Below the pieces are notes generated by a model that worked only from the letters and a program-made list of their open reading frames with translations, was not told the origin of the DNA and did no database searches. The position numbers and the translations under genes were made by a program. Shown in pieces: positions 1 to 64,000 of a DNA stretch of 64,000 nucleotides (positions are counted from its first letter, which is position 1; the number at the start of each line of letters is the position of its first letter). The stretch comes from an uncultured delta proteobacterium (GTDB lineage Bacteria; Desulfobacterota; DSM-4660; Desulfatiglandales; HGW-15). The stretch spans positions 213,040-277,039 of the forward strand of contig CAVUFY010000012.1 of the NCBI GenBank assembly GCA_963740905.1. Reading direction: 5' to 3'.

Positions 1-2
1 CC

Positions 3-170
3 TGGCAATACCTGCCACGAATTCGGCACCTGCATCTTGTGGCAGTGGTCGCCCTGAGTCTGGCGACGGTGTATTGCCGCTATCATTATGGTGTGGACGT
101 ACTCGCGGGTGCGGCAACAGCGGCGATGACGATTCCGCTCGGGGAGTGGCTCTATCGAAGGCGGCCTTAG
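3..170 (+). CDS. PAP2-like phosphatase, C-terminal fragment (5' end lies outside the window)
   Basis: Frame-3 translation ...VAVVALSLATVYCRYHYGVDVLAGAATAAMTIPLGEWLYRRRP* stops at TAG 168-170. The R-x5-H-x3-D pattern resembles PAP2 motif 3. It is absent from the ORF track because it has no start codon. Confidence 0.4.
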   Translation, partial: WQYLPRIRHLHLVAVVALSLATVYCRYHYGVDVLAGAATAAMTIPLGEWLYRRRP

Positions 171-212
171 CCTGCCCCTTTCATGCAGGCGTTTGCCGCT
201 GATAGTCTTTTG

Positions 213-1195
213 CTATCTGATAGAGGTGTTCGGATCAAAGCCGTGCCTTATGCCGATCTTCGTGAACATTTGGGCGAGGCCGGTTCCCAGGTTGAAGACA
301 GAGCCGATATCGAGGTTTCGATCCGCTGTTTCATCGAAGAAGATATAGAGGCTTGAATCCATCCCGTCCTCGGGGAGCCAATAGCAAATCATGACAGGGA
401 CCTTGGGCAGGGGATGGAGAACTACGGATATATCGGACTCGAACTGTTTGTCCACCTGCTTACCGCCAAAAAGATGAACGATGTCATCAAAGAGTAGGCG
501 TGTAAAGGTCAGCCACTTTTTTCATGGGCTCCTCACAGCGCTTATGAAACAGCGGATAGCGATCCCGCCCCGCCCTCAATTCTCTGAAGGATACCCATTT
601 GTCCGATATTCGGCAGCCCTTGCCCGTGAAGAACGTAGGTGAGAAACGGAACAGCTACCCACGGGTTAATGTGGATTTCCGTGGTGAGATTCCCTCTTGT
701 ATCGACGCTGAAGTCTTTGCCGAGAATTTTAAGGGTCAACTTCTCGCCGGAGAAGCCGGCTCCTACTCGGCTGGCCGCCTCGGCCAGATCGAGATGACCG
801 ATCTCGGATTTGAGCTTTTCCAGGAGATCGCCAGGATCTTGTTCAAGGGTGATCGTCTTGTTAGGTTCCCCTGCCACCTGTTCAAGAGCCTCCCGGTTCA
901 GATTAGGACACTCATTGATCTTTCTCTGGCCCAGGAAAACAGCTCCGGCAAAGGCAAGACAAGTTGTTTCGCCGCACTTCCCACAGTTCGACCTGTCCAA
1001 AAAATGAAAGATCTCAAAGGCGTTCTTGGGTCTGCTCAACCGCTTTCTCCTGTTGTCTCCTGCTTTCCGTCGATATGCCGAGCGCGACCGAGCCGCCGTT
1101 TGCACGGTCCTACAACAACGAAACTTCGGATCGGATCCCCTCGGACTCTCATCGAGGCTCTTTCTCTTGCTCTCGTCGCCATCCGATACGCGCAC
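213..1195 (-). pseudogene. Fe-S-domain + DUF3786 protein with one break in the reading frame (start uncertain)
   Basis: The 217-aa ORF carries FHFLDRSNCGKCGETTCLAFAGAV (an RnfB/AcsC-type N-terminal Fe-S motif) followed by DUF3786-like sequence. Homology continues in the +1 frame as KWVSFRELRAGRDRYPLFHK...VDKQFESDISVVLHPLPKVPVMICYWLPEDG, which is ORF 213-455. Removing one base near 598-604 restores a single ORF. Confidence 0.65.
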
Positions 1196-1706
1196 CGGGG
1201 TATGAATCGATGCCTGCCGAGTAGGGCTTGATATCTATCATGGGTGATCCGTCCAGTGCATCCAGGCCGTTCACCTTCACAAAGCGTCCATCACGTTCCA
1301 GAAAATCGACGACACATAACCCGATCGGATTGGGACGATTCGGCGATCGCGTCGAAAAAACCCCATGGGTTTCAGGTCCCCAGGGAGTCCTAGTCTGCAG
1401 GATGCTTCTGTCACTCCTGTCCTGCCAATACAAGACGAAGAGATGGGTGCACGTATCGATGTCGAGAAGGCCGGGTTCGTATTCCTCGTATATTTCTATG
1501 GTGGAGACTCTTTTTTCGTGCCTCCCCTGGTGAGGCGTTCCCTTTCTTTCTTTGTACGGGGAATGAATCACTCCGATAGACCGCAAAAGAGCTGTTTCCA
1601 CCTCTTTCTTTTTCGACAAAACCGGTCTCCTTCTTCTTCCTGTTGTTCCTTTTGCATTTTCCGCTGACAATAAAGAGAAACGAGTTCTCCCGCTCTCGGT
1701 TCCCAT
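1149..1706 (-). CDS. tsaA: tRNA m6t6A37 methyltransferase, TsaA/TrmO (YaeB) family; the true start is probably internal
   Basis: IGVIHSPY...GTPHQG...LFVLYWQDR...GVFSTRSPNRPNPIGLCVV...LDALDGSPMIDIKPY is the typical UPF0066/TsaA pattern. Confidence 0.8.
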   Translation of the reverse strand: MGTESGRTRFSLLSAENAKGTTGRRRRPVLSKKKEVETALLRSIGVIHSPYKERKGTPHQGRHEKRVSTIEIYEEYEPGLLDIDTCTHLFVLYWQDRSDRSILQTRTPWGPETHGVFSTRSPNRPNPIGLCVVDFLERDGRFVKVNGLDALDGSPMIDIKPYSAGIDSYPGARIGWRREQEKEPR

Positions 1707-1853
1707 CGTGCATCGATCCTCAACGCAGGTCTAGAGGATCAGATCCAGCCGGCTCAACACCGGCACGATCCAGGCCCGGGCGTAATCTTCCGACTTGCCT
1801 GGACCCCAACCCCGGTCGAATTCCGGGTCGATGCCTTCAGGGAATCCCTGTGA

Positions 1854-2042
1854 CTACGTTTCGAAGAGGATCTTGTGGTCCACCAGGTTCATGCTCTTGA
1901 GCTTCGCCTTGATGATTTTCTGCTCGCCGAAAAGGTTGACAAGCCGGAATCGGCCTTCCTCCTCGGGCTCGACGACATCCACGCCCTCCAGAATCAACTC
2001 CTCTTCACCGTTCTTGTGATAGTAAGCATTGGCTTCGCACAT
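1854..2042 (-). CDS. CooT-family small metal-binding protein
   Basis: 62 aa starting MCEANAYY, with the CooT-like beta-barrel pattern ...LEGVDVVEPEEEG.FRLVNLFGEQK. Confidence 0.7.
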   Translation of the reverse strand: MCEANAYYHKNGEEELILEGVDVVEPEEEGRFRLVNLFGEQKIIKAKLKSMNLVDHKILFET

Positions 2043-2094
2043 CTTTCAAACCCTCTTTTGAATACTCGTTGATCATACTTTCAACCGGCCGATC

Positions 2095-2712
2095 TCATCG
2101 TTTTTCAAGGGACTCGAAACAGGGGATGCACAGAATCTGACCGTTGAGACGGCGGGTCCGGGATTCCATTACCCGTTCGCCGCAGGACTCACACGTCAAG
2201 CTTCCCAAGATACGTGCCTTCTTCGGAACCTGGTTCTCCGGCGTCCTGAAATCAAATACCTCTCCGAGATCCGATTCCATGATCCTTCGGGAAACCCCGG
2301 CCCTTGTCTCTTCCCATGTCTTCCGCTCTTCTTCACTCAACCCTTCGGTCTGCATTTTGCGATTCAGACGCCCCAGGGTTAATTCGGTATCGCCATAGAT
2401 CGTCTGGCGAGTGACGAGGCGGGCCGCCTTCCCGTCACTGCGTCTGTAAAACGTAAAAGCGTTCTTTCCATAGTCCTTGTGAATCAGGTTTCCCTTGCCG
2501 AAAGTGCAGCCGGTGAGGAATTGAATGGCGTCCACGCCGCACATATCCGTCTCCACAACGGCCACGATCTCTTCGTCAGGTGCCTTGCCCATTTCGCTCA
2601 AAGCCCATTCCGCCGCCCGAATCCCGATGGCCAGTCCAGGGCACCAGTGGCCATGGAAATCGGTCACCTGTCTGATTCGTTCCTCGTCTATCCGATCCTG
2701 GTTCATCTCCAT
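2095..2712 (-). CDS. FmdE-family protein with a C-terminal zinc ribbon
   Basis: FHGHWCPGLAIGIRAA...ETDMCGVDAIQFLTGCTFGKGNL is the FmdE domain. The C-terminus has CESCGE...CIPC. Confidence 0.85.
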   Translation of the reverse strand: MEMNQDRIDEERIRQVTDFHGHWCPGLAIGIRAAEWALSEMGKAPDEEIVAVVETDMCGVDAIQFLTGCTFGKGNLIHKDYGKNAFTFYRRSDGKAARLVTRQTIYGDTELTLGRLNRKMQTEGLSEEERKTWEETRAGVSRRIMESDLGEVFDFRTPENQVPKKARILGSLTCESCGERVMESRTRRLNGQILCIPCFESLEKR

Positions 2713-3118
2713 ACTCCTCGTCCGGGTTCACTTTATCTCATAAATTAAAATGAAAAAGGGCCGACGGCAAACCAGGCCGCACGGTGAGGCGGAACTTCGC
2801 TCGCAGTGTCGATCATTCTGTTTTCCTGCACTTTTACACTCCTTTGATGAGGGAACTCGATGCCGGAAACCGCCCGTCTCCCAAAAAAAAGCCGCGAAGA
2901 GCCCCGGTTTCATGGGGGCAAAGACCTTCGTGGCCTGGGTTCCCTTCTCTGCGTTATTAAAAGCCGAGCCGTTCGTACATCAAGAGACTCTTACAAACTC
3001 GGCAGGCCCTTCATGGGCTCAGATCCTTGTTTATTTATTGCCACTTCTCTTTCTTCTGTCAAGCCAATTCCCGCCCCGAGGCGGTATAGGTTGACGAAGA
3101 AGGTCAAAACTGAATAAG

Positions 3119-3547
3119 ATGACTAAAATGGAAATGATGAATCTCCTCGTCGGAGCTGGAGTGCTCCTCGTCATCGTGCTTCTCTGGTTCCTTCTGTCCT
3201 ACTTTCTGACCCCCCACGTGGAGTCTCCGAGCGGTGAAGCCCGGTTGACCGGGTCCTGCGGAGACACCATGCAGATCTCCTTGAAATTTCACAACGACCG
3301 GGTGGCGGCGACATCCTACTGGACAAACGGGTGTGCTTACAGCTTCAATTGCATTTATGTAGCCTCCGAACTGGCAAAAGGAAAGAGCCCAGATGAAATC
3401 CTGAAAATTGATCCCGAATTGATCCGGGAAGCCGTGGGCGGCTTGCCTGGGGATCAGATGCATTGCGCTCGGCTGAGCGTCGAGACCCTCCATGCGGCGT
3501 TGGATGACTTCATGCGCAAACAAACCTCCTCGCATTTCCAAGCTTGA
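3119..3547 (+). CDS. IscU/NifU-N-like Fe-S scaffold protein with an N-terminal TM helix
   Basis: TGSCGDTMQISL...WTNGCAYSFNC...GDQMHCARLSVETLHAAL shows the three-Cys IscU pattern. The N-terminus is hydrophobic (LLVGAGVLLVIVLLWFLL). Confidence 0.75.
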   Translation: MTKMEMMNLLVGAGVLLVIVLLWFLLSYFLTPHVESPSGEARLTGSCGDTMQISLKFHNDRVAATSYWTNGCAYSFNCIYVASELAKGKSPDEILKIDPELIREAVGGLPGDQMHCARLSVETLHAALDDFMRKQTSSHFQA

Positions 3548-3660
3548 CAGCCCAGAGCTCACCATGACCCACTGACTTTTCGGCGTCGGTTCACGTCTCG
3601 GTAAAAGTGGTTGCGCCTCTGAAGAGACCTCCCCATCGGGTTGGCTTGGGATAAACGTTC

Positions 3661-3687
3661 GGTTGCGGCCTGAGACCTGCATTAGGA
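3661..3687. repeat. 27-nt dispersed motif GGTTGCGGCC-N6-CTGCATTAGGA, copy 1
   Basis: ggttgcggcctgagacctgcattagga. This is 25/27 identical to 57778-57804 and about 22/27 identical to 17613-17639. A degenerate half-copy (gtggttgcgcctctgaagagacct) lies at 3608-3631. Confidence 0.6.
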
Positions 3688-3719
3688 AAAGCAGTGAGAC
3701 AAGCGATGCCCCTGCCAGC

Positions 3720-5063
3720 CTATGTTGGGGCCTCTATGTTGAATCGCTTCATCTTGCGCCAAAGAGTGGTGGGGTGAACGCCCATTTCCGCAGCGGTCGC
3801 CGTTTTGTTCCAATGGTTTCGTCTTAAGACTTCATAAAGATAGCTCCTCTGCATGTCTTCCAGCGAGTGCGCTTTCTCACGAGAGGGCTTTTCCTTCATG
3901 GATTCTTCCTTTTGCTTGAGGTAGTCGGGAAGGTGTTCGATACCGATGAGACCATTCTTGCAAACGACCGTTCCGTACTCGATGATGTTCTCCAGTTCCC
4001 TGACGTTGCCGGGAAAATCATGGGACATGAGAACCGGTACCACTTCCGGGGAGAGCCCTTGGATCTCCTTACTGTTCAATCGACCGAACTTGCGGATGAA
4101 GTGCTCAACAAGAAGAGGAATGTCCTCTTTCCTTTCCCGCAAAGGGGGAAGAACCAGCCTGACTACGTTGATTCGATAATAGAGGTCCTGTCTGAATTCT
4201 CCTTGCTTCGCTAGGTCTCCCAAGTTCTTGTTCGTGGCAGCCACAATCCGAACATCAACCTTCATGGATTTCGTGCCGCCCAGAGGCTCATAGGTCTTAT
4301 CTTGAAGGACCCGGAGAAGCCGGACTTGTAATGCGGGAGAAATGTCGCCGATTTCGTCGAGAAACAGGGTTCCTCCCTCCGCGATCGCAACCCTCCCAGG
4401 CTTATCCTTGAAGGCTGTACTGTGGGCCCCCTTTTCGTAGCCGAAAAGCTCAGATTCCAGGAGGGTATCCGGTAAGGAAGCACAATTGATAGTGATAAAA
4501 GGTCCTGTTTTTCTCGGGCTGAGAGCGTGGATGGCTTTGGCAAACAATTCCTTTCCCGTCCCGCTTTCTCCTTCGAGCAAAATTGTTGCATCGCTCTCCG
4601 AAGCCTGTTCCAGGACACCGAAGAGGCGCTGCATTTCTTTGTTCTTGCTTAGGATGTCCTGAAAGGAGTGGCGACGGGAAAGCTCTTTCCGAAGTTGCTC
4701 CACAACGCTCAAATCCCGGAAGGTCTCCACTCCACCGATCACCTTGCCGTGCTCGTCCTTCAAGAGGGCGGTGGAAATGCTCACAGGAACCTGATCCCCT
4801 CTGAGATTGACGATGTATATCGACTGGTTCACCACCGGCCGACTTGTTGCCATGGTGTGCTTCAAGGAACATCTTTTTTCGCAAATACCGGCCCGTAATA
4901 CTTCCCAGCAATAACGACCGATGGCCTCTTTTTTCTTGATGCCCGTGATGTTTTCAGCGGAACGATTAAATGAAGTGACTCTTAATTCGGAGTTGACAGT
5001 GAAAACCCCATCTGCAATACTATCTAGGATAATCTGGGTTTGATTTCTGAGATGCTCTTCCAT
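3720..5063 (-). CDS. sigma54-dependent transcriptional activator (PAS - AAA+ - Fis-type HTH)
   Basis: PAS domain with a Cys-rich insert (CWEVLRAGICEKRC), Walker A GESGTGKE, RVLQDK...VDVRIVAATN, and a C-terminal HTH ...AAEMGVHPTTLWRKMKRF. The GAFTGA loop reads GAHSTA. Confidence 0.9.
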   Translation of the reverse strand: MEEHLRNQTQIILDSIADGVFTVNSELRVTSFNRSAENITGIKKKEAIGRYCWEVLRAGICEKRCSLKHTMATSRPVVNQSIYIVNLRGDQVPVSISTALLKDEHGKVIGGVETFRDLSVVEQLRKELSRRHSFQDILSKNKEMQRLFGVLEQASESDATILLEGESGTGKELFAKAIHALSPRKTGPFITINCASLPDTLLESELFGYEKGAHSTAFKDKPGRVAIAEGGTLFLDEIGDISPALQVRLLRVLQDKTYEPLGGTKSMKVDVRIVAATNKNLGDLAKQGEFRQDLYYRINVVRLVLPPLRERKEDIPLLVEHFIRKFGRLNSKEIQGLSPEVVPVLMSHDFPGNVRELENIIEYGTVVCKNGLIGIEHLPDYLKQKEESMKEKPSREKAHSLEDMQRSYLYEVLRRNHWNKTATAAEMGVHPTTLWRKMKRFNIEAPT

Positions 5064-5169
5064 GGATGAAAACCTAAGACCGCCTTGCCAAATTGCAACG
5101 CCGGCCTGCTCGTTTTGACAACATTATCGCTTGCCTTTCCCCTTCAATCCGATATTATTGATATAGGGC

Positions 5170-5428
5170 TATTGGCAATAAGGGCAACAGCGACTAGGCA
5201 GTGGACTTCGTGCAATTACGCAATATGTTATAATATATGGCTTGCCTATTTGCAATAATTTTTTGGAGAGCGTCGAAAGCCTTCCATAGGAAGGTATCTA
5301 TAAGCCACTAATATAACGAGCAAAATCCCGTTAAACCCAGGTAAATCTATGGGGTGGCATGGCCGATGCACAGCGCCATTCATTTAATCGCAAATCGGCA
5401 CATGGCAACTGAGTCCTTATTGGCAATA
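5170..5428. promoter_or_regulatory. Three copies of the 11-bp palindrome TATTG-G-CAATA in the divergent control region
   Basis: Exact TATTGGCAATA at 5170-5180 and 5418-5428. A one-mismatch copy TATTTGCAATA lies at 5247-5257. The copies flank the sigma54 promoter. Confidence 0.4.
5355..5370 (+). promoter_or_regulatory. Candidate sigma54 (-24/-12) promoter of the metF-like/hdrA operon
   Basis: TGGCAT-ggccg-ATGCA with correct GG..GC spacing, about 85-100 nt upstream of the 5455/5470 start and next to a divergent sigma54 activator gene. Confidence 0.5.
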
Positions 5429-5454
5429 CATCTTACCAGCCTTGGTTTGCCAAG

Positions 5455-6342
5455 GTGGAAAGGGGACATATGAGTTTTCAAAAGCGATTGTCATCAGGTG
5501 AATTCGTCGTCCTGGCCCAGATGAACACGCCGAAAGGAGTGAACATCTCCGAAATGGTGAACAACGCTCGGCGCATCAAGGAACGAGTACACGGCGTTGT
5601 CATCCCTGACATGGACAACGGGGTCATGAGAATGAGCGCCCTTGCCGGAGGCGTTCTCATGCGCCAACAGGGGCTGGAGCCAATCATCCATGTCTATGGC
5701 CGGGACAGGAACAGGATGGCCCTCCAGGGAGACATCCTCGCGGCTCATGTTCTAGGTATCCAAAACCTTCTTGTAGTGCGTGGTGAAGCGATGGCCTCGG
5801 GCGATCACGTCGATGCCAAAGCGGTGGACGATCTGGATGAGTTTGGCCTTCTTCAAGCTGTGCGGAGCCTTCAGAAGGGCACGGACCTGGCGGGACTTGA
5901 ACTGAACGGCATTCCCAGTTTTACGGTGGGTTGCAGTCTTGGTCCTTTTGTGGATGAGAAGACGCTGGACGAAGAAATAGAGCGCGCAAGGAAAAAAATC
6001 GAAGCCGGCGCACAATTCCTTCTGTCCCCTTCTGTTTTTGACATCGACCGGTTTTCCAGGTTCATGGAGAAAGCAAGAGCGCTGGGAGTCCCCGTGATTC
6101 CCACCGTGTTCCTGCTGAAGACGGTGGGTATTGCGAGGTATATGGCCACCTATGAGCCCGGTGCATTCATTCCGGAACAACTGATCAAGCGCATGCGGCA
6201 GGCTAAAGATCGTGAACTGGAAGGATTCGTCATTGCAGGGGAAACGATCAAACAACTCAGAGGCATTGCCCAGGGCGTGCAGATCGTGACCCTAGGATGG
6301 GAGCACAGGCTCCCCACTATCCTGGACTATGCCGGGCTTTAG
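5455..6342 (+). CDS. Methylenetetrahydrofolate reductase-like protein (MetF paralog 1)
   Basis: MTHFR-family pattern ...FVVLAQMNTPKG...VIPDMDNGVMRMSALAGGVLMRQQGLEPIIHVYGRDRNRMALQGDILAAHVLGIQNLLVVRG. It is paralogous to 10668-11591. Confidence 0.8.
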   Translation: MERGHMSFQKRLSSGEFVVLAQMNTPKGVNISEMVNNARRIKERVHGVVIPDMDNGVMRMSALAGGVLMRQQGLEPIIHVYGRDRNRMALQGDILAAHVLGIQNLLVVRGEAMASGDHVDAKAVDDLDEFGLLQAVRSLQKGTDLAGLELNGIPSFTVGCSLGPFVDEKTLDEEIERARKKIEAGAQFLLSPSVFDIDRFSRFMEKARALGVPVIPTVFLLKTVGIARYMATYEPGAFIPEQLIKRMRQAKDRELEGFVIAGETIKQLRGIAQGVQIVTLGWEHRLPTILDYAGL

Positions 6343-6360
6343 AAAATGCGAAGTTAGGGA

Positions 6361-9300
6361 ATGGACCCTGGGTTACGAACAAATAAGAGTGAATTCGAGA
6401 TGAAAATGGAAGATCAAAAAGTGGTTCAAAGCAACAACAAGGCCCTCGTGATCGGCGGCGGCGTAGGAGGTATCAAGGCTGCTCTGGATTTGGCTGAGGC
6501 GGGCAGGGATGTCGTCCTTATTGATAAGGCTCCCTCAATCGGTGGTCTCATGACCCAACTCGACCGGACCTTTCCGACCAACAACTGTGATTTGTGCACT
6601 CTTTCACCCCACCTGGCGGAAAGCGGACGGCAGCTTCATATCGAGCTTATGCCGCTGACTCAGGTAGGTAGTGTAGAAGGGAAAGCAGGAAATTTCACGG
6701 TAAGGTTGACCACAGGGCCTCGATTTATTGATCTAGGGAAATGTACGGCCTGCGGTGAATGCCTCAAAGCATACCCCGAGTGCGTTCTGTTTACGCCGGG
6801 TCTGGATCACAGAGCCCCCACATGCATGCGCTACCCAAAGGCGACGCCCTATGCCTATTCCATCGACATGGAGAAGTGCACAGACGTTGACCGCCTGGTC
6901 AAAGTCTGCCGGGAAGGTGCGATCCTGCCGAAGGATTCTGAAAAAACGCGGGAGGTTCGTGTCGGTTCCATCGTTCTGGCAGCCGGCGCAACCCTTTTCG
7001 ATCCTGACCTGTTGGATACCTATGGCCACGGAGCCTATCCAAACGTGCTCACAGGGTTGGAATATGAACGCATTCTCTCGGCTTCAGGACCCACGCTGGG
7101 GGAACTTCTGCGGCCATCGGATGGAAAACAGCCCAAAAAGATAGCCTGGATTCAGTGCGTGGGGTCTCGAAGCCTCAAGGAGTCCTGTCTTGCCTATTGT
7201 TCGAGTGCCTGCTGCATGTATGCGTTGAAGGAAGCCATGGTGACCAAGGAAAGATTCCAGAACGGTATCGAAACGGTCATCTTCTACATGGACATGCGCA
7301 CTTCCGGCAAGGACTATGAGATGTATCTGAACCGAGCGAAGGAAGAATTCGGGATTCGCTTCGAACGAGCGAGGCCTCATTCGGTGGAGCCGGTGCCGGA
7401 AGGCGACGACCTCTCCATTACCTATCTTCCCGCCGGCGCCGGTTTGCCCAGGAAAGAGGTCTTTGATCTGGTAGTCCTTTCCACGGGCTTCGTGGTCTCT
7501 CCTGATTTGGTGAAATTGGCAGACAAGCTTGGGATCGAGACCAACGAGCACCATTTTGTCAAAACAGGAAGCTTCGAACCGGTGCAGAGCTCAAGACCTG
7601 GAATCTTCGTGTGCGGACTTCTGGAAAGCCCGAAGGATATTCCTGAGACCATGGTTCAGGCCAGTGCGGCAGCCTGTATGGCGTCTCAGTGCCTTCAGGT
7701 CTCGGAGAAGACGGCGGAAGACGAGGAGGACCTTCCTCCTGAGCGGGACGTGAGCCTCGAAGAACCCCGGGTGGGTGTTTTCGTTTGTGATTGCGGCACC
7801 AATATCGGTGGGTTCATCGATGTCTTTGATCTCGTGGAATATACACGACGACTGCCCCAGGTGGTCGTCACTCGGATGATCGGCCACGGTTGTTCCCGCG
7901 AGTCCCTGGAAGAGATTCAGAGGCTCGTAAGAGAGGAAAGTCTGAACCGTGTGGTCATCGGGGGATGCTCGCCGAGAACCCATGAACCTCTTTTTCAGGA
8001 TGCGGTGCGAAAGGCGGGACTCAATAAGTATCTGGTCGAAATCGCCAACCTCCGCGACCAAGACACATGGGTTCATCTGGACCATCCCGCGGAAGCTCTG
8101 GACAAAGCCAAGGACTTAATCCGAATGGCCGTCTCGAGCGTAGCCCTGGCTCATCCTCTCAGCGAACACATTCTGCCCATGAACAAGAACATCCTGGTGG
8201 TGGGAGGGGGCATTGCAGGGATGAACTCAGCTCTGGCTTTGGCTGATCAGGGGTTCAAAGTGTACCTCGTGGAGAGGTCTCCGCAGCTCGGAGGGTTGGC
8301 CATGAATCTTCGCCGGACACTGGAAGGAGAAGATGTCCGGGCGTACCTGTCCGGTCTCATCAACCGTATCATGCATCATGACAACATCCAGGTCATGACC
8401 CGGGCGGTGATCGTCGATCACAGCGGCATGCCGGGTCTTTTTACAACCGGGGTCCAGGCAGGGCCTCAAATGTTCTACCGGCAGATCACCCACGGCGTCA
8501 CGATTCTGGCTACCGGCGCCACTGCCAACCGACCGGGAGAATACCTCCTGGATGAGCATCCCGGTGTGGTGACGCAGCTCGACCTCGACCGGGTGATCGA
8601 GGATGATCCGGAAAGAGCCAAGGCGTGGCAGAACGTGGTCATGATCCAGTGCGTAGGTTCAAGATGTCCGGACAATCCCAACTGTTCGCGCATTTGCTGT
8701 CAATCGGCGGTCAAGAACGCTCTCCGATTGCTGGACTTGAATTCCCATATGCAGATCTCAGTCCTCTACCGGGACATGCGAACTTACGGGTTCCAGGAAG
8801 ACTACTACCGGAAAGCAAGAGAGCGGGGAGTCCTTTTCTTCCGCTATGAACCGGAAGACAAACCTGTTGTGGAGGCAGAAGGCGGCAAGGTGAGCGTGTC
8901 ATTCAAAGAACCGGTTCTTGGAAGAGAACTCAGGGTTTCGGCCGACTGTCTTGCCTTGAGCACCGGACTGATCGCGGATGAGGAGGGAACCGAAGATCTG
9001 GCCATGGTGTTCCGCTTGCCCCGGACAAAGGACGGATATTTCCTGGAGGATCACGTCAAACTTCGGCCTGTGGACTTGCCGGTTCCGGGGTTTTTTGTGG
9101 CCGGAACCGCCCATGCGCCCAAGACGATTCGTGAGAGCATCGCCCAAGCTCAAGCGGCCGCAGGCCGTGCCCAGACGCTACTGGCCAAAGAGGTGATCAA
9201 CCTGGGAGCCTCGGTAGCGAGGGTGGAGAGCAAGAGGTGCGCGGCTTGTCTTGTTTGTGTCAGGGCCTGTCCCTTTGACGTGCCTTACATCAATGCGGAC

Positions 9301-9444
9301 GGTTACTCCGAGATTGATCCGTCCAGGTGTCAGGGCTGCGGCATCTGTGCCGCGGCCTGTCCTGCAAAGGCCATACAGCTTATGCAGTATGAAGATGATC
9401 ATATTATGGCGAAACTCGAAGGTCTTTTGGAAGAGGTTATATAG
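6361..9444 (+). CDS. hdrA: HdrA-like flavoprotein (duplicated FAD/NAD domains with C-terminal 2x[4Fe-4S]); Cys form
   Basis: VIGGGVGGIKAALDLAEAG...LDRTFPTNNCDLCTLSP has Cys where the downstream paralogs have TGA. There is a second GGGIAGM dinucleotide fold, and C-terminal CAACLVCVRACP and CQGCGICAAACP motifs. Confidence 0.9.
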   Translation: MDPGLRTNKSEFEMKMEDQKVVQSNNKALVIGGGVGGIKAALDLAEAGRDVVLIDKAPSIGGLMTQLDRTFPTNNCDLCTLSPHLAESGRQLHIELMPLTQVGSVEGKAGNFTVRLTTGPRFIDLGKCTACGECLKAYPECVLFTPGLDHRAPTCMRYPKATPYAYSIDMEKCTDVDRLVKVCREGAILPKDSEKTREVRVGSIVLAAGATLFDPDLLDTYGHGAYPNVLTGLEYERILSASGPTLGELLRPSDGKQPKKIAWIQCVGSRSLKESCLAYCSSACCMYALKEAMVTKERFQNGIETVIFYMDMRTSGKDYEMYLNRAKEEFGIRFERARPHSVEPVPEGDDLSITYLPAGAGLPRKEVFDLVVLSTGFVVSPDLVKLADKLGIETNEHHFVKTGSFEPVQSSRPGIFVCGLLESPKDIPETMVQASAAACMASQCLQVSEKTAEDEEDLPPERDVSLEEPRVGVFVCDCGTNIGGFIDVFDLVEYTRRLPQVVVTRMIGHGCSRESLEEIQRLVREESLNRVVIGGCSPRTHEPLFQDAVRKAGLNKYLVEIANLRDQDTWVHLDHPAEALDKAKDLIRMAVSSVALAHPLSEHILPMNKNILVVGGGIAGMNSALALADQGFKVYLVERSPQLGGLAMNLRRTLEGEDVRAYLSGLINRIMHHDNIQVMTRAVIVDHSGMPGLFTTGVQAGPQMFYRQITHGVTILATGATANRPGEYLLDEHPGVVTQLDLDRVIEDDPERAKAWQNVVMIQCVGSRCPDNPNCSRICCQSAVKNALRLLDLNSHMQISVLYRDMRTYGFQEDYYRKARERGVLFFRYEPEDKPVVEAEGGKVSVSFKEPVLGRELRVSADCLALSTGLIADEEGTEDLAMVFRLPRTKDGYFLEDHVKLRPVDLPVPGFFVAGTAHAPKTIRESIAQAQAAAGRAQTLLAKEVINLGASVARVESKRCAACLVCVRACPFDVPYINADGYSEIDPSRCQGCGICAAACPAKAIQLMQYEDDHIMAKLEGLLEEVI

Positions 9445-9881
9445 TGGAATCATTTGAACCTGTCATTGTAGCTTTTTGCTGTCACTATTGCGCCTATACC
9501 GCGGCGGACATGGCCGGGAGCATGAGGCGCTGTTATCCTGCCAATGTCCATATCATAAAAGTCCCTTGTTCGGGAAAGGTGGATGCGCTCCATCTTTTGA
9601 AGGCATTTCAAAAGGGCGCCGACGGCGTCTACGTAGCCGGGTGCCTGGAAGGAGACTGTCATTTCAAGAACGGCAACATTCAGGCGGCTCGCAGGGTGGC
9701 GTACGTGAAACGGCTTCTGGACGAGATCGGCGTGGGTGGGGAAAGGCTTGAAATGATCACCATGTCAGCCGGCATGGGGGAGCGCTTTGCCGCTACAGCA
9801 GCGGATTTTACCGAAAAGATTCGCCGTCTTGGTCCTAATCCGGCGAAAAGGCCAGGGGTAGGCAAGAGGGCCACCGGTTGA
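9444..9881 (+). CDS. mvhD: MvhD/FlpD-like [2Fe-2S] protein; Cys form
   Basis: IVAFCCHYCAYTAADMAG...IIKVPCSGKVD...GADGVYVAGCLEGDCHFKNGN. The start overlaps the hdrA stop. Confidence 0.9.
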   Translation: MESFEPVIVAFCCHYCAYTAADMAGSMRRCYPANVHIIKVPCSGKVDALHLLKAFQKGADGVYVAGCLEGDCHFKNGNIQAARRVAYVKRLLDEIGVGGERLEMITMSAGMGERFAATAADFTEKIRRLGPNPAKRPGVGKRATG

Positions 9882-10002
9882 CCGGCTGGCTGAAACGCCA
9901 CAAGAGGGTTCCTTTCCTCCCGACTGGGAGGACAGGGTGAAATGGCTCCGATCCTTACAGGAATGAAGACGATCGGATGAGTGCAAAGGAGAAAGGAAAG
10001 AA

Positions 10003-10671
10003 ATGATCACTGCTGAACGAAAACCGATCCTGGAAATCATGGAATACGTCAGGCCCTTTGGCCGAATTCTTCTCCTGGGGTGCAACGAATGTGTCACGGT
10101 GTGCGCCGCAGGAGGTCGTAAGGAAGTGGGGCTCTTGTCCTCGGCTCTCCAGATGGCCTGTATGAAGGAAGGGAAAGTCCTGGATGTGAAGGAGATGACC
10201 CTGGAGCGACAGTGTGACCCCGAATATATTGAAGAGCTGCTTCCTGTCATCAACCAGGTGGATGCGGTCGTGTCGATGGCGTGCGGATGCGGGGTTCAAG
10301 AAGTGGCAAGGCGGTTCAAGGAGAAAGCCGTCTTTCCCGCGGTGAACACGAAATTCATGGGGGCATCAGAGCGGCAAGGTGTATGGGCAGAAAGATGTCA
10401 GGGCTGCGGGGATTGTGTGCTCGGATTGACAGGGGGAGTGTGCCCTATTGCCCGGTGTTCCAAGCGCTTGTTGAACGGCCCGTGTGGCGGTTCCAGTCGA
10501 GGGAAGTGTGAAATCAACCCTGACATCGATTGCGCCTGGCAGCTCATCTGGGACAGGCTAAAGGCTCTAGGGCAGGAAAAGCGTTATGAGGAAATCGCTG
10601 GTGCAAAAGATTGGAGGACCAGTCGCGACGGCGGCCCTAGAAAGATTATCAGAGAGGATCTGGCATCATGA
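10003..10671 (+). CDS. metV: MetV (MTHFR C-terminal-domain-like Zn/Fe-S protein)
   Basis: LLLGCNECVTVCAAGG...CQGCGDCVLGLTGGVCPIARCSKRLLNGPCGGSSRGKCE is characteristic of MetV. There is a 4-nt overlap with metF. Confidence 0.85.
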   Translation: MITAERKPILEIMEYVRPFGRILLLGCNECVTVCAAGGRKEVGLLSSALQMACMKEGKVLDVKEMTLERQCDPEYIEELLPVINQVDAVVSMACGCGVQEVARRFKEKAVFPAVNTKFMGASERQGVWAERCQGCGDCVLGLTGGVCPIARCSKRLLNGPCGGSSRGKCEINPDIDCAWQLIWDRLKALGQEKRYEEIAGAKDWRTSRDGGPRKIIREDLAS

Positions 10672-11591
10672 GAACGGAAAGTGCACTGGAAAAGGTATTG
10701 ACGGCAGGTCATGTGGCGGTGACGTCTGAATGCGGTCCCCCGCGAGGAGCATTGCCGGAGAAAATCAAAGAGAAGGCGGAAATGCTGCGCGGCTATGTGG
10801 ATGCCATCAATGTGACCGACAATCAGACGGCAATGGTACGCATGTCGAGTTTTGCCGCGTGTCTCATCATCAGGCAAATGGGGCTGAATCCCATCCTTCA
10901 AATGGTCACAAGGGATCGGAACCGACTGGCCATGCAAAGCGATATCATCGGTGCCTATTCTCATGGAATTAACACCATGCTTTGCCTTTCGGGAGATCAT
11001 CCCTGTTTTGGAGACCATCCCATGGCGGCAAACGTCTACGATCTGGACTCCATCCAGTTCATTCAGATGGTCAGAACCATGCGGGATAAAGGAAAATTCC
11101 AGGGAGGGGATGAGATCCTGAATCCCCCGAAAATGTTCATCGGCGCCGCGGCTAATCCCTTTGCCGATCCTTTCGAACTGCGGGTGGCCCGGCTGGCGAA
11201 GAAAGTCAATGCGGGAGCGGACTTTGTCCAGACTCAGTGTATCTATGACCTGGAAAGATTTGAAAAGTGGATGGAAGGAGTTCGGGACCGGGGGCTTCAT
11301 GAACGGATCAGCATTCTGGCAGGGGTTACACCTCTCAAGTCGGCCGGTATGGCCAAATACATGAAAAACAAGGTCCCCGGCATGATTGTTCCGGACGAAC
11401 TGATCAAGCGGATGTCAGGCGTTCCGAAGGAAAGGCAACCCGAGGAAGGGCTGAGTATTTGCGTGGAGACTATTCAGAGGCTTAAAGAGGTGAAGGGCGT
11501 CCGCGGTTTCCATATCATGGCCATCGAATGGGAGCAGAAGGTTCCCGAGATCGTGGAAAGGGCAGGGCTCTACCCTCGGCCTGCTGTGTAA
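10668..11591 (+). CDS. metF: Methylenetetrahydrofolate reductase MetF (paralog 2)
   Basis: VTSECGPPRG...INVTDNQTAMVRMSSFAACLIIRQMGLNPILQMVTRDRNRLAMQSDIIGAYSHGINTMLCLSGD. Confidence 0.9.
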   Translation: MRTESALEKVLTAGHVAVTSECGPPRGALPEKIKEKAEMLRGYVDAINVTDNQTAMVRMSSFAACLIIRQMGLNPILQMVTRDRNRLAMQSDIIGAYSHGINTMLCLSGDHPCFGDHPMAANVYDLDSIQFIQMVRTMRDKGKFQGGDEILNPPKMFIGAAANPFADPFELRVARLAKKVNAGADFVQTQCIYDLERFEKWMEGVRDRGLHERISILAGVTPLKSAGMAKYMKNKVPGMIVPDELIKRMSGVPKERQPEEGLSICVETIQRLKEVKGVRGFHIMAIEWEQKVPEIVERAGLYPRPAV

Positions 11592-11685
11592 GAGGCATGG
11601 AAGCTTGGCGAGCCTGATGCCCTCCGGGGCGGAGAAGGTAAGGTGGGAGCGAACAATCTGAGCAACAGAACAAGGAGGAAAATCG

Positions 11686-12072
11686 ATGGACAACAAGAAG
11701 CTCATCTTGGTGGTGGATGATGATCCTGACCTGGTGGAAGCCATATCCATGAAACTCGTCAGCGAAAACTACCGGGTTGCTAAAGCCTATGACGGCATCC
11801 AGGCCTGGGACCGGATCAAGCAGGAAAGACCTCACTTGGTCATCCTGGATGTGATGATGCCTAACAAGGATGGCTACACGGTGTGTAACGAGCTGAAGAA
11901 AGATCCCCAGTACGAAAACATCACCGTGGTCCTGCTGACTGCGGTGGGGGAAGCCGTGACTTCCACCAAATACACCCACATGGACGGTAAGACAGCGCTG
12001 GCGGACGAATTTATCCCGAAGCCGGTTGATCTGGACAGTCTTATGGAGATAGTGAAGGACTACACCCGGTAA
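11686..12072 (+). CDS. Single-domain response regulator (REC)
   Basis: KLILVVDDDPDL...HLVILDVMMPNKDG...FIPKP. Confidence 0.85.
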   Translation: MDNKKLILVVDDDPDLVEAISMKLVSENYRVAKAYDGIQAWDRIKQERPHLVILDVMMPNKDGYTVCNELKKDPQYENITVVLLTAVGEAVTSTKYTHMDGKTALADEFIPKPVDLDSLMEIVKDYTR

Positions 12073-12075
12073 GGG

Positions 12076-12582
12076 ATGGAGCGAACGGGGCCGTCAATGT
12101 TCGAAAAGATCCCCATGGATGGGGTGAAGGTGGTCGGCGAACTGGTCCGCTTGAACGTCGGAGGAGCATCTCTCCAGCGGGAGGGAATGGTGGATGTGCT
12201 TCGGGGTCTGGCTCAATGCCGGATCAACCTGAACATGTTCATAGGCGGAGAAGAGGAAGAAGGGATTCAGTTTTCATGCTGCGTGGCTGCCACGGATGAA
12301 AGCGGTGTGAGGAAATTGACCGGCTCGATGTCTGATCTCCAGGAAAGCATCCAGTTTCATACTCCCGTCGATCTGCTTACGGTGTTTCCGCACCAGTTCA
12401 AGCTGAAAGTCTTGGGTTTGGGCTTGATGGCGTTTGCAAGGGCGAATGTCCCCATCTACGGTTTCTGTTCTTCTTTGTCCGCACTCACTTTCATCACCGA
12501 TCACATCCATTCCGAGAGAGCTCTTGCCGTCCTAGGGAACTGTTTCGAACTTCCAACAAGGTCGCCCAGAATTTCCTGCTGA
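12076..12582 (+). CDS. ACT-like (aspartate-kinase C-terminal-like) domain protein, paralog A
   Basis: Two beta-alpha-beta-beta-alpha-beta-like halves. The second half (LLTVFPHQFKLKVLGLGLMAFARANVPIYGFCSSLSALTFITDHIHSERALAVLGNCFEL) resembles ACT repeats. This is a weak call from pattern only. Confidence 0.4.
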   Translation: MERTGPSMFEKIPMDGVKVVGELVRLNVGGASLQREGMVDVLRGLAQCRINLNMFIGGEEEEGIQFSCCVAATDESGVRKLTGSMSDLQESIQFHTPVDLLTVFPHQFKLKVLGLGLMAFARANVPIYGFCSSLSALTFITDHIHSERALAVLGNCFELPTRSPRISC

Positions 12583-12614
12583 ATGATAAGGCCATACTAT
12601 CTCCGGGTCATGCA

Positions 12615-13142
12615 TTGGAAACCACTGCTTCATACTGGGAGTCTCGGATCAAGACCTACGGGTTCCACAGGTTAACGAATCTTGTTCTGTTCGAGATGGC
12701 CGCAGCAGGCGCCGGAATGGATTCGCTGGGACTTGCTTTTTGTCGGATGGGAGAAGCAAACATCGGATTCCATCTCGTATTCTCCCGAGAATCTTCGGAG
12801 GGGATGGTCATCTGTCTTCTCGTGCCGGCGCGCCAGGCCGGGGCCGTAAGACATCACATCGATCAGTCAGTTCCCGGCGGTTCTGCGAAAATCATCCGGC
12901 GGAGCAGTGCCGCCGACCTTGTGTTTTTCCAGGGGCCCCATTTTGGAGACCGATACGGGATCCTCGATATTGCCGTTCAGGCCTTGACAGCCAGAGGGAT
13001 CCGGATGATGGGCATAGCGTGCTCGGGAGCATGCATTTACATGGCTGTGCCCGAAGGCCGATCGGAGGAGGCGGTTGTGGCTTTGGGTGAATGTTTTGAA
13101 ATTCCCAAGCTCTCCGGCCGTAAGTCTCCAGCAGCCGTTTGA
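12615..13142 (+). CDS. ACT-like domain protein, paralog B
   Basis: DLVFFQGPHFGDRYGILDIAVQALTARGIRMMGIACSGACIYMAVPEGRSEEAVVALGECFEIP parallels the preceding gene. Confidence 0.4.
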   Translation: METTASYWESRIKTYGFHRLTNLVLFEMAAAGAGMDSLGLAFCRMGEANIGFHLVFSRESSEGMVICLLVPARQAGAVRHHIDQSVPGGSAKIIRRSSAADLVFFQGPHFGDRYGILDIAVQALTARGIRMMGIACSGACIYMAVPEGRSEEAVVALGECFEIPKLSGRKSPAAV

Positions 13143-13152
13143 ATGTGGTATT

Positions 13153-14673
13153 ATGAACGAAAAAACCATTGCAGAAAAAGACTGGCGATTAAGGGTGTTC
13201 GACTCCCTTTCCTTCCCCAGCCTTATCCTGAGGCCTGACAAAACCATCGTCACGGCGAACCAGAAACTCCTCGACAAATTCGGCATGGAGATGAACGAAA
13301 TCGTGGGGAAAACCTGTCACGAAATCTTCTACCAGTCGAAAACATCCTGCTCCATGAATATGTGTCCTCTTCCGAGAGTGTTGGCCTACGGCGAGGGACA
13401 CTCGGTTCTGCGCCAGGTTGTCCGCGGGGATGGTGACGAAGCCTGGGAGGATCGTGTCTTTTCGCCCATCCTGGACGACAAGGGCCAGGTCATTTACGTC
13501 TTGGAAAGCCTCCGGGATGTAACGAGGATCAAAACCCTCGAAAAAGCTCTGGAAGAGACCAGAGAGTTTCTTGAGAAGGTTGTTCAGAGCTCGGTCAGTG
13601 CCATCGTTGCTGCGGACCGGGACGGCAATCTCCTGATCATGAACCGGGCGTCTGAAGAACTTTTCGGTTTTTCCCTTAAGGAGGCAGCGGGTACGAAAAC
13701 CGTGGAAGACCTGTATCCCCCGGGAAAGGCCAAAGAGATTATGCGAGCGCTCAGAGACGGAAAAAGGGGAGGAAAGGGCAAGCTCCCCGCGACAAAAATC
13801 ATGATAATGAATGCAAAAGGTGTGGAAATCCCGGTGGAGATCACCGCCTCGATCATCTACGAGGATGGGAAGGAACTGGCAACCATGGGGATCTACAATG
13901 ATCTCAGGGAAAGGCTGGCCGTGGAAAAGGTCCTAAAGGAAACCCAGGCCCAGCTCGCCCAATCGGAGAAGTTGGCGTCCCTCGGTCAACTGGCGGCAGG
14001 AGTGGCCCATGAGATCAACAACCCCCTCACGGGAATCCTGCTGTATGCGAGCATGGCCCTCGAGAAGCTGGGTAAGAATGATCCCTTGTGCGAGCACTTG
14101 AAATACGTCGTGGAAGACGTGAATCGATGTAAAGGGATTGTGAAAAACCTGCTTGCCTACAGCAGACGATCGACGACGACCAAAGAAATCATCCCTCTCA
14201 ACGACCTGGTAAATCAGAGCTTGAATCTGATCCGCGATCAGAAAGTCTTCGGAAATATTATAGTCAGTAAAGAAATGTCGGGAGAGCTTATTCTCATCCA
14301 TGGAGATAGAAACCAGTTGGCCCAGGTGATCATCAACCTCGTCATGAACTCGAGCGGCGCCATGGATGGAGAAGGGGTGCTCACCTTCCGTACCTATCGG
14401 GATAAGCCGAACAAGAAGGCCTATCTTGAAGTGAGTGATACAGGCTGTGGAATCCCCCCAGGGAACCTTCCGAGAATTTTCGATCCTTTTTTTACAACGA
14501 AGGAGCCCGGCAAGGGCACAGGGCTGGGGCTCAGCACTTCCCTCGGCATCATCCAGGAAAGCGGAGGGAATATTTCCGTCAAGGAAACGGCTCCTCAGGG
14601 GACCACTTTTCTTGTGGAACTTCCCCTCTTTGTTCCTTCGGAAGATCCCGAGGAGTCCATAGAACAGCAATGA
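13153..14673 (+). CDS. PAS/PAS sensor histidine kinase
   Basis: PAS domain with a Cys cluster (KTCHEIFYQSKTSCSMNMCPLP), H-box LAAGVAHEINNPL, and HATPase N/G boxes (VINLVMNS, DTGCGI, GKGTGLGLS). The ATG at 13153 follows the upstream stop. Confidence 0.9.
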   Translation: MNEKTIAEKDWRLRVFDSLSFPSLILRPDKTIVTANQKLLDKFGMEMNEIVGKTCHEIFYQSKTSCSMNMCPLPRVLAYGEGHSVLRQVVRGDGDEAWEDRVFSPILDDKGQVIYVLESLRDVTRIKTLEKALEETREFLEKVVQSSVSAIVAADRDGNLLIMNRASEELFGFSLKEAAGTKTVEDLYPPGKAKEIMRALRDGKRGGKGKLPATKIMIMNAKGVEIPVEITASIIYEDGKELATMGIYNDLRERLAVEKVLKETQAQLAQSEKLASLGQLAAGVAHEINNPLTGILLYASMALEKLGKNDPLCEHLKYVVEDVNRCKGIVKNLLAYSRRSTTTKEIIPLNDLVNQSLNLIRDQKVFGNIIVSKEMSGELILIHGDRNQLAQVIINLVMNSSGAMDGEGVLTFRTYRDKPNKKAYLEVSDTGCGIPPGNLPRIFDPFFTTKEPGKGTGLGLSTSLGIIQESGGNISVKETAPQGTTFLVELPLFVPSEDPEESIEQQ

Positions 14674-16175
14674 CTGAAAAGGAACAGGAACCCCGGACGA
14701 TGAAAGAAAATGGAAAATCCCCGAACGCTTATGGCACCCGGATTTTGGTCGTAGACGACGAGAAAAGAATTCGGGACGGCTGTCAAAGCATCCTCAAAGC
14801 CGAAGGCTTTGAAGTGGAGGTGGCTGAGAACGGTTACGCCGGATTGGCCAAGATCGAGGAACAGCACTTCGACATTATCCTCCTCGATCTTATGATGCCT
14901 GGCCTGCGAGGCATCGACTTGCTGGATCACGTAAAATCTCGGCACCCCGACACGCTTGTCATCGTGATCACGGGGTACGCCACCCTAGAGCATGCCATCG
15001 AAGCCATGAAGAAAGGAGCCTTTGACTTCATTTCAAAGCCCTTTGCACCGGAGGACTTGAGGGCGGTGATCGGCAAGGCGATCGAGTATATTCGAACCCT
15101 TGAAGATATCTCTCACGAGAAATCGCGGATCCGTGTGCTGATCAACCACATTTCAGATGGGGTGATGGCCACAGACGCCGAAAAGCGGGTGGCCTTGGCC
15201 AACCCGGCATTTCTAAAGAGCATCGGCTATCAGGGCGAAAGTGCGATCGGAGTGCCGGTAAAGGACCTGGTTCAGAATGAAAGACTCCTGCAGATGATCG
15301 ATGAAGCGCTTTCCATGCCTGCGGAACAGTTCACCGAACTGACGGAAGAATTCGAGGAGGGGTCCCTTTCGAAATCGAAAGGCGAGCCAACTGTCATGGC
15401 CGTGAGATGCGTGCCCTTCAGGGACAGGCTTCACCGGAACATGGGGACCTTGACGGTCATGCACGACATCACTGCTCAGAGAAAAATAGACAAGGTTAAA
15501 TCGGAGTTCGTTTCCATGGTGGCCCACGAGATCAAAAGCCCCATGAATTCGGTCCTCGCTCTGGTTAAAGTCATTCAGGACGGCCTGGCAGGGGACCTTA
15601 CTGAGAAGCAGCAGGAAATCCTGGGAAGGGTCTCGGAAAAGATCAAAGGCCTCTCAGATCTTGCAGCCGATCTTCTTGACCTTTCCCGGATCGAGTCAGG
15701 GTTGATCACCATGGAAAAAGAGAGGCTCCATGCGGTCACCCTCCTGGAAGAGCAAGTGGCGTTTCAACAGACCAGAGCGCAGAGCAAGGGCATCCATCTC
15801 CAACTGGAGCCTGTTCCGGAACTCCCGCCCGTTCTTGCCAACAAACGCTCGATCGAAGAAGTGATCTCCAATCTCCTTACCAACGCCATTAAGTACACGC
15901 CCGAAGGAGGGGAGGTAACGGTTTCGGCTGTTGGAGAAAAAGACTACCTTCATATCAGCGTCAAGGACACCGGATTCGGCATTGCCCAGGAAGATCTGGG
16001 TAGGATCTTTGATCGGTTCTATCGGGTGAAGGATGATCGGACCCGATTCATCTCAGGCACGGGGCTTGGCCTCGACATCGTAAAGAGCATTGTGGAAGCC
16101 CACAACGGAAGGGTGAAGGCGGAAAGCGTGCCGAATCAAGGTTCGACCTTTCATGTCTTTCTGCCGATCATGTAA
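14670..16175 (+). CDS. Hybrid REC-PAS-histidine kinase
   Basis: ILVVDDE...DIILLDLMMPG...SKPF (REC domain), SMVAHEIKSPMN (H-box) and DTGFGI...GTGLGLDIV (ATPase). ATGA overlap with the upstream kinase. Confidence 0.9.
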   Translation: MTEKEQEPRTMKENGKSPNAYGTRILVVDDEKRIRDGCQSILKAEGFEVEVAENGYAGLAKIEEQHFDIILLDLMMPGLRGIDLLDHVKSRHPDTLVIVITGYATLEHAIEAMKKGAFDFISKPFAPEDLRAVIGKAIEYIRTLEDISHEKSRIRVLINHISDGVMATDAEKRVALANPAFLKSIGYQGESAIGVPVKDLVQNERLLQMIDEALSMPAEQFTELTEEFEEGSLSKSKGEPTVMAVRCVPFRDRLHRNMGTLTVMHDITAQRKIDKVKSEFVSMVAHEIKSPMNSVLALVKVIQDGLAGDLTEKQQEILGRVSEKIKGLSDLAADLLDLSRIESGLITMEKERLHAVTLLEEQVAFQQTRAQSKGIHLQLEPVPELPPVLANKRSIEEVISNLLTNAIKYTPEGGEVTVSAVGEKDYLHISVKDTGFGIAQEDLGRIFDRFYRVKDDRTRFISGTGLGLDIVKSIVEAHNGRVKAESVPNQGSTFHVFLPIM

Positions 16176-16249
16176 GCCTGAGGCGGGACGAAGATTTTCG
16201 GACTCGACATTCCCGCCACACAGCGGCCGAAGATAGACATTTTGAACGG

Positions 16250-17026
16250 TTACTTTCCCGTCCACTTGGGCTTCCGTTTGTTCAGAAACGCATCAACCCC
16301 TTCCTTGGCGTCTTCCGTCACGCACAAAGCGGCAAAAAGTTCGTTCGTGTATGCGAGGGCTTTGCCGTATTCCAGATCGGACATGCCGTAGAAAGCCTCT
16401 TTCCCCATCTGGAGAGCAAGAGGGCTCTTGCTTGCCAGCTTGTTGGCAAGGGCCATGGTCTCTTCCTCAAGCTTTTCAGGAGGAACCACCTTGTTGACCA
16501 TCCCCCAACGTTCGGCATCGCGCGCATCGACCAGATCACCGGTCATAAGCATCTCGAGGCATCGCTTTCTGCCGAGGGATCTGGACATAGGGACAGCCGG
16601 GCCCATGCAAAAAAGTCCCACGTTTATGGCAGTCGCACCGATCTTGGTCCCTTCGGCGACGACGGCAAGGTCGCAGGCTGCGATTATGCCTGCGCCGTTG
16701 GCTACGGCATAGCCGTGAGCCGAGGCAATGACCGGCTTTTTCATGGATCCGATGATATAAACCGCCCGCTCCATGAGGCCAACCCATTCTCTGTACTCCT
16801 GAAGAGTCTTTCCGAAGAATTCGGAGACATCAATGCCCGTGCAAAACGCTTTCCCTGCCCCTTTGATCACAATAACGCGGATAGAGCCGTCCATCTCAAG
16901 TTCAAGGAGGGCCTTGCACAATTCCTGCGCAAGGGAAGTGTTGAAGGTATTTAACTGGTCTGGGCGATTCAGGATGATGATTCCAACCTGTTCTTTTCTC
17001 TCCACGATAAGACTCTGGTAAGACAT
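16250..17026 (-). CDS. Enoyl-CoA hydratase/isomerase (crotonase) family
   Basis: IILNRPDQLN...VIVIKGAGKAFCTGIDV...ASAHGYAVANGAGIIAACDLAV. GAGGAGG RBS upstream of the ATG at 17026. Confidence 0.9.
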   Translation of the reverse strand: MSYQSLIVERKEQVGIIILNRPDQLNTFNTSLAQELCKALLELEMDGSIRVIVIKGAGKAFCTGIDVSEFFGKTLQEYREWVGLMERAVYIIGSMKKPVIASAHGYAVANGAGIIAACDLAVVAEGTKIGATAINVGLFCMGPAVPMSRSLGRKRCLEMLMTGDLVDARDAERWGMVNKVVPPEKLEEETMALANKLASKSPLALQMGKEAFYGMSDLEYGKALAYTNELFAALCVTEDAKEGVDAFLNKRKPKWTGK

Positions 17027-17070
17027 GGCAGCCTCCTCATTAGGCTTTTTGAACGAAGGGGTCAACTACG

Positions 17071-17472
17071 CTAAGTCGCCCTGACTATGAATTCGGGGGG
17101 ATTCAGAATCTGCTTTTTGACGGTGCAAAGGTCCATGGCCTTCACCACAGCCTTTTTATATCCATCCGGAAAGCTGGCCGGCAACCTAAGCTCTATGTCT
17201 ATCTTCTCTATGGCGTGTTTCTTCTCATCCCATTCATAGGTCATGGTTAGGGTCATCTCCTCGCCGGGTATCCCACGGGCCCGGCAGAATTCCAGGGCAT
17301 AGATGCCTGCACAAGTTGCAATCGACGCCAGGAAAAGCTGAAAAGGCGCGGGCGCAATCCCTTCACCACCGCGATCCCTGTTCTGGTCGGTAGGTATCAG
17401 GACGCCATCCATCTGGGCATTCACCCTTTTTCCGCCGGGGAAAGAAACTTCGATCATCTTTTTCACCGTCAC
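17071..17472 (-). CDS. OsmC/Ohr-family protein
   Basis: GGEGIAPAPFQLFLASIATCAGIYALEF...AMDLCTVKK. Confidence 0.75.
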   Translation of the reverse strand: MTVKKMIEVSFPGGKRVNAQMDGVLIPTDQNRDRGGEGIAPAPFQLFLASIATCAGIYALEFCRARGIPGEEMTLTMTYEWDEKKHAIEKIDIELRLPASFPDGYKKAVVKAMDLCTVKKQILNPPEFIVRAT

Positions 17473-17612
17473 AGCACCTCCATGTGCTTCATATCACAGA
17501 GACCCTTTTCTGTTCAACACCTACCAATCGCTCTAGGAGTCTTAATCTGCAACTTCTTCGCAGGTTGCGAGTTACACTTTGCCGCCCCATGGGGAGGCTC
17601 AGGACATACTGT

Positions 17613-17639
17613 GGTTGCGGCCAAAAGCCTGCATTAGGA
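17613..17639. repeat. 27-nt dispersed motif, copy 2
   Basis: ggttgcggccaaaagcctgcattagga, located in the wtpC-osmC intergenic region. Confidence 0.5.
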
Positions 17640-17742
17640 GGTCTGTCCGACAACTTCCTCTTATCGTCCAGGAATGCCAAGATTTCCGGTTGCCACCTCG
17701 AAATAACATTGTGATGCAGCGCGCCGGAGGGAAAGAGCAGGT

Positions 17743-18780
17743 CTAAAAGGTATGGACCGAGGCGGGATCAAAGGAGATGAAAACGTCCATCCCTTCACGT
17801 AACCCCAAATCGACAAGCGATTTTTTGGTCACCAGCGCTCTGAAAGTGAGATCATCCGTTCTCACATGAACTTCATAAGTGAATCCCTGGCCCACCACTG
17901 TCGAAACGACCCCGGGAAAGGAGTTTCCCCGGTTTGAAAGGAAAGGAACGCTATTGACTGTGATGTCTTCCGGTCGAATTGCCAAATGCCGGTGATGATG
18001 CTCGGGTTGGTGGCTTAATAGAACCTGGCATCCCTTTACACGTGCGGTGCCCTTCTGAAATCTCGCTTCAAAGAGGTTCTTCATGCCCACGAATTCGGCC
18101 ACGGCCATAGAGACAGGACTGTGAAAGATATCATGGATGGTACCTACCTGTTCGATTGAGCCCTGGTGAATGACGGCTCCCCGGTCGGCCAGGGCCAGGG
18201 CTTCGCCGAAATCATGGGTCACCATCAGAAAGGTCGTCGTGGAGTTCTGATGGAGCAGCTTTAGGGCGTTGCGGATTTCCTCCCTGAAAACGGGATCGAT
18301 GGCGGAGAGGGGTTCGTCCAGGAGAAGGACGTGGGGTTGGACGATGAGGGCTCTTGCCAGGGCAACGCGCTGTTTTTCTCCTCCGCTCAGGTTAACAGGG
18401 AGCCTGGAAAGCAAGTGGCCGATGCTCAGCGATTCGGTCAGAATTTCGAGCCGGCTTTTCCCTTCTTCCCTGCTCAGGCGGTGGAAACGCAGACCGTAGG
18501 TGACGTTTTCTTTTACACTCAGGTGGGGGAAAAGGGCTTGGTCCTGATAGACGATGCCCACTTCCCTTTTCTCGGAAGGCAGTGCGGTGACGTCTCTTCC
18601 CTGGATGAAGATTTTTCCTCCATCTGCGCGAATCAGCCCGGCGATGGCTTCAAGAAGGACGGTCTTGCCTGCCCCCGTAGGCCCCATGAGCATGAAGAAT
18701 TCGTTCTTTTCAACCTCCAGGTTGATGTTCCTGAGATGAAATGCCAGGAGCCGGATATTCAAATCTTCGATCTTGATCAT
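17743..18780 (-). CDS. wtpC: Molybdate/tungstate ABC transporter ATPase with a C-terminal TOBE-like domain
   Basis: GPTGAGKT, LSGGEKQRVALARAL and LLLDEP motifs. The C-terminal beta-rich tail is typical of ModC/WtpC. Confidence 0.85.
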   Translation of the reverse strand: MIKIEDLNIRLLAFHLRNINLEVEKNEFFMLMGPTGAGKTVLLEAIAGLIRADGGKIFIQGRDVTALPSEKREVGIVYQDQALFPHLSVKENVTYGLRFHRLSREEGKSRLEILTESLSIGHLLSRLPVNLSGGEKQRVALARALIVQPHVLLLDEPLSAIDPVFREEIRNALKLLHQNSTTTFLMVTHDFGEALALADRGAVIHQGSIEQVGTIHDIFHSPVSMAVAEFVGMKNLFEARFQKGTARVKGCQVLLSHQPEHHHRHLAIRPEDITVNSVPFLSNRGNSFPGVVSTVVGQGFTYEVHVRTDDLTFRALVTKKSLVDLGLREGMDVFISFDPASVHTF

Positions 18781-19562
18781 GTCTCCTTTGCCTTTCTAAC
18801 GGCCAGGATGCGGAGGAGAAAGAAAAGAACGAGAGAAATCAGGACCAGCCAGACGGCCACAGGCTGGGAGTACTTCAATCCATACCCCTCAAAGCGCTCG
18901 TAGATGAGCACGGGAGCCGTCATGGGATGATAGGCTACAACGACCACGGCTCCGAATTCGCTGATCGCCCGGGCACTGCACATGATGATGCCGATGAGCA
19001 TGCTGCGCCAGGCAAGAGGAAAGGTGATTCGCAAAAAGGTGCCGAGCATGGGCGCACCAAGGCTCCGCGAAACCTTTTCGAGCCTGGGCGAGACGGCTTC
19101 AAACCCGTTTTTCGCGGAGTGGATGTAAAAAGGAATCCCTACAAAAGTCAGGACAACAATGATGCCTGTGACACTCCCCATCACCCGGATTCCCAGTTCT
19201 CCAAGGACTCGCCCGATCCAGTAATTCCTGCCTACGACGCTCAAAATGGCAATCCCGACGACCGGATGGGGGATGACGATGGGAAGGTCTATTACCCCCT
19301 CGATGAATCGCTTTCCCTTGAAATCCTGACGGGCGAGCACATAGGCGAGCGGCGTTCCAAACGCAAAGGAGATGAGGGCGGCCGACCCGGCTGTGTAGAT
19401 GCTGAGCCAGATCGACCGCACCACGTCCTTCTCCTGAATGCTTTCCCACAGAGCTGGAATGGAAGGCGAGGTCATCAACTCGACAAGAGGCAGAAGGATG
19501 AAGGCCATGATGACCACGCCGCAGGCCAGGGTGAACCAGAAAAAGGGCTCTCTTTTGATCAT
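18777..19562 (-). CDS. wtpB: Molybdate/tungstate ABC transporter permease
   Basis: Multi-TM protein with the EAA-like loop ...ARAISEFGAVVVVAY. It overlaps both neighbouring genes. Confidence 0.85.
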   Translation of the reverse strand: MIKREPFFWFTLACGVVIMAFILLPLVELMTSPSIPALWESIQEKDVVRSIWLSIYTAGSAALISFAFGTPLAYVLARQDFKGKRFIEGVIDLPIVIPHPVVGIAILSVVGRNYWIGRVLGELGIRVMGSVTGIIVVLTFVGIPFYIHSAKNGFEAVSPRLEKVSRSLGAPMLGTFLRITFPLAWRSMLIGIIMCSARAISEFGAVVVVAYHPMTAPVLIYERFEGYGLKYSQPVAVWLVLISLVLFFLLRILAVRKAKET

Positions 19563-19577
19563 CAGATCTGTTTCCGA

Positions 19578-20564
19578 CTAGTCCTTCACCTCGACCAGTG
19601 GTTTCAGTTCTTGCGGCAGTTTGGCTTCCATCGCTGCGGTCGGGACCCTACACGGGATAAACGGGGGCTGTCCCTGGTCTTTGAGCACCTTGAGACCTCC
19701 GTCAGGAGCGAGCATGTACCTGAGGAAAGCTACAGCCGCCTCCTTGTTGGGGGCGCTCTTGATGAGCGTTATGCCGTAAGTGACCGAGCCTCCTTTGATT
19801 TCCATAAACGTCCCCGGCTGCTTGCCCGTGACCTTGACCGACGCCTGGGCATAAAAATCGTCGAACTTGTAGTTGCCAAGGTTGATCTCATCGGGAAGAA
19901 GGACATACTTGAGCCCGTGCTGCACGGCGACAGACAGATACTCCCAGGCATAATCCATATTGCCCGTCTGAAGCAGGGAAACCAGTTCCACGGATTTGGG
20001 CCGGACATTTTCCTTGGGCCTGTTGGCAAGTAGGGCGTCATAAAGCCCCCGTTTCTTGTAGAGCTTTTCCGCCAGTTGCAGGACCATGAGGGCGCGATAC
20101 CCGCAGGGATCCAGATTTGGATCGGAGTGTCCCCACACTACCCCCTTCTTTTGGAGAATATCATACCAATTGTTCTTGCTGATTTTGTCTGCATCCTTGC
20201 TCTGTTGCGTGTAGCAGAGAACGAGTTGATTGGATGCAAAGCGAATATTCCAATCCGCGTAATCGGGAATGAGCAACTTATCAATGACCTTGTAATCCGC
20301 CGAGGCCATGATGTCGCACGGCTTCTTGAGATCTGTTATTTTGCGGGCACAGGCCTGACTCCCGGCTGCTTCGCGGAGAAGGTCCACCTTCGGATACTTG
20401 GCCTCAAAGGCCTTTTCCATGGCTTCGAATGGCACCGAAAGGCTTCCCGCGTGAAACATGGTCAGTTTACCTTGGGGCTCGCTATAGGCAAACCCACTTA
20501 GCAGCATCGTGGCAAACAGAAAACACAATGCTGTGATCATTCCGAACCTAAACGATTCTCTCAT
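19578..20564 (-). CDS. wtpA: WtpA-type tungstate/molybdate-binding protein
   Basis: Signal peptide followed by [56 protein letters not shown], which resembles archaeal-type WtpA. AAGGAGG RBS upstream of the ATG at 20564. Confidence 0.75.
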
Positions 20565-20700
20565 GAATTGTTCCTCCTTAGTTCTCATTTAAATTTCCCT
20601 TTTTGGCGGTGGTAGATATGCCGTGTCAGCTTCCGCGCCGTCCCCCATTGCAAGCCTCAACGATTCCTAGTGTCAGGACGGAGGCCGACTCCACGATCGC

Positions 20701-21576
20701 TTACTTCGGTCCTTCGACGGGTTTTCCTCTGTACGGGTAATCTTTCAACCTGGTGTCAGCCCGTTTGTGAGGATTAGACAGGGTCTTGGAAGGATCAATC
20801 CATTCTTCCCATTTGAAATTCTCGATCACTTTCGCCTGGTAGCTTTCCTCCAGGGGGCGACTGAGGATGTCGTTGATGTGCATGTACTGGTGATAGCGCA
20901 TCAGGTCCACCTGATAAGGAGTGGGTTTGCCTCCTGCAGCCTTGACCACCTTCTTAAGCTCTAAGACCTCTTGCATGCTGACTTTGGGCGTCCATGTGAT
21001 TTTGCCGGGAAGCATCACGGATTCTCCCGGGATATTGTTGATTCCCTCCTTCCATGTAGCAAGAACGGCAACTTTCGTATCCTCGCGATACAGGATAATT
21101 GCGTGACCATAACGACTATCTTTGAAATATCCGAGATTCCCGTATTGAATCCTGGCACCTGTGAGAAACGCCACGGCGTCTGTCCAGCAAGGGGAAGTGC
21201 CCGTGATTCCCCAGACGACACTGCGATCTATGATGCCGTCCGGAAAGAGAATGTCCAAAGCAACCTTGCAGCAGGAAGTTGCATGCGAAATCCCCTCACA
21301 GTCATGGCCGTGCCACTTAATGATGTCTTTGAGTGTAACGGCGTAGGTGTAAGGATAATATCTTCCTTGGGTACCTCTTGTTGCGAGAATCTCGAAGACA
21401 GGCGCATAGGGTTTGTCCACCATGGACGCATACCAGGTTGGGGTCCGGTCCGGGGGCGTCACACCTGTCTCGATGAAGATGTTTTTTCCCTGCACATATG
21501 TGGGCTCCCCGGCCCAGCAAGACAAACCGATGAAAACTAGAATGCTAATCAGCGTGATGCAAACGACTTTTTTCAT
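20701..21576 (-). CDS. Secreted FmdE-domain protein
   Basis: Signal peptide MKKVVCITLISILVFIGLSCWA. FmdE motif KWHGHDCEGISHATSCCKVAL...CWTDAVAFLTGARIQYGNL. Confidence 0.7.
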   Translation of the reverse strand: MKKVVCITLISILVFIGLSCWAGEPTYVQGKNIFIETGVTPPDRTPTWYASMVDKPYAPVFEILATRGTQGRYYPYTYAVTLKDIIKWHGHDCEGISHATSCCKVALDILFPDGIIDRSVVWGITGTSPCWTDAVAFLTGARIQYGNLGYFKDSRYGHAIILYREDTKVAVLATWKEGINNIPGESVMLPGKITWTPKVSMQEVLELKKVVKAAGGKPTPYQVDLMRYHQYMHINDILSRPLEESYQAKVIENFKWEEWIDPSKTLSNPHKRADTRLKDYPYRGKPVEGPK

Positions 21577-21634
21577 CCTTTTCCTCCTTTCCTTTCTCCC
21601 TATATCAATACAGCCATATTGCTATTTTGATCTA

Positions 21635-21650
21635 AGCAACTCCTGTGCCG
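21635..21650 (-). promoter_or_regulatory. Candidate sigma54 promoter for the FmdE-like/wtpABC genes
   Basis: The minus strand reads cGGCAC-aggag-TTGCT, about 60 nt upstream of the ATG at 21576. Confidence 0.55.
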
Positions 21651-22026
21651 TCCGAGAGGCAAATAGATTGAGAAATATTTAGCAAGTACTATCCATCACT
21701 TAGTTAAAACCATCGAAGAAAGTAGGTGATCCGGTTTACAAGAAAGGTCGCATTTTTGCAATCCTTCGGAATGTAAAGGCTGCAAATCTGCAATATGTGG
21801 TTGAGTGAGGCCAGTGGGTGAGCTCGATCGCTCCTCCGTTTCTTGACACACAAGTCCCCTGTTCCTATACTCCCACTTCAAAAGACAGGCTTCTCATCAT
21901 CACCTCGCTTGCGCAGCATCGCTCTCGGAATCCAGTTCGCGGTAATTTGGCCGCTCATGGTGAGGCCGGTAAAGATCGCAAAACAAAGACGCAGTGCAAA
22001 CAGATCGAAGGGAGGTTCACCTCGCA

Positions 22027-23448
22027 ATGCAGAAGCTTGAAAAGCTTATGGATCGCGTCATACGGCGTGTGAACATCAACTTGCGAGGCCGGGAATTCGA
22101 CGCGGGTCCTTTCCTGAAACCCTGCGTGCCCCTGCGCAAGCTGTCTGAGTTCTACGCATTCTACGGGATTACAGGCCACCATCCCCTGCATTTCCACTTC
22201 AGTCGTTCAAACCTCGCCGGCAGCTATTTCCTTGGCAAGTGCCAGGTGGATGGTTCGATCCTCTATAAGTCCGATATCCGGGGGGATGAACTCAGGTCCA
22301 AAGGGGACAGCTTTGAGTACCGAGGGATTAAGATGACCATGGACCAGGATGAGAGCATTTTCGTATCCGACAGTCTGCTCATCAAGACCCTGGTGCATAA
22401 CAAATCCCACGACCCTGAAAACCCCGAGATTTTCCTGATTAAAAACTCCGCAGCCTGTCCTTTTGCAAACATTCACGGATCTCCTTTGGAAGGTAGCTTT
22501 CTCGGTGCGTTTGCGACAGCGGACCTGACTACCCTCCATGGATGCATCCTCGGCCACTTCACCTACGTACAGGCCGGTGAGCTTTGGCACAAACGGATCG
22601 AACCCGGCCGGATCTGGATCAACCAGGAGAACGCCTTTGATTTCAGCTACCAGTTTCCGAAAGAAAACCTCGAAGACTACATACGCGTCAAGCCCGGCGA
22701 GCAGCCTCAGGGCCGGTTCATGGAGTTTCTCAACGCTCGCAAGGAGGATTTTCGGCGGGTGTTCGATGTGGTTCACCTGGCCCCGCTTCCTGCGGTGCCG
22801 AAAAACGCGTCGGTGAGTCGCTACGCGGTCATCAAACCCAAGACCCGCATCGGCGCCAATGTCTTGATCGCCCAACGTGCCTATGTCGAAAATTCAATCC
22901 TAGGAAAAGGAGCCAACGCCCAGGAGAACTGCTTCATCATCAATTCCCGGCTGGAAGGGAACGACGTGACAGCCCACGGGGCCAAACTGATCAACGCCCA
23001 TCTGGCCGAAAAAGTCTTTGTAGGATTCAATTCCTTCCTGTGTGGGATGCAGAACTCACCGCTCCTCGTCGGGAGAGGAAGTATCATCATGCCCCATACC
23101 ATCATCGACCTGAAAGAGCCGGTTTCCATTCCGCCGGATCATCTGGTGTGGGGGCATATCTCAAACCCGCAAAGTCTCAACGAAAACAGTGTCTCCCTGG
23201 CGGCCCTTGACGCCACAAACGGAATGATGACCATCGGTACGATGGGATTCGCCGGTTCCGGCTCCCAATTTGTCAGGTCCTTTCGCAGTCGGATCGATCA
23301 CATTTTGCAAGCCAACGGGGCTTATTTCGACGGCAGGAAAAACAAGGGTCACGCTCAAAAAGGGCAGAGCATCGCTTACAACATCATCCAACCTTATCCG
23401 GTAGGCGTGCAGAAGGGCATCTATCCCACGATCAATATCGAGCCCTGA
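22027..23448 (+). CDS. Hexapeptide-repeat (left-handed beta-helix) domain protein, function unknown
   Basis: The C-terminal half has imperfect hexapeptide repeats (IGANVLIAQRAYVENSILGKGANAQENCFIINSRLEGNDVTAHGAKLINAHLAEKVFVGFNS). The N-terminal half was not recognised. Confidence 0.5.
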   Translation: MQKLEKLMDRVIRRVNINLRGREFDAGPFLKPCVPLRKLSEFYAFYGITGHHPLHFHFSRSNLAGSYFLGKCQVDGSILYKSDIRGDELRSKGDSFEYRGIKMTMDQDESIFVSDSLLIKTLVHNKSHDPENPEIFLIKNSAACPFANIHGSPLEGSFLGAFATADLTTLHGCILGHFTYVQAGELWHKRIEPGRIWINQENAFDFSYQFPKENLEDYIRVKPGEQPQGRFMEFLNARKEDFRRVFDVVHLAPLPAVPKNASVSRYAVIKPKTRIGANVLIAQRAYVENSILGKGANAQENCFIINSRLEGNDVTAHGAKLINAHLAEKVFVGFNSFLCGMQNSPLLVGRGSIIMPHTIIDLKEPVSIPPDHLVWGHISNPQSLNENSVSLAALDATNGMMTIGTMGFAGSGSQFVRSFRSRIDHILQANGAYFDGRKNKGHAQKGQSIAYNIIQPYPVGVQKGIYPTINIEP

Positions 23449-23546
23449 CGATTTTTCCCAGTCCGGTTTCCAAGTCTCCATCCTCTGTGATGAAGGATGA
23501 TTTTCGCCCTGTACCGTGCACCTTGTGCCATGCGCCCTTTTTATTA

Positions 23547-23599
23547 TGAGCATATGCTCAAAAAAATGCTTGACATACAAAGGCGCAAATTTATATTAT
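23547..23599 (+). promoter_or_regulatory. Candidate sigma70 promoter with palindromic operator upstream of the DUF134 gene
   Basis: Perfect 14-bp palindrome TGAGCATATGCTCA at 23547-23560. TTGACA at 23570-23575 with TATATTAT at 23592-23599. The half-site ATTATGAGC recurs at 23595-23603, over the -10 element. Confidence 0.45.
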
Positions 23600-23628
23600 G
23601 AGCGTAGGCCCATAATTGGAGATTGACT

Positions 23629-23958
23629 ATGCCCAGGCCCAGAAAGATGAGATGGGTGCAAGGACGTCCGGTGGTCGCCGCTTTCCTGCCCGATCAAATG
23701 CCACCGTGGGGGAGGGAAGAGGTCGTCCTTCCCGTGGAAGGGCTGGAGGCGATCCGGCTCGTAGACTACCAAGGGTTGGATCAGGAAACGGCGGCCGGGA
23801 TGATGAACATATCCCGCCAGACTTTCGGCAGGATTCTTGCGGAGGCCAGGGCGGTTGTGGCGGATGCTCTCATTATGGGCAAGATCCTCCGAATCGAAGG
23901 GGGTCATTTCGAAATGCCTCCCCGAGGACGGGGCCGCCGCTGGCGCGGCGGATTTTAA
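23629..23958 (+). CDS. DUF134 (UPF0251) putative DNA-binding protein
   Basis: MPRPRKMRWV...LPVEGLEAIRLVDYQGLDQETAAGMMNISRQTFGRILAEAR. Confidence 0.85.
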   Translation: MPRPRKMRWVQGRPVVAAFLPDQMPPWGREEVVLPVEGLEAIRLVDYQGLDQETAAGMMNISRQTFGRILAEARAVVADALIMGKILRIEGGHFEMPPRGRGRRWRGGF

Positions 23959-23977
23959 AGAAAAGGAGGTGTGTGCT

Positions 23978-24373
23978 ATGCCGGGATTTGATGGAACAGG
24001 ACCAATGGGGGCCGGTTCAATGACCGGCGGAGGACGTGGATTCTGTAACCCTGCCTATGCGGGTTACGGCCCGGTGTACGGCAGAGGATTTGGCTACGGC
24101 CGCGGCTATGGTCGAGGTATGGGTCGTGGCCGAGGTTTCCGGAGAGGGTTTGGCCCCGGCCTTGCCTCGGGCCGTGGATACGGCCAAGGCGTTGGAGGGC
24201 GGGCCTTTTATCCGGCATGGGGCGCAGGATACGGCCCGGCTTACGGGCCTTATGCCACGAACCCACAGGATGAAGCCGGAATGCTCAGAGAAGAGGCCAA
24301 CTACATCAAGGAAGAACTCGAGGCCATCAACAAGCGCATCGAGGAGTTGGAAGCCAAGTCCCAACAGTCTTAA
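23978..24373 (+). CDS. DUF5320 protein (Gly/Arg-rich with a C-terminal coiled coil)
   Basis: MPGFDGTGPMGAGSMTGGGRGFC..., GYGRG repeats, then ...EEANYIKEELEAINKRIEELEAK. AAAGGAGG RBS. Confidence 0.8.
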   Translation: MPGFDGTGPMGAGSMTGGGRGFCNPAYAGYGPVYGRGFGYGRGYGRGMGRGRGFRRGFGPGLASGRGYGQGVGGRAFYPAWGAGYGPAYGPYATNPQDEAGMLREEANYIKEELEAINKRIEELEAKSQQS

Positions 24374-24416
24374 TAAATTGAGAGATCGAACACTATCTCA
24401 TTTCCCTCTCCCCTTT

Positions 24417-24441
24417 CTCCCCTCCCTCCAACGGAGGGGAG
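24417..24441. terminator. Hairpin between convergent genes (possible bidirectional terminator)
   Basis: CTCCCCTCC-ctccaac-GGAGGGGAG gives a 9-bp perfect stem. The flanking U-tract is weak. Confidence 0.35.
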
Positions 24442-24512
24442 AATAGTTGTCGAACAGCCCGCCAGGGGAGCCTTTTGAGAGGGGAGAACTGACCTACAGC
24501 AGATGCTCGGGA

Positions 24513-25631
24513 TTATGGAAGGTTGGCATTCTGAGAAGAGGATACAGGAAGGACGACGGTGAAAGTGGATCCCTTCCCCGGCTCACTTTCCACAAGGACT
24601 CTTCCGCCGTGAGCCTCGACAATCGCTTTGACAGAGGCCAATCCCAAACCAAAGCCCTTGACCTTTTCGTCGGCTTTTCCTCGATGGAAGGCGTCAAAAA
24701 TAAAAGGAAGTTCTTCAGGCGGAATACCCCGACCTTCATCTTTAACGGTTACGACGACGCTGTTTTCCTTGCCATGTCGTATAGAAACCGTGACGGAACC
24801 CGGCTTGTCGGAGAATTTCAGCGCATTATCCAGAAGATTGGTGAAAACTCTACGCAACTGGCGGGCGTCCCCTTCAATGATGGGAAGATCGTCACCATTC
24901 TCAAGACGGAGACTTAGCCCCAGTTCGGCCGCTTTGGGTTCATAAGCTTCACGGAGTTCCATGAGAAGTCGGTCAACAGAGGTGGCACCTAAATTGAGCT
25001 TGAGCCTTCCTGTCTGAAGCCGAGAGAATTCCAGGAAATCTTCGACGAGAGTCTCAAGTTTGTCAGTTTCATCCTTAATGATGGACAAGTACTTCTTTTC
25101 CTTTTCCCCGTTCAATCGGCTCCCCTTCTGAAAAAGCCGCAGGGCGAAACCTCCGATAATGGTCAAAGAAGATTTCATATCATGGGCGATCATGGAGACA
25201 AAACCCTCTTTTTCCCGCTCAAGAGCCTTCAGATAGGACATATCTTGAAAAGCTTCTACCCCACCGAGCAGATGTCCCTCGTGGTCGAGCAAGGCGGCCG
25301 TGTTCATCCTCACGGGAAGCGTCTTTCCAAGCTTGTTTTCTATAGTGCTCTCCAGTCTCAAGATCGGGTTTTTAAGGGAGAGAATGGTGTTCAAGGGGCA
25401 CTCGGTTCCGCATTTTCCGCCGTGAAGAACGTCTCCGCAAAACCTACCCAGAGCCTCCTGCGCCGTATAGCCGGTCAGCTTCTCAGCCCAGTGGTTGAAA
25501 CTAGTGATCCTTCGGTCGGAATCCACTGTGATGACGCCGACAGGGATGCTGTTGATAACAAAACGATAAAAGGTGAGATCGTCGTTCACCGTTTTGTGTT
25601 TGATCGAAGCAGTCTTCTGACTCTCTTCCAT
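24513..25631 (-). CDS. PAS sensor histidine kinase
   Basis: PAS domain with a Cys motif (RFCGDVLHGGKCGTECP), H-box SMIAHDMKSSL, and DEGRGI...GFGLGLA. Confidence 0.9.
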   Translation of the reverse strand: MEESQKTASIKHKTVNDDLTFYRFVINSIPVGVITVDSDRRITSFNHWAEKLTGYTAQEALGRFCGDVLHGGKCGTECPLNTILSLKNPILRLESTIENKLGKTLPVRMNTAALLDHEGHLLGGVEAFQDMSYLKALEREKEGFVSMIAHDMKSSLTIIGGFALRLFQKGSRLNGEKEKKYLSIIKDETDKLETLVEDFLEFSRLQTGRLKLNLGATSVDRLLMELREAYEPKAAELGLSLRLENGDDLPIIEGDARQLRRVFTNLLDNALKFSDKPGSVTVSIRHGKENSVVVTVKDEGRGIPPEELPFIFDAFHRGKADEKVKGFGLGLASVKAIVEAHGGRVLVESEPGKGSTFTVVLPVSSSQNANLP

Positions 25632-25648
25632 CCCTTCTCCTTCGTGAT

Positions 25649-26917
25649 CTAATCACCAAAGGCGTGGCTATCATTAATCAGCTCTTTGGTGTTCTGAGCT
25701 TTTGTTATAGTGGTTGTGACGCCTGCGTTGCCGAACACATAGCCGGGGCCCTTGTGGGAGAGGTCTTCCCTCATGAAGACCTCATCCACCTTCTGATGAA
25801 CCAGCCACTCCGCCACACGAATGCCCTTGGCTTTATCCACATTTAAGTGCGGGTTTTCAATCACTTCCTGTTTTTCGACGTGGCGATCTGCGAGACGAAT
25901 AGTGAGGAGGGCAAAATACGGCGAGTCCCCGAAATGATCGCTGATCAGCCCGGAAGGGTCCGAGAGAGGGATGGCAATTCGAGTATGGGTACGGGGCTGA
26001 GGCTCGTAGTGTATCACGACCCTTTCTACATGAGGGATCTTCTCTCGAATCTCGCTCTCCAGGCTCTCGCTGGTCTGATGGGCTTTCTGAAGGTCGCCCG
26101 TTCTCATGATCACGTTGACCATGAGGAATCGGTACCGTCCCGCATTCCTGCCTATCAGTGATTGGACCTTGACCACCATGGGGTGGTGCTCCAGGATGCT
26201 TTTGACTTGATCGAGCGTTTGAAAATCAATGGATGCGTCAAGGAGCACTCGCATCCCGTCTGTAAGGAGTTCCCAGCCTGCCCAGGCGATGAAAATCACC
26301 ACTACACCAGCTGCGACCTGGTCAAAGGAGATACCGAAAAGAGAAAATTTCCAGCCGAAATAACTCATCGCCACTGAGACGAGGACGACGATCGAGGACA
26401 CAACGTCCACCCGCCGGTGCTTTCCCTCTGCAATAAGGGTGGGCGACCCGGTCCTTTGTCCCACCCTGGTGGCATAGAGCCCGAAGAGGTAAATAGCCAG
26501 CATTCCGGCTGCAAGCAGGATGATGACGGTGATAGATATCTCCGGTGGGCTTTTGGTCGCGCTCAAAGCCTCTCGGGCAATTTCATATCCGGCGAAGAAA
26601 ATAAAAAAAGCCACCATGACGGAAATGAGATTTTCGATCTTATAAAGGCCAAGGGGAAAAGAAGGGGTTTTTCGAATGGAGAGCATCACCCCTCCATAGA
26701 GGACCAGCGAGGCTACGGCGTCCGTCCCTGAGTCAATCGCGCCGGCTGTCACGGCCAGGCTGTTGGAGAAAAGGGCTAGAAGGCCCTTCATGATCGCAAG
26801 CCCCAGGTTCAAAAGAAATGCATATAAAGCCACCTTCCTGATAAGTCGAGTCTCTAGATCAGTGCTTCTGTCAATGTGCCCATTAAGCTCGTCTGATTGT
26901 GTAAGATCCATGATCAC
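25649..26917 (-). CDS. Cation diffusion facilitator (CDF) transporter fused to a C-terminal NifX/NifB-like domain
   Basis: Six-TM CDF core (AVTAGAIDSGTDAVAS; HRRVDVVSS). The C-terminus RIAIPLSDPSGLISDHFGDSPYFALL...AKGIRVAEWLVHQKVDEVF matches the Nitro_FeMo-Co fold pattern. Confidence 0.8.
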   Translation of the reverse strand: MIMDLTQSDELNGHIDRSTDLETRLIRKVALYAFLLNLGLAIMKGLLALFSNSLAVTAGAIDSGTDAVASLVLYGGVMLSIRKTPSFPLGLYKIENLISVMVAFFIFFAGYEIAREALSATKSPPEISITVIILLAAGMLAIYLFGLYATRVGQRTGSPTLIAEGKHRRVDVVSSIVVLVSVAMSYFGWKFSLFGISFDQVAAGVVVIFIAWAGWELLTDGMRVLLDASIDFQTLDQVKSILEHHPMVVKVQSLIGRNAGRYRFLMVNVIMRTGDLQKAHQTSESLESEIREKIPHVERVVIHYEPQPRTHTRIAIPLSDPSGLISDHFGDSPYFALLTIRLADRHVEKQEVIENPHLNVDKAKGIRVAEWLVHQKVDEVFMREDLSHKGPGYVFGNAGVTTTITKAQNTKELINDSHAFGD

Positions 26918-26956
26918 CCGAGCATGAAACGTGATGAAACAATATGGGTAATCCGT

Positions 26957-27682
26957 TCAGGCTTTTGTCATGGTGAGTCGCCTTGTCCCTTTGATTTGCC
27001 GGAAATTGGCGCCCTGGCTGACGCACTGAAGGGCAAGGCCGGAATCAATGACCCTTGTCCCGGAAAGAGCATCGACGCCGTGATCAAAAAGAATCGGAGA
27101 GAGCGGGACCGTATCCCCAAGCATGATGATGTAAGCCTTGCTGTCACAGAGTCCAAGTAAATGCTCAAGGGTGTGATTGGTCAAGGAAGTCCCCGTAAGG
27201 GCAACAACATGAGCCTGAGGAATCAGGCGATCGGCTTCGGCTTCGGGAAAGTCGCCCTCTTTGGGGTTCTTCTCGATGACCCAGAGAGCCCCGGCTTTCT
27301 CTCGAATCCGGGGCAGGAATGGGAAATGACCGACAATCGCCACGTTCTTCCCTTCGCCTTTCTCCAGAATAACCTCTGCCGCATTAAGCTCGGTGCATGA
27401 ATCAACGTCGACTTCGAGGAGGGAGTTGATCGCCGCCATTCCTATAGCAGCCTCGAGAATGCTTTCTGAGTGAGCCATTTGGGCAAGCTGCCTTGCATTC
27501 TTATTCAAGAGCAATCCGGGCTCCTTTACCATCGGGCCTTCTTGCTTAAGGGCGTCTCTCGGCAGAGTGGCTGCAAGACCGCAATACCGGGTTAGAACGC
27601 CGGTGTGAAAGACGCCCTGTCGAATGTCTTTTACCGGAGCGTCGTAATTGAGCGTGGCAAGGAGATCATCAAGTATTTTCAT
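26957..27682 (-). CDS. DUF4213/DUF364 protein (putative heavy-metal chelation domain)
   Basis: ...GLAATLP...AAIGMAAINSLL...NVAIVGHFPF...AHVVALTGTSLTNHTLEHLL...IIMLGDTVPLSPILFDHGVDALSG. Confidence 0.7.
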   Translation of the reverse strand: MKILDDLLATLNYDAPVKDIRQGVFHTGVLTRYCGLAATLPRDALKQEGPMVKEPGLLLNKNARQLAQMAHSESILEAAIGMAAINSLLEVDVDSCTELNAAEVILEKGEGKNVAIVGHFPFLPRIREKAGALWVIEKNPKEGDFPEAEADRLIPQAHVVALTGTSLTNHTLEHLLGLCDSKAYIIMLGDTVPLSPILFDHGVDALSGTRVIDSGLALQCVSQGANFRQIKGTRRLTMTKA

Positions 27683-27799
27683 GAAATCTAAACGTCCTCC
27701 TATGAATATATGAAATTCCAGATAATTTCAATATCGTTCGACCACTCACCCTATGATCGCGGCAAAGGGCCTGGATGAGAGTGAATAGAAAATCATCTC

Positions 27800-27820
27800 T
27801 TAAAGCCCAGGGAAACTAAA
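27800..27820. promoter_or_regulatory. 21-nt motif TTAAAGCCCAGGGAAACTAAA, copy 1 (upstream of the DUF364 gene)
   Basis: Identical 21-mer at 32579-32599, upstream of yqeB. The core CCCAGGG is palindromic. Confidence 0.35.
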
Positions 27821-28096
27821 GAGAAAAAAGTGCCAACAATAACAATAAGAGGGCCTGCAAGAAGACCAAACACACCGGCACCAGGATAGAATTCTCCAAT
27901 CACAGCAGAACTTTCTTACTTTGGCTGACCGTCGTACCACAAAGTGTTTCGCCAAGGACCCGGTTCGATAGTCCTTCCTTCTTTTCGGACCGAATCAAGG
28001 TCTCTGAAATGCTTCCGCAAGGATAATTCCGTATCCATCACCTTCGTGTATGCTTTATTCCCTCCCGCGCGGAAGAAGAGGGGATTCCGAACGTTC

Positions 28097-29053
28097 CTAC
28101 TGCACGATCCAGATCGCCATGTCCGGCGAACGATGTTGCAGGATTTTGCCGGTAACGCTGCCGAATATGAATTCCTTCAGCCCGGATCGCCCGCGTCTTC
28201 CGAGGACGATCGTGCCGTATCCGCCGTCAAGAGCCTCGCAGAGAATATCGTTCGCCGCACTCCGGGCTCCGTCCACAACTTTCACGGCAATCTGTTTTTC
28301 CATGAAGCCCGAATTTAGAAGCATTGACCGCGCTCCTTCCACGAATCGCGTGATTTGCTCGCCTTCTGTGTCTTTCCAGAGCTTTTGAAGTTCTTGCTCG
28401 CCATCCAACACTTCCTCAGGAACATAGTCCTTCAGGTGCCTTGCGCTGTAAAAGATCGTAAGAGAGCAATCAGTCTTGGAAAGCATGAACCGCACATGAT
28501 CAAGCGCCCTGAGAGCATTTTCCGAACTGTCTACGCATACGAGCACCTTGTTTGAACGCACATTGCCTTCCACGATCCAGACAGGACGGTTGACACAGTA
28601 CTCGACGAGCTTCCTCGAGACCCCTCCGAAAATAAAGGTCTCGAAATCCGTTAAGCCGCGTTTGGTTAGAAGTATGGCGTCCGCCTGTTTCGCATTTGCC
28701 CCACGGCAGATATCCTTGGCAGTGCTGATTTCTTTTTCCTGAGAAACCGTCGTTATTCGTTTTTCATCAAACCCTTTCATAACAAGATTTTCTTTTGCTT
28801 CCGCGAGGATTCGTTCGGCCAGAAGCCTATTTTTTTCTGAAACGGCCGTTCGCTTGCGACGAATTTGCTGATCCATGGTTTTATCGTCGGCAAAAACAGG
28901 CGGCAAAGAAGGGACTATATGGAGAAGAGTCAAGTCTAGGCCGTGTCTTGGTCCGTAGATAAGACTAACATAATCCAAGGATCGCCATGAGTTTTGCGAT
29001 CCATCCAAAGAAATGACGATGCTTTTGCTCCTGGGTTCCATCTTTACCTCCAT
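28097..29053 (-). CDS. Tandem universal stress protein (2x Usp domain)
   Basis: Two Usp repeats ending ...ADAILLTKRGLTDFETFIFGGVSRKLV and ...YGTIVLGRRGRSGLKEFIFGSVTGKIL. Confidence 0.85.
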   Translation of the reverse strand: MEVKMEPRSKSIVISLDGSQNSWRSLDYVSLIYGPRHGLDLTLLHIVPSLPPVFADDKTMDQQIRRKRTAVSEKNRLLAERILAEAKENLVMKGFDEKRITTVSQEKEISTAKDICRGANAKQADAILLTKRGLTDFETFIFGGVSRKLVEYCVNRPVWIVEGNVRSNKVLVCVDSSENALRALDHVRFMLSKTDCSLTIFYSARHLKDYVPEEVLDGEQELQKLWKDTEGEQITRFVEGARSMLLNSGFMEKQIAVKVVDGARSAANDILCEALDGGYGTIVLGRRGRSGLKEFIFGSVTGKILQHRSPDMAIWIVQ

Positions 29054-29999
29054 TTAGCCAAACAGGTCTCAAAGGAAATCCAAAAAAACGGGCTCTTGAT
29101 AAAGCTATTCCCCTGCGTTTACAGGCGCGGATCAATATTTCCAAGTCCTCCGCACTCGGGAGTATGGCAGGTCGATCTATTTTCCCAACGCCGCTTTCCA
29201 AGTAATCTGCCCCGAATTTTTCTCTGAACAGTTTTCGTGTCCCCTCTCCGCTGCAGTGACAGGGTGCGACCTTCCTCACTGAAAGGTGGAGGAGTTCCTT
29301 GGCGATCAATTCAATCCGCGAGGGCTGTTCACTGCCCAAGTGAAAACCGCCCACTACCAGGTACACCGTGTCTTCCCCGGTGATCCCTCTCGCTTTCCGA
29401 ACCATGTTCACGATGCCAGGGTGGGCACAACCGGTGATGACCACGAGACCTTCCGTCGTCTTCAGGGCCAAGGCCTGCTCCCTGATCCCGTCTCCGAGTT
29501 CCCCGGTGGTGTAAACCCCCGGAAAGATCTCCCTTGCTTCAAGGACTTCCTCAACACGGCCGCCCAGCGAATTGACGGCCTTCTTGAAGTTTTCGGGAAA
29601 CGAATCGGGCAAGTAGACAACCACACAGCTGTTCCTTTCGAGGAATCGTTCAAGTCCTCCGGTGTGATCGCCATGAATATGGGACAGAACCACAATGTCG
29701 ACCTCAGCGGGTTGGATCCCAAGCTGCCGCATGTTTCCAATCAAGGTGGAACCGTCGCCGCCGGTATCAAAAAGAATGGTCTTTTCCAGCCCCTGAACCA
29801 CACAGGAAAATCCCCATGCCGCCTTCAAGCGGGGGTGAAAGCGATTGTTATCGTAGAGAATCGTCATGTTCACTTCAACGGGCTTTTCAACAAGCTGCTG
29901 TGGCAGAGCGATTGAAGAAAGGGGGCCAATGAAAATGGAGGCGCTCGACAAACAGAGGAAGTAGACAGCCGTGCCTACACGGGTTGCACTCAGATCCAT
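28965..29999 (-). CDS. MBL-fold metallo-hydrolase with an N-terminal signal/TM segment
   Basis: VVLSHIHGDHTGGL, ...VVITGCAHPG, ...VGGFHL. The last ~60 aa are atypical and overlap the next gene. Confidence 0.75.
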   Translation of the reverse strand: MDLSATRVGTAVYFLCLSSASIFIGPLSSIALPQQLVEKPVEVNMTILYDNNRFHPRLKAAWGFSCVVQGLEKTILFDTGGDGSTLIGNMRQLGIQPAEVDIVVLSHIHGDHTGGLERFLERNSCVVVYLPDSFPENFKKAVNSLGGRVEEVLEAREIFPGVYTTGELGDGIREQALALKTTEGLVVITGCAHPGIVNMVRKARGITGEDTVYLVVGGFHLGSEQPSRIELIAKELLHLSVRKVAPCHCSGEGTRKLFREKFGADYLESGVGKIDRPAILPSAEDLEILIRACKRRGIALSRARFFGFPLRPVWLNGGKDGTQEQKHRHFFGWIAKLMAILGLC

Positions 30000-30010
30000 C
30001 TCTTGCCCCT

Positions 30011-30226
30011 TTATATGGAGAGGGCCAACTCGACTTCCTGTTTTCTGAGGGTAATAAAGTGGCCGTCCGTGAGATTAACAGTCTGCATTTTCCCTTCCAC
30101 AAATCTTCTTTCTCCGAATAGATTGATTAGCCAGAAACCCTGCCCCTCGGCTTCTATTCTGGCCACGTCCTTCATAATCTCAACTTGTTCATTCCCTGAA
30201 TCCATGTAAACAGTGCTCAAACACAT
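30011..30226 (-). CDS. CooT-family protein (second copy)
   Basis: Internal start MCLSTVYMD... preceded by a GGAGG RBS, then ...IEAEGQGFWLINLFGERRFVEG. Confidence 0.65.
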   Translation of the reverse strand: MCLSTVYMDSGNEQVEIMKDVARIEAEGQGFWLINLFGERRFVEGKMQTVNLTDGHFITLRKQEVELALSI

Positions 30227-30257
30227 GTTGTCCTCCATGTCCCCATTTCCGATTTCT

Positions 30258-30629
30258 CTAGGTGTCCCAGAGCCATCTCCTGCATCCTCTTTTCCCGAAG
30301 CCCCTTCTCTTACAGGAACCCATCCTCTGTCTATCCGGCCCCACATAAAAAAGATCCCACAAATCATGTGCGAAGTCACTGTCCCGCACTACCCGGTAAG
30401 GTGGGCCTTCCCTGGAGTTCCACCTACGCAGAAGATCATAGCGTGTTCTGCGTTCATCATCTCCCAGAGTCTGGTAGGCTTCGTTCAGCTCCTTGAGTCG
30501 CTCTTCACATTGAGGATCTCCCATGTTGCGGTCGGGGTGATATTGCATGACCAGCTTACGGTAAGTCTTTTTGATCTCTTCTTCCGCCACATCCGGGCTC
30601 AAGCCCAGGATTTCGTAATAGTCTTTCAT
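30258..30629 (-). CDS. J-domain (DnaJ-like) protein
   Basis: DYYEILGLSPDVAEEEIKKTYRKLVMQYHPDRN. Confidence 0.8.
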   Translation of the reverse strand: MKDYYEILGLSPDVAEEEIKKTYRKLVMQYHPDRNMGDPQCEERLKELNEAYQTLGDDERRTRYDLLRRWNSREGPPYRVVRDSDFAHDLWDLFYVGPDRQRMGSCKRRGFGKRGCRRWLWDT

Positions 30630-30647
30630 GATCAGTGTGCCTCCGGT

Positions 30648-30890
30648 TCAATCTCTTCTACATGCTCCTCCTTCGGAGCAGGGTGGGGTCTCACATCGCT
30701 CCTGCCTGCCGCAACAGGTTCGGCCCGTTGCATGTTGCGCCGGGTGCAGCGTAAAAGAGCCGGCTGAAAGAATCCTGCTCATTCCGGAGCTGCCGCATTG
30801 TTTGCACTCGATGGAATCCTCATCTCGAACGCCCACGAGATACTCCGATACAGCCCCGCATTTCTGACACCGGTACTCGTAGATTGGCAT
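30648..30890 (-). CDS. FmdB-family zinc-ribbon protein
   Basis: MPIYEYRCQKCG...CKQCGS, with an AAGGAG RBS upstream. Confidence 0.75.
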   Translation of the reverse strand: MPIYEYRCQKCGAVSEYLVGVRDEDSIECKQCGSSGMSRILSAGSFTLHPAQHATGRTCCGRQERCETPPCSEGGACRRD

Positions 30891-31059
30891 ATCTTTTCTC
30901 CTTTGTTTGCTTAACCCGACTCTTGTCCATTCCATGACAGAAGCGGTTTGTAAAGCTCGGGCGGGCGTATGGCGGTAGGTCGGTGATGAATCAAGGAGGC
31001 TTACGGAAATACCAACAGTCCATCAAAGAAGGGACCCGCCCAAGCTGACAGAAATTGAA

Positions 31060-31422
31060 TTATGCCTCATGCTCTCTCGCTGTATCGCGCCGCGAGCCTC
31101 TCATCATATATCTGGGACTCAGCAGGGATTCATTCATAAAAGCGTTCAGAACATCATCGATCTGCCCACGGACAAAAGGTATTAAACGGATGCCATACCC
31201 TTCCACAAGGCCTCCATAGAAGTCGGATATGGCTCCGCATATGAACGTTTTAACACCAAGGTCAGCCAGTTTTTTCGCACGATAAAAAAGCGATTCACCG
31301 CTATAGCGCTCATGATACCGTTTCAGAATGCTTTCGCCCTCCATGTCCACCACGAGCACTTCCCGGGCTGAATCGGCAACAGGAGATACCCGGTTCTCCC
31401 ATATCGTCAACGCCACCTTCAT
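31060..31422 (-). CDS. NifX/NifB-like (Nitro_FeMo-Co fold) small protein
   Basis: MKVALTIWENRVSPVADSAREVLVVD...FICGAISDFYGGLVEGYGIRLIPFVRGQIDDVLNAF. Paralog of 49660-50001. Confidence 0.65.
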   Translation of the reverse strand: MKVALTIWENRVSPVADSAREVLVVDMEGESILKRYHERYSGESLFYRAKKLADLGVKTFICGAISDFYGGLVEGYGIRLIPFVRGQIDDVLNAFMNESLLSPRYMMRGSRRDTAREHEA

Positions 31423-31436
31423 GGTATCTAGAAGAT

Positions 31437-31452
31437 AGCAATCCATGTGCCA
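31437..31452 (-). promoter_or_regulatory. sigma54 promoter abutting the start codon of the NifX-like gene
   Basis: The minus strand reads TGGCAC-atgga-TTGCT. Only 14 nt separate TTGCT from the ATG at 31422. Confidence 0.65.
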
Positions 31453-31536
31453 TTGGGTGATGAGAAGGGTAGTGTTAACTAATGCTAAAATTATGAGTGA
31501 CTTGAGGACCAAGGGTAGAAACGATGAGGGCGAGAA

Positions 31537-31583
31537 GTCGCATCTTTGCGACGCCTGAAGCCAGCGAGTCGCGTTCAGGCGAC
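31537..31583. promoter_or_regulatory. Tandem inverted repeats GTCGC-N6-GCGAC (candidate enhancer/UAS)
   Basis: gtcgcatctttgcgac at 31537-31552 and gtcgcgttcaggcgac at 31568-31583, located 85-130 nt upstream of the sigma54 promoter. An AT-rich tract lies between them. Confidence 0.5.
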
Positions 31584-31629
31584 TTCTGCCCCTCAAACTT
31601 CTGCCTAAGGCACTCCGGTTCCTCGACAA

Positions 31630-31702
31630 GGATATCATTCCCCGAGTAATGCATCAGGCAACGCTTGTTCAGGCAGTGGGCCATGTTGAAGAAGTGGCCC
31701 AA
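31630..31702 (-). pseudogene. Archaemetzincin (amzA) C-terminal remnant
   Basis: MGHFFNMAHCLNKRCLMHYSG matches LGHLFNMAHCLNTQCLMHYSG of the intact amzA at 51021-51638. The remnant is truncated against the yqeB stop. Confidence 0.55.
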
Positions 31703-31710
31703 TCAGCTCT

Positions 31711-32514
31711 TTACCTGTTGTAATGGTACATAATGGCTTCCAGTACTCCCCCGGCAATTGCCCTCGCTTTGTCCGAGATAGTGTAGCAGTTCTCTTTCTT
31801 GCCCCGAGGATCGATATCACCGGCCTTCATTCCCTCGTAGACCTCAGTCCGGTCCCTCAGCAGGCCCCTGAGAACACCACTGATCAGGGCTTTAACGGGT
31901 TCATTATCTACGGTGGCAACCACATCACCAGCCTGTACCAAATCTCCTATCTTTTTAACGTTTAAGAATTTACCGACCCCGGGGGCGCGAAACACGCGAT
32001 CCGCAGCGAATCCGGCAATTTCGCCGGGTACACCAGTATTGGGTTCGGCCTCGCCGGTTAAGAGCATCCTTCCCAAATTATGACCGCGATTGGTCTCAAT
32101 GACCACGTGCACATCCTTTTTGGCCATGAAGCCAGGACCAAGCCCGATCACTAGAGGGGCATCTTTGATCCTGGTACCGAGGTTTTTCTTGGCCAGAATG
32201 GCATCCACCAGAACATCCGGTTTCAGGGAGTTCTTGATTTGAGCCTCAGGGTCCACCAACAGCGGAATTTTGCCCTCCTGCCATGCAAGGGTGATCTCCT
32301 CGGGAGAAGTAACCAGCCTTGCCGTCACGCCCTCCACTTCTTTCTCACCGTCATAGACTGCCTCACAGAAGGAAACCTCACGCCTTACAGCCTGGGGCTG
32401 ATCGATTTCCGTGAGACAAACACGAAAATGGCAGGAATATAATCGTCGTGCCACCCCACTGGCCAATTCTCCCGCACCCCTGATAAGAACTACCAGATCG
32501 GTCAAATTTTTCAC
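31711..32514 (-). CDS. yqeB: YqeB-family selenium-dependent molybdenum hydroxylase system protein
   Basis: VVLIRGAGELASGVARRL...VDAILAKKNLGT...GLGPGF...VVIETNRGHNLGRML..GEAEPNTGVPGEIAG...RVFRAP...ISGVLRGLLRD...GDIDPRG...ISDKARAIAGGVLEAI. GTG start with a GGGAGG RBS. Confidence 0.75.
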   Translation of the reverse strand: MKNLTDLVVLIRGAGELASGVARRLYSCHFRVCLTEIDQPQAVRREVSFCEAVYDGEKEVEGVTARLVTSPEEITLAWQEGKIPLLVDPEAQIKNSLKPDVLVDAILAKKNLGTRIKDAPLVIGLGPGFMAKKDVHVVIETNRGHNLGRMLLTGEAEPNTGVPGEIAGFAADRVFRAPGVGKFLNVKKIGDLVQAGDVVATVDNEPVKALISGVLRGLLRDRTEVYEGMKAGDIDPRGKKENCYTISDKARAIAGGVLEAIMYHYNR

Positions 32515-32578
32515 GCCAACCTCCCGATGTATCCGCAAAAGACTGCCCTCATGTCCTTCAAAGATAGAAAATTATTTT

Positions 32579-32599
32579 TTAAAGCCCAGGGAAACTAAA
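32579..32599. promoter_or_regulatory. 21-nt motif TTAAAGCCCAGGGAAACTAAA, copy 2 (upstream of yqeB)
   Basis: Identical to 27800-27820. Confidence 0.35.
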
Positions 32600-32677
32600 A
32601 AGAAAAATTCTTTTTTCATCTTCAGGCCATCCCCCAATAGCCTTCTTGATTTTCTGAACTCTCATGGAAGCCGATTT

Positions 32678-33139
32678 CTATTTGCTTTTCTTTAGCTTAT
32701 AGGGATTAATGACTAAAACCGGAACCGAGGATTTCTTCACCACATTCTCCGCCACACTCCCAAAGATCGTGTGTTCCAGGCCCTTAAATCCATGTGTCCC
32801 CATGATCACAAGATCGATATCGTTGGCCTGGATTGCTTTGAGGATTTCCTGCGCCGGATCCCCTGTGACGATTATCCTCTTGAAGTCGCGACAGCCTTGC
32901 AACTGATTCTCGCATATTTCCGCCATTTTCTCCTCGGCATTCTTGTGCATTTCCGTCTGGTATTGGTTCAACGAGGGATGCGGAACATAGAATCCGCCCC
33001 ATTTGAGCAAATCCTCCACGACATGGAGGAGGTGAATAGTGCCGTCGTACTTCTGGGAAAGAGACACTGCATACGGCAGGATTTTGCTGCAGTTTTCCGA
33101 AAAATCACATGGAAAGAGAATCTGCTTTATCTCGATCAT
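32678..33139 (-). CDS. Universal stress protein
   Basis: ILFPCDFSENC...IHLLHVVED...DLVIMGTHGFKGLEHTIFGSVAENVV. Confidence 0.85.
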   Translation of the reverse strand: MIEIKQILFPCDFSENCSKILPYAVSLSQKYDGTIHLLHVVEDLLKWGGFYVPHPSLNQYQTEMHKNAEEKMAEICENQLQGCRDFKRIIVTGDPAQEILKAIQANDIDLVIMGTHGFKGLEHTIFGSVAENVVKKSSVPVLVINPYKLKKSK

Positions 33140-33200
33140 AGGTTTTAACCTCACCTTCCCTCTGAATAGGGGCGGGATTCCTCCCCTCGGTTCTTTCCAA

Positions 33201-33485
33201 TTACTTTCCTTCAGGTGCCAACGCTTCCGCATGAGCCCCCGTAAACTTCAAAAGCATGTGCCTGCAGGGCTTGAGATCGCCCAGATGATTTCTGAACACT
33301 GACGATCCAAAGGGCTCTACCTGCTTGAGGCCGTTGGTGTGGATGAATGCCTTGGAAGCTAAACGGCATCGCTTTTCAATGGTATTCAGCAGTAGATAAG
33401 CCGAACTTCCATCGAAATCTCCGTCCAACTTGAGGTGCAGGTTGTCGGAGTTTTGGTGCACTGTAATCCTGAAATTCATTGCCAT
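33201..33485 (-). CDS. Hypothetical STAS-like small protein
   Basis: MAMNFRITVHQNSDNLHLKLDGDFDGSSAYLLLNTI... is a loose STAS/anti-sigma-antagonist pattern. A truncated paralog lies at 43304-43411. Confidence 0.35.
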   Translation of the reverse strand: MAMNFRITVHQNSDNLHLKLDGDFDGSSAYLLLNTIEKRCRLASKAFIHTNGLKQVEPFGSSVFRNHLGDLKPCRHMLLKFTGAHAEALAPEGK

Positions 33486-33508
33486 GACACACCTTCTTTC
33501 TTGTAATC

Positions 33509-33763
33509 TCAATACCGGAGGGCAAGCTGGTAGCCTGCCTGAACGGCGCTGAAGATGTCCTGCACCTCCCTGGCGCCTCCGATCACTTCGATGTTGGGCA
33601 CCCCCTTGCGGATCTCCTCACTAGGGCCTTCAGCGGAAACCATACCGGAGGCAAGAATCACCGTCTGAAAGGGCTCCAGCGACATCCTCACCCCATCCTG
33701 GTCAATGTCCACGCGCATCCCAATTGAGGTTTCTCGGGGAGACTGCCGTGGTGGAAATACCAT
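33509..33763 (-). pseudogene. C-terminal remnant of a flavin/NAD(P) oxidoreductase (2,4-dienoyl-CoA-reductase-like)
   Basis: ...FQTVILASGMV...VPNIEVIGGAREVQDIFSAVQAGYQLAL resembles the end of the pyridine-nucleotide-disulfide oxidoreductase module. The matching OYE-like N-terminal part sits at 38056-38940. Confidence 0.45.
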
Positions 33764-33850
33764 GGAGGGCTAAAGCAGGCATGGCCCATTCCCACATGAA
33801 CTGCGGCGATGCCCTGACCCTCAAGCCACCCGAGCAAAAGATCCAGATTC

Positions 33851-33999
33851 GAATGATTATGATCATCTTCCCTGTTAAGGTTCATAAGCAGGATGTGTGC
33901 CAAAAGACGAGTTCCTGGCTATTCTGGAGCAAATCCAGAGTTACGGTTTGGAACCGGATGAAAAAATTCAACCTCGATCTGCGACGAACCGTGCGCTAG
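33851..33999 (+). pseudogene. Deletion derivative of the PAS-HTH sigma54-activator remnant (HTH tail only)
   Basis: 33851-33935 matches 39579-39665 and 33937-33999 matches 40297-40359 (...SRVTVWNRMKKFNLDLRRTV). The ~630 bp between those segments is missing here. Confidence 0.55.
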
Positions 34000-34095
34000 C
34001 AAGATTATTGCGATGAATCAGGAACTAGAAATCGCGATCAACCGATTTCAGCTTCTCGATGCCGACTCTCCTGGACGGTTTAGTGCCAAGGTCTT

Positions 34096-34458
34096 TCATC
34101 TATTGTCGGCATCAAGCTTTATGATGTTTGAGACTTTTTCTTCCAGAATTTTGACTTTTTCATAAATGATTTTGAGGTATTGTCTATGATGATCATTGCC
34201 GGTTGATTTTTCGTTGAGCCTCCGTGCAAGCCCCCCTACTACGGTGAGCGAATTTCTCAGTTCATGGGTTATCCTTTTTGACATATCTCCTAAGGCGGCG
34301 AGCCTTTCCGCTGCTATCAACTGATGAGTTCTTTTTTCCAGTTCTGCCATACGTTCCCTGACTTTTTGCTCCAGTGCCTGATTCAAGCTATGGATTTCCT
34401 CATACAGTTGGGAAATTCTTATGACAATGCCGATCTGGTTGGATATGACATAGATCAC
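34096..34458 (-). pseudogene. Truncated paralog of the GAF/HisKA-like gene (C-terminal 120 aa only)
   Basis: IYVISNQIGIVIRISQLYEEIHSLNQALEQKVRERMAELE...ITHELRNSLTVVGGLARRL aligns with the C-terminus of 36963-37835. Confidence 0.5.
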
Positions 34459-34750
34459 GTCGTTGAAGCGCTCATGAAAGTATTTTTGTTTCTTGGCCGA
34501 TGTAACTAAGCAGACCGCAGCTTCCCATAAGACATACTGATCGATTCTCCTGCTGCGAAGAGCCGAGCTTTATTAACCGTCTCATAATTATGTAGATACA
34601 AAATAGTTTTTTGTGATATGACGGCATCCATGAAAACTACAGATGCCAGACGCCTTAATCATGCGATGTTGACGGAGCTGCGAAGGCATTCAACTTCCCA
34701 GCAAAAAATGCTAAGAAGTCTGATAATCAGCTCTTTTGAGGAGAACAAAA

Positions 34751-35188
34751 ATGGCACACGAAGATAAAGGGCACTTCAGTCTGAAGCATTCCCCTGATCG
34801 AAAAATCAATGAACGCGTGGCCGCGATGGTCAAGGGTAAAGTCAGGGATGGAACCATGGCCTGCGCCGTCGCCTTTGAAATAGCGGAGGGCTTGGCCCTT
34901 CCTGTGGAAGAAGTGGGGTTCACCCTCGATTTACTGGAAGTTAGCGTCGTTAAATGCCAGCTTGGCCTCTTTGGGTACGGGCCAGCCAGGAGGATTGTCA
35001 AACCGGCCGAGAGGCTTTCTCCCGGTTTAGAAAAAGCCATCCGGGAATCTCTGGTAAACAATCGCCTGCCCTGTGCCTCTGCCTGGGCTATAGCAGAGAA
35101 ACTGCGCTTGAGAAAAATGGAAGTCTCTTCCGGCTGCGAGACCCTTGGAATCAAAATCGGCTCATGCCAGTTGGGAACGTTCGAGTGA
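34751..35188 (+). CDS. Hypothetical protein with two ~55-aa internal repeats, each ending in CQLG(L/T)F
   Basis: ACAVAFEIAEGLALPVEEVGFTLDLLEVSVVKCQLGLFG and PCASAWAIAEKLRLRKMEVSSGCETLGIKIGSCQLGTFE. GAGGAG RBS upstream. Confidence 0.5.
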   Translation: MAHEDKGHFSLKHSPDRKINERVAAMVKGKVRDGTMACAVAFEIAEGLALPVEEVGFTLDLLEVSVVKCQLGLFGYGPARRIVKPAERLSPGLEKAIRESLVNNRLPCASAWAIAEKLRLRKMEVSSGCETLGIKIGSCQLGTFE

Positions 35189-35429
35189 ATGCAGCTCCGC
35201 CTGAAGAGCGGTGGCTTCAATCCGTCAACGGCAAGTCGAATGGAGGAAGGAATTCCGAAGCACGAAATCCGAATTTTGAAACAATACCCAATGACCAAAA
35301 TCTCAACGACCCAAACCCCTATGCGCCGAGTTAATAATGCCTCTCCTTATAGTTTTGCGAAAGTAGGACATTCAGAATTAGAAATTTTAGGATCTCGATA
35401 TTCGAATTTCGGACTTATTAAAGCTTAGT

Positions 35430-35453
35430 CTTCGCCTGAAGGCGAGGTTTTTT
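35430..35453 (+). terminator. Rho-independent terminator
   Basis: CTTCGCC-tgaa-GGCGAGG followed by TTTTTT. Confidence 0.55.
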
Positions 35454-35697
35454 CCCCAATCCCCGAGGGGGACAATAAGTTTCTTGTTGGTAGGGTTTGA
35501 GCCGCTCCGGCAGTCCCCGGTGGCCATACTTTCATGCGCAAAGTACCTCATTCAGAATAGACAAAGAGAGCCAGCCGGACTATAGTTCTCATTGGTAACT
35601 GCAAGTCTTCCTGTCTTCTTTATTCGATTGCATCTCCCCCTCCTCTGTAGCCCCCGCCTTGCCAAGCTGTCTCAACTTTTCGAATCTACCTGCGAGC

Positions 35698-36048
35698 CTA
35701 GAAGTTGAAGACCTTGGCTTCGGCGGCAAGATCGATCAGATGAGGCGCTCCATCAAGCAACATGTTGGGGAAGAATTTCGACTCGTCAACCTGACGAGCC
35801 TTGGCGCAGGGGATTCAGACCCCGATCCGGACTTCCTTTTCCACCAGGTACGGTAGATAGTCGTTTGGGCAGTCACCGGTAGCTGTCTTGATATCCAGAT
35901 TGCGGGTTTTGTCCGCCCAGCCGACGCCTCCGTCAACGAAGAAAATGTTGACCTTGTATTTTTTGGAGTGAGCGATCTTGGCGAACTGGAAGCATCTCGT
36001 CGCCGCCTCATTGTCGTCCTTGCTCAGCACAAACAAGAAATTCTCCAT
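35698..36048 (-). CDS. DsrE-like selenoprotein (116 aa; Sec encoded by TGA 35815-35817), copy 1
   Basis: MENFLFVLSKDD...KVNIFFVDGGV...EVRIGV-[TGA]-IPCAKARQVDESKFFPNMLLDGAPHLIDLAAEAKVFNF*. The frame stays open for 38 codons after the TGA, and the TGA sits where the DsrE active-site Cys (..yvC..CakaRG..) is expected. Confidence 0.75.
35782..35798 (-). other. Candidate bacterial SECIS hairpin (DsrE-like copy 1)
   Basis: mRNA CUCGUCA-GGU-UGACGAG: a perfect 7-bp stem with a GGU loop, starting 16 nt after the UGA. Confidence 0.65.
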
Positions 36049-36312
36049 GACTTCCTCCCTTGGTCTCGAATTCCTCCTATTTCCTACCCTTCCCACTTGT
36101 CATTGTCACCTTCGGCAGCTCAGGCCTCTTCCCTTGCACCCGCCTCCTCTAATCCCAAGAGTTTTGTGAAAAGCAAAGATCTTATCAGGGTCAAGAATTC
36201 CGACCATAATCTGATCCGGATCCGGAGTTTCGCTGAGGAAGAAAATCGTAGAGCCTTCTCTTCCCCTCTTGGAAAAGAGCCAAGGGCACAAGCTTGAGGT
36301 TTACATTGTTTT

Positions 36313-36329
36313 GCAGTCGCCCCGACTGC
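36313..36329 (-). other. Conserved 17-nt hairpin 11 nt after the TGA of the MoaD-like gene (SECIS-like), copy 1
   Basis: mRNA GCAGUCG-GGG-CGACUGC. It is followed by AAAAC, not a U-tract, and there is no U-tract on the other strand either. Confidence 0.6.
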
Positions 36330-36340
36330 ATGCCTCAAGC

Positions 36341-36622
36341 TCACCCTACGGTCATCAGATGGAGTGTGTCACCATCATTCAGAGCGGCATCCATTCGATT
36401 TTCGTAGGACAGGACCGAGAAATTGACCGCCACTCGCAATCCCATGTCAATCGCTCCATTCTGATCCAGCAGGACCTGATCCACCCCACGACCGTATTTC
36501 CTTGCCATTCCGACGGCAAAATCTCTGATCGTACGGCCCGGAAACTCAAAATCAAGGGCCTTTTTCTTGTTCAGAATCTTGTAGAGCTGCGGCAGACCTT
36601 CAATCTTGAGATGGATTTTCAC
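36341..36622 (-). CDS. MoaD/ThiS-like beta-grasp protein ending ...LMTVG-TGA-GCT-TGA, copy 1
   Basis: (M)KIHLKIEGLPQLYKIL..LDFEFPGRTIRDFAVGMARKYG...LLDQNG...VAVNFSVL....MDAALNDGDTLHLMTVG. AAAGGAGG RBS lies 7 nt upstream of the GTG at 36622. A single Gly stands where MoaD/ThiS proteins end in GG. Confidence 0.7.
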   Translation of the reverse strand: MKIHLKIEGLPQLYKILNKKKALDFEFPGRTIRDFAVGMARKYGRGVDQVLLDQNGAIDMGLRVAVNFSVLSYENRMDAALNDGDTLHLMTVG

Positions 36623-36733
36623 TCGTAGACCTCCTTTCACACGGGTTACAAGGACACGCTCGCTTCCCTCAATAATCCACGGTCGGGAAGAGCCTCCTGT
36701 CCGTGAGCGGCAGAAACATGATTTTATGAATTC

Positions 36734-36982
36734 TCAATCCCAGGGCCGGACCAACCGCTTTCCATCCCTCAGCTCACCCTTCACTTTTTCCATATGGCGC
36801 AGCGAGGCGAGTTCACGCTCGATGTCCTCCTTTTTTGATTGAAGGAGTTCGGAGAGTTTACCTGGTTCAACGGGACCTTGCGGGCATTGCTCATTTTTCT
36901 CCTTTGACTTGACAAGAGAACCCTTCTTCCACTCGCTCATCCCACCAACCGGCGTCTGGCGGTCACTCTTCCCCGGTACCAA
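36734..36982 (-). pseudogene. Truncated copy of the Zn-ribbon/wHTH gene (C-terminal wHTH part only)
   Basis: ...GPVEPGKLSELLQSKKEDIERELASLRHMEKVKGELRDGKRLVRPWD matches the C-terminus of 44404-44766. The N-terminal 35 aa are unrelated and the Zn ribbon is missing. Confidence 0.45.
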
Positions 36983-37835
36983 AATTTATGAGGTTTGAAA
37001 CCTTTTCTTCCAAAACCTTAACCTCTTCGAGGATGATCTCGATGTACTTTGCATTAGGATCATTTTCGTTCGATTTCTCATGGAGCCTCCGGGCAAAGCC
37101 CCCGACGACTGTAAGGGAATTCCTGACTTCATGGGCTATTCTTCTTGACATTTCGCCTAATGTGGCAAGCCTTTCGGCCTCTAAGAGCTGCTGAGTTTTT
37201 GCTTCCAATTCTGCAGTTCTTTCTCGTACCTTTTGTTCGAGGTCTTGATTCAATTTGGAGATTTCCTCATACAGTGATGAAATCCTTATCGCGATGCCAA
37301 TCTGGTTCGATATGACATAGATCACGTCATTGAAGCGCTCGTGGAAGTAATTCTTTCTCTTGGAAGACGTCACCAAAACCCCAATCGTTTCTCCTTCAAC
37401 TTTTATAGGCGTAACCGCAAAAGACTTGATACCCTCGCAGACGATGCGATTCGTTGAGATGGGTTTGTCAGTTTGTTCAGCATCGTTGACAATGACGATT
37501 CTGCCCGTAAGAAAACAGTCCCCCGAGAAGCTATCAATAGTGGGTTTTCTTGTCGTTTGTTCTACGAATGCTTTGCTCAAGCCCTTCTGACTTTTGATTC
37601 TTAGGTTGCCATCGCTGTCCAGCAAACGGATGGAACAGGCATCTAGGTTGAACTCGTCTACAAGCAGATTAATAATGGCATCAAGGACAAGCTGGACATC
37701 GAGAAGAGATGAAACATACCTCGTAATCTCATAGAGGATTCTGATCTTCTGTTCAGCCTCTCTAGTTCGTCTGGAGATCGGATCCATTTCCAGGGTGACC
37801 TTCTCTTTTCCCTTCAAAGAAGTATTCAAAGCCAA
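36963..37835 (-). CDS. GAF + HisKA-like dimerisation domain protein lacking an ATPase domain
   Basis: GAF-like region (...LDACSIRLLDSDGNLRI...FLTGRIVIVNDA...), a coiled coil and an H-box-like RIAHEVRNSLTVVGGFARRL. The ORF ends ~40 aa later with no N/G boxes. Confidence 0.7.
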   Translation of the reverse strand: MALNTSLKGKEKVTLEMDPISRRTREAEQKIRILYEITRYVSSLLDVQLVLDAIINLLVDEFNLDACSIRLLDSDGNLRIKSQKGLSKAFVEQTTRKPTIDSFSGDCFLTGRIVIVNDAEQTDKPISTNRIVCEGIKSFAVTPIKVEGETIGVLVTSSKRKNYFHERFNDVIYVISNQIGIAIRISSLYEEISKLNQDLEQKVRERTAELEAKTQQLLEAERLATLGEMSRRIAHEVRNSLTVVGGFARRLHEKSNENDPNAKYIEIILEEVKVLEEKVSNLINFGTGEE

Positions 37836-38055
37836 GGAAACCCCTGGCTCCGAGCGAATGCGAGGAGAACAACGGGAGGGGGCAAAACTCCCTCGTAGAT
37901 AAACCGTAGAAAAGACCAGCCTGGGAGCCTCGGAACGAAAGAAAAAGAATCATGATCCTCTCGTCATAGTTTCATAGCGCTAACATGATACCTATTTTCA
38001 TAGTTTCACGTCCAACTGTCGTCTTGGTCAAAGGGCAAAGCATGGGTCACTGATA

Positions 38056-38940
38056 TTAACATAAGGTGATTGGGGTGTCCAGAAACCCCACCTGTCTAAG
38101 ATGGGCAGCTCCATGCTTAAGTGCCGCTATCCCCCCCCCAGCATCCCGCCGGTTTGTTCGCTGCCTAGGCGTCAAACACAATGGTTCCTTCTTCAATATC
38201 TCGCGGCCAATTCGTATCCAGCCCTTGTAGCGCCCGAGCAAAGGATCCAGATCCTCTCCGCTGATTCCGAAATCGGGAGACATCTCATTGCCCGACACCG
38301 TAACGATAATAGGTTTGCCCGGCGCTCCCGCTTTTACGGCGGCGAATACTTCTCTTGCGAAGAGCATTCGATCCCGGCCATAGGGATCCTCTCTTCGGTT
38401 GATCTTGCCGTTGAGAAATTGGGAGATCAGGTACCCGTGGCCAGCCTGGACCTCGATGAGATCGAATCCCGCGGCCACCGCTTTTTCCGCTGCCGCTTCA
38501 TACCCGCAAACAACGGTTCGCACTTCCTCTTCGCTCAGAGGATCCGCCTCCTGACGATACGTGGGGCAGGTGACGGCAGAAGGGGCTTTCGGTTTGCCGC
38601 CTATGAGCTTGGGATTGGCGGCGGCGCCGGCGTGATTCAGGTGGAGGCAGGCGACACGATGCTCCTCATGGATGACATCCGCGATTCTCTTGAGCTGCGC
38701 AACACTACCGGGGAGATGGATGCAGAGCTGTCTGGGGTGTTCCCTCCCCTCGGGTGTGACGCCAACAGGCTCCAGGATGACCAGTGCAGGGCCGTCTTGG
38801 GCGATTCGGCGGTAGAAAAGCAGTTGACGGTTTGTCACCGTGCCGTCAGGATCCCCGTAGCCGAGTTTGATCGGTAGGAACACGAACCGGTTTGCGAGCT
38901 TGACGGAATCCAGTGAAAACGGCTTGAAGAGATCTTCCAT
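38056..38940 (-). pseudogene. Old-yellow-enzyme-like NADH:flavin oxidoreductase, N-terminal TIM-barrel part only
   Basis: FKPFSLDSVKLANRFVFLPI...LNHAGAAAN...FDLIEVQAGHGYLISQFLNGKINRREDPYG is OYE-like. After ~235 aa the sequence loses family resemblance in all three frames. Confidence 0.55.
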
Positions 38941-39021
38941 GCCTGTCTCCTTTCTTGCAACATCTCAGGTTTTTATATGAGTGTAGCCATCATTGATGTA
39001 ATGATAGGCTCAGAGGCCGCG

Positions 39022-39336
39022 TCAACAACCCGATCCAACTCCTCCCCCCGCTTTCCCTCCGCCCTTCCTGAGGCGAATAAGATAATGATCGATTTCATCC
39101 CGTATGCACATCACTTCGCAGGAACAGATCCCTAAGATCTTCAAGAACTCTCTGCGGGTATCTGGATCCGAACCGATGATCTCCATGATTTCTCCGACTC
39201 TAATCTTCCTGAACTTCTGGGCGATTTTCAGCAAGGTAAGAGGAATGATCATTCCTCTCAGATCAAGAATGTTTTCCACTGCTGGTTCCAATAGAGAACT
39301 TGTTTTCTCGCCTTTTTCCCCGTCTCTTCTGATCAT
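39022..39336 (-). CDS. TusA/SirA-like protein lacking the conserved Cys (start uncertain)
   Basis: ILDLRGMIIPLTLLKIAQKFRKIRVGEIMEIIGSDPDTRREF resembles TusA LD.RG..CP.P.L. However, Cys-Pro is replaced by Ile-Pro. Confidence 0.45.
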   Translation of the reverse strand: MIRRDGEKGEKTSSLLEPAVENILDLRGMIIPLTLLKIAQKFRKIRVGEIMEIIGSDPDTRREFLKILGICSCEVMCIRDEIDHYLIRLRKGGGKAGGGVGSGC

Positions 39337-39362
39337 ACTTGGTATAGGTGGAAGACCGGAAA

Positions 39363-39560
39363 TCACCTTCCTCCTGTTGGAAAGGCCATTTCGTCGCACC
39401 TCCAGCATCCCTGCTTCCTGAGATCTTTATGGGGGTTGATATTCTTGTCGCAGAGCCACGTGCATCCACTGTCATCCTTGAAGAATTTCAATGGACGGGC
39501 CGCCATGTGGCCGCAAAGCTCAGTGTAGTCATCCACTCTTGCTTCGTTCCTGTTTTCCAT
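39363..39560 (-). CDS. Small Cys-rich hypothetical protein
   Basis: 65 aa with a GGAGG RBS 6 nt upstream. The Cys pattern is C-x16-C-x3-C-x14-C-x2-C. Confidence 0.4.
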   Translation of the reverse strand: MENRNEARVDDYTELCGHMAARPLKFFKDDSGCTWLCDKNINPHKDLRKQGCWRCDEMAFPTGGR

Positions 39561-39578
39561 GATGCCCTCCTTTGGGTT

Positions 39579-40359
39579 GAATGACTATGATCATCTTTCC
39601 CTGTTAAGATTTCTGAGCAGGATGTGTGCCAAAAGAGGAGTTCTAGGCTATCCTGCGGCAAATGCGAGGAAATTGGTTCTTATCGTGGGAAGCACAGGAT
39701 TTCTTGTTTGTTCCAGGCAGGAGGTTATGTTAAGATATGTTAACACTTGTTAAGTTAAGGGAAGGGCCATGCTTGAACAAGAATTGAACAGCTATTGGAA
39801 GACGGTAGTGGACACGATCCAGGACGGTTTGATGGTTGTGGATCGGGGAGGGATGATTGTCTCCGACAATCAAGCGCGAAATCATCACGGGCTACTCAAG
39901 GAAAGACCTGTTAGGGAAGCCCTGCTCGGCTCTGAACTGCGATGTTTGCGAAATCGCCCGGGACAGACAAGGAGAACACTGGTGCGCTTTGTTCAGGACC
40001 GGGAGTCTTAAAATGCGCCGGTGTAAAGTGCTGAGGAAGGACGGGGAAAGTATTCATGTCCTGAAGAACGCCTCACTGCTTCGTGATTCCGAAGGAGAAG
40101 TCATCGGTGCCGTGGAAACCTTGACCGACTCCAGCCCTACCATCTTCCTCCCACGATGTTCCGCGTCCAGGAACAGGCCATAAAGCCTCGACGTCTCATC
40201 GTAGACGCAACCGAAGTCCAGAAAAGGGAGCCCGTCGATGTCTTGGAAAAGTCAGGTGGAAACCAGTCCGAAGCGGCTCGTTTGCTTGGCGTGTCCAGAG
40301 TTACGGTTTGGAACCGGATGAAAAAATTCAACCTCGATCTGCGACGAACCGTGGGTTAG
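39579..40359 (+). pseudogene. Degenerate sigma54-activator relic: PAS + Fis-HTH with no AAA+ domain and broken frames
   Basis: PAS-like MLEQELNSYWKTVVDTIQDGLMVVDRGGMIVS / (frame change near 39860-39875) / EIITGYSRKDLLGKPCSALNCDVCE...GEVIGAVETLTD. About 20 codons later, in another frame, comes ...GNQSEAARLLGVSRVTVWNRMKKFNL. Confidence 0.55.
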
Positions 40360-40634
40360 GAAGAGCCGGAGGGCACGCCCATATTGGATCGGGCACAATA
40401 TCTGATATCTACGCAATTCCTCGCGCCCTTTGGAGCGCCTGTGTAACCGGTCGAAATGATCTCGTCATGATTGATGATGACGGCTCCGTAATTTCTTCGG
40501 AGGCACGTTCCCCGGCGTGACACCTCCAAGGCAATGTTCACATCGTAATCATCCTTGCCGATTCTCTCTGCGAATCCTGGCGCTTCCGAGCAAACACCCG
40601 GCCTCGCCTGTGAAGATCTTCTCGAAGAACGCAC
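40356..40634 (-). pseudogene. dCMP/cytidine deaminase-like N-terminal fragment
   Basis: ...ALEVSRRGTCLRRNYGAVIINHDEIISTGYTGAPKG..NC... resembles the ComEB/dCMP deaminase N-terminus. It ends before the HAE/PCxxC zinc motifs, abutting the relic at 40359. Confidence 0.5.
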
Positions 40635-40644
40635 CTTCTTGTCC

Positions 40645-41670
40645 TCAACCTCCTATACTATTCATAGAGCGAACGCATTTCCGTGGACCATATATATCCA
40701 AACCATGGTTTGCGGGTTTATTGAAGATCACGTTCGTGATGAGTTCAAGCAAATGCGAATTCTCTTTTCCTTGCCTTAGAGGTGTTTTGATATCTGTTTC
40801 CTGCTCGGAGAAAAGACACCCTCTCAAGTGGCCGTCCGCCGTCAACCGAAGGCGGTTGCATTTCTCGCAAAAATGGTGACTTAGAGCACCGATCAGCCCG
40901 ATCTCCCCTTTGGCATCTTTCAGGGCGTACCGCTGAGCGGGGCCGTCCAGTGGCTTGGAATCCAGGGGCGTGATGGGTCCCAGGCGCCGAATCATGCTAA
41001 GGATTTCCTTGATAGAGACAAACCTCTCAGCGGTCCAGGAATTTTTTACGCCCACAGGCATCATTTCGATAAAGCGGACATGATAGGGTTTTCTGAACGT
41101 GAGGCATGCAAAATCCAGGATCTCGTCGTCATTCATACCCCTCATTGCAACCATGTTGATCTTGATGGGTTGCAGCCCCGCAGATTCCGCTGCTTCAATT
41201 CCTTCCCAGACCCGTTCAAAATAGTCTCGCCCGGTAATCTGGTAGAATCTTTCCGGCCTTAGCGTGTCCATGCTCACGTTAACTCGGCAGATTCCACATT
41301 CCCGGAGGGGACGGGCAAAGTCCTTGAGAAGAACGCCGTTGGTGGTCAAGCTGATTTCTTCCAGTCCATCGATGTCACAAAGCCTCTCGATAAAGGGGAT
41401 AATGCCTTTTCTAACCAGCGGCTCGCCGCCTGTAAGCCTTACCTTTCGGATACCGTGCAGGACGCTAAGGCTTACCACGCGAAGCATTTCTTCATAGGTC
41501 AAAATTTCATTGTGGGGTACGAATTCGACACCTTCTTCAGGCATGCAGTAGATACACCTCAGATTGCAACGATCGGTCACGGAAAGACGCAGGTAGTTAA
41601 TTATTCGGTGGTTGTTATCCACAAAATCGGTCTTCGTGCTCAACGCGAGCGGTGATTTCAGCTTCTGCAT
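40645..41670 (-). CDS. moaA: GTP 3',8-cyclase MoaA
   Basis: YLRLSVTDRCNLRCIYCMPEEG...RLTGGEPLVR...C-terminal ...CEKCNRLRLTADGHLRGCLF. Confidence 0.92.
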   Translation of the reverse strand: MQKLKSPLALSTKTDFVDNNHRIINYLRLSVTDRCNLRCIYCMPEEGVEFVPHNEILTYEEMLRVVSLSVLHGIRKVRLTGGEPLVRKGIIPFIERLCDIDGLEEISLTTNGVLLKDFARPLRECGICRVNVSMDTLRPERFYQITGRDYFERVWEGIEAAESAGLQPIKINMVAMRGMNDDEILDFACLTFRKPYHVRFIEMMPVGVKNSWTAERFVSIKEILSMIRRLGPITPLDSKPLDGPAQRYALKDAKGEIGLIGALSHHFCEKCNRLRLTADGHLRGCLFSEQETDIKTPLRQGKENSHLLELITNVIFNKPANHGLDIYGPRKCVRSMNSIGG

Positions 41671-41852
41671 GGATCAGTCCCTCTCGACGAAACCGGAGAA
41701 CCATTCAAGCCCAGGTCCCCAGGGCAATTCTCTGAGCTCCTCCTACTGTCCGAAAGACAGAATACATCCACCTCGGGGAAAAGGAGATTGACTAAAACTC
41801 GCAAACACTCAAATGTTTCTTTGTCGGACGAAAGAATGGTTACATTCTTCAT
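41658..41852 (-). other. Short ORF with a strong RBS upstream of moaA (REC-like N-terminal fragment?)
   Basis: GGAGGAGG RBS 5 nt before the ATG. MKNVTILSSDKETFECLRVLVNLLFPEVDVFCLSD resembles the first beta-alpha-beta of a receiver domain. It overlaps the moaA start by 13 nt. Confidence 0.3.
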
Positions 41853-41965
41853 ATCGCCTCCTCCTTAACATGCGTTCATCAAAATCAGGCTGTTTTTTGG
41901 TTTTCATTCGTTAAGCCTCCATATCTCACATGTCATATCGCATTCATAGGTCAATCTTTGTCATT

Positions 41966-42511
41966 TTACCGTGACCTGTCTGGAGAATCCAAGAAGGTGC
42001 CCACGATGAAGCCTACACAAAGTGAGCCTGCTATCGTCAGAAAAGTGAGCGCCAACACATAGGTCAAACCGAAAAATGAAATCATCATCGGTAAAAGAAA
42101 GGGCTTGACTGCCCGATTTACGAGAAAAACGGCAATCAGAGAAGGTTCCGCTCCCTTTTCACGAAAATCCTTGAGTAAAGGATACCAGGCATAAATCGGC
42201 CCTGCCGAAATGATCCCTGCAAAGGCCGAAAAAAGATTTCTTGGGATGGCTGTTCCTTTTCCCAGGAATTTTGCGAGGTCCGGAGGACTCAAAAAGACAT
42301 TCAGTCCAATCATGACAAGAAATACCATGCCCAACGGCAGCAAGACATGAGAAAAGACACCTATGCTGCTTCGCAGCGCCACCATGGTTTTCTCGGGAGC
42401 AACATGCCACAGCACAAGATAAAGACCCAGAACCGACAACGGAAACACCAGCGGTATAGGAGACATTACCTTCCACAATTTCTTTTTCTCATCCATTCGA
42501 TACCAATTCAA
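41966..42511 (-). CDS. Predicted permease, second half (DUF318/ArsP-like)
   Basis: Five or six hydrophobic helices. It lies immediately downstream of 42513-43307 and is complementary to its TM region. Confidence 0.55.
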   Translation of the reverse strand: MNWYRMDEKKKLWKVMSPIPLVFPLSVLGLYLVLWHVAPEKTMVALRSSIGVFSHVLLPLGMVFLVMIGLNVFLSPPDLAKFLGKGTAIPRNLFSAFAGIISAGPIYAWYPLLKDFREKGAEPSLIAVFLVNRAVKPFLLPMMISFFGLTYVLALTFLTIAGSLCVGFIVGTFLDSPDRSR

Positions 42512-42512
42512 A

Positions 42513-43307
42513 TTACATCCCGAAAAGGCCTAAAATAAACATCATCACAAAGGATATTGCAATTGAGAGACCAAAACAGGAGAGATTTCTGACGAAAGCA
42601 AACTTCCAGCCCAGGGCTGCGCTTTCAGCGGGAAACTGGATAAGACCGACGGTAACCCAAGAGCAGATAAAGGCGGTCACGGCCACAAGGCTTACACCCC
42701 GTTCGAGCATTTGTCCGCCGATAATGTAGCTGTTGATAGGGTTGCCGGCAAATAAACTTCCTATGCACGCGCCACAGAGAGAGTCCCGCCACATACTTCC
42801 AGAGAAGAAAGGGGTTAGAGAGTCTTTCGATACGAATGCGTTGAAAAGACCCACCAAAAAGATTACTCCGGTCATAATAGGCAACATGTTTTTGATCTGA
42901 TTGAAGGCACTTCGAAACGCCAGGACAACATCCTTTTGGTCTATCTTCCATGCCGTCAAGCCCAAACTCTCGATCTCTTCTATTTGCCTTTTCCTGTTTT
43001 CTTTTTCAAATTTATCGAGGACTTCCTCTACCGTACCGCCAATGCCCGTCACGACTTTAACACCATGGGCAGAAAGATACCTCTCCGCAATGGGGCTGCA
43101 CCAGTCTGTAAGCACAACGTTGCTCTTCTTCGCTATAATCAGGGCAACCACATGCATCCCGGCTCCGCTCCCGGAGCCTCTTGGACTCCGAAGAGCTTCA
43201 AAGTCCTTGGATTCAAGATCTACAACAAGCAAATAGGGTGACAGCCCCAGCCTGTCGCCCACTCTTGCGGTGAAATCCGGACCTTCTGCTGGAATGGCAA
43301 CCTTCAA
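42513..43307 (-). CDS. NifX/NifB-like domain fused to a permease half
   Basis: (TTG start) MKVAIPAEGPDFTARVGDRLGLSPYLLVVDLES...VVALIIAKKSNVVLTDWCSPIAERYLSAHGVKVVTGIGGTVEEVL, followed by TM helices. Confidence 0.65.
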   Translation of the reverse strand: MKVAIPAEGPDFTARVGDRLGLSPYLLVVDLESKDFEALRSPRGSGSGAGMHVVALIIAKKSNVVLTDWCSPIAERYLSAHGVKVVTGIGGTVEEVLDKFEKENRKRQIEEIESLGLTAWKIDQKDVVLAFRSAFNQIKNMLPIMTGVIFLVGLFNAFVSKDSLTPFFSGSMWRDSLCGACIGSLFAGNPINSYIIGGQMLERGVSLVAVTAFICSWVTVGLIQFPAESAALGWKFAFVRNLSCFGLSIAISFVMMFILGLFGM

Positions 43308-43411
43308 GGCGCCTGCCCTCCTGGATATCCCCTCCCATCGAAATCCCCGTCCAACCTGAGATGAAGGTTATCGGAATTTTGGTGCAAGGTGATTCTGAAA
43401 TTCGTAGCCAT
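43304..43411 (-). pseudogene. Truncated paralog of the STAS-like gene
   Basis: MATNFRITLHQNSDNLHLRLDGDFDG then out-of-family sequence and a stop. It matches the first 26 aa of 33201-33485. Confidence 0.4.
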
Positions 43412-43466
43412 GATATGCCTCCTTTCTGCTCAGAGCTGTCTCAACTTTTCGAATCTACCTGCGAGC

Positions 43467-43817
43467 CTAGAAGTTGAAGACCTTGGCTTCGGAGGCAAGA
43501 TCGATCAGATGAGGCGCTCCATCAAGCAACATGTTGGGGAAGAATTTCGACTCGTCAACCTGACGAGCCTTGGCGCAGGGGATTCAGACCCCGATCCGGA
43601 CTTCCTTTTCCACCAGGTACGGTAGATAGTCGTTTGGGCAGTCACCGGTAGCTGTCTTGATATCCAGATTGCGGGTTTTGTCCGCCCAGCCGACGCCTCC
43701 GTCAACGAAGAAAATGTTGACCTTGTATTTTTTGGAGTGAGCGATCTTGGCGAACTGGAAGCATCTCGTCGCCGCCTCATTGTCGTCCTTGCTCAGCACA
43801 AACAAGAAATTCTCCAT
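43467..43817 (-). CDS. DsrE-like selenoprotein (Sec encoded by TGA 43584-43586), copy 2
   Basis: Same protein as copy 1. The ORF-track entry 43584-43817 stops at the in-frame TGA, and the frame stays open to TAG 43467-43469. Confidence 0.75.
43551..43567 (-). other. Candidate SECIS hairpin (DsrE-like copy 2)
   Basis: Identical CUCGUCA-GGU-UGACGAG. Confidence 0.65.
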
Positions 43818-43982
43818 GACTTCCTCCCCTATTCTCCAATTCCTCCTTCCTCCTACCCGTCCTCACTTCTCATTTCCACCTTCGGCAGCCCATGCCTCTT
43901 CCCTTGCAACCGTCTGTTTCCTCCCCGATCTTCTCCTCTTGGAAAAGAGCCGAGGGCGTAAGGTTGATGTTTACTTTGTTTT

Positions 43983-43999
43983 GCAGTCGCCCCGACTGC
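43983..43999 (-). other. Conserved post-TGA hairpin of the MoaD-like gene, copy 2
   Basis: GCAGUCG-GGG-CGACUGC, 11 nt after TGA 44011-44013. Confidence 0.6.
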
Positions 44000-44010
44000 A
44001 TGCCTCAAGC

Positions 44011-44292
44011 TCACCCTACGGTCATCAGATGGAGTGTGTCACCATCATTCAGAGCGGCATCCATTCGATTTTCGTAGGACAGGACCGAGAAATTGACCGC
44101 CACTCGCAATCCCATGTCAATCGCTCCATTCTGATCCAGCAGGACCTGATCCACCCCACGACCGTATTTCCTTGCCATTCCGACGGCAAAATCTCTGATC
44201 GTACGGCCCGGAAACTCAAAATCAAGGGCCTTTTTCTTGTTCAGAATCTTGTAGAGCTGCGGCAGACCTTCAATCTTGAGATGGATTTTCAC
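44011..44292 (-). CDS. MoaD/ThiS-like beta-grasp protein, copy 2
   Basis: Protein identical to copy 1, with the same RBS and the same TGA-GCT-TGA ending. Confidence 0.7.
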   Translation of the reverse strand: MKIHLKIEGLPQLYKILNKKKALDFEFPGRTIRDFAVGMARKYGRGVDQVLLDQNGAIDMGLRVAVNFSVLSYENRMDAALNDGDTLHLMTVG

Positions 44293-44403
44293 TCGTAGAC
44301 CTCCTTTCACACGGGTTACAAGGACACGCTCGCTTCCCTCAATAATCCACGGTCGGGAAGAGCCTCCTGTCCGTGAGCGGCAGAAACATGATTTTATGAA
44401 TTC

Positions 44404-44766
44404 TCAATCCCAGGGCCGGACCAACCGCTTTCCTTCCCTCAGCTCACCCCTCACTTTTTCCATATGGCGCAGCGAGGCGAGTTCACGCTCGATGTCCTCC
44501 TTTTTTGATTGAAGGAGTTCGGAGAGTTTACCTGGTTCAATGGGCCCTTGCATGTGGAGCAATTCAAGGATCTCCTTTTGAAGCTTGTTGAGTTGCGGTT
44601 CATCCTCCTGTTCTTTCAAGAACGTCTTTGCGCTATACACCGCCCACGGATCACAACCTTTTACCGGGGAAAGGAGGTCCATGTAACAATCTTCACAAAG
44701 AATCAGCCCGTGAAGTTCTTTTTCTTCCCCCTCGATGATAACGACGTTACATCTCTGACATTGCAT
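44404..44766 (-). CDS. Zn-ribbon + winged-helix protein (full-length copy)
   Basis: MQCQRCNVV...LILCEDCYMDLLSPVKGCDPWAV (CxxC...CxxC) followed by ...LNKLQKEILELLHMQGPIEPGKLSELLQSKKEDIERELASLRHMEKVRGE (wHTH-like). Confidence 0.55.
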   Translation of the reverse strand: MQCQRCNVVIIEGEEKELHGLILCEDCYMDLLSPVKGCDPWAVYSAKTFLKEQEDEPQLNKLQKEILELLHMQGPIEPGKLSELLQSKKEDIERELASLRHMEKVRGELREGKRLVRPWD

Positions 44767-44997
44767 AATGAATTCTCTTAAACATTTGATTTGCACCTAT
44801 GCCGACCTGGCAAATCCCTAATGCCTGACACGTCAGGTGGGACAAGACGTCCTGCCCATAGGCGGATCCGTCCGTACCACTGGCTATCCATTTCAGAAAC
44901 CTCTGCAGCAACCCGAGGTTCTCAGGTTTTTGTCGGAACGAAGTTACGGCCGGAGGGGAGGAAACCTGACTCAAACCGCTTTCATTTCCGATTCTAG

Positions 44998-45363
44998 TTA
45001 CATTCCTGCGCGGCACATGGTAGCGATCCTTTGATAAAGCCGCAACACGATGGCTCCCCGAGGGCATTCCTCGGCGCATCTTCCGCAGCCGATGCAGCGA
45101 GATGCACGCACCAGAGCAGTGTTTTTGATTGCAATGGCCCCGACCGGACAGACAGTCTCGCATACGCCGCAGCCAAGACACCTTTCTGAATCGATAACGG
45201 CGACGTACAAAGGGAGTCCTGGCTTTTGTTGGATCTCACTGATACGCCGGCTTAACGTATCGAGGCGTGCTCCTATCGCTTGAGCCCTTTGTTTCAGTAA
45301 CAGGAGTTCCTCTCGCTGGCCGTCCGTCACTTTTTCCGCCCCGCTCGCATCTCGCCCTTTCAC
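44998..45363 (-). CDS. Coiled-coil + 2x[4Fe-4S] ferredoxin-domain protein
   Basis: The GTG start overlaps the upstream stop (GTGA). ...REELLLLKQRAQAIGARLDTLSRRISEIQQ then CLGCGVCETVCP and CIGCGRCAEECP. Confidence 0.65.
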   Translation of the reverse strand: MKGRDASGAEKVTDGQREELLLLKQRAQAIGARLDTLSRRISEIQQKPGLPLYVAVIDSERCLGCGVCETVCPVGAIAIKNTALVRASRCIGCGRCAEECPRGAIVLRLYQRIATMCRAGM

Positions 45364-45601
45364 TCCCTTGTCATGGCCGTTCCACACTTGGGACATTTCT
45401 GTTCGTAACAGGGGCTCCCCATCTGATGGGTTGCTCTTTCCCCGCAGTTCGGGCAAACGCAATATCCGCCCGGGCCGGCGCCAAAACCACCTCCTCGCCC
45501 TTTCCCCACTTCCTCCTTGGCCCCGGCCGCCGCCTCTTCCCCATACCTCTGCCTGTTCCCGGTCCCTGGCCTCTCGGGCCTGTTCCGTCTCCTCTCGGCA
45601 T
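45360..45601 (-). pseudogene. DUF5320-like Gly-rich + Zn-ribbon protein, frame broken twice
   Basis: MPRGDGTGPRGQGPGTGRGMG (frame A), RGGGRGQGGSGE (frame +1), then GRGGGFGAGPGGYCVCPNCGERATHQMGSPCYEQKCPKCGTAMTRE* (frame +2). Both shifts fall in G/A runs within 45493-45545. Confidence 0.55.
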
Positions 45602-45656
45602 TTTGCTTACCTCCTTTCGAATTGATTTAACGGAAAACCTCCGATCGTTTTATATG

Positions 45657-46518
45657 TCAAGACCTTGTGCCAGATCTTCGCCAGATCTTTTTGACTGCCC
45701 CGGCGGCCTCGGAATGGCCGTCATATTCAAAAATGGTCTTCCCCTGGACCATTGCCTTTGTAAAGACTGGATCAAATGGGATTCGACCCATCACCCTTAT
45801 CTGCTTTCTCCCGGGCAAAGTCTTCTATGGCCCGTCCCTGGTCGGGATTGAGATCGAATTTGTTGACGCAGACTATGGCCGGGACCTTGAAAAAGGCAGC
45901 CAGTTCGGCTACGCGCTCCATGTCGTGCCTGCCCGAAACCGTGGGCTCTGCCACGATGAGGACCGCCGTTGCCCCGCCAAGGGAAGCGATCACCGGACAC
46001 CCAATGCCTGGAGGGCCGTCTGTGAGCAGCAAATCCAGGTTCTTTTCTTCCGCAAGCTTCTTGCCTTGCTGCCGGATAAGGGTCACGAGTTTGCCCGAGT
46101 TTTCTTCCGCAATGCCCAGCCTTGCGTGGGCCATGGGGCCGAAGCGGGTGTCGGAAATGAACCATTCCCCGCATGTGTTCAGGGGAAAATCAATCGCTTC
46201 TTCAGGGCAGAAATAGTGACACACACCACAGCCCTCGCAGGCGATGGGGTCCACCACAAAATCTTCGCTGATGGCGTTCCACCTGCACAAATCTCGGCAA
46301 CGACCACATTGGGTGCATTTGTCCTGATTGATTACGGCCATATGACCGGACTGAAAATCATGGCGCTCCATGATCCGTGGGTCCATGATCAGATGAAGAT
46401 CCGCCGCATCCACATCCGCATCACAAAGCACCTTGCCCTTTGCCAGGGAAGCGAAGGCGGCCAATATGCTTGTCTTCCCTGTCCCTCCCTTGCCGCTTAT
46501 GACAACCAGTTCCTTCAT
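45657..46518 (-). pseudogene. MinD/ParA-like P-loop ATPase with a 4Fe-4S ferredoxin insert, C-terminal frameshift
   Basis: ISGKGGTGKTS, two Cys clusters (CTQCGRCRDLC; CEGCGVCHYFCP) and DGPPGIGCPVI. After ...EDFAREK the homology continues in the +1 frame as QIRVMGRIPFDPVFTKAMVQGKTIFEYDG... (shift window 45797-45817). Confidence 0.7.
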
Positions 46519-46561
46519 CCAAATCTACCCCGCCTTACCTTTCATGTTTATAAGACTCCAT

Positions 46562-47403
46562 CTATTGAGCAATAATTTCTTCAATTCGATGGAATAAATC
46601 CTGGAATTTCTGCTTCCACTCGGGCATCACCTCGACGAGCATCTCCCCCTTCGAGTAGGACTCCGCGATTTTACGATCAAAAGGGATCTCCATCAGGATG
46701 GGCATCCCCTCGCTCTCTGCATATGTCCCTCACCTGATCATCGCCCATATCCGAGCGATTGATGACTAGCCCGCAGGGAATCCCGAGAATATTCACGGCC
46801 CCCACAGCCAGCTTGAGGTCATGGAGGCCGAAAGGGGTGGGTTCTGTAACCAGCAAGACGAAATCCGCTCCTTTCATGGAGGCGATCACTGGACATGAAG
46901 TCCCGGGAGGGGCATCAATGATGGTCAACAACCCCGGTCGTGTATATTCTCGGACTTTTCTGAATAAGAGGAGGGGACATGGCCTCTCCGACCCTTAACC
47001 TGCCGTGCACGAATTCCAGGCCGTCCCTGTGCCCGATCTGGATGACACCCAGTTCACGCCCCACCTCGGTAATGGCCCCATCGGGGCACACCTCCATGCA
47101 TCCGCCGCAACTGTGGCAGAGCTCGTGGAACGGCAAAACGGTCTCACCAATGACCACAATCGCCTTGAACTGGCAGATCTCATTGCACTTCCCGCAGAGG
47201 GTGCATTTTTCCATATCCACTTCGGGCACAGGGGTGGTTATGGTCTTAACCCCTTCAATCGCAGGCTGGATAAAGAGATGGGCGTTGGGTTCTTCTACAT
47301 CGCAGTCCAGGAGCTGCACGCCGGATTCAAGTGATACGGCCAGATTGGTGGCCACGGTCGTCTTTCCCGTTCCTCCTTTTCCGCTCGCTATGCTGATAAT
47401 CAT
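46562..47403 (-). pseudogene. Second MinD/ParA-like Fe-S ATPase, two frameshifts
   Basis: IASGKGGTGKTT, CTLCGKCNEIC, CHSCGGCMEVCP. The frame changes at the A4 run 46956-46959 (...PPLIQK / VREYTRPGLLTIIDAPPGTSCPVI...) and at the G4 run 46706-46709 (...ICRERG / MPILMEIPFDRKIAESYSKGE...IIAQ*). Confidence 0.7.
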
Positions 47404-47433
47404 CCGTCGCTCCTCATCGTCTTGATGCGTGTC

Positions 47434-47904
47434 TCATTTTTCGGGTCGTGTTCCCGGTTCGAGATTATCTTTTCTAAGCTGTTTCCTCATATAGTCGTCG
47501 AGGGCTTCCTGGAGCGTTTCCGCAGCGAGAAAGGCGCAGTGCCGATCCTCCTTGGGCAGACCGCCAAGAACATCGAGGATCATTTCGCCCGTAATCTCCG
47601 CAATCTCGTCGGAACTCCTGCCGTGGGCAAGCTCGGCTGCGAAAGAACCGCAAACCGTGCTGGAGCCACATCCATCAGTTTGAAATGTCGCCTCTTTCAC
47701 CCTGTCCTTTTCGAATCTCAAAAAAATCTCCATCGTGTCGCCGCATGTCCCCTTGACACGGCCGTACCCTTCCGGATTGGGAATCACTCCGATGTACAGA
47801 GGCTTAAGCCATCTTTCGAAAGCTACCTGCCCGTATGTCTCCCTTGTCTCTTCATAGATCTGATCCTGTAACGCCCTGGCAAATTCATCGAGTTCGTCAG
47901 CCAT
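47434..47904 (-). CDS. IscU/NifU-N-like Fe-S scaffold protein
   Basis: KGTCGDTMEIFL...QTDGCGSSTVCG...EDRHCAFLAAETLQEAL. Confidence 0.8.
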   Translation of the reverse strand: MADELDEFARALQDQIYEETRETYGQVAFERWLKPLYIGVIPNPEGYGRVKGTCGDTMEIFLRFEKDRVKEATFQTDGCGSSTVCGSFAAELAHGRSSDEIAEITGEMILDVLGGLPKEDRHCAFLAAETLQEALDDYMRKQLRKDNLEPGTRPEK

Positions 47905-47921
47905 TGCGCATTCCTCGTTCT

Positions 47922-48495
47922 CTATTTATCCTCAATTTCTCTGAGTCTTGATTCGATCGATTCCATTTGCTTTCGCATTTCGTCAGCCTGTTGTCTGAGA
48001 CGGGCAATTTCTTCCTTTCGGGATGGGAGATCCGGCTCCGGATTGATCGGCACTCCTGCCGCCGGTCATGCCTCTCCCGCGGCCTATTCCCCCGCCCATG
48101 CCGCGGCCCATCCCGCGGCCCATCCCGAAATGGCTCTGTACACTGGGGGCTGTTGTGGGGGAAAGCTCCCCTGCCTTGAATCGCTCAACCGCCTTCCGGA
48201 CCTGGCCCGTTATTCCGGTTAGCACCTGAATTCCGGCGGCTCCAAAGGTTTGAAAGGCATTGGGGCCGCAGTTCCCGGTCAGCACAACCGAAACGCCTTT
48301 GCTTGCCATGAGCTGGGCCGACTGAATGCCGGCGCCGCCCCCCAGCGCGATGTTCGGATTCTCTATGGGTTCGAAATCCAAACCGTCCGGATCGATGATT
48401 AAAAAGTATGCACATCGTCCAAACCGTGATTCCACTGTGTCTTCGAGTGTGGGTCCGGTAGAAGTCACAGCGATTTTCATCCTATTCTTCGACAT
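47922..48495 (-). pseudogene. NifX/NifB-like domain + Gly/Met-rich linker + DUF5320-like coiled coil, one frameshift
   Basis: MKIAVTSTGPTLEDTVESRFGRCAYFLIID...VVLTGNCGPNAFQTFGAAGIQV..., then GMGRGMGRGMGGG. After ...GAGSPI the +1 frame reads RKEEIARLRQQADEMRKQMESIESRLREIEDK* (shift window 48018-48030). Confidence 0.65.
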
Positions 48496-48642
48496 AGTTT
48501 CTTTCTCCTGTTTTAGTTTTTTCTTCTTTGACGATAAGATCTCTGTTCCGTCCGAACTGACGCGAGGTTAATCAGCCGGCTGAAAGGCGTCTCTTCCTTC
48601 GGATCGTTTCTTGATTCCTCCTCACTAAGCGCTCAGGAAACT

Positions 48643-49635
48643 TCAAACGCAGAAACGGCATCCTTTTTTAACATTATTCACACGCGGGTATGAGCCTATC
48701 CCTTCTCTGATTGCGGCGACAAAGTAAATGGAACCACTTGAGCGTTCAGTGTGGATTTGTCCTTGCCGCAGGAGGTTGCCAAGGTATTTAGACACCTCGT
48801 TGAGATGCATACCGAAGGCACCCGCAATCTCCTCCGCCGTGCAGGGCCGCCTGTTTAGCATGGAAATGATCGCCTCCCGATTGGCTCGGATTTCAAAACC
48901 GCCTTTATCCTTGTACTCTGCAATCACTTCCGCCGGGGGTCGAAATAGATGACACAGGGAGGCTAAGCGCTCGCTGGAAAGGGGTGCAACAAAATCCTCT
49001 GCGGGAGGGCGAACAGCCGTATTCAAATGAATCCGATCCGGTTTGAGCAGATCCGCCAGCGCAGCAATCTTTGCCACATCGGAAGGAATCGAGTTCATAC
49101 CCGCAACAAGGAACACTTCTATCCACATCTCTCCTTTGAACTCATTGCGGAAGGCCTTTTGCCCCTCAATCAACCGCTTGAAATCGAGATCCGGATGCGG
49201 ACGGTTCACCCATCCGTAAGACGCCTGGTCCCACGCGCTCAGAGAAATCTTGACGATATGGGCTTGCAAGGCTTGCCTGCGGACTTCCGGCAGATAAAAG
49301 AGAGAGCCATTTGTCAGCAAAACCGCTTTTATAACGCTATTCTTTCTGACAAACCCGAGCACCTCCCCAAAGCAGGAATGAAGCGTTGGTTCTCCGGAAC
49401 CGGAAAGGGTGATATGATCCGCCTTTCCACCCCTTTTCAACCAGTTCCCGAGCTCATCGAGCACTTCCCCAACAGGCACATATTCCCGCCTGGTGACCGT
49501 CTTGCTTGGGGTTGGTCCAAGCTGGCAAAAGACGCAATCCTGGCTGCATGTCTTATAAGGCGTTACATCCACTCCCAGAGACCGTCCCAGTCGACGTGAC
49601 GGAACAGGTCCGAATATATATTTGTATTCTCCCAT
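48643..49635 (-). CDS. Radical SAM protein with a C-terminal winged-helix-like domain
   Basis: PSRRLGRSLGVDVTPYKTCSQDCVFCQLG (CxxxCxxC)...ITLSGSGEPTL. The C-terminus is ...EEIAGAFGMHLNEVSKYLGNLLRQGQI. Confidence 0.8.
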   Translation of the reverse strand: MGEYKYIFGPVPSRRLGRSLGVDVTPYKTCSQDCVFCQLGPTPSKTVTRREYVPVGEVLDELGNWLKRGGKADHITLSGSGEPTLHSCFGEVLGFVRKNSVIKAVLLTNGSLFYLPEVRRQALQAHIVKISLSAWDQASYGWVNRPHPDLDFKRLIEGQKAFRNEFKGEMWIEVFLVAGMNSIPSDVAKIAALADLLKPDRIHLNTAVRPPAEDFVAPLSSERLASLCHLFRPPAEVIAEYKDKGGFEIRANREAIISMLNRRPCTAEEIAGAFGMHLNEVSKYLGNLLRQGQIHTERSSGSIYFVAAIREGIGSYPRVNNVKKGCRFCV

Positions 49636-49659
49636 TGGCTAACTGGTCTTCCTTTCGAT

Positions 49660-50001
49660 TCAACAGTGGGGGCATCCTGTCATTATAAATCTTGGGCCTC
49701 TCAGGGAACCGTTCAGATAAGCATCCAACACTTGATCTGCTTGTCCGCAGATGAACGGGATCAACCGAATCCCATAGCCTTCCACGAGACTGACGAAGAA
49801 ATCCGAGATAGCGCCGCAGATAAAAATCTTTGCCTCGAGGTGAGCGAGCCTTCTGGCGCGGTAGAACACGGACTCTGTGTTAAGAGAGTCAGTACGCCGG
49901 CACCGAATGGCTCGATCTTCAACATCCACGACAAGCAACTGCCTGGCCGAGTCTGCAACAGGAGAAATCCGGTCTTCCCAGACGGTCAGGACCACTTTCA
50001 T
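49660..50001 (-). CDS. NifX/NifB-like small protein (paralog of 31060-31422)
   Basis: MKVVLTVWEDRISPVADSARQLLVVD...FICGAISDFFVSLVEGYGIRLIPFICGQADQVLDAY. Confidence 0.65.
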   Translation of the reverse strand: MKVVLTVWEDRISPVADSARQLLVVDVEDRAIRCRRTDSLNTESVFYRARRLAHLEAKIFICGAISDFFVSLVEGYGIRLIPFICGQADQVLDAYLNGSLRGPRFIMTGCPHC

Positions 50002-50030
50002 TGTCTATCTCCCCCTGTTGCGTCTAGTAC

Positions 50031-50046
50031 GGCAAGATATGTGCCA
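50031..50046 (-). promoter_or_regulatory. Candidate sigma54 promoter of the NifX-like gene
   Basis: The minus strand reads TGGCAC-atatc-TTGCC, 29 nt upstream of the ATG, with a GGGGGAG RBS in between. Confidence 0.6.
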
Positions 50047-50259
50047 CAGATAGCAGGGAATCCTACAAGGGCATAAAATATTGAGCTATCAGTAAGTTAG
50101 CTTAAGAAAGAGAAGGGGAGGGCAACAAGGAAGATTTCTTTTTTTGCAACCCGAAGATATTTGAAGTAGCATCATTGCGACCTTATTGGTTTCAGGCCCA
50201 GATAGCTCCCTCAAGCTAACCATCCGCAGTGTAACCACATAGAGCTCAAGACGTTTTTT

Positions 50260-50276
50260 GCAGTCGTCCCGACTGC
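50260..50276 (-). other. Conserved post-TGA hairpin of the MoaD-like gene, copy 3
   Basis: mRNA GCAGUCG-GGA-CGACUGC, again exactly 11 nt after TGA 50288-50290. Confidence 0.6.
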
Positions 50277-50287
50277 GTAACTCAGGC

Positions 50288-50569
50288 TCACCCTACGGTC
50301 ATCAGATGGATTGTGTCACCATCATGGAGAGCAGTGTCCATTCGATTTTCATACGACAGGACCGAGAAATTGATCGCTACTCGCAATCCCATGTCAATCG
50401 CACCATTCTGATCCAGCAGGACCTGATCCACCCCGCGACCGTATTTCCTTGCCAGACAAGCGGCGAAATCCCTGATCGTCTGGCCCGGAAAGTCAAAATC
50501 AAGGGCCTTTTTCTTGTTCAGGATCTTGTAGAGCTGTGGCAGACCTTCGATCTTGAGATGGATTTTCAT
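50288..50569 (-). CDS. MoaD/ThiS-like beta-grasp protein, copy 3 (ends ...LMTVG-TGA-GCC-TGA)
   Basis: MKIHLKIEGLPQLYKILNKKKALDFDFPGQTIRDFAACLARKYG...MDTALHDGDTIHLMTVG. ATG start with an AAAGGAGG RBS. Confidence 0.7.
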   Translation of the reverse strand: MKIHLKIEGLPQLYKILNKKKALDFDFPGQTIRDFAACLARKYGRGVDQVLLDQNGAIDMGLRVAINFSVLSYENRMDTALHDGDTIHLMTVG

Positions 50570-50763
50570 TTGTAGACCTCCTTTCACATGTATTTCAGAA
50601 ACGGTTCGCTTCCCTCGATTTCAGTTCTTCCTAGAGAGAAAGGGCCTTTTCTTCATTTTTCTCAATCTTGATTCGCTTTGAACCGGCAAAATAGATTTCT
50701 TTCGGATGATTTCCCTGTTCCTCCCTTTCCGCTGACGACGACCGATTCTCTGACTTAAGAGAT

Positions 50764-50779
50764 AGCAATCCATATGCCA
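50764..50779 (-). promoter_or_regulatory. Candidate sigma54 promoter with a ~190-nt leader to MoaD-like copy 3
   Basis: The minus strand reads TGGCAT-atgga-TTGCT. Confidence 0.6.
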
Positions 50780-50863
50780 TTGGGTCGTGAGAAAGGCAGG
50801 GTTAATTAATGCTAAAATTATGAATGAGTTGTGGACCAAGGGTAGAAACGATAAGGGTGGGAA

Positions 50864-50910
50864 GTTGCATCTTTGCGACGCCTGGGACCAACGAGTCGCG
50901 TTCAGGCGAC
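50864..50910. promoter_or_regulatory. Tandem inverted repeats (GTTGC/GTCGC)-N6-GCGAC (candidate UAS), copy 2
   Basis: gttgcatctttgcgac at 50864-50879 and gtcgcgttcaggcgac at 50895-50910. Confidence 0.5.
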
Positions 50911-51020
50911 TTCAACCCCTTAAATCGAATCGCCGGTTTGGGCTTGAGACTTCGTTGGTTGATCAACTCCCGAGTCCAGAGATAGAAACAACCCATTAAG
51001 GCAAAGGACTCCGATCAGAT

Positions 51021-51638
51021 TTATTCCGGCTCACTTGGTTCATCATAATGAAGGAGACGCTCCCGCCTGATCGAGTACGCCAGGAATTCTGAGCAGTAGT
51101 CACAAAAGGCGAGAGATGCCCTATCCAGGTCAGCAAGGTTTCCCGAGTAGTGCATCAGGCACTGTGTGTTCAGGCAATGGGCCATATTGAAGAGGTGGCC
51201 CAACTCATGAATGGCCACCTTGACCAGTCTCTCGACGATTTGATCGAAAGAAACGGGAAGCCTATCTGTGGCCTTGCCCAGTCTGTAGAGGGAGGCAAGA
51301 GCATACCTGCCCCCCTCATTGGCTTCTCCCAGAACATGGGTGAAGATAGGAATGAAAAGATCCACGTCCATCACGCAGATCACTTTATCCATCTCCTCAT
51401 CAAAGGGCATGGAATTTAAAGCCTTGAGGATAATCGCAGCATTGTACTGTCCCCGCTTTTGATCGTAGGCGTAGGCGGGGTTTTGAAAAGGAGAAAGAAT
51501 ATGGGCCTCCAGATTGAGGTGGGTTTGGATATAGGTCGCGACACCATCCAGCGCCGCGTCAGAGACCTCACCAAAGGGTGCCACACCGATGCATATTTTT
51601 TTCAGATTCATAAGGGAAGGGGATTCCAAAAGGGTCAT
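51021..51638 (-). CDS. amzA: Archaemetzincin (peptidase M54)
   Basis: HELGHLFNMAHCLNTQCLMHYSGNLADLD......CDYC. Confidence 0.8.
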   Translation of the reverse strand: MTLLESPSLMNLKKICIGVAPFGEVSDAALDGVATYIQTHLNLEAHILSPFQNPAYAYDQKRGQYNAAIILKALNSMPFDEEMDKVICVMDVDLFIPIFTHVLGEANEGGRYALASLYRLGKATDRLPVSFDQIVERLVKVAIHELGHLFNMAHCLNTQCLMHYSGNLADLDRASLAFCDYCSEFLAYSIRRERLLHYDEPSEPE

Positions 51639-51654
51639 TCAGCGGAGACCCCGT

Positions 51655-53001
51655 TCAAAGAGGTCTTTTCAGTTGATAGCGATTGATCATCTTGTGAAGG
51701 GACACCCGGTTAACCCCTAAAATTTTGGCCGATTCCGTGATATTCCAGTCCTGCTCTTCAAGAATTTCTTGAATATAATCCTTTTCCATCTCCTTAAGGG
51801 TTCGCCCTTTCCTGAATTGGATAGGAGAAGGTCGGAGGAAAGAGAAGTCCTCTACCCCAAGAGTCCTGGATTTGGAAAGCACCACCGCGCGTTCGATAGC
51901 GTTCTCGAGTTCCCTCACATTTCCGGGCCAGCCGTAACTCTTCAGGAATTCAATGGCCTCAGTGGCCACTCGGTCTACCAGCTTGGTGGTCTCATGACTG
52001 TACTTGTTCAGGAAGTGCTTGACCAGAAGCAGAATATCTTCCTTCCTTTTTCTCAGAGGAGGCATGTGCAGTGTGATCACATTAATCCTATACAATAGGT
52101 CTTCCCTGAACCGACCCGCGGCAACTTCCTCATCCAAGTCTCGTCTGGTCGAAGATAACAGTCTGAAATCCACATCGATCGGCTCTCTATCGCCGATTCT
52201 TATGATCTTTTTCTCTTCCAGGACCCGCAAGAGATCCACTTGCATTCTGGGGCTGATCTCTCCAATCTCGTCAAGGAAAAGCGTCCCCCCGGAGGCCACC
52301 TCGATGAATCCTTTCCGAGCTCGATTCGCCCCGGTAAAGGCACCTTTTTGGTGGCCGAAGAGTTCACTCTCCAGGAGGGCCTCGGGCAGGGCGCCGCAGT
52401 TCATTGCGATAAAAGGGCCTTTGGATCGGAAGCTCTCGGCATGGATGGCCTTGGCCACCAACTCCTTACCGGTTCCCGTTTCTCCTGAGATGAGCACGGA
52501 TGATTCACTCTGGGCAACCTGCGGTATGAGCTCGAATATGGCCGTCATGGGCGGTGACTGGCCGATCATGTTATCAAATCGCGTGACCTCTTCCAAAAGC
52601 CCCTTGACATAGTGATATTCGGACGTCAGCTTTCGTTCACGGGCAATTTTCTCGAGGACCAGCGCCAGTTGATCAGGCTTGAAGGGTTTCAGCAAGTAGT
52701 CGCTCGCTCCCAGCTTCATTGCTTCAATGGATGATTCGATGGAACCATATGCGGTAATGATGATGACGACGGTGTCCGGATATCCCTCCTTAACGTGTTT
52801 CAAAAGTTTCAAACCGTTCATGCGGGGCATTTTCATATCCACGAACAGGACTTCAAAGGGTTTTTTCTCCAGGATAGCCAGTGCCTCATCGCCGCCGGAG
52901 GCAGCTTCCACCATGTGGCCGGCTTTTTTGAACCAGTGGTAAAGGGATTCCCGTACGATCAATTCGTCATCCACGACCATGATTCTCAATCTCTCATCCA
53001 T
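51655..53001 (-). CDS. NtrC-type response regulator (REC - sigma54 AAA+ - Fis HTH)
   Basis: IMVVDDE...VLFVDMKMPRMNG, GETGTGKE, a canonical GAFTGA loop, and ...SAKILGVNRVSLHKMINRY. Confidence 0.92.
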   Translation of the reverse strand: MDERLRIMVVDDELIVRESLYHWFKKAGHMVEAASGGDEALAILEKKPFEVLFVDMKMPRMNGLKLLKHVKEGYPDTVVIIITAYGSIESSIEAMKLGASDYLLKPFKPDQLALVLEKIARERKLTSEYHYVKGLLEEVTRFDNMIGQSPPMTAIFELIPQVAQSESSVLISGETGTGKELVAKAIHAESFRSKGPFIAMNCGALPEALLESELFGHQKGAFTGANRARKGFIEVASGGTLFLDEIGEISPRMQVDLLRVLEEKKIIRIGDREPIDVDFRLLSSTRRDLDEEVAAGRFREDLLYRINVITLHMPPLRKRKEDILLLVKHFLNKYSHETTKLVDRVATEAIEFLKSYGWPGNVRELENAIERAVVLSKSRTLGVEDFSFLRPSPIQFRKGRTLKEMEKDYIQEILEEQDWNITESAKILGVNRVSLHKMINRYQLKRPL

Positions 53002-53015
53002 CGTCTCGCTCCAGC

Positions 53016-54560
53016 TTATTGATCAGCCAACGGAAAGCGAAGGGAGAAACATGTCCCCTGTCCGACCTTGCTGTGGACCTCAATCCTGCCATCGTGATTC
53101 TTCACGATGCCATAGACGATCGAGAGCCCCAGGCCGGTGCCTTCTCCCTCTTCTTTGGTGGTGAAAAAGGGATCGAAGATCTTGTCGATATGTTTCTCAG
53201 GAATCCCATAGCCTGAGTCTTCGATGATAATCCAAGCCTCTTTGTCCGCGTCACCGGATTTCAGGGTCACCTTCAGATCTCCACCGTCGGGCATGGCCTC
53301 GACGGCGTTGAAGATCAGATTCAATAAACACTGCTGGAGCTGGTTTACGTCACCTCGAATAATCAGAGGTTCTTCAGCGCAGTCAAGAATCGGGGTGACG
53401 TCTTGGAGTTCCATCTTGTGCCGGGTTAGTGAGAGAACCGCTTGTATTACCTCTTTCAGTTCCACCTCCCTGGCTTCCATAGTAGACTCTCTGGCAAAGG
53501 AAAGGAGCCCGGATACAATCGCGCCGCAGCGCTCGAGCTCTTTCGACATGAGGCCGAGGTAATGGTTGAATTCTCCAAGGTCATTGGCAGTGGGTTTGCC
53601 TTTGCTCAACATGGACTGCATGAGATGGGAGAATGTCAGCAGGCCCTGGATGGGATTGTTGATTTCGTGGGCGCAGCTCGCGGCCAGCTTTCCGAGTGAT
53701 ATCAATCGATCCTCCTGAACCAGTTTTTCCAAGTCCGTCTTCAGCTCCCTGAGCCGCATCTCCCAGCGGGAAGAGAGCTGTTCCGTGATGTCTCTCCAAA
53801 TCTCGATCACCCGGACGATCTCTCCACTTTCATTGGTCCTGAGGGGATAAGTTTCAAGATCGCAGTATATTCTCCTTTCCCTGTCTATCACATGTTCATG
53901 GATCACGTGCGCCGATTGGCCGGTCCTCAACGTCTCAACCAGGGGGCATCCCATTTCCGGGAGCCAATTCGAGCAAGGGGAACTTAATCCATGGGTGATC
54001 TCGTGACAATGCCCTCCGATCACTTCTGCCTTGGACTTGTTCACGGCTTTCAGATAGCCCTCACTGGCCTCTACGATAGTGAAATCCGGTTTTAAAACCA
54101 CAATCCTTTCGTGGGCTTGCTGCAAGAGAAACCTTGAAACCATCCTTTCCAGGGCGACTTCCTTTTCCTTAAAGCCTAGATCCCTGATCGTAAGCAAGAG
54201 AGTCTGGAACAGACCGCTAATCCGATGATCGAGAATCCATAAGCCCTCTGGTCTGAGCCGAGTCAGTTCAAGGAGCACGTCCTGACTCTTGGTCAGTTCG
54301 AGGATACCGTCTAGATCTCGAATTTCTAAAATGTCCCGGTAGTCTTGAGTGGTGAATATCCCCAAATCCCGGGCGAGCCGAAACCCCTCGGCCTGCGGGT
54401 CAATGTCACAAACCCCCAGGATTCTGACCTTCACACGGGGAAAGGAGATTTGCCGAAAAAAATCGATGAAAAACCTGCAGGTTTCACCGCCTCCCACGAA
54501 AGCGAGGTTCAATGTCAGCCATTTTGAATTTCGGGGTGGCTTCTTGGTCTTTTTCTTCAT
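53016..54560 (-). CDS. Sensor histidine kinase (PAS with a Cys/His-rich pocket)
   Basis: [27 protein letters not shown]-box [13 protein letters not shown], and DSGYGI...GTGLGLSIV. Confidence 0.9.
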
Positions 54561-54664
54561 AGGTCCCGCTTTGGATAGGGCATTGGCTTATGTGAAACAC
54601 GGTGCGGAAGATAGGAGGAGTATAGGCCAAAAAAATTCCAGGGTCAACGGCGCCGGCCGCCCTC

Positions 54665-57600
54665 TCAAATCTGGTTGACCATGGCCATGATCTGCTCGTC
54701 ATCAAAACCCTTAAGCCGAATAGCTCCGCTCCGGCACGAGGCTACACACAATCCACAGCCCTTGCATAAAACCGGATTGATTTCCGGCGAACCGTTTCCG
54801 AAGACAGTAGGCGCCCCAAAAGAACAAATGTCTACGCAGACACCGCACCGGCTGCAAGAGGCAGGATGTATTTGAGCAATCAGGCCGCTCACGAGTGCTT
54901 TACCCGCTGCCAGGTATCCGGCGGCACGGCCGGCTGCTGCCATAGCTTGGGCAATGCTTTCGTCCACAGACTTGGGAGAATGGGCCAGTCCGCAGAGAAA
55001 CACCCCTTCGGTAGCAAAATCGACCGGTCGCAGCTTGGCATGGGCCTCCACGAAAAAGCCGTCCCCATCCACAGGAAGCTTAAAAAGTTTTGCGACTGGC
55101 CCATTGTCGGGGGCTATGATGGCAGTGGCCAGAACGAGTAGGTCTGTCTTTATTTGGATCGGTCTTTGCAAAGTCGGATCAAGGACCGTTACCTCCAAGG
55201 CATCATCCCCTCTTGACAGAACGCGGGGTTTGCTATCTACGTCGTATCGGATGAACAGGATGCCCTTTTTGCGGGCTTGAGTATACAATGCTTCTCTTTG
55301 CCCGTAGGTTCTCAGGTCGCGATAGAGGACACAGATATCCAAATCAGGATTTCGACGGCGCATTTCCAATGCGGCTTCTATGGTATGAGTGCAGCATACC
55401 CGGCTGCAATAGGGCCGGCCGGGCTCGCGAGAGCCCACACACTGGATGAAGATCGCCGAACGGATTCTTTTCAGTTCCGGGTCGTCTTGGACAAGAAGCC
55501 TGTCCAGCTCTAATTGAGTGATCACTTTGGGATGCTCGCCATAGCAGTACTCGTTGGGCTTGAACTCTTCTGCTCCAGTGGCTATGACGGTCACTCCGTG
55601 CTTTAGAACTGTCTTTGCGCCGTCCTCTTTTCGTGTGAGCGTCGATGTGAAGTTACCAACGAAGCCCTCGACCTTGGATAGGACTGTAGTGAGATAAACA
55701 CGGATGAGGGGACCATGTTCCACTTCATTGATCAGTTGCCTCAGGTAGTTGCGTATGGATTCTCCTTTCCATGTCTGGTGGAGAGACCTGGCCACGCCTC
55801 CCAGCTCACTGTTCCGCTCGACCAAATGAACCTGAAAGCCCTGATCCGCCAGGTTCCTGGCTGCCGTCATGCCTGCGATTCCTCCCCCGAGGACAAGGGC
55901 CTCAGGATGCATCCCCACTTCAGTTTCCTGAAGGGGCTCCAAAAGGGCCACCTTTGCAACAGCCATCCTTACCAGATCCTTAGCCTTTTCCGTGGCCGAA
56001 GTCGGGTGACCGCTGTGGACCCAGGAATCCTGATTCCGAATGTTGGCCATCTCGAAGAGGTATTTGTTCAAGCCGGCATTCAGCAGAGTCTCCTGGAAAA
56101 GGGGTTCATGGGTTTTTGGTGTGCAGGCGGCCACAACCACTCGATTAATCCCAATTTCCTTGATCACCTGTGACATCTTTACCTGGGTATCCTGAGAACA
56201 GGTGTAAAGGTTGTCTTCAACATAGACCACATAGGGAAGAGATTTTGCGTAATTCCGAACCGCTGGCACATCCACCACGCCCCCGATATTGATGCCGCAT
56301 TGGCATACAAAGACTCCAATGCGGGGAGATTCTCCGAGCACATTGATCTCTACCGGCCTCTCGGCAACCTGGGTTTGAGACCACCTGCTCTCCTTAAGCA
56401 ATGCGCTTGACGCGGCTGCAGCCGCAGAGGCCTCTATAACGGATTGGGGAATATCTTTGGGGCCTTGGAAGGATCCGCAGGCATAAATTCCAAGCCTTGA
56501 AGTGGCCACGGGGTGGAAACTGTCGGTCTTCGCGAAATGATGTTCGTCAAGCTCCACTCCCGCCCGGCGCGCAAGTTCAATGGTCTTTTTTCCAGCCTCA
56601 AAGCCTACCGACAAGACGACCATGTCAAAGATTTCGTCTTTGGTCTTTCCTGTGTCATCGACATACCTTATATTTAGATCACCCTCTCCCGACGTTTCAA
56701 CACTATGAATTCGGGAGCGAATGAAGCGAACGCCAAGCTCCTTTTGAGCGCGCGTGTAGTACTGCTCGAACGCCTTACCATAGGTGCGCATGTCCAGATA
56801 GAAAATGGTTGCGTCCAAGTCTGAATGTGCATGGTCCTTCGCAATCATCGCCTGCTTTATGGCATATGTGCAGCAGACCGAAGAGCAATAAGCGTTCCCG
56901 CTGTTACGATTGCTTCGTGAGCCGACGCACTGGACCCAGGCAATCCTTTTGGGCTCCTCCCGGTCATAAGGACGCATCAGACGCCCCATAAACGGGCCGG
57001 AAGCGCTGAGCAGTCTTTCAAATTCCAAGCTGGTGACCACGTTGGGGGAGGCGCTATAGCTGTACATGTCCAGTTTGGAGGGATCAAAAACCCTGTTGCC
57101 GGTTGCGATGATGATCGCTCCCACCTCCAGGACCCTTTTTCGAGGTTTGTCGTCGTAGCGCACCGCCCCTGCTAGGCAGATCTTTTCACAGAGCCCACAG
57201 CCAATGCACGCATCCCGATCGATCGCATACGACAGGGGCACAGCCTGCGCATAGGTGATGTAAGTGGCCGCGCGCCGGTCAAGACCGCAGTCGAACTCGT
57301 TGACCGCCCTGACCGGGCAGACCATACTGCACTGTCCGCAGGCGGTGCACTTCTTCGGGTCAATGTATCGCGGGCGGTTGGATAAAGTGACCCGAAAACG
57401 GCCGGGTTCACCTTCCAGTTCCTTGACTTCCGTACTGGTGATAACGTCAATGTTGCGATGCCGGCCGACCTCGACCAGTTTCGGCGAAATGATTCACATG
57501 GCGCAGTCGTTGGTGGGGAAAGTCTTGTCCAACTGGGACATGAGCCCGCCGATGGTAGGCGATTGGTCCACAAGGTGGACGTAGTATCCCAAAGCGGAAA

Positions 57601-57685
57601 GATCCAGAGCAGCTTGCATGCCTGCGATCCCAGCGCCCACCACCATCACGGCGCCTCTGTGGTTGTTGGCTGTCGATACGCTCAT
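54665..57685 (-). CDS. hdrA: HdrA-like flavoprotein selenoprotein (Sec encoded by TGA 57494-57496)
   Basis: ORFs 57494-57685 and 54665-57325 are in the same frame. ...[12 protein letters not shown]-[TGA][18 protein letters not shown]...[12 protein letters not shown]... has 56 open codons bridging the two, and the TGA replaces the Cys of the HdrA motif NDC.MC.LSPK. Confidence 0.85.
57461..57478 (-). other. Candidate SECIS hairpin (HdrA 1)
   Basis: mRNA CUGGUCG-AGGU-CGGCCGG: a 7-bp stem including 2 G-U pairs, starting 15 nt after the UGA. Confidence 0.55.
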
Positions 57686-57740
57686 TTTGGTCCCCTTGAT
57701 CTTCTATGTATATGGTGTCCTGCTTGAAAGACTTGACTCG

Positions 57741-58601
57741 TCAGAGACCACCCCGCGGCCGGGCCGGAACGGCGTTTGGTTGCGGCCTGAGGACTGCATT
57801 AGGATTAGAATCATGACTTCCTCGTGTCGATCTTTCCAGGGATCCATAACCCGGGTGGACAAATTTTGGTGTCGTTCCCTGATAGGATTCGATTTCAGCG
57901 TGGTGCTGTCTTTCCAGTTCGCCCAGCCGAAGGGAGACGGTGTAGACAGGCAACCCGGTCAAAAAGGCAATCTCCCTGACCGACAAAGGCTCCCGCATAA
58001 TCGCCTCTGAGACGAGGGCACTCTGGTATTCTTCCTCTGTGGCCTGCTGCAAAAGATTTTTGTAATGTTCTTCGGGGACGCTCTCACCATAAACATTTCC
58101 CTCCCGGGTAAGCGAAAGCTCTATTCCCATGAGCCACCGCAGTCTCTGTGAGGTTAAGGACGTTTCAACAGCCTCCAGTTCCATTTCATACCGGGCAGGA
58201 TCAAAAGGCCCAAGATTTCTTGTCATCTCACTGAACTGCGTCACATATTCTGCAAAAAGTTTACCTTCCGCTGCGCTCACCCAACGCAGGCAGAGTCGGT
58301 CACCACCAATCCCTGAGAGATCCAGCAGCCTTTTGACGACCTCCATCTCCTTCGCCACATGGACATTACCGTACAGGTAATGGCATTCCCCCATGTGTCA
58401 GCCGGAGACAAAGATGCTGTCAAATCCTGTTCTAAGACCACGTATCACGAAAATGGGGTCAACCCGTCCGGAGCACATGGTTCTGATGACCCTGATTGCA
58501 GGAGGGTATTGAATCCTCGACACACCTGCCAGATCCGCGCCTGCATAGGCACACCAGTTGCAGAGGAATGCCAAGATCTTCGGTTCAAATTGCTCAGTCA
58601 T
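57741..58601 (-). CDS. mvhD: MvhD-like selenoprotein (Sec encoded by TGA 58398-58400) with a ~200-aa C-terminal extension
   Basis: ...ILAFLCNWCAYAGADLAG...IRTMCSGRVD...FDSIFVSG-[TGA]-HMGECHYLYGN. The TGA replaces the first Cys of the G-C-x-x-G-(D/E)-C-H motif (GCLEGDCH in the Cys copy at 9444-9881). Both ORFs are in the same frame. Confidence 0.8.
57778..57804. repeat. 27-nt dispersed motif, copy 3 (inside the 3' end of the mvhD-fusion ORF)
   Basis: ggttgcggcctgaggactgcattagga. Confidence 0.55.
58364..58382 (-). other. Candidate SECIS hairpin (MvhD)
   Basis: mRNA CAUUACC-UGUAC-GGUAAUG: a perfect 7-bp stem starting 15 nt after the UGA. Confidence 0.55.
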
Positions 58602-58711
58602 GGCCTATCGTCCCTTTTCATCACTCCACTTTGACGGCTTCGTAAGAAGTCCATCTGCGGCGTTGCGCATTTCAGGCCGTCACCAAATGGTTTCTCAAAG
58701 CATGACACGGT

Positions 58712-61700
58712 TTACATCTGCACTTCAAAAAAGCTCTTCACCAGTCGATCCCATCCGATCTCGGGAAAGTGGCCGAAGAGATCCGGAATAATCTCGCCTC
58801 CGGTGGCGGCGAGACGCTCGTATTCCTCCCCGAGAAGTCGCAGAAGTCTTTCCGTTTCTTTCTCCATCCATCTCAGCCTTTGTTGACCGGAAAGCAAGCC
58901 TTTCAGATCGCTTTTAAACGCAACAGGTTCCAAGATGATCAGCCATCCCTTCTCATAGGGATCCTCAGAGAGGGTTTGAGTCTGATCCAGCACATTTGCG
59001 TTCACATCGAAGATCTTTCCTGTTACAGGAGAGAGGATATTCGCTCTGTGACCACCCCGTGTTAAGAGCCAGCCCATTCGGCCCTGATGTAAGAAGGTCC
59101 CCCTTCGCGGGATCTCCACGCCATCGGGCCGGCCGAGCACCTTAAGCGTGAAATCGTCGACACCGATCTTCACCCTGCCGCCACGTTCAAGAGATAGCCA
59201 ACTGTGGCCCCTGTGGAAGTAATAATCATCTGCCATGCGACAGCCTAAAACGGAGGAGGAAGATTTGCCTCTTGCAGGTCGATGAAGAGGCTTGAACGCC
59301 ATCGCGTTTTCTCCGCCCGCCTGAATAGCCGCATAGATCTCCGTGTCTCGGAAGTGCTTCATGTCTATGGCTTTCTGCGGACAAACCGCGGCACAGAGGC
59401 CACATCCCTTGCAAAGGGCCGGAAGGTTTTCCGCGCGGTATCCCTTGCCGTCAGCCTTAACAAGCCTCACCGCGCCAAAGGGACAGGATGTTTCACAAAG
59501 ACCACAGCCAATGCAAAGTTTTTCATCGATGACCGAAACGATCGGTTCGACCTCCACGTATTCCTGACTGAGCACCATGGATGCCCGCATCGCCGCCGCC
59601 TGTGCCTGGGCAATGGATTCTTCGATGGGTTTGGGGTAATGAGCCAGGCCGCAGAGGAAGATGCCCCCTGTTGAGAAATCCACTGGCCGCAGCTTTGCAT
59701 GAGCTTCCATGAAGAAGCCGTCCTTGTTCAGGGGGACCTTGAAGGATTTGGCGAGCGCCTCGTTCTCGGCGGGCACAATGGCGGTAAACAGGTTCACCAA
59801 GTCGACGTCCATGCTGATGTGGGCCCTTAAAATAGGATCCTTCACTGTGATCCGCACTTTCTCCTTTCCATTGACCAGGACCTTCTGCACAGAGGGTTTG
59901 TCGTCGGGAGAATAACGGATGAAGATTATCCCGAGTTCGCGAGCGCGGCGATAAAGGGATTCCCGTTGGGCATAGGTTCTCATGTCGCGGTAGAGGACAT
60001 AGATTTGCTGTTCCCGCTTTCGCTCTTTCAGTGAAATGGCCTTCTTGACAGATGCAGTGCAGCAAACCCTCGAGCAGTAAGGTCTTTCCGGCTCTCGCGA
60101 CCCGACGCACTGGATGAGGGCAATGGCCTCTGATCGTTCGATACGTTCCGGTTCCCTTTCAAAGAGGTCTTCCAACTCGTGCCAGCAGGTCACACGGTCC
60201 GTTTGGCCGCAGAGATACTCGTTCGTCTTGACAGGATGTCCGCCTGTCGCGAGGATGGTCACACCGTGAGACAGTCGACGTTCTTGGTGATCTATTTCCA
60301 CGGTGGTGGTGAAATTTCCAAGGAAGCCTTTAACATCCTTTACCTGAGTGCTCAGCAGAACTTCTATGTTGCGGTGCCCTTGGATCTCCTGTTTCAGCCG
60401 GTTAAGATAGGCCTTTACCTCTTCGCCTTTCCAGGTTTCTCGGACCTTCAAAGCATATCCGCCAAGCTGAGCATTCTTTTCGATGAGATGGGTCTTGAAT
60501 CCCTGCTCAGCAAGGTTCAAGGCAGCGCTCATGCCGGAAATCCCTCCGCCGATCACCATGGCAGAACGAACTATTTCAAGGCGCAGAGGCTCTATGGGTG
60601 AGGAAAGGCAGACCTTTGAAACGGCCATCCTCACAAGGTCCTTGGCCTTCTGGGTCGCCTGCCGGGGCGTTTCCTTATGCACCCAGGCGGCATGGTCACG
60701 GATATTTGTGAATTCAAGCAGGTAACGATTTAGTCCGGCCTCGCTCATCGTCTCCTGGAATAAAGACTCATGGGTTCTCGGCGAACAAGCGGCTACCACG
60801 ATGCGGTTGAGCCCTTGATCCCGGATGACGTCTCGGATCATTTGCTGAGTATCCTGACTGCAGGTGAACATGTTCTCGGCCGCGTAGACGACCCATGGAA
60901 GTTTTTTTGCATAGTCCTTTACCTCAGGCACGTCTATGACGCTCCCGATGTTCACGCCGCAATGGCAGACAAATACGCCGACCCGCGGAGGTTCCTCACT
61001 CACCGAGTTCTCTTCCGGGTAGCATTTTTTATGGGTAAGGGTATGGCGAGAATTCTTGAGCAGTGCTGCACACTGACTCGAAGCGGCGGAGGCCTCGGTG
61101 ACCGACTGGGGGATATCCTTGGGACCCGAAAAGCCGCCGCAAACGAAGATTCCCGGAACGGAGGTGCAGGTCGGGGAGGTGCAATCGGTCTGCACAAAGC
61201 CGTCAGAATCCAAGGCAATCCCCAATTTGTCCGCTATTTTCAATGAATCCTTGGAAACTTCGAGGCCCACGGAGAGCACGACCATGTTGAAAACCTCAAA
61301 GCAAATTTTGCCCTCCTCATCAACATAAGAGAGCTTAAGGTCATCAGAGCTTTGACCTGCGGGCTCTATGGTGTGTATGCGAGATCGAATGAAACGGATT
61401 CCGGCTTCCTCTCTGGCCCTTTGGTAGTACCGATCAAATTCTTTGCCATGGGTGCGTATATCAATGAAGAAAATAGCCGTGTCCAGGCCATGCCGTGTGT
61501 GCTCTTTCGCTGTAAGCGCCTCTTTGATGGTGTACATGCAGCAAACGGATGAACAATAGCCGTGGTTTAGATCTCTCGATCCCACGCACTGGAGAAAGGC
61601 AATCCTCCTGGGTTCTATTCCGTCGGAAGGGCGAGTCAGATGACCTTGAGAGGGTCCGGTGGAGCTGAGCATTCGTTCGAACTCCAAGCTGGTGACCACG

Positions 61701-62350
61701 TTCTGGAACTCATCGTAACCGTATTCACGGAGGGTCCGCGGATCGACAGGTTTGAGCCCCAAAGCGAGGACCAGGGCTCCCACTTTGATCTCATAGCGCT
61801 TTGCCTGTTGAGAAAAATCTATCGCTTTTGCCGGGCACAATTTCTCACAGGCTCGACATTTCCCCTTTTCAAAATAGAGGCAATGTTCAGCGTCAATAGC
61901 GTACTTCAGAGGAACAGCCTGGGGGTACCGCACATAGGCTGCTTTGCGCCGGCTCAGACCCTGGTTGAATTCGTCATCTACTTGGCGTGGACATTTTGTG
62001 GCACAAAGGCCACAGGCAATGCACCTGCTTGTGTCCACATAGCGCGGGACCTCATGGAGGGTGACCTCGAAACGGCCGGCCGAGCCCCTGACGGCTTCGA
62101 CCTCTGTTAACGTGTGGAGAAGAATGTTTGGGTTCCGGCCGACCTCGACCAGTTTGGGTGAGAGGATTCACATGGCGCAGTCATTGGTTGGAAACGTCTT
62201 GTCCAAGGCACTCATGATCCCGCCAATGGCCGAGTCTTTCTCAACAAGGTGTACCAGATATCCTGAGCCGGACAAGTCAAGGGAGGCCTGTATCCCGGCG
62301 ATTCCACCGCCGATGACCATAACCGATCCTGTGGTCTCCATACGAGTCAT
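58712..62350 (-). CDS. hdrA: HdrA-like selenoprotein (Sec encoded by TGA 62168-62170) fused to a C-terminal GcvH-like domain
   Basis: ...[12 protein letters not shown]-[TGA][17 protein letters not shown]... is in frame with the 1108-aa ORF (43 bridging codons). The last 174 aa (58712-59236), MADDYYFHRGHSWLSLERGGRVKIGVDDF...SPVTGKIFDVN...DPYEKGWL, are glycine-cleavage-H-like. Confidence 0.85.
62135..62152 (-). other. Candidate SECIS hairpin (HdrA 2)
   Basis: Same CUGGUCG-AGGU-CGGCCGG, 15 nt after the UGA. The spacer differs from HdrA 1. Confidence 0.55.
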
Positions 62351-62474
62351 GAGATGCTCCTTTTGAAGCGGGGTATGAACGACAACCGTGCATTGGTGGG
62401 CTTCTTTGAAGCGAATGAAGCCGTTATTTTCTTCATTTCGCGCTTAGGGTTTTCGGGTTTAGGAAGCCGAATCC

Positions 62475-63638
62475 TTATCCTTTTACTTGAGTACGAAGGA
62501 AGATGCGAACGAGCGAATCCCATCCCACCTCAGGGAAGCTTCCGAACAGGTCTTCTGTGGGCTCGCCGCCTGTGGCTGCCAGTCGCGCATACTCGGGTCC
62601 AAGGGACTCAAGGAGAAGCCGATTTTCCCTTTCCATCCATTCCGAGGTTTGCCGGCCGAAATAGAGCGCTTTCAACTCATTCTTGAGATAGTAAGGGTCG
62701 AGCAGGAACAACCATCCGCCGTGGTACGAATCCTGATGGCAGAGGGCCGGATTATCTATTGCTTTGGAGTTGAGAGCTACTACCTTCCCCGACAGAGGCG
62801 ATTGCATGGGCGCCTGGTGGCCGTTGCGAAACATCGCACATCCCACCTCTCCCTGCTTTAGGGAAGCCCCGACAACGGGAAGTCGCAACTCCCTTGCCTT
62901 GCCGAAAACCTTTGCCACGAAGTCGTCCATGCCGACCCGCACATACCCGCCCTGTTCGAGGTGGACCCACAAATGCCCTAAGTGATAGTAATAATCGTCA
63001 GCCAGCGTGTAACCTGATATCCTGCTGTACCTCGGCTCAATAAAAGATTCGTGTTTTGCTCTCGCGGAATGATTTTTGTAGACGCTGCAGCGGAAACATT
63101 CGTGGTTCTCTTTACACTCCTCTGGCATTCCGGCTTTGCCTAGCAGGGCATAGATACACGGCTTCGCGGCCGTTTCGTACGTCTCCTTTATCTGTTCAGC
63201 CCAGTCGGAGGGCGCAGCCCTTCTTCCCCAGCGAACCTCATGTCCCATGGCACGGCGCATGTTCAGGTCGAATTCGCAATGATCACAGTCACACTCATTG
63301 TCGCAAAGGTGAAAGTTGATGATGCGAGCCTTCATCCATATGCATTCCTGTCTTGCAAGAGGGGCAATAGGGGGATTCTTCTTGAGTTCCTCATAAGAGA
63401 CGAGCACGACGCCATCATGGTGCAAATTCTGAACATACTCAGCGCCGGTTACTTTGATCACCTCTTCGTAATCGAAAGGCTGATCAATGCTGATCCAATT
63501 TTGTGGAGCAGGTTGTTTGATGCATGCCGGATTGGTGTCTTTCTCCGGTTTTTCTTGAGCAGAACTCTTTTCCATGAGCACGAGAGCCGGTTGTTTTTTT
63601 TTAGTCTTCTTTCCCCTCCTTGATGGTTCAGTTTTCAT
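62475..63638 (-). CDS. Cys/His-rich protein with a C-terminal GcvH-like domain
   Basis: AAAGGAGG RBS 7 nt before the ATG at 63638 (MKTEPSRRGKK...). The middle has HLCDNECDCDHCEFD and CKENHECFRCSVY. The C-terminus, LADDYYYHLGHLWVHLEQGGYVRVGMDDF...SPLSGKVVALN...GGWLF..., is paralogous to the HdrA-fused domain. Confidence 0.6.
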   Translation of the reverse strand: MKTEPSRRGKKTKKKQPALVLMEKSSAQEKPEKDTNPACIKQPAPQNWISIDQPFDYEEVIKVTGAEYVQNLHHDGVVLVSYEELKKNPPIAPLARQECIWMKARIINFHLCDNECDCDHCEFDLNMRRAMGHEVRWGRRAAPSDWAEQIKETYETAAKPCIYALLGKAGMPEECKENHECFRCSVYKNHSARAKHESFIEPRYSRISGYTLADDYYYHLGHLWVHLEQGGYVRVGMDDFVAKVFGKARELRLPVVGASLKQGEVGCAMFRNGHQAPMQSPLSGKVVALNSKAIDNPALCHQDSYHGGWLFLLDPYYLKNELKALYFGRQTSEWMERENRLLLESLGPEYARLAATGGEPTEDLFGSFPEVGWDSLVRIFLRTQVKG

Positions 63639-63765
63639 CACACAGCCTCCTTTCTCATATGGCACGTTCATGCCGCCAGCCATCCCCTCGCTGCAAGAAC
63701 CGCATGCTTCATTGCGAAAGTCTTTAGGAAAGAGGACTGTCAGCATTCTTCTCATCCTTTGGAAA

Positions 63766-63781
63766 TGCAATGGGGATGCCA
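63766..63781 (-). promoter_or_regulatory. Candidate sigma54 promoter of the GcvH-like/hdrA/mvhD/hdrA operon
   Basis: The minus strand reads TGGCAT-cccca-TTGCA, about 125 nt upstream of the ATG at 63638. Confidence 0.65.
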
Positions 63782-64000
63782 GGGAAGAGGAGGCAGGTTG
63801 ATTCCTGCTCCTGTCTGAAATTGTTATATTTTCCTGTAAAAGGAAGTACAAAATTATCCCCTTGGGATGAGAGCGTGAAAAATTCCGGCTACAAGGAAGG
63901 CGTGCATCTCAGGAATCCGGGCTGGAATATCTTTTAACATCATCGGCTTATGGTACCGTAGCTTTTGTTTACACTAGCTGTAGCCCTTTTAAAGGCTAGG

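Follow-up and report, generated by a model that had tools for sequence, protein, structure and literature searches.

A candidate selenoprotein family of MoaD/SAMP1-type beta-grasp proteins with a predicted Gly-Sec-Ala/Gly tail

In the 64,000-nucleotide stretch of DNA analysed here (the window), a small gene very probably encodes a selenoprotein, in that the UGA after Gly93 would be decoded as selenocysteine (Sec) with the help of a hairpin lying just downstream, and the family to which this gene belongs (the carrier family) looks, on comparison of sequences, like a selenoprotein family that current catalogues do not list. The C-terminal Gly-Gly used for adenylation and thiocarboxylation is absent from its members and gives way to a predicted Gly-Sec-Ala in the present protein and Gly-Sec-Gly in most relatives. 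In what follows I describe the gene and its paralogs, the recoding signature that recurs across homologs, and the neighbourhoods and competing readings that bear on what a selenol in this position might do.

The gene, its fold and its paralogs

Copy 1 of the gene and the elements associated with it are these:

36335..36622, minus strand: copy 1 coding sequence, called from sequence and translation, the tail layout of homologs and the beta-grasp fold
36630..36637, minus strand: Shine-Dalgarno sequence AAAGGAGG, 7 nt 5' of the GTG of copy 1
36312..36330, minus strand: SECIS-like hairpin UGCAGUCG-GGG-CGACUGCA, MFE -10.8 kcal/mol, with covariation across the family

The start codon is the GTG at 36622, the same position at which homologs begin with MKIHLKIEG, and 93 sense codons lead from there to ...DGDTLHLMTVG, whose final Gly codon (36346-36344) is followed by TGA at 36343-36341 (the Sec-UGA), GCT for Ala at 36340-36338 and TGA at 36337-36335, the true stop, so that the predicted product has 95 aa, ends in ...MTVG-U-A and, by translation, contains no Cys. 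The initial annotation had reported a 93-aa beta-grasp reading frame with a ribosome-binding site, a Gly-TGA-GCT-TGA end and a hairpin, and all of these are in place on the minus strand. The core of the hairpin, GCAGTCG-GGG-CGACTGC, occupies 36329-36313 and is lengthened by a T-A pair to 8 bp (36330-36312); it starts 10-11 nt after the first TGA and 4 nt past the true stop, and thus in the 3' untranslated region, a SECIS just outside the reading frame being explained by the presence of one codon only between Sec-UGA and true stop. Directly 3' of it stands AAAACAA, with no U-run, and the terminator scan was silent, which bears out the earlier view that the hairpin is not an intrinsic terminator; matches to known RNA families in Rfam were noise only.

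An AlphaFold (AF2) model of the product (mean pLDDT 93.8, pTM 0.85) has as its top Foldseek matches in the PDB SAMP1 (3po0), CysO (3dwg_C), Urm1 and MoaD (1fm0_D), with TM 0.68-0.77 and E 3e-5 to 2e-4, and as modelled the protein is a beta-grasp protein of the SAMP1/MoaD/Urm1/CysO type. Placement in an existing curated family was considered and rejected: PF02597 (ThiS) reaches 16.6 bits (cut-off 22.5), TIGR01687 (moaD_arch) 21.3 (cut-off 49.5), and NF041918 (SAMP1) gives a weak, sub-threshold match, so that NCBIfam r20 and Pfam return only sub-threshold MoaD, SAMP1 and ThiS hits, also for the full-length protein with U changed to C and for the subfamilies.

The window holds three paralogs of the gene, the further Sec-TGA codons lying at 44013 and 50290, together with other selenoprotein genes:

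44005..44292, minus strand: copy 2, protein identical to that of copy 1, predicted Sec-UGA 44013-44011, hairpin 43982-44000
50282..50569, minus strand: copy 3, 89% nucleotide identity, tail UGA (50290-50288), GCC, UGA
35698..36048, minus strand: DsrE-like selenoprotein gene (PF02635, E 1e-18), directly 3' of copy 1

Copy 2 sits within a 98%-identical duplication (36259-36881 = 43929-44551), and the hairpin of copy 3 reads GCAGUCG-GGA-CGACUGC at 50276-50260. In the DsrE-like gene the Sec-UGA (35817-35815) belongs to a U-x-x-C motif and is followed by the SECIS GGCUCGUCA-GGU-UGACGAGUC at 35800-35780; a second such gene stands 3' of copy 2 (Sec-UGA at 43586), and DsrE-like UxxC proteins are a selenoprotein family already present in a review table. 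Two HdrA genes (CxxU) and an MvhD-like gene each combine an in-frame UGA with a hairpin that starts at 15 nt. The idea that copy 1 shares a SECIS style with these four Sec sites, namely a start at 15-16 nt and a 7-bp stem, turns out to be only roughly right, since the 15-nt start stands for HdrA and MvhD-like, whereas the DsrE-like SECIS begins 14 nt after its UGA and has a 9-bp stem. The hairpin apex GUC-N-GGU-N-GAC is, for its part, the apex of the SECIS of the DsrE-like UxxC gene. No tRNA gene lies in the window, and none of selA, selB, selC or selD turned up in the tRNA search or among those open reading frames that were scanned against Pfam; Sec competence is therefore judged from the other selenoprotein genes there, the DsrE-like UxxC and HdrA CxxU genes indicating that the organism decodes Sec. 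A TusA-like gene lies near the region of copies 1 and 2, and the neighbourhood in the window also includes CooT, DUF364, a CDF transporter with a fused NifX-like domain and a permease that weakly resembles ArsP.

The putative recoding signature across homologs

The homolog set comprises 69 distinct sequences at 39-91% identity, 63 of which entered hairpin scoring. The codon after the last Gly or Ser is TGA in 69/69, with neither TAA nor TAG nor any sense codon there (0/69), against a background in which 43% of long ORFs at the same loci stop with TGA; because the homologs are phylogenetically related, these 69 do not count as 69 independent trials. A search for orthologs with an ordinary TAA or TAG here, which the initial annotation had named as evidence against Sec, thus came back empty. 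Between this TGA and the next stop there is always one codon, for Gly (61) or Ala (8), whose third base is free (GGC 32, GGG 14, GGT 13, GGA 2, GCN 8), and the next stop itself varies (58 TGA, 8 TAA, 3 TAG); as Sec would be followed by one residue, the test of downstream coding constraint spans a single codon and is weaker than usual. The layout of TGA, one codon, stop and hairpin recurs in 69/69 distinct homologs, a pattern far beyond chance. In the annotation produced by gene callers, the proteins of all 76 database entries end at Gly.

Every TGA-bearing gene carries the hairpin, with a covarying stem, which answers in the affirmative whether the two always go together. Across the family the distance from the UGA to the start of the hairpin is 9-16 nt, most often 11, the loop always opens with G and the SelB-type G[G/U] loop motif is kept. 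In the alignment, 7/8 stem pairs show double-sided base changes, paired cells make up 82.8% of the stem compared with 12-37% in controls with the 3' partner shifted along, and the observed covariation was reached by 0/500 shuffles. The published bacterial SECIS (bSECIS) model asks for a loop of 3-9 nt, a stem of 4-16 bp, a G within the first two loop positions, a UGA-to-loop distance of 16-37 nt and MFE <= -7.5 kcal/mol (PMC13188914). Copy 1 lies within these limits (8-bp stem, GGG loop with G first, 18 nt from UGA to loop, energy as listed above), in keeping with the bacterial SECIS geometry proposed for it earlier, and all four published constraints hold for 52/63 family hairpins, the other 11/63 missing a strict constraint, mostly the energy cut-off. 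A covariance model based on the hairpins of the family gives strong hits to those of all three paralogs and a weak one to the DsrE-like SECIS (E ~1.3, apex only); it shows apex similarity and is not a general SECIS detector.

Relatives with other tails are instructive as well. In a sister subfamily (P0091, P0226-P0230; 35-42% identical) the tail is FMVGG-C-C, encoded TGT TGT TAA, with the first Cys aligned to Sec and no SECIS-like hairpin, and the context differs, P0227 lying between LMWPc (ArsC-type) and ArsR-type HTH genes; among closer orthologs no Cys form at the Sec position was found. Two relatives on independent contigs (L070, L080) read G-TGT-TGA-GGG-TAG, which would give Gly-Cys-Sec-Gly, and a further subfamily of about 40% identity has the predicted tail ...GAS-U. 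More distant relatives have the canonical Gly-Gly end (...MLLVAGG) on contigs of about 1 kb with little context, one of them adjoining a PP-loop tRNA-thiolase-like gene. With the invariant TGA, the Gly/Ala codon, the covarying hairpin, its fit to the bSECIS model and the Cys-Cys sister subfamily all pointing the same way, the reading of the copy 1 UGA as Sec, as first suggested, appears probable to a very high degree.

Gene neighbourhood and competing readings

Copy 3 heads a run of genes for NifX-like, radical SAM, NifX-like, NifU_N and ParA-ferredoxin (ParA-Fer4) proteins, two of which deserve coordinates:

47434..47904, minus strand: NifU_N / IscU-like scaffold gene (TIGR03419 E 1e-27, below cut-off; PF01592)
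48643..49635, minus strand: radical SAM gene of the copy-3 run, motif GPVPSRRLGRSLG...CxxxCxFC

Members of the carrier family are often encoded beside genes for the assembly of iron-sulfur clusters: NifU_N is their commonest conserved neighbour, within 6 kb and mostly adjoining on the same strand at 15/34 distinct loci with >=5 kb of flank, followed among the 34 by DUF364 (13), radical SAM (8, conserved in other lineages too) and MBL-fold proteins (8). This type of operon also surrounds the ...GAS-U subfamily and Syntrophorhabdus-type loci; it is conserved in a minority of informative loci, other loci having TauE, MFS or unrelated genes. DsrE-like proteins were rejected as a universal partner, adjoining only in the window clade (the window and L096), and peptidase neighbours are sporadic (M14 in 6 loci, M54 in 4). 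Neither in the window nor in any annotated neighbourhood was a ThiF/MoeB-type E1 found, or one of the cognate acceptors MoaE, ThiG and NcsA/TtuA or a JAMM partner.

The most conservative account would take the first UGA as a genuine stop, leaving a single-Gly protein with UGA-GCU-UGA as a tandem stop and a hairpin that serves mRNA stability, processing or termination, and it can appeal both to the gene callers, which end every database entry at Gly, and to the 3' UTR position of the hairpin, where stabilising hairpins are common. A true stop should, however, change freely between the three stop codons, as the second one does, yet it never leaves TGA; the triplet between the two varies synonymously, in the manner of a codon for Gly or Ala; the UGA-hairpin distance and the SelB-type loop are held, in a hairpin that has no U-tract; the variants that add a Cys codon before the TGA nevertheless keep TGA-GGG-stop; and the Cys-Cys subfamily places Cys at the UGA and does without the hairpin, all of which makes this account very hard to believe.

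If Sec is inserted, what it does is a separate matter. One reading makes the Sec tail a ligand for soft metals or metalloids, and the protein a metallochaperone that supplies Fe, Ni, Mo/W or As either to efflux systems or to the machinery of NifX-like, ParA, DUF364 and NifU proteins; it draws on the Cys-Cys-COOH sister subfamily and the members ending in Cys-Sec-Gly, on the literature that ties Cys-Cys and Cys-Sec termini to metal or organometal handling in SaoC, HgcB and MbdU, on the arsenic-type genes flanking P0227, and on the CooT, CDF-NifX-like, weak ArsP-like and DUF364 ('putative heavy-metal chelation') genes of the window. Most members, though, would have a single Sec and no Cys, a poor chelator alone, the immediate neighbours in the window (DsrE-like, TusA-like) are sulfur-transfer proteins and the nearest structural relatives are sulfur carriers, so that I regard this reading as unlikely, if worth keeping in mind. 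Another would have Sec inserted into what is still a classical E1-activated carrier or modifier, with the terminal Gly/Ala adenylated, thiocarboxylated or conjugated and Sec merely assisting, for instance by resolving an acyl-persulfide. The fold and the small tail residues resemble SAMP/Urm1/MoaD, the distant GG-ending relatives include the one beside the PP-loop gene, and there is a known family of MoeB-type E1 selenoproteins; against this, no inspected neighbourhood contains a ThiF/MoeB gene, the terminal residue alternates between Gly and Ala, and the penultimate Sec side chain should hinder passage through the E1 channel. In structures of MoeB-MoaD and ThiF-ThiS, Gly-Gly passes through a narrow channel of the E1. 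A classical E1 route is accordingly improbable.

Proposed role, known systems and meaning

The preferred reading is that the hairpin 10-11 nt past the UGA would recruit SelB/tRNA-Sec, that Sec would then be inserted after Gly93, and that a flexible Gly-Sec-Ala/Gly tail would take the place of Gly-Gly, with the penultimate selenol, rather than a C-terminal thiocarboxylate, as the working group. This selenol probably relays sulfur or metal; that it is sulfur which is relayed can be put forward only tentatively, mainly from the gene neighbourhood. It would accept and hand on sulfane sulfur as an Se-S adduct, or else a soft metal, in exchange with DsrE-like/TusA-like sulfur-transfer proteins and a NifU/IscU-type scaffold, itself served by NifX-like, ParA-ferredoxin, DUF364 and radical-SAM proteins, and E1-type ATP activation would not be needed. 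A bolder and rather doubtful extension holds that an encoded selenol has replaced ATP/E1 thiocarboxylate chemistry, and that its Se-S or Se-metal adduct feeds a NifU-type scaffold for Fe-S or metallocluster assembly independent of cysteine desulfurase in strict anaerobes. The carrier might also tag partner proteins reversibly via selenenylsulfide bonds, and M14 or M54 peptidases encoded nearby might remove the final residue, which would leave Sec at the C-terminus.

Compared with known systems, the family shares with SAMP1, archaeal-type MoaD, Urm1 and CysO its fold, its size (~90-95 aa) and a ...DGD-x(n)-small-residue tail, but they have Gly-Gly where it would have Gly-Sec-Ala/Gly, it scores below their curated cut-offs, and its neighbours are NifU_N, DUF364, radical SAM, NifX-like and DsrE-like proteins rather than their partners E1, MoaE, ThiG and JAMM. 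The UXX-star, KCU-star/DUF466 and Cys-Sec-COOH SaoC selenoproteins likewise have Sec 0-2 residues from the end, and for that reason a SECIS beyond the stop codon, and as in the carrier family their database proteins are cut at the UGA and Cys-Cys-COOH counterparts exist; their folds and families are nevertheless unrelated, and their NCBIfam models do not match the carrier. DsrC has a redox-active Cys as the last residue but one of its flexible C-terminal arm, and DsrC/TusE resemble the carrier, by analogy only, in a penultimate chalcogen on a mobile arm and in association with DsrE/TusA-type genes, although DsrC has a different fold, Cys instead of Sec and a second conserved Cys, whereas the carrier is a beta-grasp protein lacking Cys. 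Mammalian thioredoxin reductase ends in exactly the Gly-Cys-Sec-Gly predicted for L070 and L080, with penultimate Sec on a flexible tail, but it is a large flavoenzyme whose SECIS is of the eukaryotic 3'-UTR kind, and most carrier-family members lack that Cys. The MoeB (ThiF-family E1) selenoprotein, the only family of the MoaD/ThiS activation pathway listed so far, is an activating enzyme and not a carrier, and was not found near carrier genes.

No NCBIfam model covers the carrier family, and it is not among the 119 families of a 2026 catalogue of prokaryotic selenoproteins; nor does the open-access literature searched (two reviews, the Haft preprint, the Olavius and GOS papers) contain a MoaD, ThiS, Urm1 or 'sulfur carrier' selenoprotein, so that the initial annotation's statement that none of the MoaD/ThiS type is described agrees with the literature and model libraries covered. 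If the Sec reading is true, it adds a selenoprotein family to which standard pipelines are blind, since with only one residue after Sec homology across the UGA is undetectable, and it provides the first carrier of the ubiquitin/MoaD/ThiS superfamily with a Sec-bearing tail in place of the defining Gly-Gly. Such a tail would imply that sulfur or metal is moved by another mechanism, one that may not depend on ATP, and the linkage to NifU/IscU-like, NifX-like, ParA-ferredoxin, DUF364 and radical-SAM genes would offer an entry to a gene cluster that is widespread in anaerobic Thermodesulfobacteriota and to which no model assigns a function, and would bear on how sulfur is supplied to cofactor assembly in these bacteria.

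Decoding of the carrier UGA

The gene on which the initial annotation had focused, a 93-codon reading frame with a Gly-TGA-GCT-TGA end and a hairpin behind it, is present on the minus strand of the window (copy 1); its translation ends ...NDGDTLHLMTVG and contains no cysteine.

Elements of carrier copy 1, read from the sequence
36637-36630, minus strand: Shine-Dalgarno sequence AAAGGAGG, 5' of the GTG start
36622, minus strand: GTG start
36343-36341, minus strand: first TGA, the candidate selenocysteine (Sec) codon
36340-36338, minus strand: GCT codon
36337-36335, minus strand: second TGA, the stop
36329-36313, minus strand: perfect hairpin GCAGTCG-GGG-CGACTGC

A flanking T-A pair (36330-36312) lengthens this hairpin to 8 bp, and it is followed by AAAACAA with no U-run; the terminator scan called no intrinsic terminator here, in line with the earlier view of the element, and an Rfam search of the hairpin gave no match.

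A protein search returned 76 clusters (54-90% identity), every one annotated to end ...MTVG, and the source annotations ('hypothetical protein' or 'molybdopterin converting factor small subunit') likewise end at Gly in every case. The 3' ends were inspected in DNA from 11 genome and 77 metagenome loci, the hosts of the family being Thermodesulfobacteriota/Deltaproteobacteria MAGs that include Syntrophorhabdus, Desulfobacterales and Desulfobacula. How orthologs end had been raised as a check at the outset, and the answer is uniform: among 69 distinct gene-plus-tail sequences with 39-91% identity to the copy 1 protein, TGA directly follows the last Gly (Ser in two) in 69 of 69, a count that does not represent independent trials given their kinship, while TGA makes up 43% of long-ORF stops in the same loci. 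Between this TGA and the next stop there is always a single codon, encoding Gly (GGC 32, GGG 14, GGT 13, GGA 2) or Ala (GCN 8), and because its first two bases are fixed and its third is free, it behaves as a translated codon. The second stop varies as ordinary stops do (TGA 58, TAA 8, TAG 3), and it is difficult to account for an invariant first TGA beside a drifting second one without decoding of the first. In two contigs, L070 and L080, each from a different metagenome, the gene ends ...G-TGT-TGA-GGG-TAG, or Gly-Cys-Sec-Gly.

The hairpin, as the initial annotation anticipated, accompanies every TGA-bearing carrier gene, beginning 9-16 nt past the UGA (mode 11), with the consensus GCAGUC-N-G[G/U]N-N-GACUGC and an invariant first loop G. 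In an alignment of 58 distinct hairpins, seven of the eight stem pairs show both-sided changes, such as A-U to G-C (16 sequences) and U-A to C-G (10); 82.8% of cells are paired, a share that falls to 12-37% if the 3' side is shifted by 1-3 columns, and none of 500 shuffles reached the observed covariation. The published bacterial SECIS model calls for a loop of 3-9 nt, a stem of 4-16 bp, a G among the first two nucleotides of the loop (typically G[G/U]), a UGA-to-loop distance of 16-37 nt and an MFE <= -7.5 kcal/mol (PMC13188914). The copy 1 hairpin agrees with that model on each of its four constraints (8-bp stem, GGG loop, 18 nt from UGA to loop, -10.8 kcal/mol), as do 52 of 63 family members, the others mostly missing the energy cut-off alone or carrying a single stem mismatch.

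Searching 1.8 billion representatives with a profile, and then a follow-up search, brought up a sister subfamily (P0091, P0226-P0230) with the C-terminus ...FMVGG-Cys-Cys, whose DNA reads TGT TGT TAA with no SECIS-like hairpin 3' of it. The first Cys aligns with the Sec column, which makes a classical Sec/Cys pair by sequence, although the subfamily is only 35-42% identical. An intermediate subfamily ending ...GAS (L079 and L086) continues with TGA, Gly or Ala, a stop and the hairpin. The gene of one Cys-Cys relative (P0227; L100, 625-2648) has a low-molecular-weight phosphatase/ArsC-type gene on one side and a gene for an ArsR-type HTH regulator on the other, a hint that the role of that subfamily may be metalloid-related.

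The TGA in 69 of 69 sequences, the SECIS-type hairpin and the Cys counterpart together support the initial reading of the UGA as a Sec codon, recoded by a SECIS that would sit just 3' of the real stop, and by sequence-based criteria the carrier gene qualifies as that of a bacterial selenoprotein. In the UXX-star, KCU-star and SaoC families, too, Sec is known to lie 0-2 residues from the C-terminus, with this same layout.

Selenoprotein genes, paralogs and neighbours

Scanning the window for in-frame UGA codons with a hairpin behind them also picked up known selenoprotein types, and the additional Sec sites named at first (DsrE-like, two HdrA, MvhD) were all recovered; DsrE-like (UxxC) and HdrA (CxxU) are catalogued selenoprotein families.

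Other candidate Sec codons in the window
35817 and 43586: Sec-UGA of two DsrE-like genes, U-x-x-C motif (Pfam DsrE, E 1e-18)
62170 and 57496, minus strand: in-frame Sec-UGA of two HdrA-like genes, motif C-A-M-U (C-x-x-U)
58400, minus strand: UGA of an MvhD-like gene in ...SIFVSG-U-HMGECH, hairpin CAUUACC-UGUAC-GGUAAUG

The HdrA-like hairpin (CUGGUCG-AGGU-CGGCCGG) begins 15 nt past its UGA and the DsrE-like SECIS (GGCUCGUCA-GGU-UGACGAGUC) 14 nt past, the apex of the latter, GUCAGGUUGAC, agreeing with the apex of the consensus hairpin in the beta-grasp family; GTCNGKNNGAC occurs eight times in the window, five of them behind candidate Sec codons. Because of these sites and the shared apex, we conclude that the organism probably decodes Sec and that the carrier hairpin resembles its own SECIS elements. 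Next to the HdrA genes is one for a 458-aa protein carrying a glycine-cleavage-H (lipoyl-type) domain (62475-63851, minus strand), a 1027-aa HdrA-like flavoprotein is flanked by two MTHFR genes (5455-11591, plus strand), and 17743-18780 encodes a TOBE-domain ABC ATPase. At L045 (3565-4872; also L044, L050, L056) the carrier is directly preceded by an HdrD/GlpC-like Fe-S oxidoreductase gene that an in-frame stop interrupts (...LLLPE-*-GHAYY...), consistent with a known selenoprotein family, 'Fe-S oxidoreductase-like, UGH'.

The window holds three carrier paralogs within 15 kb. A segmental duplication (43929-44551 versus 36259-36881, 98% identity; 43427-43912 versus 35660-36142, 96%) doubles the carrier gene together with the DsrE-like selenoprotein gene, and copy 3, with the tail TGA-GCC-TGA and a GGA hairpin loop, heads a gene run that also includes two ParA-ferredoxin genes.

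Further carrier copies and neighbouring genes
44013: Sec-UGA of copy 2, protein identical to copy 1
50282-50569 (similar segment 50256-50616): copy 3, Sec-UGA 50290, 89% nucleotide identity
49660-50001: NifX-like gene, copy 3 run
48643-49635: radical SAM gene, copy 3 run
47983-48495: NifX-like gene, copy 3 run
47434-47904: NifU_N/IscU-like gene, copy 3 run
39022-39408: TusA-like gene, within ~10 kb of copy 1
40645-41670: MoaA, within ~10 kb of copy 1

The same ~10 kb neighbourhood of copy 1 contains CooT, NifX-like genes, DUF364/DUF4213, an MBL-fold gene and a CDF transporter-NifX-like fusion. Of 34 distinct loci whose flanks reach at least 5 kb, 15 have NifU_N within 6 kb of the carrier, typically as the gene directly before or next downstream on the same strand; DUF364 occurs in 13 of the 34, the same radical-SAM family in 8 and an MBL-fold gene in 8. 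The tight Syntrophorhabdus-type operon runs DUF134/NifX-like, DUF5320, two ParA-Fer4, a ParA-NifX-like fusion, MBL, DUF364, NifU_N and carrier; the ...GAS-U subfamily (~40% identical) sits in an equivalent operon, and other carrier clades have unrelated neighbours (for example TauE and MFS).

Peptidase_M54 (window 51021-51638 and four loci) and M14 zinc carboxypeptidase (six loci) genes occur sporadically beside carriers (L001, L019-L022, L051, there ~400 nt upstream, L096, L048, L052 and L055), and tail processing is a possible role. An Old-Yellow-Enzyme-like ORF (38056-38940, minus strand) matches positions 1-226 of 342 of the Oxidored_FMN profile before unrelated sequence, and may reflect a frameshift, a truncation or another recoded gene. 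Just upstream of copy 1 lies a GAF and HisKA protein with no detectable ATPase domain (36963-37835, minus strand), with a 76% identical, HisKA-only partial paralog at 34096-34458 (minus strand) and a similar gene close to the carrier in L012-L014, where a 33-aa ORF directly 3' of the carrier overlaps the 5' end of a 323-aa MBL-fold (Lactamase_B) gene (L012, 9361-10420) that may be split or have a mis-called start.

Family membership and possible function

An AlphaFold2 model built from the family alignment is confident (mean pLDDT 93.8, pTM 0.85), and Foldseek against the PDB ranks SAMP1 (3po0), CysO (3dwg_C), Urm1 and MoaD (1fm0_D) at the top (TM 0.68-0.77). Sequence profiles point the same way, with scores below the curated cut-offs (PF02597, 16.6 versus 22.5; TIGR01687, 21.3 versus 49.5), and a large set of distant relatives (~95 aa, E 1e-14 to 1e-5) ends ...DGDxVxFMLLVAGG, the canonical Gly-Gly, one of them (L101) being flanked by genes for a DUF6775 metallopeptidase and a PP-loop tRNA-thiolase-like protein. 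From fold, profiles and these relatives we therefore conclude that the Sec family is a derived branch of Gly-Gly carriers whose tail has turned into Gly-Sec-Gly/Ala. We liken its fold and its putative working to SAMP1, MoaD and Urm1, but we do not file it in their family because it lacks the defining Gly-Gly, scores under the profile thresholds and shows no E1 partner in the neighbourhoods inspected.

The product would be a cysteine-free beta-grasp protein whose sole redox-active atom is a penultimate selenium, placed on the tail that bears the thiocarboxylate in relatives. The selenol itself could then be the carrier group, taking sulfane sulfur from DsrE-/TusA-type transferases or from sulfide/polysulfide and handing it to a NifU-type scaffold and partners, a relay that would run without E1 activation; we favour such a role tentatively. 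The main alternative, a soft-metal or metalloid chaperone, appears somewhat doubtful to us, and draws on the Cys-Cys and Cys-Sec tails of relatives, the ArsR and LMWPc genes next to one Cys-Cys member and the metal-related genes among carrier neighbours. A classical E1-dependent carrier with Sec as an accessory residue is improbable: none of the carrier neighbourhoods inspected showed a gene for a ThiF/MoeB-type E1, MoaE, ThiG or a JAMM protein.

Whichever role applies, the initial statement that no MoaD/ThiS-family selenoprotein had been described agrees with the 119-family prokaryotic catalogue (May 2026 review), the 2022 review, the Haft preprint, the Olavius and GOS selenoproteome papers and NCBIfam release 20, none of which holds the family; MoeB, the E1 enzyme, is the only catalogued selenoprotein from the carrier's pathway. 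It was probably missed because selenoprotein pipelines depend on conservation both before and after the UGA, and in this family only one residue comes after it. The sequence evidence thus supports these carriers as a previously uncatalogued selenoprotein family, a putative variant of the ubiquitin-like sulfur-carrier proteins.

Follow-up and report, generated by a model that had tools for sequence, protein, structure and literature searches.

Genes A, B and C and their copies

Three small neighbouring genes lie on the minus strand of the window, by which we mean the whole 64,000-nucleotide stretch of uncultured delta proteobacterial DNA analysed here. Gene A (44404..44766) encodes a putative regulator of 120 amino acids with a Zn-ribbon and a winged helix-turn-helix. 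Gene B (44005..44292) encodes what its sequence, its homologues, an AlphaFold model and Foldseek searches indicate to be a beta-grasp MoaD/ThiS-like selenoprotein with the tail ...MTVG-Sec-Ala. Gene C (43467..43817) encodes a predicted DsrE-like selenoprotein of 116 amino acids with the motif U78-I-P-C81, its selenocysteine (Sec) codon being at 43586-43584. The initial annotation had assigned the three genes to these minus-strand positions, which we confirmed, except that B extends past its UGA to 44005. B has a GTG start at 44292 with an AGGAGG ribosome-binding site upstream. Direct reading of its 3' end gives GGG TGA GCT TGA, in which the first TGA (44013-44011) is the predicted Sec codon, GCT occupies 44010-44008, and the second TGA (44007-44005) is the true stop.

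The 1.2-kb A-B-C unit has been duplicated recently in this lineage. The second copy (35665..36881, minus strand) was delimited by blastn, ORFs and tblastn, and its presence and the truncation of its A gene agree with what had been reported from the initial reading. By blastn, 44551-43929 is 98.2% identical to 36881-36259 over 623 nt, and 43915-43434 is 96.5% identical to 36145-35665 over 482 nt. All three genes of the second copy are on the minus strand: a fragment of A at 36881-36737, which by tblastn comprises residues 73-120 only, B at 36622-36335 (Sec codon 36343-36341), and C at 36048-35698 (Sec codon 35817-35815).

A third copy of B is found at 50282..50569, again on the minus strand, with 88.7% DNA identity over 363 nt and 90% amino-acid identity. 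It ends GGG TGA GCC TGA, with the Sec codon at 50290-50288; the alanine codon after the UGA is thus GCT in the first two copies and the synonymous GCC in the third. This copy had been described as lying behind a sigma54 promoter, and we did find a sigma54-type -24/-12 element, TGGCATATGGATTGCT, on the minus strand at 50764..50779, 195 nt upstream of the ATG. Read from 50779 to 50764, it matches TGGCAY-N5-TTGCW perfectly. Counting consensus matches only, the whole window has 11 sites with at most one mismatch, compared with 3.98 expected; another of these is at 31452-31437.

The in-frame UGA of gene B

We collected 57 distinct DNA 3' ends of B genes, drawn from about 60 loci, and 56 of them read GGN TGA (GGN|GCN) stop. 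The encoded tail would be Gly-Sec-Gly in most homologues and Gly-Sec-Ala in the window. In an alignment of 38 sequences, the first stop is TGA without exception, the second is TGA in 32, TAA in five and TAG in one, and the codon between them occurs in seven synonymous forms of Gly or Ala. The in-frame UGA is conserved across the homologues, and the coding constraint downstream takes the form of TGA, a Gly or Ala codon and a stop.

A SECIS-like hairpin, GCAGUCG-GGG-CGACUGC, follows the UGA of the first B copy by 11 nt and is located in the 3' untranslated region (43983..43999, minus strand; fold z-score -2.9). Across 38 homologues, 97.8% of the cells at this position are paired, compared with 12-42% in slid controls, and compensatory double changes occur in 16 cells, affecting three of the six pairs. 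The distance from UGA to hairpin ranges from 10 to 16 nt with a mode of 11 nt (21 of 38 sequences), and the apical loops contain GG or GU. The other two copies of B have corresponding hairpins on the minus strand, at 36329-36313 for the second and at 50260..50276 (GCAGUCG-GGA-CGACUGC) for the third. The first copy of gene C also has one by folding, with a 9-bp stem and a GGU loop 14 nt after the UGA (43549..43569, minus strand). No Rfam family, the SECIS models included, matched the window at gathering thresholds. The B hairpin was also considered as an intrinsic terminator, a role that is ruled out since it has no U-tract and was not called by the terminator scan.

We read the tail of B as -Gly-Sec-Gly/Ala because of the conserved Gly-TGA-(Gly/Ala)-stop pattern together with a hairpin that shows compensatory changes. 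In gene C, the UGA aligns with a near-invariant Cys in the sequence G[VI]C[TIV]PCA of 116-residue homologues that are 70-80% identical, and 38 conserved residues lie downstream of it; the Cys belongs to a CxxC motif, and the original assignment of Sec in C to a Cys position was correct as far as the alignment goes. On these sequence grounds, the UGA codons of both B and C very probably encode selenocysteine. No tRNA genes were found in the window by ARAGORN, so selC is not visible there.

If the UGA were instead a plain stop, B would be a MoaD paralogue, truncated or degenerate, with one Gly at its end and the hairpin as a stability or termination element. Database entries for B are uniformly consistent with such an ending, since all 76 of 76 finish in ...MTVG, cut at the UGA by gene callers, and the ThiS and MoaD matches of B in Pfam and NCBIfam do not reach the cut-offs (16.8 bits against 22.5 for PF02597, and 21.2 bits against 49.5 for TIGR01687). 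However, a plain stop does not account for a first stop that is invariant while the second varies, for a following codon that is restricted to Gly or Ala, varies synonymously and is always succeeded by a second stop, or for a hairpin that covaries, has SECIS-like spacing and G-rich loops, and lacks a U-tract. Two unusual relatives also place a chalcogen at the same site. The homologue L068 reads GGC TGT TGA GGG TAG, which gives a Gly-Cys-Sec-Gly (GCUG) tail, and in the distant relative P0211, which ends GGCC, the penultimate residue, a Cys, occupies the position of Sec when counted from a shared DGD motif. We consider the plain-stop explanation barely credible.

P0211, one distant cluster representative, is the single case of Cys in place of Sec among the relatives of B; a close Cys form was not found among the homologues, and other distant relatives end GAS, APS or TPS. 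In the homologue alignment, Cys is absent from all family members but one, and Sec would be the sole chalcogen residue of B. With no Cys, there is no obvious resolving partner inside the B protein.

Fold and relatives of the gene B product

The AlphaFold model of B has a pLDDT of 93.6. Foldseek comparison with the PDB, at a probability of 1.00 throughout, gave TM values of 0.73-0.77 to SAMP1, CysO and Urm1 and of 0.66-0.68 to MoaD. We are confident from the model that the product of gene B adopts a ubiquitin-like beta-grasp fold, and the MoaD-like designation that it first received is borne out at the level of structure.

In carriers of the MoaD/ThiS type, the C-terminal Gly-Gly is adenylated by an E1 enzyme and a thiocarboxylate is installed. 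B resembles the MoaD/ThiS/CysO/SAMP/Urm1 proteins (PF02597, TIGR01687) in its fold, its length of about 90 residues and the flexible tail that follows the last strand at the C-terminus. It differs in ending Gly-Sec-Gly/Ala rather than Gly-Gly, with HMM scores under the family cut-offs; relatives at 37-45% identity to B end ...AGG or ...GGG. Its genomic context of ORP (orange-protein-type), NifU and DUF364 genes is also unlike the molybdenum cofactor, thiamin or cysteine biosynthesis contexts of the MoaD/ThiS/CysO type. A ThiF/MoeB-type E1 was found neither among the window ORFs scanned, as the initial annotation had remarked, nor among the recurrent neighbour clusters of B, and no MoaE, ThiG or CysM partner was seen in either set.

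The top structural matches, SAMP1 and Urm1, raise the possibility that B is a ubiquitin-like modifier of the SAMP/Urm1 type, with its tail conjugated to targets and Sec tuning the chemistry. Urm1 conjugation is reported to be coupled to persulfidation chemistry (PMC9574740). However, genes for conjugation, such as an E1 or a JAMM protease, were found neither in the window nor in the recurrent neighbourhood of B, and the terminal Ala of the window protein is unlike known modifiers as well. This function seems very improbable to us.

Thioredoxin reductase ends in a Gly-Cys-Sec-Gly tail, which is found literally in the B homologue L068. Bacterial selenoprotein families with near-terminal Sec have been described as "UXX-star" and "KCU-star" (PMC13188914). 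B is like these near-terminal-Sec proteins in having Sec one to three residues before the end of the chain and the SECIS beyond the true stop, but thioredoxin reductase, UXX-star and KCU-star have folds unrelated to that of B, and the NCBIfam models for the latter two do not match it.

Genes A and C

Gene A contains CxxC motifs at residues 3-6 and 24-27, and in 414 homologues C3, C6, C24 and C27 are invariant, as is the sequence C38-D-P-W. The AlphaFold model has a helix-helix-helix-wing arrangement at residues 61-118, for which Foldseek returned the winged-helix domains of ArsR/SmtB, MarR and Z-alpha proteins. Pfam and NCBIfam gave nothing above cut-off for A, only sub-threshold noise (DUF5805, MerR). 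Gene A is probably a metal- or redox-responsive regulator.

Gene C matches Pfam DsrE (PF02635) with E = 1.2e-18 and 67.8 bits, well over the cut-off of 22.7. DsrE-like selenoproteins with a UxxC motif are a published family (PMC1088965; table in PMC13188914), and by its sequence C is an ordinary member of it. The fit is full, and what is unusual is only its place beside B in this lineage. Orthologues of C with Cys stand alone in unrelated contexts, and the homologues of A occur in varied contexts without B or C.

Neighbours of gene B in the window

Pfam and NCBIfam matches revealed an ORP-like gene set around the B copies (44998..50001, minus strand). In order of position, its members are a ferredoxin gene (44998-45462), a pair of MinD/ParA-ferredoxin genes (45772-46518 and 46677-47403, the latter frameshifted), NifU_N (47434-47904), the NifX-like (Nitro_FeMo-Co) gene at 47983-48495, a radical SAM gene at 48643-49635 and, with a weaker match, a small NifX-like gene (49660-50001), all on the minus strand. 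Beyond this set, also on the minus strand at 51655..53001, is a sigma54-dependent response-regulator activator (enhancer-binding protein, EBP) of the AtoC/NtrC/ZraR type (NCBIfam, E = 1e-120 to 1e-132), beside which Pfam identifies a histidine kinase (53016-54560). Directly downstream of the first C copy is a fusion of a NifX-like domain with a predicted permease (42513..43307, minus strand; Pfam Nitro_FeMo-Co E = 1.3e-9, with a weak ArsP_1 match). MrpORP was not identified among the window ORFs scanned.

The window also contains genes that suggest a different setting. On the minus strand are yqeB (31711..32538), which marks the selenium-dependent molybdenum hydroxylase trait and scores 389.2 bits with TIGR03309 (cut-off 220), and moaA, for GTP 3',8-cyclase (40645..41670; TIGR02666, 382 bits against a cut-off of 284). 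No other B locus was found to have either of the two near B. A TusA-like gene (39022-39408) has Ile in place of the active-site Cys by direct reading. ABC ATPase/TOBE, permease and SBP_bac_11 genes at 17743-20588 form a tungstate/molybdate-type ABC transporter, and DUF4213/DUF364 is found at 26957-27682. Profile matches and reading thus bear out the listing of yqeB, moaA, a Cys-less TusA-like gene, a wtpABC-type transporter and DUF364 as neighbours. Three FmdE-like genes had been listed as well; two are present (2095-2712 and 20701-21576), but a third was not found by phmmer against all six-frame window ORFs. Similarly, of five NifX-like domains claimed, four were recovered, two of them weaker (the small gene at 49660-50001 and a domain at 31060-31638), and the fifth, at the C-terminus of a cation-diffusion transporter (25649-26917), is below threshold. 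No yqeC, xdh-like gene or MoaE was present among the window ORFs scanned.

Gene B in other genomes

A, B and C were compared by tblastn with all B loci. Once redundancy is removed, 57 of these belong to other genomes and metagenomes; most loci are short metagenome contigs, many interrelated, so that the counts are not of independent events. A adjoins B in only one other lineage (L006/L007) among the 57, and the one locus with C beside B is L019, where B has 91% identity to that of the window. The initial annotation had treated A, B and C as a three-gene module. The comparison of B loci, together with the unrelated contexts in which homologues of A and C occur, rules out a conserved module of this kind.

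Of 61 loci, 17 have NifU_N directly upstream of B and 16 have DUF364 nearby. When attention is limited to the 23 non-redundant loci with at least 8 kb of flank, genes of the ORP type (NifU_N, DUF364, MBL, radical SAM, MinD-Fer4, NifX) are found in 13, and the remaining 10, about 40%, have no such neighbour. The association of B with ORP-type genes is strong but short of universal. The neighbours of B in loci lacking ORP genes look heterogeneous.

Three loci (L004, L014 and L058) contain complete operons in which B is the last gene, with the order EBP or DUF134-NifX, two MinD-Fer4, MrpORP, MBL, DUF364, NifU_N and B. MrpORP, a P-loop NTPase fused to a Di-Nase domain, occurs in several B loci, L004 included, and paired MinD/ParA-ferredoxin genes together with Nitro_FeMo-Co families are shared by the window and loci L004, L014, L016, L058 and L065. 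The typical place of B is at the end of an ORP-like operon under sigma54 control, immediately behind genes for a NifU/IscU-type scaffold and DUF364.

The orp clusters of Desulfovibrio contain the MinD-ferredoxins Orp3 and Orp4, the Mo-Cu cluster protein Orp8 and MrpORP, under sigma54/OrpR control, and their own function is unsettled (PMC6345978). They share with the window and many B loci the MinD/ParA-ferredoxin pairs and the Nitro_FeMo-Co (Di-Nase) proteins, and with the window or B loci the P-loop-Di-Nase fusions, the sigma54 activators and the -24/-12 elements. In contrast, the Desulfovibrio clusters as described include no reported MoaD-like selenoprotein, and the clusters linked to B have NifU_N, DUF364, MBL and a radical SAM gene in addition.

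The setting in the window had led to the suggestion that A, B and C are a dedicated relay delivering selenium, or selenium-assisted sulfur, to Mo/W pterin cofactors, for example to the labile selenium ligand of yqeB-marked selenium-dependent molybdenum hydroxylases. The DsrE and TusA families form sulfur relays, B has a MoaD fold, and the yqeB, moaA, TusA-like, tungstate/molybdate-type transporter and FmdE-like genes are present, with the unit within about 12 kb. Yet none of the 23 long-flank B loci elsewhere has yqeB, moaA, tusA, fmdE or wtpA/wtpB within 10 kb of B, and the claimed linkage to Mo/W-cofactor and selenium-trait genes was not upheld by this neighbourhood check. Because these genes are absent from the 23 loci, we interpret the link to Mo/W cofactors or labile selenium as a local coincidence in the window. 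The idea is further weakened by the lack of conservation of the trio, by the lack of MoaE, yqeC and an xdh-like gene among the window ORFs scanned, and by a TusA-like protein without its catalytic Cys. Selenium held covalently in Sec would also be no obvious labile donor without a lyase. We find such a relay quite doubtful. The case is a caution for inference from gene neighbourhoods, as the Mo/W and selenium-cofactor setting is persuasive here and is not conserved in other genomes.

Possible roles of the gene B product

A selenium-assisted chalcogen carrier that works without E1 chemistry, in a setting of ORP-type metal-sulfur cluster assembly, is plausible. We infer that B could be an E1-independent carrier for such assembly, bearing a selenol on its tail, and give this function, our preferred reading, somewhat less than an even chance. 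B would carry a genetically encoded selenol on a swinging tail in place of the thiocarboxylate made by E1. The selenol might pick up sulfane sulfur (as Se-S), a thiometallate or a metal ion, and B might pass this cargo to the neighbouring scaffold and the NifX-like cofactor-binding proteins, for the assembly of Fe-S or Mo/W-S clusters. In this lineage, C may serve B as a local chalcogen donor or reductant.

This proposal resembles the persulfide relays of TusA, DsrE and DsrC, in which small proteins hold a chalcogen on a single reactive residue. A further point of likeness is that a DsrE-family gene is adjacent to B in the window, whereas the TusA-like protein there differs in having no catalytic Cys. 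Among the B loci compared, we found no conserved linkage of B with DsrE or TusA genes, and no cysteine desulfurase or rhodanese recurs beside it.

B could also be a redox-active protein, its selenol shuttling reducing equivalents by forming selenenyl-sulfide bonds with partner thiols. The partners might be the UxxC site of C or the cysteines of the scaffold, with the effect that cluster-assembly proteins would stay reduced or peroxides would be detoxified. The L068 tail, GCUG as in thioredoxin reductase, would suit this, as would the position of C, a UxxC selenoprotein of the redox type, directly downstream of B in this lineage. Some of the A and B loci contain genes for thioredoxin, peroxiredoxin and pyridine-nucleotide disulfide reductase, and most catalogued prokaryotic selenoproteins are reported as probably taking part in redox reactions (PMC9312934). 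However, no reductase gene recurs beside B, and with Cys missing from every family member but one there is no intramolecular redox pair. The beta-grasp carrier fold and the NifU/DUF364/NifX context favour ligand transfer over electron transfer, and we regard a redox function as unlikely.

A more specific form of the carrier reading has ribosomally inserted Sec, in a shortened tail without the usual Gly-Gly ending, replacing the thiocarboxylate installed by an enzyme, as an E1-independent "selenol arm" that ferries sulfane sulfur or thiometallate to IscU-type scaffolds and NifX-like proteins. We put this forward as a speculative possibility, which if true would add a new branch to the biogenesis of metal-sulfur clusters in anaerobes. 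Textbook carrier chemistry of the ubiquitin-like sulfur carriers depends on E1 activation of a Gly-Gly tail. Selenocysteine in a carrier tail, with no E1 in sight, would if true be a second way of arming the ubiquitin-like fold. In either form, B would offer a concrete starting point for testable work on the ORP/NifU/DUF364 clusters, little understood so far, that sulfate reducers and syntrophs have.

Distribution of the gene B family

The B family is rare and was found in Thermodesulfobacteriota/Deltaproteobacteria and Syntrophorhabdus metagenome-assembled genomes (MAGs). The matches to B in a scan of GTDB species genomes were all in MAGs, under the labels Deltaproteobacteria, Thermodesulfobacteriota, Desulfobacterales, Desulfobacteraceae, Desulfobacula or Syntrophorhabdus; Desulfovibrio was not among them. 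We looked for a B selenoprotein family in NCBIfam, in a 2026 catalogue of prokaryotic selenoproteins and in the literature, and found none described. On these searches, the predicted B selenoprotein family with its Gly-Sec-Gly/Ala tail appears to be undescribed, whereas that of C was already known. The truncation of every B entry at the UGA and the absence of the family from the 2026 catalogue together constitute a gap in annotation. Other predicted use of Sec in the host comprises gene C and two HdrA-like genes with an in-frame UGA at the known CAM-U site.

The A-B-C unit and its duplication

Three genes lie together on the minus strand: gene A (44766-44404), encoding a 120-residue Zn-ribbon/winged-helix protein with CxxC at residues 3-6 and 24-27; the MoaD/ThiS-like gene B, whose first copy runs from a GTG at 44292, preceded by the ribosome-binding site AGGAGG, to a second TGA at 44007-44005; and the DsrE-like gene C (copy 1, 43817-43467), with an in-frame TGA at 43586-43584. 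B copy 1 ends GGG TGA GCT TGA, the first TGA being at 44013-44011. The sequence thus bears out the gene positions and the two in-frame UGA codons reported in the initial annotation. The duplication reported there was recovered by blastn, which aligned 44551-43929 with 36881-36259 (98.2% identity, 623 nt) and 43915-43434 with 36145-35665 (96.5%, 482 nt), as was the shortening of A, of which only residues 73-120 are left in the second copy. A third B gene, also described earlier, is present on the minus strand at 50569-50282 (88.7% DNA identity over 363 nt). The duplication of this 1.2-kb unit is recent, and the surrounding region is rich in further duplicated fragments.

Probable selenocysteine decoding in B

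Only 76 homologues of B came out of a sequence search, about 93-94 residues long and all annotated with the ending ...MTVG. The DNA of about 60 B loci gave 57 distinct 3' ends, 56 of which have the form GGN TGA (GGN or GCN) stop. The first stop is TGA in all 38 aligned sequences (38/38); the second is TGA in 32, TAA in five and TAG in one. The codon between the two is GGC, GGG, GGT, GGA, GCT, GCC or GCG in the same alignment, specifying Gly or Ala with the third position free; in the window it is GCT in copies 1 and 2 and GCC in copy 3.

A hairpin with the consensus GCAGUC-loop-GACUGC stands behind B in every case. Across the 38 aligned sequences it pairs in 97.8% of cells and has compensatory double changes at three of its six pairs (16 cells), and when the partners were shifted by 1-3 columns as a control, merely 12-42% of cells paired. 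The spacing from UGA to stem ranges from 10 to 16 nt and is 11 nt in 21 of the 38, which is the classical requirement of the E. coli fdhF SECIS. A SECIS located past the stop codon can work, as in recombinant thioredoxin reductase. The hairpin was also considered as a terminator and rejected, as it has no U-tract and was not called by a terminator scan.

Two large HdrA-like genes on the minus strand (54665-57685 and 58712-62350) each contain an in-frame TGA in the motif ...TNDCAM-U-I(I/L)SPK. Both have UGA at the CAM-U position, the known HdrA selenocysteine (Sec) site, so the host very probably decodes Sec. Given the 3'-end pattern, the hairpin and Sec decoding elsewhere, the B product is therefore read as ...Met-Thr-Val-Gly-Sec-Ala. 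On sequence grounds, B shows every hallmark of Sec being decoded at the penultimate residue, and it is very probably a selenoprotein. A plain stop codon, the reading implied by the annotated MTVG ends, is less likely in the face of the hairpin and the conserved 3' ends.

The lone exception among the 3' ends, locus L068 (763-1056), reads GGC TGT TGA GGG TAG, giving a Gly-Cys-Sec-Gly tail with the usual hairpin behind it. The same tetrapeptide forms the redox tail of mammalian thioredoxin reductase, and B might by this likeness be a redox shuttle of that type. This is less likely than a carrier role; B itself has no cysteine whatever.

Fold and relatives of B

The AlphaFold model made from the B family alignment has a pLDDT of 93.6. 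Foldseek matched it to SAMP1, CysO and Urm1 (TM 0.73-0.77) and to MoaD (0.66-0.68), with a probability of 1.00 throughout, and the ThiS and MoaD HMM matches to B fall short of their curated cut-offs. These predictions show B as a beta-grasp protein, in keeping with the MoaD-like fold originally assigned to it. Searching 1.8 billion representatives with a profile gave 220 distant relatives, many of them 95 residues long, 37-45% identical to B and ending ...AGG or ...GGG. B thus appears to have branched off, with Sec in its tail, from a clade of carriers that end in Gly-Gly. One distant relative of 96 residues, P0211, ends ...MVGGCC, with its penultimate Cys at the Sec position of B, counting from the shared DGD motif. 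Further distant relatives end GAS, APS or TPS and might be cut at UGA as well.

NCBIfam release 20 has no model matching B, and Haft's 2022 preprint does not mention the family. A full-text search for selenoproteins with MoaD, sulfur carrier, beta-grasp or orange protein gave nothing relevant. A 2026 review table of prokaryotic selenoprotein families has no entry with PF02597, MoaD or ThiS; it does list MoeB and several C-terminal "star" families (PMC13188914). The family is absent from the libraries searched, which is not proof of novelty. B is a ubiquitin-fold protein of the carrier type with a predicted Gly-Sec-Gly/Ala tail, of which we found no previous description in those libraries.

Genes A and C and the conservation of the trio

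With its UGA read as Cys, C matches Pfam DsrE at 67.8 bits (cut-off 22.7). It has more than 1,100 homologues, the best of which are 116 residues long, 70-80% identical and carry a near-invariant Cys at the UGA position of the window gene, in the motif G[VI]C[TIV]PCA. A 9-bp hairpin with a GGU loop begins 14 nt past the UGA. C is a kind of selenoprotein already known: a DsrE-like UxxC family was reported in 2005 (PMC1088965) and is in the 2026 review table (PMC13188914). In Desulforhabdus and Desulfomicrobium the Cys orthologues of C stand alone, in unrelated neighbourhoods.

Gene A has 414 homologues in which C3, C6, C24, C27 and C38-D-P-W are invariant. In the model a Zn-ribbon precedes a classical winged helix, and the latter is structurally matched by ArsR/SmtB, MarR and Z-alpha domains. 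We regard A as a small, putative regulator that is so far uncharacterised. The neighbourhoods of its homologues vary, some holding DUF5320, a sigma54 activator, moaA, NifU_N or DUF364, and B was absent from every one examined.

When all B loci were searched by tblastn with the three genes, A was directly upstream of B elsewhere only in L006/L007 (9 kb off in L051). C stood behind B in L019 and in no other locus; the B of L019 shares 91% identity with that of the window. The trio, initially proposed as a dedicated module, is not conserved. In the lineage of the window, C with its UxxC motif may supply B or reduce it, with A as a possible regulator of the unit.

Genomic context and possible function of B

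Clustering of the neighbours of B across 61 loci placed a NifU_N/IscU-type scaffold immediately upstream in 17, with DUF364 nearby in 16 and an MBL-fold protein in 11. Other recurrent neighbours are a 330-residue radical SAM protein, DUF134-NifX, MinD/ParA-ferredoxins and MrpORP-like P-loop-NifX fusions, and several loci (L004, L014, L058, L065) have the full operon with B last. When window proteins were used as probes against 23 non-redundant B loci with flanks of at least 8 kb, genes of the orange protein (ORP) type were found in 13; the remaining ten have no probe family, save a DnaJ or activator match in two, so the ORP association is not universal. Gene context thus shows B to be encoded preferentially, by sequence match, in ORP/NifU/DUF364 clusters.

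Near the window copies of B are a ferredoxin (44998-45462), a MinD-ferredoxin (45772-46518), NifU_N (47434-47904), a NifX-like gene (47983-48495), a radical SAM gene (48643-49635) and a small NifX-like gene (49660-50001). An Orp3/Orp4-like MinD/ParA-ferredoxin (46677-47403, minus strand) is frameshifted into overlapping ORFs in different frames (46915-47403 and 46677-46931); the break is a pseudogene or an assembly error, and a Sec site is excluded. The window further encodes a NifX-permease fusion (42513-43307), DUF364 (26957-27682), an MBL-fold protein (28965-29999) and a sigma54 activator (51655-53001) adjoining a histidine kinase. It has 11 matches to the sigma54 -24/-12 consensus (3.98 expected), including one perfect match that precedes B copy 3 by 195 nt and another upstream of a NifX-like gene (31060-31638). 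This gene set has the make-up of the sigma54-controlled ORP clusters of Desulfovibrio, whose encoded proteins bind a Mo-Cu-S cluster as well as Fe-S clusters (PMC6345978). Genome context ties DUF364 to the handling of the rare metals Fe, W, V and Mo (PMC2954201), and its sole characterised member cyclises a SAM derivative (PMC12930334).

We tentatively propose that B is a carrier in metal-sulfur cluster assembly, a possibility to which we give somewhat less than even weight. The selenol on its flexible tail would take the role of the MoaD/ThiS thiocarboxylate. Its cargo would be sulfane sulfur, a thiometallate or a metal, delivered to a partner's active site, with the neighbouring IscU-type scaffold as the likeliest recipient. 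A ubiquitin-like modifier would suit the fold and is less likely; no E1 was found among the scanned ORFs of the window, as had been remarked, or among the recurrent neighbours of B. Also less likely is the selenium relay for Mo/W pterin cofactors suggested initially from neighbours in the window. Genes for yqeB, moaA, tusA, fmdE and wtpA/wtpB occur in none of the 23 long-flank loci, and two points count against the relay: the neighbours that spoke for it are peculiar to the window, and Sec-bound selenium is not labile. Of that interpretation, the two probable selenoproteins, the fold of B and the lack of a nearby E1 stand, and the conserved trio and the pterin link lack comparative support. 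The TusA-family gene (39022-39408, minus strand; Pfam E = 9e-8), initially noted as Cys-less, has Ile-Pro in place of the catalytic Cys-Pro (DLRGMIIPLT) and cannot carry persulfide in the usual way.

Other features of the window

A cation-diffusion-facilitator transporter (25649-26917, minus strand) has a C-terminal extension that is NifX-like by eye, and the same fusion is found again close to B in the MAGs most nearly related (L008, L018, L020, L021, L023). B copy 3 is separated from the sigma54 activator by a Peptidase_M54 (archaemetzincin-like) gene (51021-51638, minus strand), which has a homologue in one further B locus, L051. A 150-residue ORF (34736-35188, plus strand) with no family match, some 500 nt away from C copy 2, has a twice-repeated ...CQLG(L/T)FGY/E; in L040 a clear homologue (1637-2071) precedes B by about 630 nt.

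Duplicated fragments include 33868-34004 (matching 39597-39663 and 40294-40364), 34107-34406 (matching 36974-37273) and a further fragment region at 39769-40359. Between the unit copies there are short repeats carrying sigma54-like elements (33902-33887, 39631-39616), a HisKA fragment that shares 73% identity with a portion of the kinase encoded at 36963-37835, and isolated pieces resembling remnants of a sigma54 activator, namely a Pfam HTH_8 piece and an apparent PAS piece. This suggests that the stretch between the copies underwent repeated segmental rearrangement. A further sign of local duplication is a 35-residue ORF just downstream of C copy 1 (43304-43411, minus strand; MATNFRITLHQNSDNLHLRLDGDFDG...), which is a shortened N-terminal copy of a 103-residue ORF at 33201-33512 (minus strand).

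The 5' end of the window (213-3547) holds genes like those for DUF3786/"FeS" corrinoid Fe-S proteins, together with one resembling the CooT nickel chaperone (1854-2042) and an FmdE gene carrying a DksA-type zinc finger (2095-2712). A second NifU_N gene (3119-3547) is on the opposite strand.

Follow-up and report, generated by a model that had tools for sequence, protein, structure and literature searches.

In the 64-kb window (the whole stretch of DNA that was analysed) a small ThiS/MoaD-like gene occurs in three copies, all on the minus strand, with coordinates quoted here on the plus strand. Each copy consists of a 93-codon open reading frame that ends in GGG-TGA-GCN-TGA and is followed by a 7-bp hairpin. 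All the features given for the third copy in a preliminary description, made from the sequence alone, were found again, on the minus strand. In the following list the UGA is given as a putative selenocysteine (Sec) codon and the hairpin as a putative SECIS.

50282..50569, minus strand: copy 3, ThiS/MoaD-like gene, 95 codons if UGA is Sec
50569-50567, minus strand: copy 3, ATG start codon
50291-50293, minus strand: copy 3, GGG
50288-50290, minus strand: copy 3, UGA (putative Sec), codon 94, after ...HLMTVG
50285-50287, minus strand: copy 3, GCC (Ala)
50282-50284, minus strand: copy 3, true (second) stop TGA
50277-50281, minus strand: copy 3, spacer GUUAC from second stop to hairpin
50260..50276, minus strand: copy 3, putative SECIS hairpin GCAGUCG-GGA-CGACUGC
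44005..44292, minus strand: copy 2, gene with GTG start at 44292
44011-44013, minus strand: copy 2, UGA (putative Sec), with GCT (Ala) at 44008-44010 and stop TGA at 44005-44007
43983..43999, minus strand: copy 2, putative SECIS hairpin GCAGUCG-GGG-CGACUGC
36335..36622, minus strand: copy 1, gene with GTG start at 36622
36341-36343, minus strand: copy 1, UGA (putative Sec), with GCT (Ala) at 36338-36340 and stop TGA at 36335-36337
36313..36329, minus strand: copy 1, putative SECIS hairpin GCAGUCG-GGG-CGACUGC

At the DNA level copy 3 ends ...CAT CTG ATG ACC GTA GGG TGA GCC TGA, and copies 1 and 2 end GGG-TGA-GCT-TGA followed by GGCAU and the hairpin, in which an additional U-A pair can lengthen the stem to 8 bp. 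The hairpin of copy 3 begins 11 nt past the UGA and 5 nt past the true stop, and therefore lies in the 3′ UTR, with its loop GG at +22 and +23 counted from the U of UGA. This copy had been described as ~90% identical to the other two, with unrelated flanks and a similarity that stops just past the hairpin, and so it proved: identity is 88.7% across 363 nt (window 50256-50616), running from the ribosome-binding site to 4 nt past the hairpin, and the flanks are unrelated. The synonymous codon after the TGA (GCC in copy 3, GCT in copies 1 and 2) was likewise recovered, and so was, by sequence, a hairpin that stays 11 nt downstream with the same stem and a loop changed from GGG to GGA. The spacers do differ, as had been claimed, but at four of the 11 positions (3, 8, 9 and 11) and not at five. 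The hairpin pattern occurs three times in the window against a mean of 0.11 in shuffled sequences, both strands counted. Single-sequence folding of the hairpin is weakly better than shuffles (z = -1.7 and -2.05), thus thermodynamics alone is insufficient for a claim of recoding. Three near-identical copies in one window are little proof by themselves, and the weight rests on the wider comparison.

The preliminary description had named neither the amino acid nor the protein; the evidence gathered here points to selenocysteine and to a ThiS/MoaD-like protein. Matches to Pfam ThiS (PF02597; E = 1e-3, 19.9 bits against a cut-off of 22.5) and to the archaeal-type MoaD model TIGR01687 (E = 2.7e-5, 24.6 bits against a cut-off of 49.5) are both sub-threshold, and a scan of NCBIfam (release 20, E <= 1) returned only TIGR01687, TIGR01683 and NF041918, with no dedicated model. 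An AlphaFold2 model computed with 45 homologues gave a confident beta-grasp (pLDDT 94, pTM 0.84) in which the pLDDT goes down to 79 over the final three residues, where the tail is less ordered, and the top Foldseek matches among solved structures are SAMP1, CysO, Urm1 and MoaD (E = 1e-5 to 1e-4, TM ~0.6-0.8). The 44 database homologues are, without exception, predicted to end at ...MTVG, the gene callers all stopping at the UGA. Read through, the tail is G-U-A in the window copies and G-U-G or S-U-G elsewhere, in place of the canonical C-terminal Gly-Gly, and the homologue alignment contains no conserved Cys elsewhere in the protein.

For the wider comparison we assembled 96 loci (16 genome and 80 metagenome) with 73 distinct 3′ ends including the three window copies, the genome loci coming from MAGs labelled Deltaproteobacteria, Desulfobacterales, Syntrophorhabdus and Syntrophaceae. 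Three loci deviate (a frameshifted copy, a distant outlier and a truncated contig); in the others the order is uniform, namely TGA, one sense codon, the real stop, a short spacer and the hairpin. All 73 distinct 3′ ends have TGA as their first stop, as do the more diverged L104-L107, and in 73 of 73 a single codon stands between both stops. This codon is GGC (22), GGA (20), GGG (14), GGT (9), GCN (7) or TGT (1) and hence encodes Gly, Ala and once Cys, with all four Gly and three Ala codons in use. Codon-like variation, which had been proposed as a check, is evident at this triplet, where conservation is 95% at positions 1-2 and falls to 32% at position 3. A post-UGA triplet that evolves as a codon, behind a stop that never drifts although the next one does, is difficult to account for if the UGA is not decoded. 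Long conservation past the UGA, the usual proof of Sec, is missing because one codon only follows.

The comparison bears directly on the reading in which the UGA is an ordinary stop, the protein ends in ...MTVG, the second stop is a tandem back-up and the hairpin serves as a terminator, a processing site or a protection of the mRNA 3′ end. Tandem stops are known in bacteria, gene callers in every source terminate at the UGA, the hairpin of copy 3 lies at the 3′ end of a transcription unit, and folding energy alone is unexceptional. An ordinary stop, however, should drift like the second one, which in the 70 non-window ends is TGA in 45, TAG in 18 and TAA in seven (the window copies all have TGA), while the first is unchanged in 73, and the intervening triplet is under protein-level constraint, with a free third base and a choice of Gly, Ala or Cys. 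As for a terminator, that role was ruled out, since no terminator-like site is found and the stem is followed by an A-run and not by a U-run, and in many loci the next gene begins ~67 nt downstream on the same strand. A stabilising role would leave unexplained the invariant loop G that is held at a fixed range from the UGA, and Cys homologues, described below, continue through the UGA position. We thus regard an ordinary stop as very improbable.

The behaviour of the hairpin was followed in a MAFFT alignment of the 73 distinct 3′ ends. In its 7-bp stem 92.6% of cells are paired, against 10-39% with the partner slid by 1-3 columns, and compensatory changes occur at four of the seven pairs (U-A 39 / C-G 30; A-U 58 / G-C 11), so that the covariation suggested as a check of the stem is indeed present. 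The first loop base is an invariant G. A fixed distance of 11 nt, which had also been expected, does not hold, the spacer ranging from 9 to 16 nt, and what is kept instead is the reach of the loop G, which in 68 of 73 ends lies 21-24 nt from the U of UGA and in the remaining five 26-27 nt. This range is compatible with a bacterial SECIS, and the +21 to +24 position of the loop G matches that of the essential loop bases in the E. coli fdhF SECIS. Between the clades ending ...VG-UGA and ...PS-UGA the proteins are ~45% identical and the stem arms 63-78%, whereas the spacer (26%) and the 3′ flank (35%) are unalignable. Because the hairpin is kept while spacer and flank diverge, it is not simply tracking overall similarity, and the concern that the stem might merely follow the identity of the duplicates does not apply.

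Existing and purpose-built RNA models were less informative. Rfam gave no SECIS or relevant family, either over the whole window at gathering thresholds or at 50200-50330 with E <= 10; the sole match was a chance one to a lncRNA. R1, a covariance model trained on the 73 sequences, window copies included, recovers the three window copies (training sequences, copy 3 scoring 51 bits) and the frameshifted L010, and it contributes little, since the diverged L104 and L105 hairpins are detected at E = 0.12 only and those of L106 and L107 are missed. A simple hairpin finder picked alternative stems in L003, L005, L006, L028, L031 and L044, where the MAFFT alignment places the conserved hairpin.

Relatives of the protein were sought by a profile search of 1.8 billion representatives, and three kinds were found. 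The first are diverged Sec-type proteins with tails ...VGG-U-R, ...VSG-U-C, ...VAG-U-C-S and ...PR-U-C, each with its own GG-loop hairpin; the DNA ends checked read ...VGG-UGA-CGU-UAG, ...VSG-UGA-UGU-UAA and ...VAG-UGA-UGU-UCC-UAA, and their stems differ (GCAAUC/GAUUGC; GGCCC/GGGCC) with the GGU loops kept. The second are Cys forms, only two or three in number and all distant (about 33-36% identity, with 33-35% for the two named next): P0059 ends ...VGGCC, encoded TGT-TGT-TAA, and P0070 ends ...LLCAA with a TAA stop, in both cases with a Cys aligned to the Sec column, on contigs too short for gene context. The third are GG-type MoaD proteins, linked to the Sec family by the profile search at E = 1e-13 to 1e-5, which end ...LLVAGG or ...LLAGG, one example with TAA-TAA and another with a TAG stop. 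The 3′ end of the GG-type locus L098, the single one scanned by eye, has no such hairpin, and R1 gave only chance-level matches on GG-type loci. Whether Sec can be said to replace the penultimate Gly depends on the alignment, which supports this when right-justified, while MAFFT puts Sec at the Ala of ...AGG; we have dropped that formulation.

These relatives also bring up the reading in which the UGA is translated as a standard amino acid, either Gly as in genetic code 25 or Trp/Cys by near-cognate decoding, giving back a tail close to the canonical one, for example ...PS-G-G or ...VG-G-G. UGA as Gly would yield an exact Gly-Gly C-terminus in the ...PS-UGA-GGA clade, in keeping with the ...AGG of the GG-type relatives. 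Yet most members (45 of 70 non-window and three of three window sequences) use TGA for their true second stop, and Gly is therefore rejected; genes in the window routinely end in TGA as well. The source lineages are Deltaproteobacteria/Thermodesulfobacteriota, in which genetic code 25 is not known to occur. Near-cognate read-through, for its part, needs no dedicated hairpin with a G loop, such a hairpin being the signal for SelB, and the window carries HdrA CxxU and DsrE UxxC Sec sites with like hairpins. All this leaves a standard amino acid at the UGA scarcely credible, even less so than an ordinary stop.

The Sec sites just mentioned belong to a set of other selenoprotein genes in the window, of which the DsrE-like pair lies next to copies 1 and 2 of the ThiS/MoaD-like gene.

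35698..36048, minus strand: DsrE-like selenoprotein gene, adjoining copy 1 downstream, UGA at 35815-35817
43467-43817: duplicate of the DsrE-like gene, downstream of copy 2, UGA at 43584-43586

The DsrE-like gene carries the motif ...RIGV-U-IPC... (UxxC) followed by the hairpin CUCGUCA-GGU-UGACGAG, and its match to PF02635 runs across the UGA (E = 1.2e-18); a DsrE-like family with a UxxC motif is a known selenoprotein (PMC13188914). Two HdrA-like genes have an in-frame UGA in ...TNDCAM-U-I (CxxU), where a third paralogue has Cys, and an MvhD-like gene has one in ...VSG-U-HMGECHY. Past the UGA of each of the four DsrE and HdrA sites stands a GC-rich stem of 7-9 bp whose loop, GGU or AGGU, lies at +26 to +29; the hairpin of the ThiS/MoaD-like gene is built in the same way. 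DsrE-like, HdrA-like and MvhD-like proteins are known selenoprotein families, and these five further in-frame UGA sites lend indirect support to the view that the organism uses Sec. The genes selA, selB, selC and selD were not found within the window, and neither were any tRNA genes.

Taken together, the evidence makes it most likely that the hairpin, located just past the stop of a small ubiquitin-fold gene, signals selenocysteine insertion, and the recoding element proposed in the preliminary description is supported by 96 related loci and 73 distinct 3′ ends. The best explanation, which we hold with high though not complete confidence on comparative sequence grounds, is that a SECIS in the 3′ UTR would direct the synthesis of a Sec-tailed ThiS/MoaD-like protein with a ...Gly-Sec-Ala/Gly end. 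With the UGA at codon 94 in the ribosome, the stem-loop would sit just outside the mRNA entry channel and present its apical G-containing loop ~22 nt downstream of the UGA, where SelB-GTP-Sec-tRNA(Sec) would bind it and bring Sec, not a release factor, to the UGA. One further residue (Ala here, Gly in most relatives) would be added before the true stop. The product would be a beta-grasp protein of ~95 residues, of the ThiS/MoaD/SAMP/Urm1 type, with the tail ...Gly-Sec-Ala/Gly-COOH as opposed to the canonical ...Gly-Gly-COOH.

An extension of this explanation, which does not exclude it, is that the UGA and SECIS form a selenium-sensing switch, giving the full Gly-Sec-Ala protein with selenium and a 93-residue ...VG form without it, where the two forms might each have a role or the shorter one might be a deliberate off state. 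In bacteria, Sec insertion has to compete with release factor 2 and its efficiency is usually low, from which some truncated product is to be expected; the organism keeps three gene copies, and genes for a sigma-54-type regulator and a sensor kinase lie nearby. However, a switch and plain Sec incorporation would look alike in the sequence data, selection acts on the full-length form, as the constrained +1 codon shows, and the Cys-form homologues would be incapable of such switching. A dedicated switch thus seems improbable to us, if slightly less so than an ordinary stop.

The gene neighbourhood of the 96 loci is heterogeneous. A NifU_N scaffold gene occurs in 31 of them, always on the same strand, a gene for an FmdB-type Zn-ribbon with a Cys-rich tail ~75 nt upstream in 26, a TrmO-like gene ~67 nt downstream in 22 and DUF364-type genes in 12; adjacency to DsrE was seen in one of the 96 loci beyond the window. 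A Pfam census of 117 flanking ORFs from 31 loci adds DUF4213, NUBPL/MinD-type (ParA) ATPases, Nitro_FeMo-Co, metallo-beta-lactamase-fold proteins and class-V aminotransferases. Neighbours of the NifU, MinD, Nitro_FeMo-Co, radical SAM and DUF364 kinds were undetected in 58 of the 96 loci, about a quarter of the loci having less than 1 kb of flank on any one given side. ThiF/MoeB and MoaE/ThiG are absent both from the 25 commonest Pfam families of the census (117 flanking ORFs, 31 loci) and from those window ORFs that were compared with Pfam or NCBIfam. MoaD is often unlinked to MoeB (PMC1779556), therefore a missing E1-like partner in the flanks is not decisive. The window also contains a tungstate transporter, FmdE-like genes, MoaA and a TusA-like gene, and upstream of copy 2 there is a 130-aa Zn-ribbon-like ORF that is unmatched in Pfam and not conserved across the other loci.

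As the protein has no other conserved Cys, the Sec would be the single reactive centre, carried on a flexible tail. From the fold, the position of the tail and the gene neighbourhood, we suggest that the selenol tail is probably a swinging arm that carries sulfane sulfur or selenium (as a Se-S or Se-Se adduct), or else a metal ligand, the selenol standing in for the thiocarboxylate which E1-type adenylation makes in canonical carriers. Likely partners would be the NifU-type scaffold, the NUBPL/MinD-type ATPases and the DUF364 and Nitro_FeMo-Co proteins encoded nearby, with the adjacent DsrE-like selenoprotein as a further candidate in the window genome, and the carrier is proposed to serve Fe-S or W/Mo cofactor assembly. 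In full, the proposal is of an undescribed family of MoaD-type carriers that dispense with thiocarboxylate and E1 chemistry, and whose encoded selenol shuttles sulfane sulfur or selenium to an assembly line of the NifU/NUBPL/DUF364/Nitro_FeMo-Co type, possibly one linked to W/Mo enzymes. In this full form the proposal is more likely wrong than right, and the functional part as a whole we rate well below the claim of recoding. If true, it would represent a new working mode for ubiquitin-fold carriers. The recurring link to NifU, NUBPL, DUF364 and Nitro_FeMo-Co offers a handle on poorly understood cofactor-assembly genes in anaerobes.

With regard to what has been described before, an inventory from 2026 that covers 119 prokaryotic selenoprotein families and subfamilies includes the C-terminal-Sec families UXX-star, KCU-star and SaoC and contains no ThiS/MoaD (PF02597) or ubiquitin-fold family, and our literature searches on MoaD, beta-grasp and sulfur-carrier selenoproteins found no description of such a family. 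The mechanism is already known; the protein family and its altered C-terminus appear undescribed. If recognised, the family would bring a ubiquitin fold, of the ThiS/MoaD kind, into a selenoprotein catalogue whose characterised members mostly have thioredoxin-like folds. The Gly-Gly end of sulfur-carrier and ubiquitin-like proteins is apparently replaceable by a selenol tail, which points to an E1-independent relay. The public predictions retrieved for the family all end at the UGA, and these proteins are therefore annotated without their probable active residue. Selenoprotein searches that need long conserved sequence past the UGA will miss such genes.

The nearest relatives outside the Sec clade are the GG-type MoaD proteins (AorD/AorE-like), of the same length and fold at 33% identity (E = 1e-15), which differ in their ...LLAGG ends and TAA or TAG stops. 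They are inferred to supply sulfur for the tungsten cofactor (PMC1779556, PMC6365974). Genes of the GG type adjoin those for tungsten aldehyde:ferredoxin oxidoreductase (AFOR); in the flanks of the Sec form no AFOR was seen, the neighbours there being NifU_N, the FmdB-type Zn-ribbon and the TrmO-like gene.

On the RNA side, the E. coli fdhF SECIS is alike in its minimal element, a stem-loop ~11 nt after the UGA with a G-containing loop ~22-24 nt from the U, and differs in that the hairpin here is untranslated, has a stem without the bulged U and is without an Rfam match. On the protein side, mammalian thioredoxin reductase (Gly-Cys-Sec-Gly-COOH) likewise has a penultimate Sec followed by Gly on a flexible tail, in an unrelated protein and fold where a vicinal Cys forms a selenenylsulfide, whereas the members here mostly have a lone Sec and only rare variants end U-C or U-C-S. 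Engineered bacterial thioredoxin reductase constructs have the SECIS placed directly after the stop codon, the same layout as here, and it is from these constructs that the order of Sec, one residue, stop and SECIS is otherwise best known; the present genes would provide a natural case with the SECIS in the 3′ UTR. DsrC/TusE also carry a reactive chalcogen at the penultimate position of a flexible C-terminal arm and accept sulfur from DsrEFH/TusBCD, a likeness extended by the DsrE-like selenoprotein gene directly downstream of copies 1 and 2, although their fold is another one and the parallel is an analogy only.

The closest likeness in gene layout is found in the SaoC (Cys-Sec-COOH), KCU-star and UXX-star families of Haft and co-workers, where, as here, the Sec is found among the last one to three residues and is followed almost at once by the true stop, and the SECIS lies beyond the coding region. 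The models NF040734, NF033934, NF041114 and NF041211 of the star families give no match at E <= 1, and the proteins described here differ from them in their beta-grasp fold and in a tail G-U-[G/A/C/R] that lacks the preceding Cys of the CU motif. SaoC, with its terminal Sec, its stop and a 7-bp stem bearing a GGU loop 10 nt after the UGA, is a natural precedent; between SaoC, KCU-star, UXX-star and the present family the architecture is common and the ancestry is not.

Besides the Ubl gene (ThiS/MoaD-like, with a putative Sec-UGA near the C-terminus), several genes of the window were found to carry an in-frame UGA, and two of the Ubl copies lie within a duplicated segment:

35698-36048, minus strand: DsrE-like selenoprotein gene, UGA at 35815-35817, UxxC motif
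43467-43817, minus strand: duplicate of the same gene, UGA at 43584-43586, UxxC motif
35660-36881 and 43427-44551: segmental duplication, about 1.2 kb at 96-98% identity
57494-57496 and 62168-62170, minus strand: in-frame UGAs of two HdrA-like genes, CxxU motif
about 57741-58600, minus strand: MvhD/FlpD-like gene, UGA at 58398-58400 (...IFVSG-U-HMGECHYLYG)

Ubl copies 1 and 2 are each followed directly downstream by a DsrE-like gene, an adjacency that recurred in one case among the 96 other loci compared outside the window. The duplicated segment, interrupted by an indel (36142-36259 vs 43912-43929), takes in the Ubl and DsrE-like genes and the last part of a Zn-ribbon-like ORF. Upstream of copy 2 there is an ORF of 130 aa, and the 82-aa ORF upstream of copy 1 is a truncated form of it. 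Both HdrA-like genes share the UGA context ...[11 protein letters not shown][IL]SPKLVEVGR, which includes the CxxU motif, and the UGA is followed by the hairpin CUGGUCG-AGGU-CGGCCGG. Because of the in-frame UGA, ORF lists give both genes as N-terminally truncated, and a further HdrA-like paralogue (6361-9444, plus strand) has Cys in place of the UGA (CDLC). Located between the two HdrA-like genes, the MvhD/FlpD-like gene is likewise split by its UGA and is probably another selenoprotein.

Tail variants of the Ubl family were also found at other genomic and metagenomic loci. In one MAG (L015), a second paralogue (759-1040, minus strand) ends in ...FRGACLG before a TAG stop, about 2 kb from a Sec-type gene (3001-3282), and is a Cys-containing tail variant encoded near the Sec form. 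Residues other than Gly or Ala follow Sec in the tails ...GG-U-R (L104/L105), ...SG-U-C (L106), ...AG-U-C-S (L107) and ...PR-U-C (L016), each ending at a stop; formation of a vicinal selenenylsulfide would be possible in the U-C variants, unlike in the lone-Sec majority. An outlier relative, represented by locus L091 (gene 1475-1759) and protein P0048, ends in ...MGAGIA-UGA and continues for nine in-frame codons before TAA, a candidate longer Sec tail. At L010 (1123-1447) the coding region is frameshifted while the UGA-GGN-stop-hairpin element is intact (49 bits with CM R1, a covariance model of 73 distinct Ubl 3′ ends); the copy is a pseudogene, unless the frameshift comes from an assembly error.

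Other repeats and an apparently split gene were located in the window:

31433-31597 and 50760-50924: non-coding repeat of 165 nt, 87% identical
34118-34496 and 36985-37363: repeat of the HisKA region in a GAF-HisKA sensor protein, 75.6% identical
46677-47403, minus strand: MinD/ParA-ferredoxin gene, two overlapping ORFs (162 and 84 aa)

Of the two copies of the 165-nt repeat, one is found some 200-350 nt upstream of Ubl copy 3; the other overlaps the 31060-31638 ORF at its 5′ end. The repeat may represent a shared regulatory region. An ORF of 120 aa (34096-34458) seems to be a paralogue in fragmentary form. A frameshift, a sequencing error or a pseudogene could account for the apparent split of the MinD/ParA-ferredoxin gene, of which an intact paralogue is present at 45772-46518.

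Genes for handling tungsten, molybdenum and metal cofactors are abundant across the wider region, and a TusA-family gene is also present:

17743-20588, 20701-21576, 2095-2712, 26957-27682, 40645-41670: tungstate ABC transporter, two FmdE-like genes, DUF364/DUF4213 gene, MoaA
39022-39408, minus strand: TusA-family protein (PF01206, E = 5e-9)

The transporter, which includes a permease and a binding protein, has WtpC as its best NCBIfam match, under the cut-off of that model, and the DUF364/DUF4213 gene is of the 'heavy-metal chelation' type. In the TusA-family protein, the stretch LDLRGMIIPLT stands at the place of the active Cys in the TusA motif; on this comparison, the protein may be a form without the active Cys.
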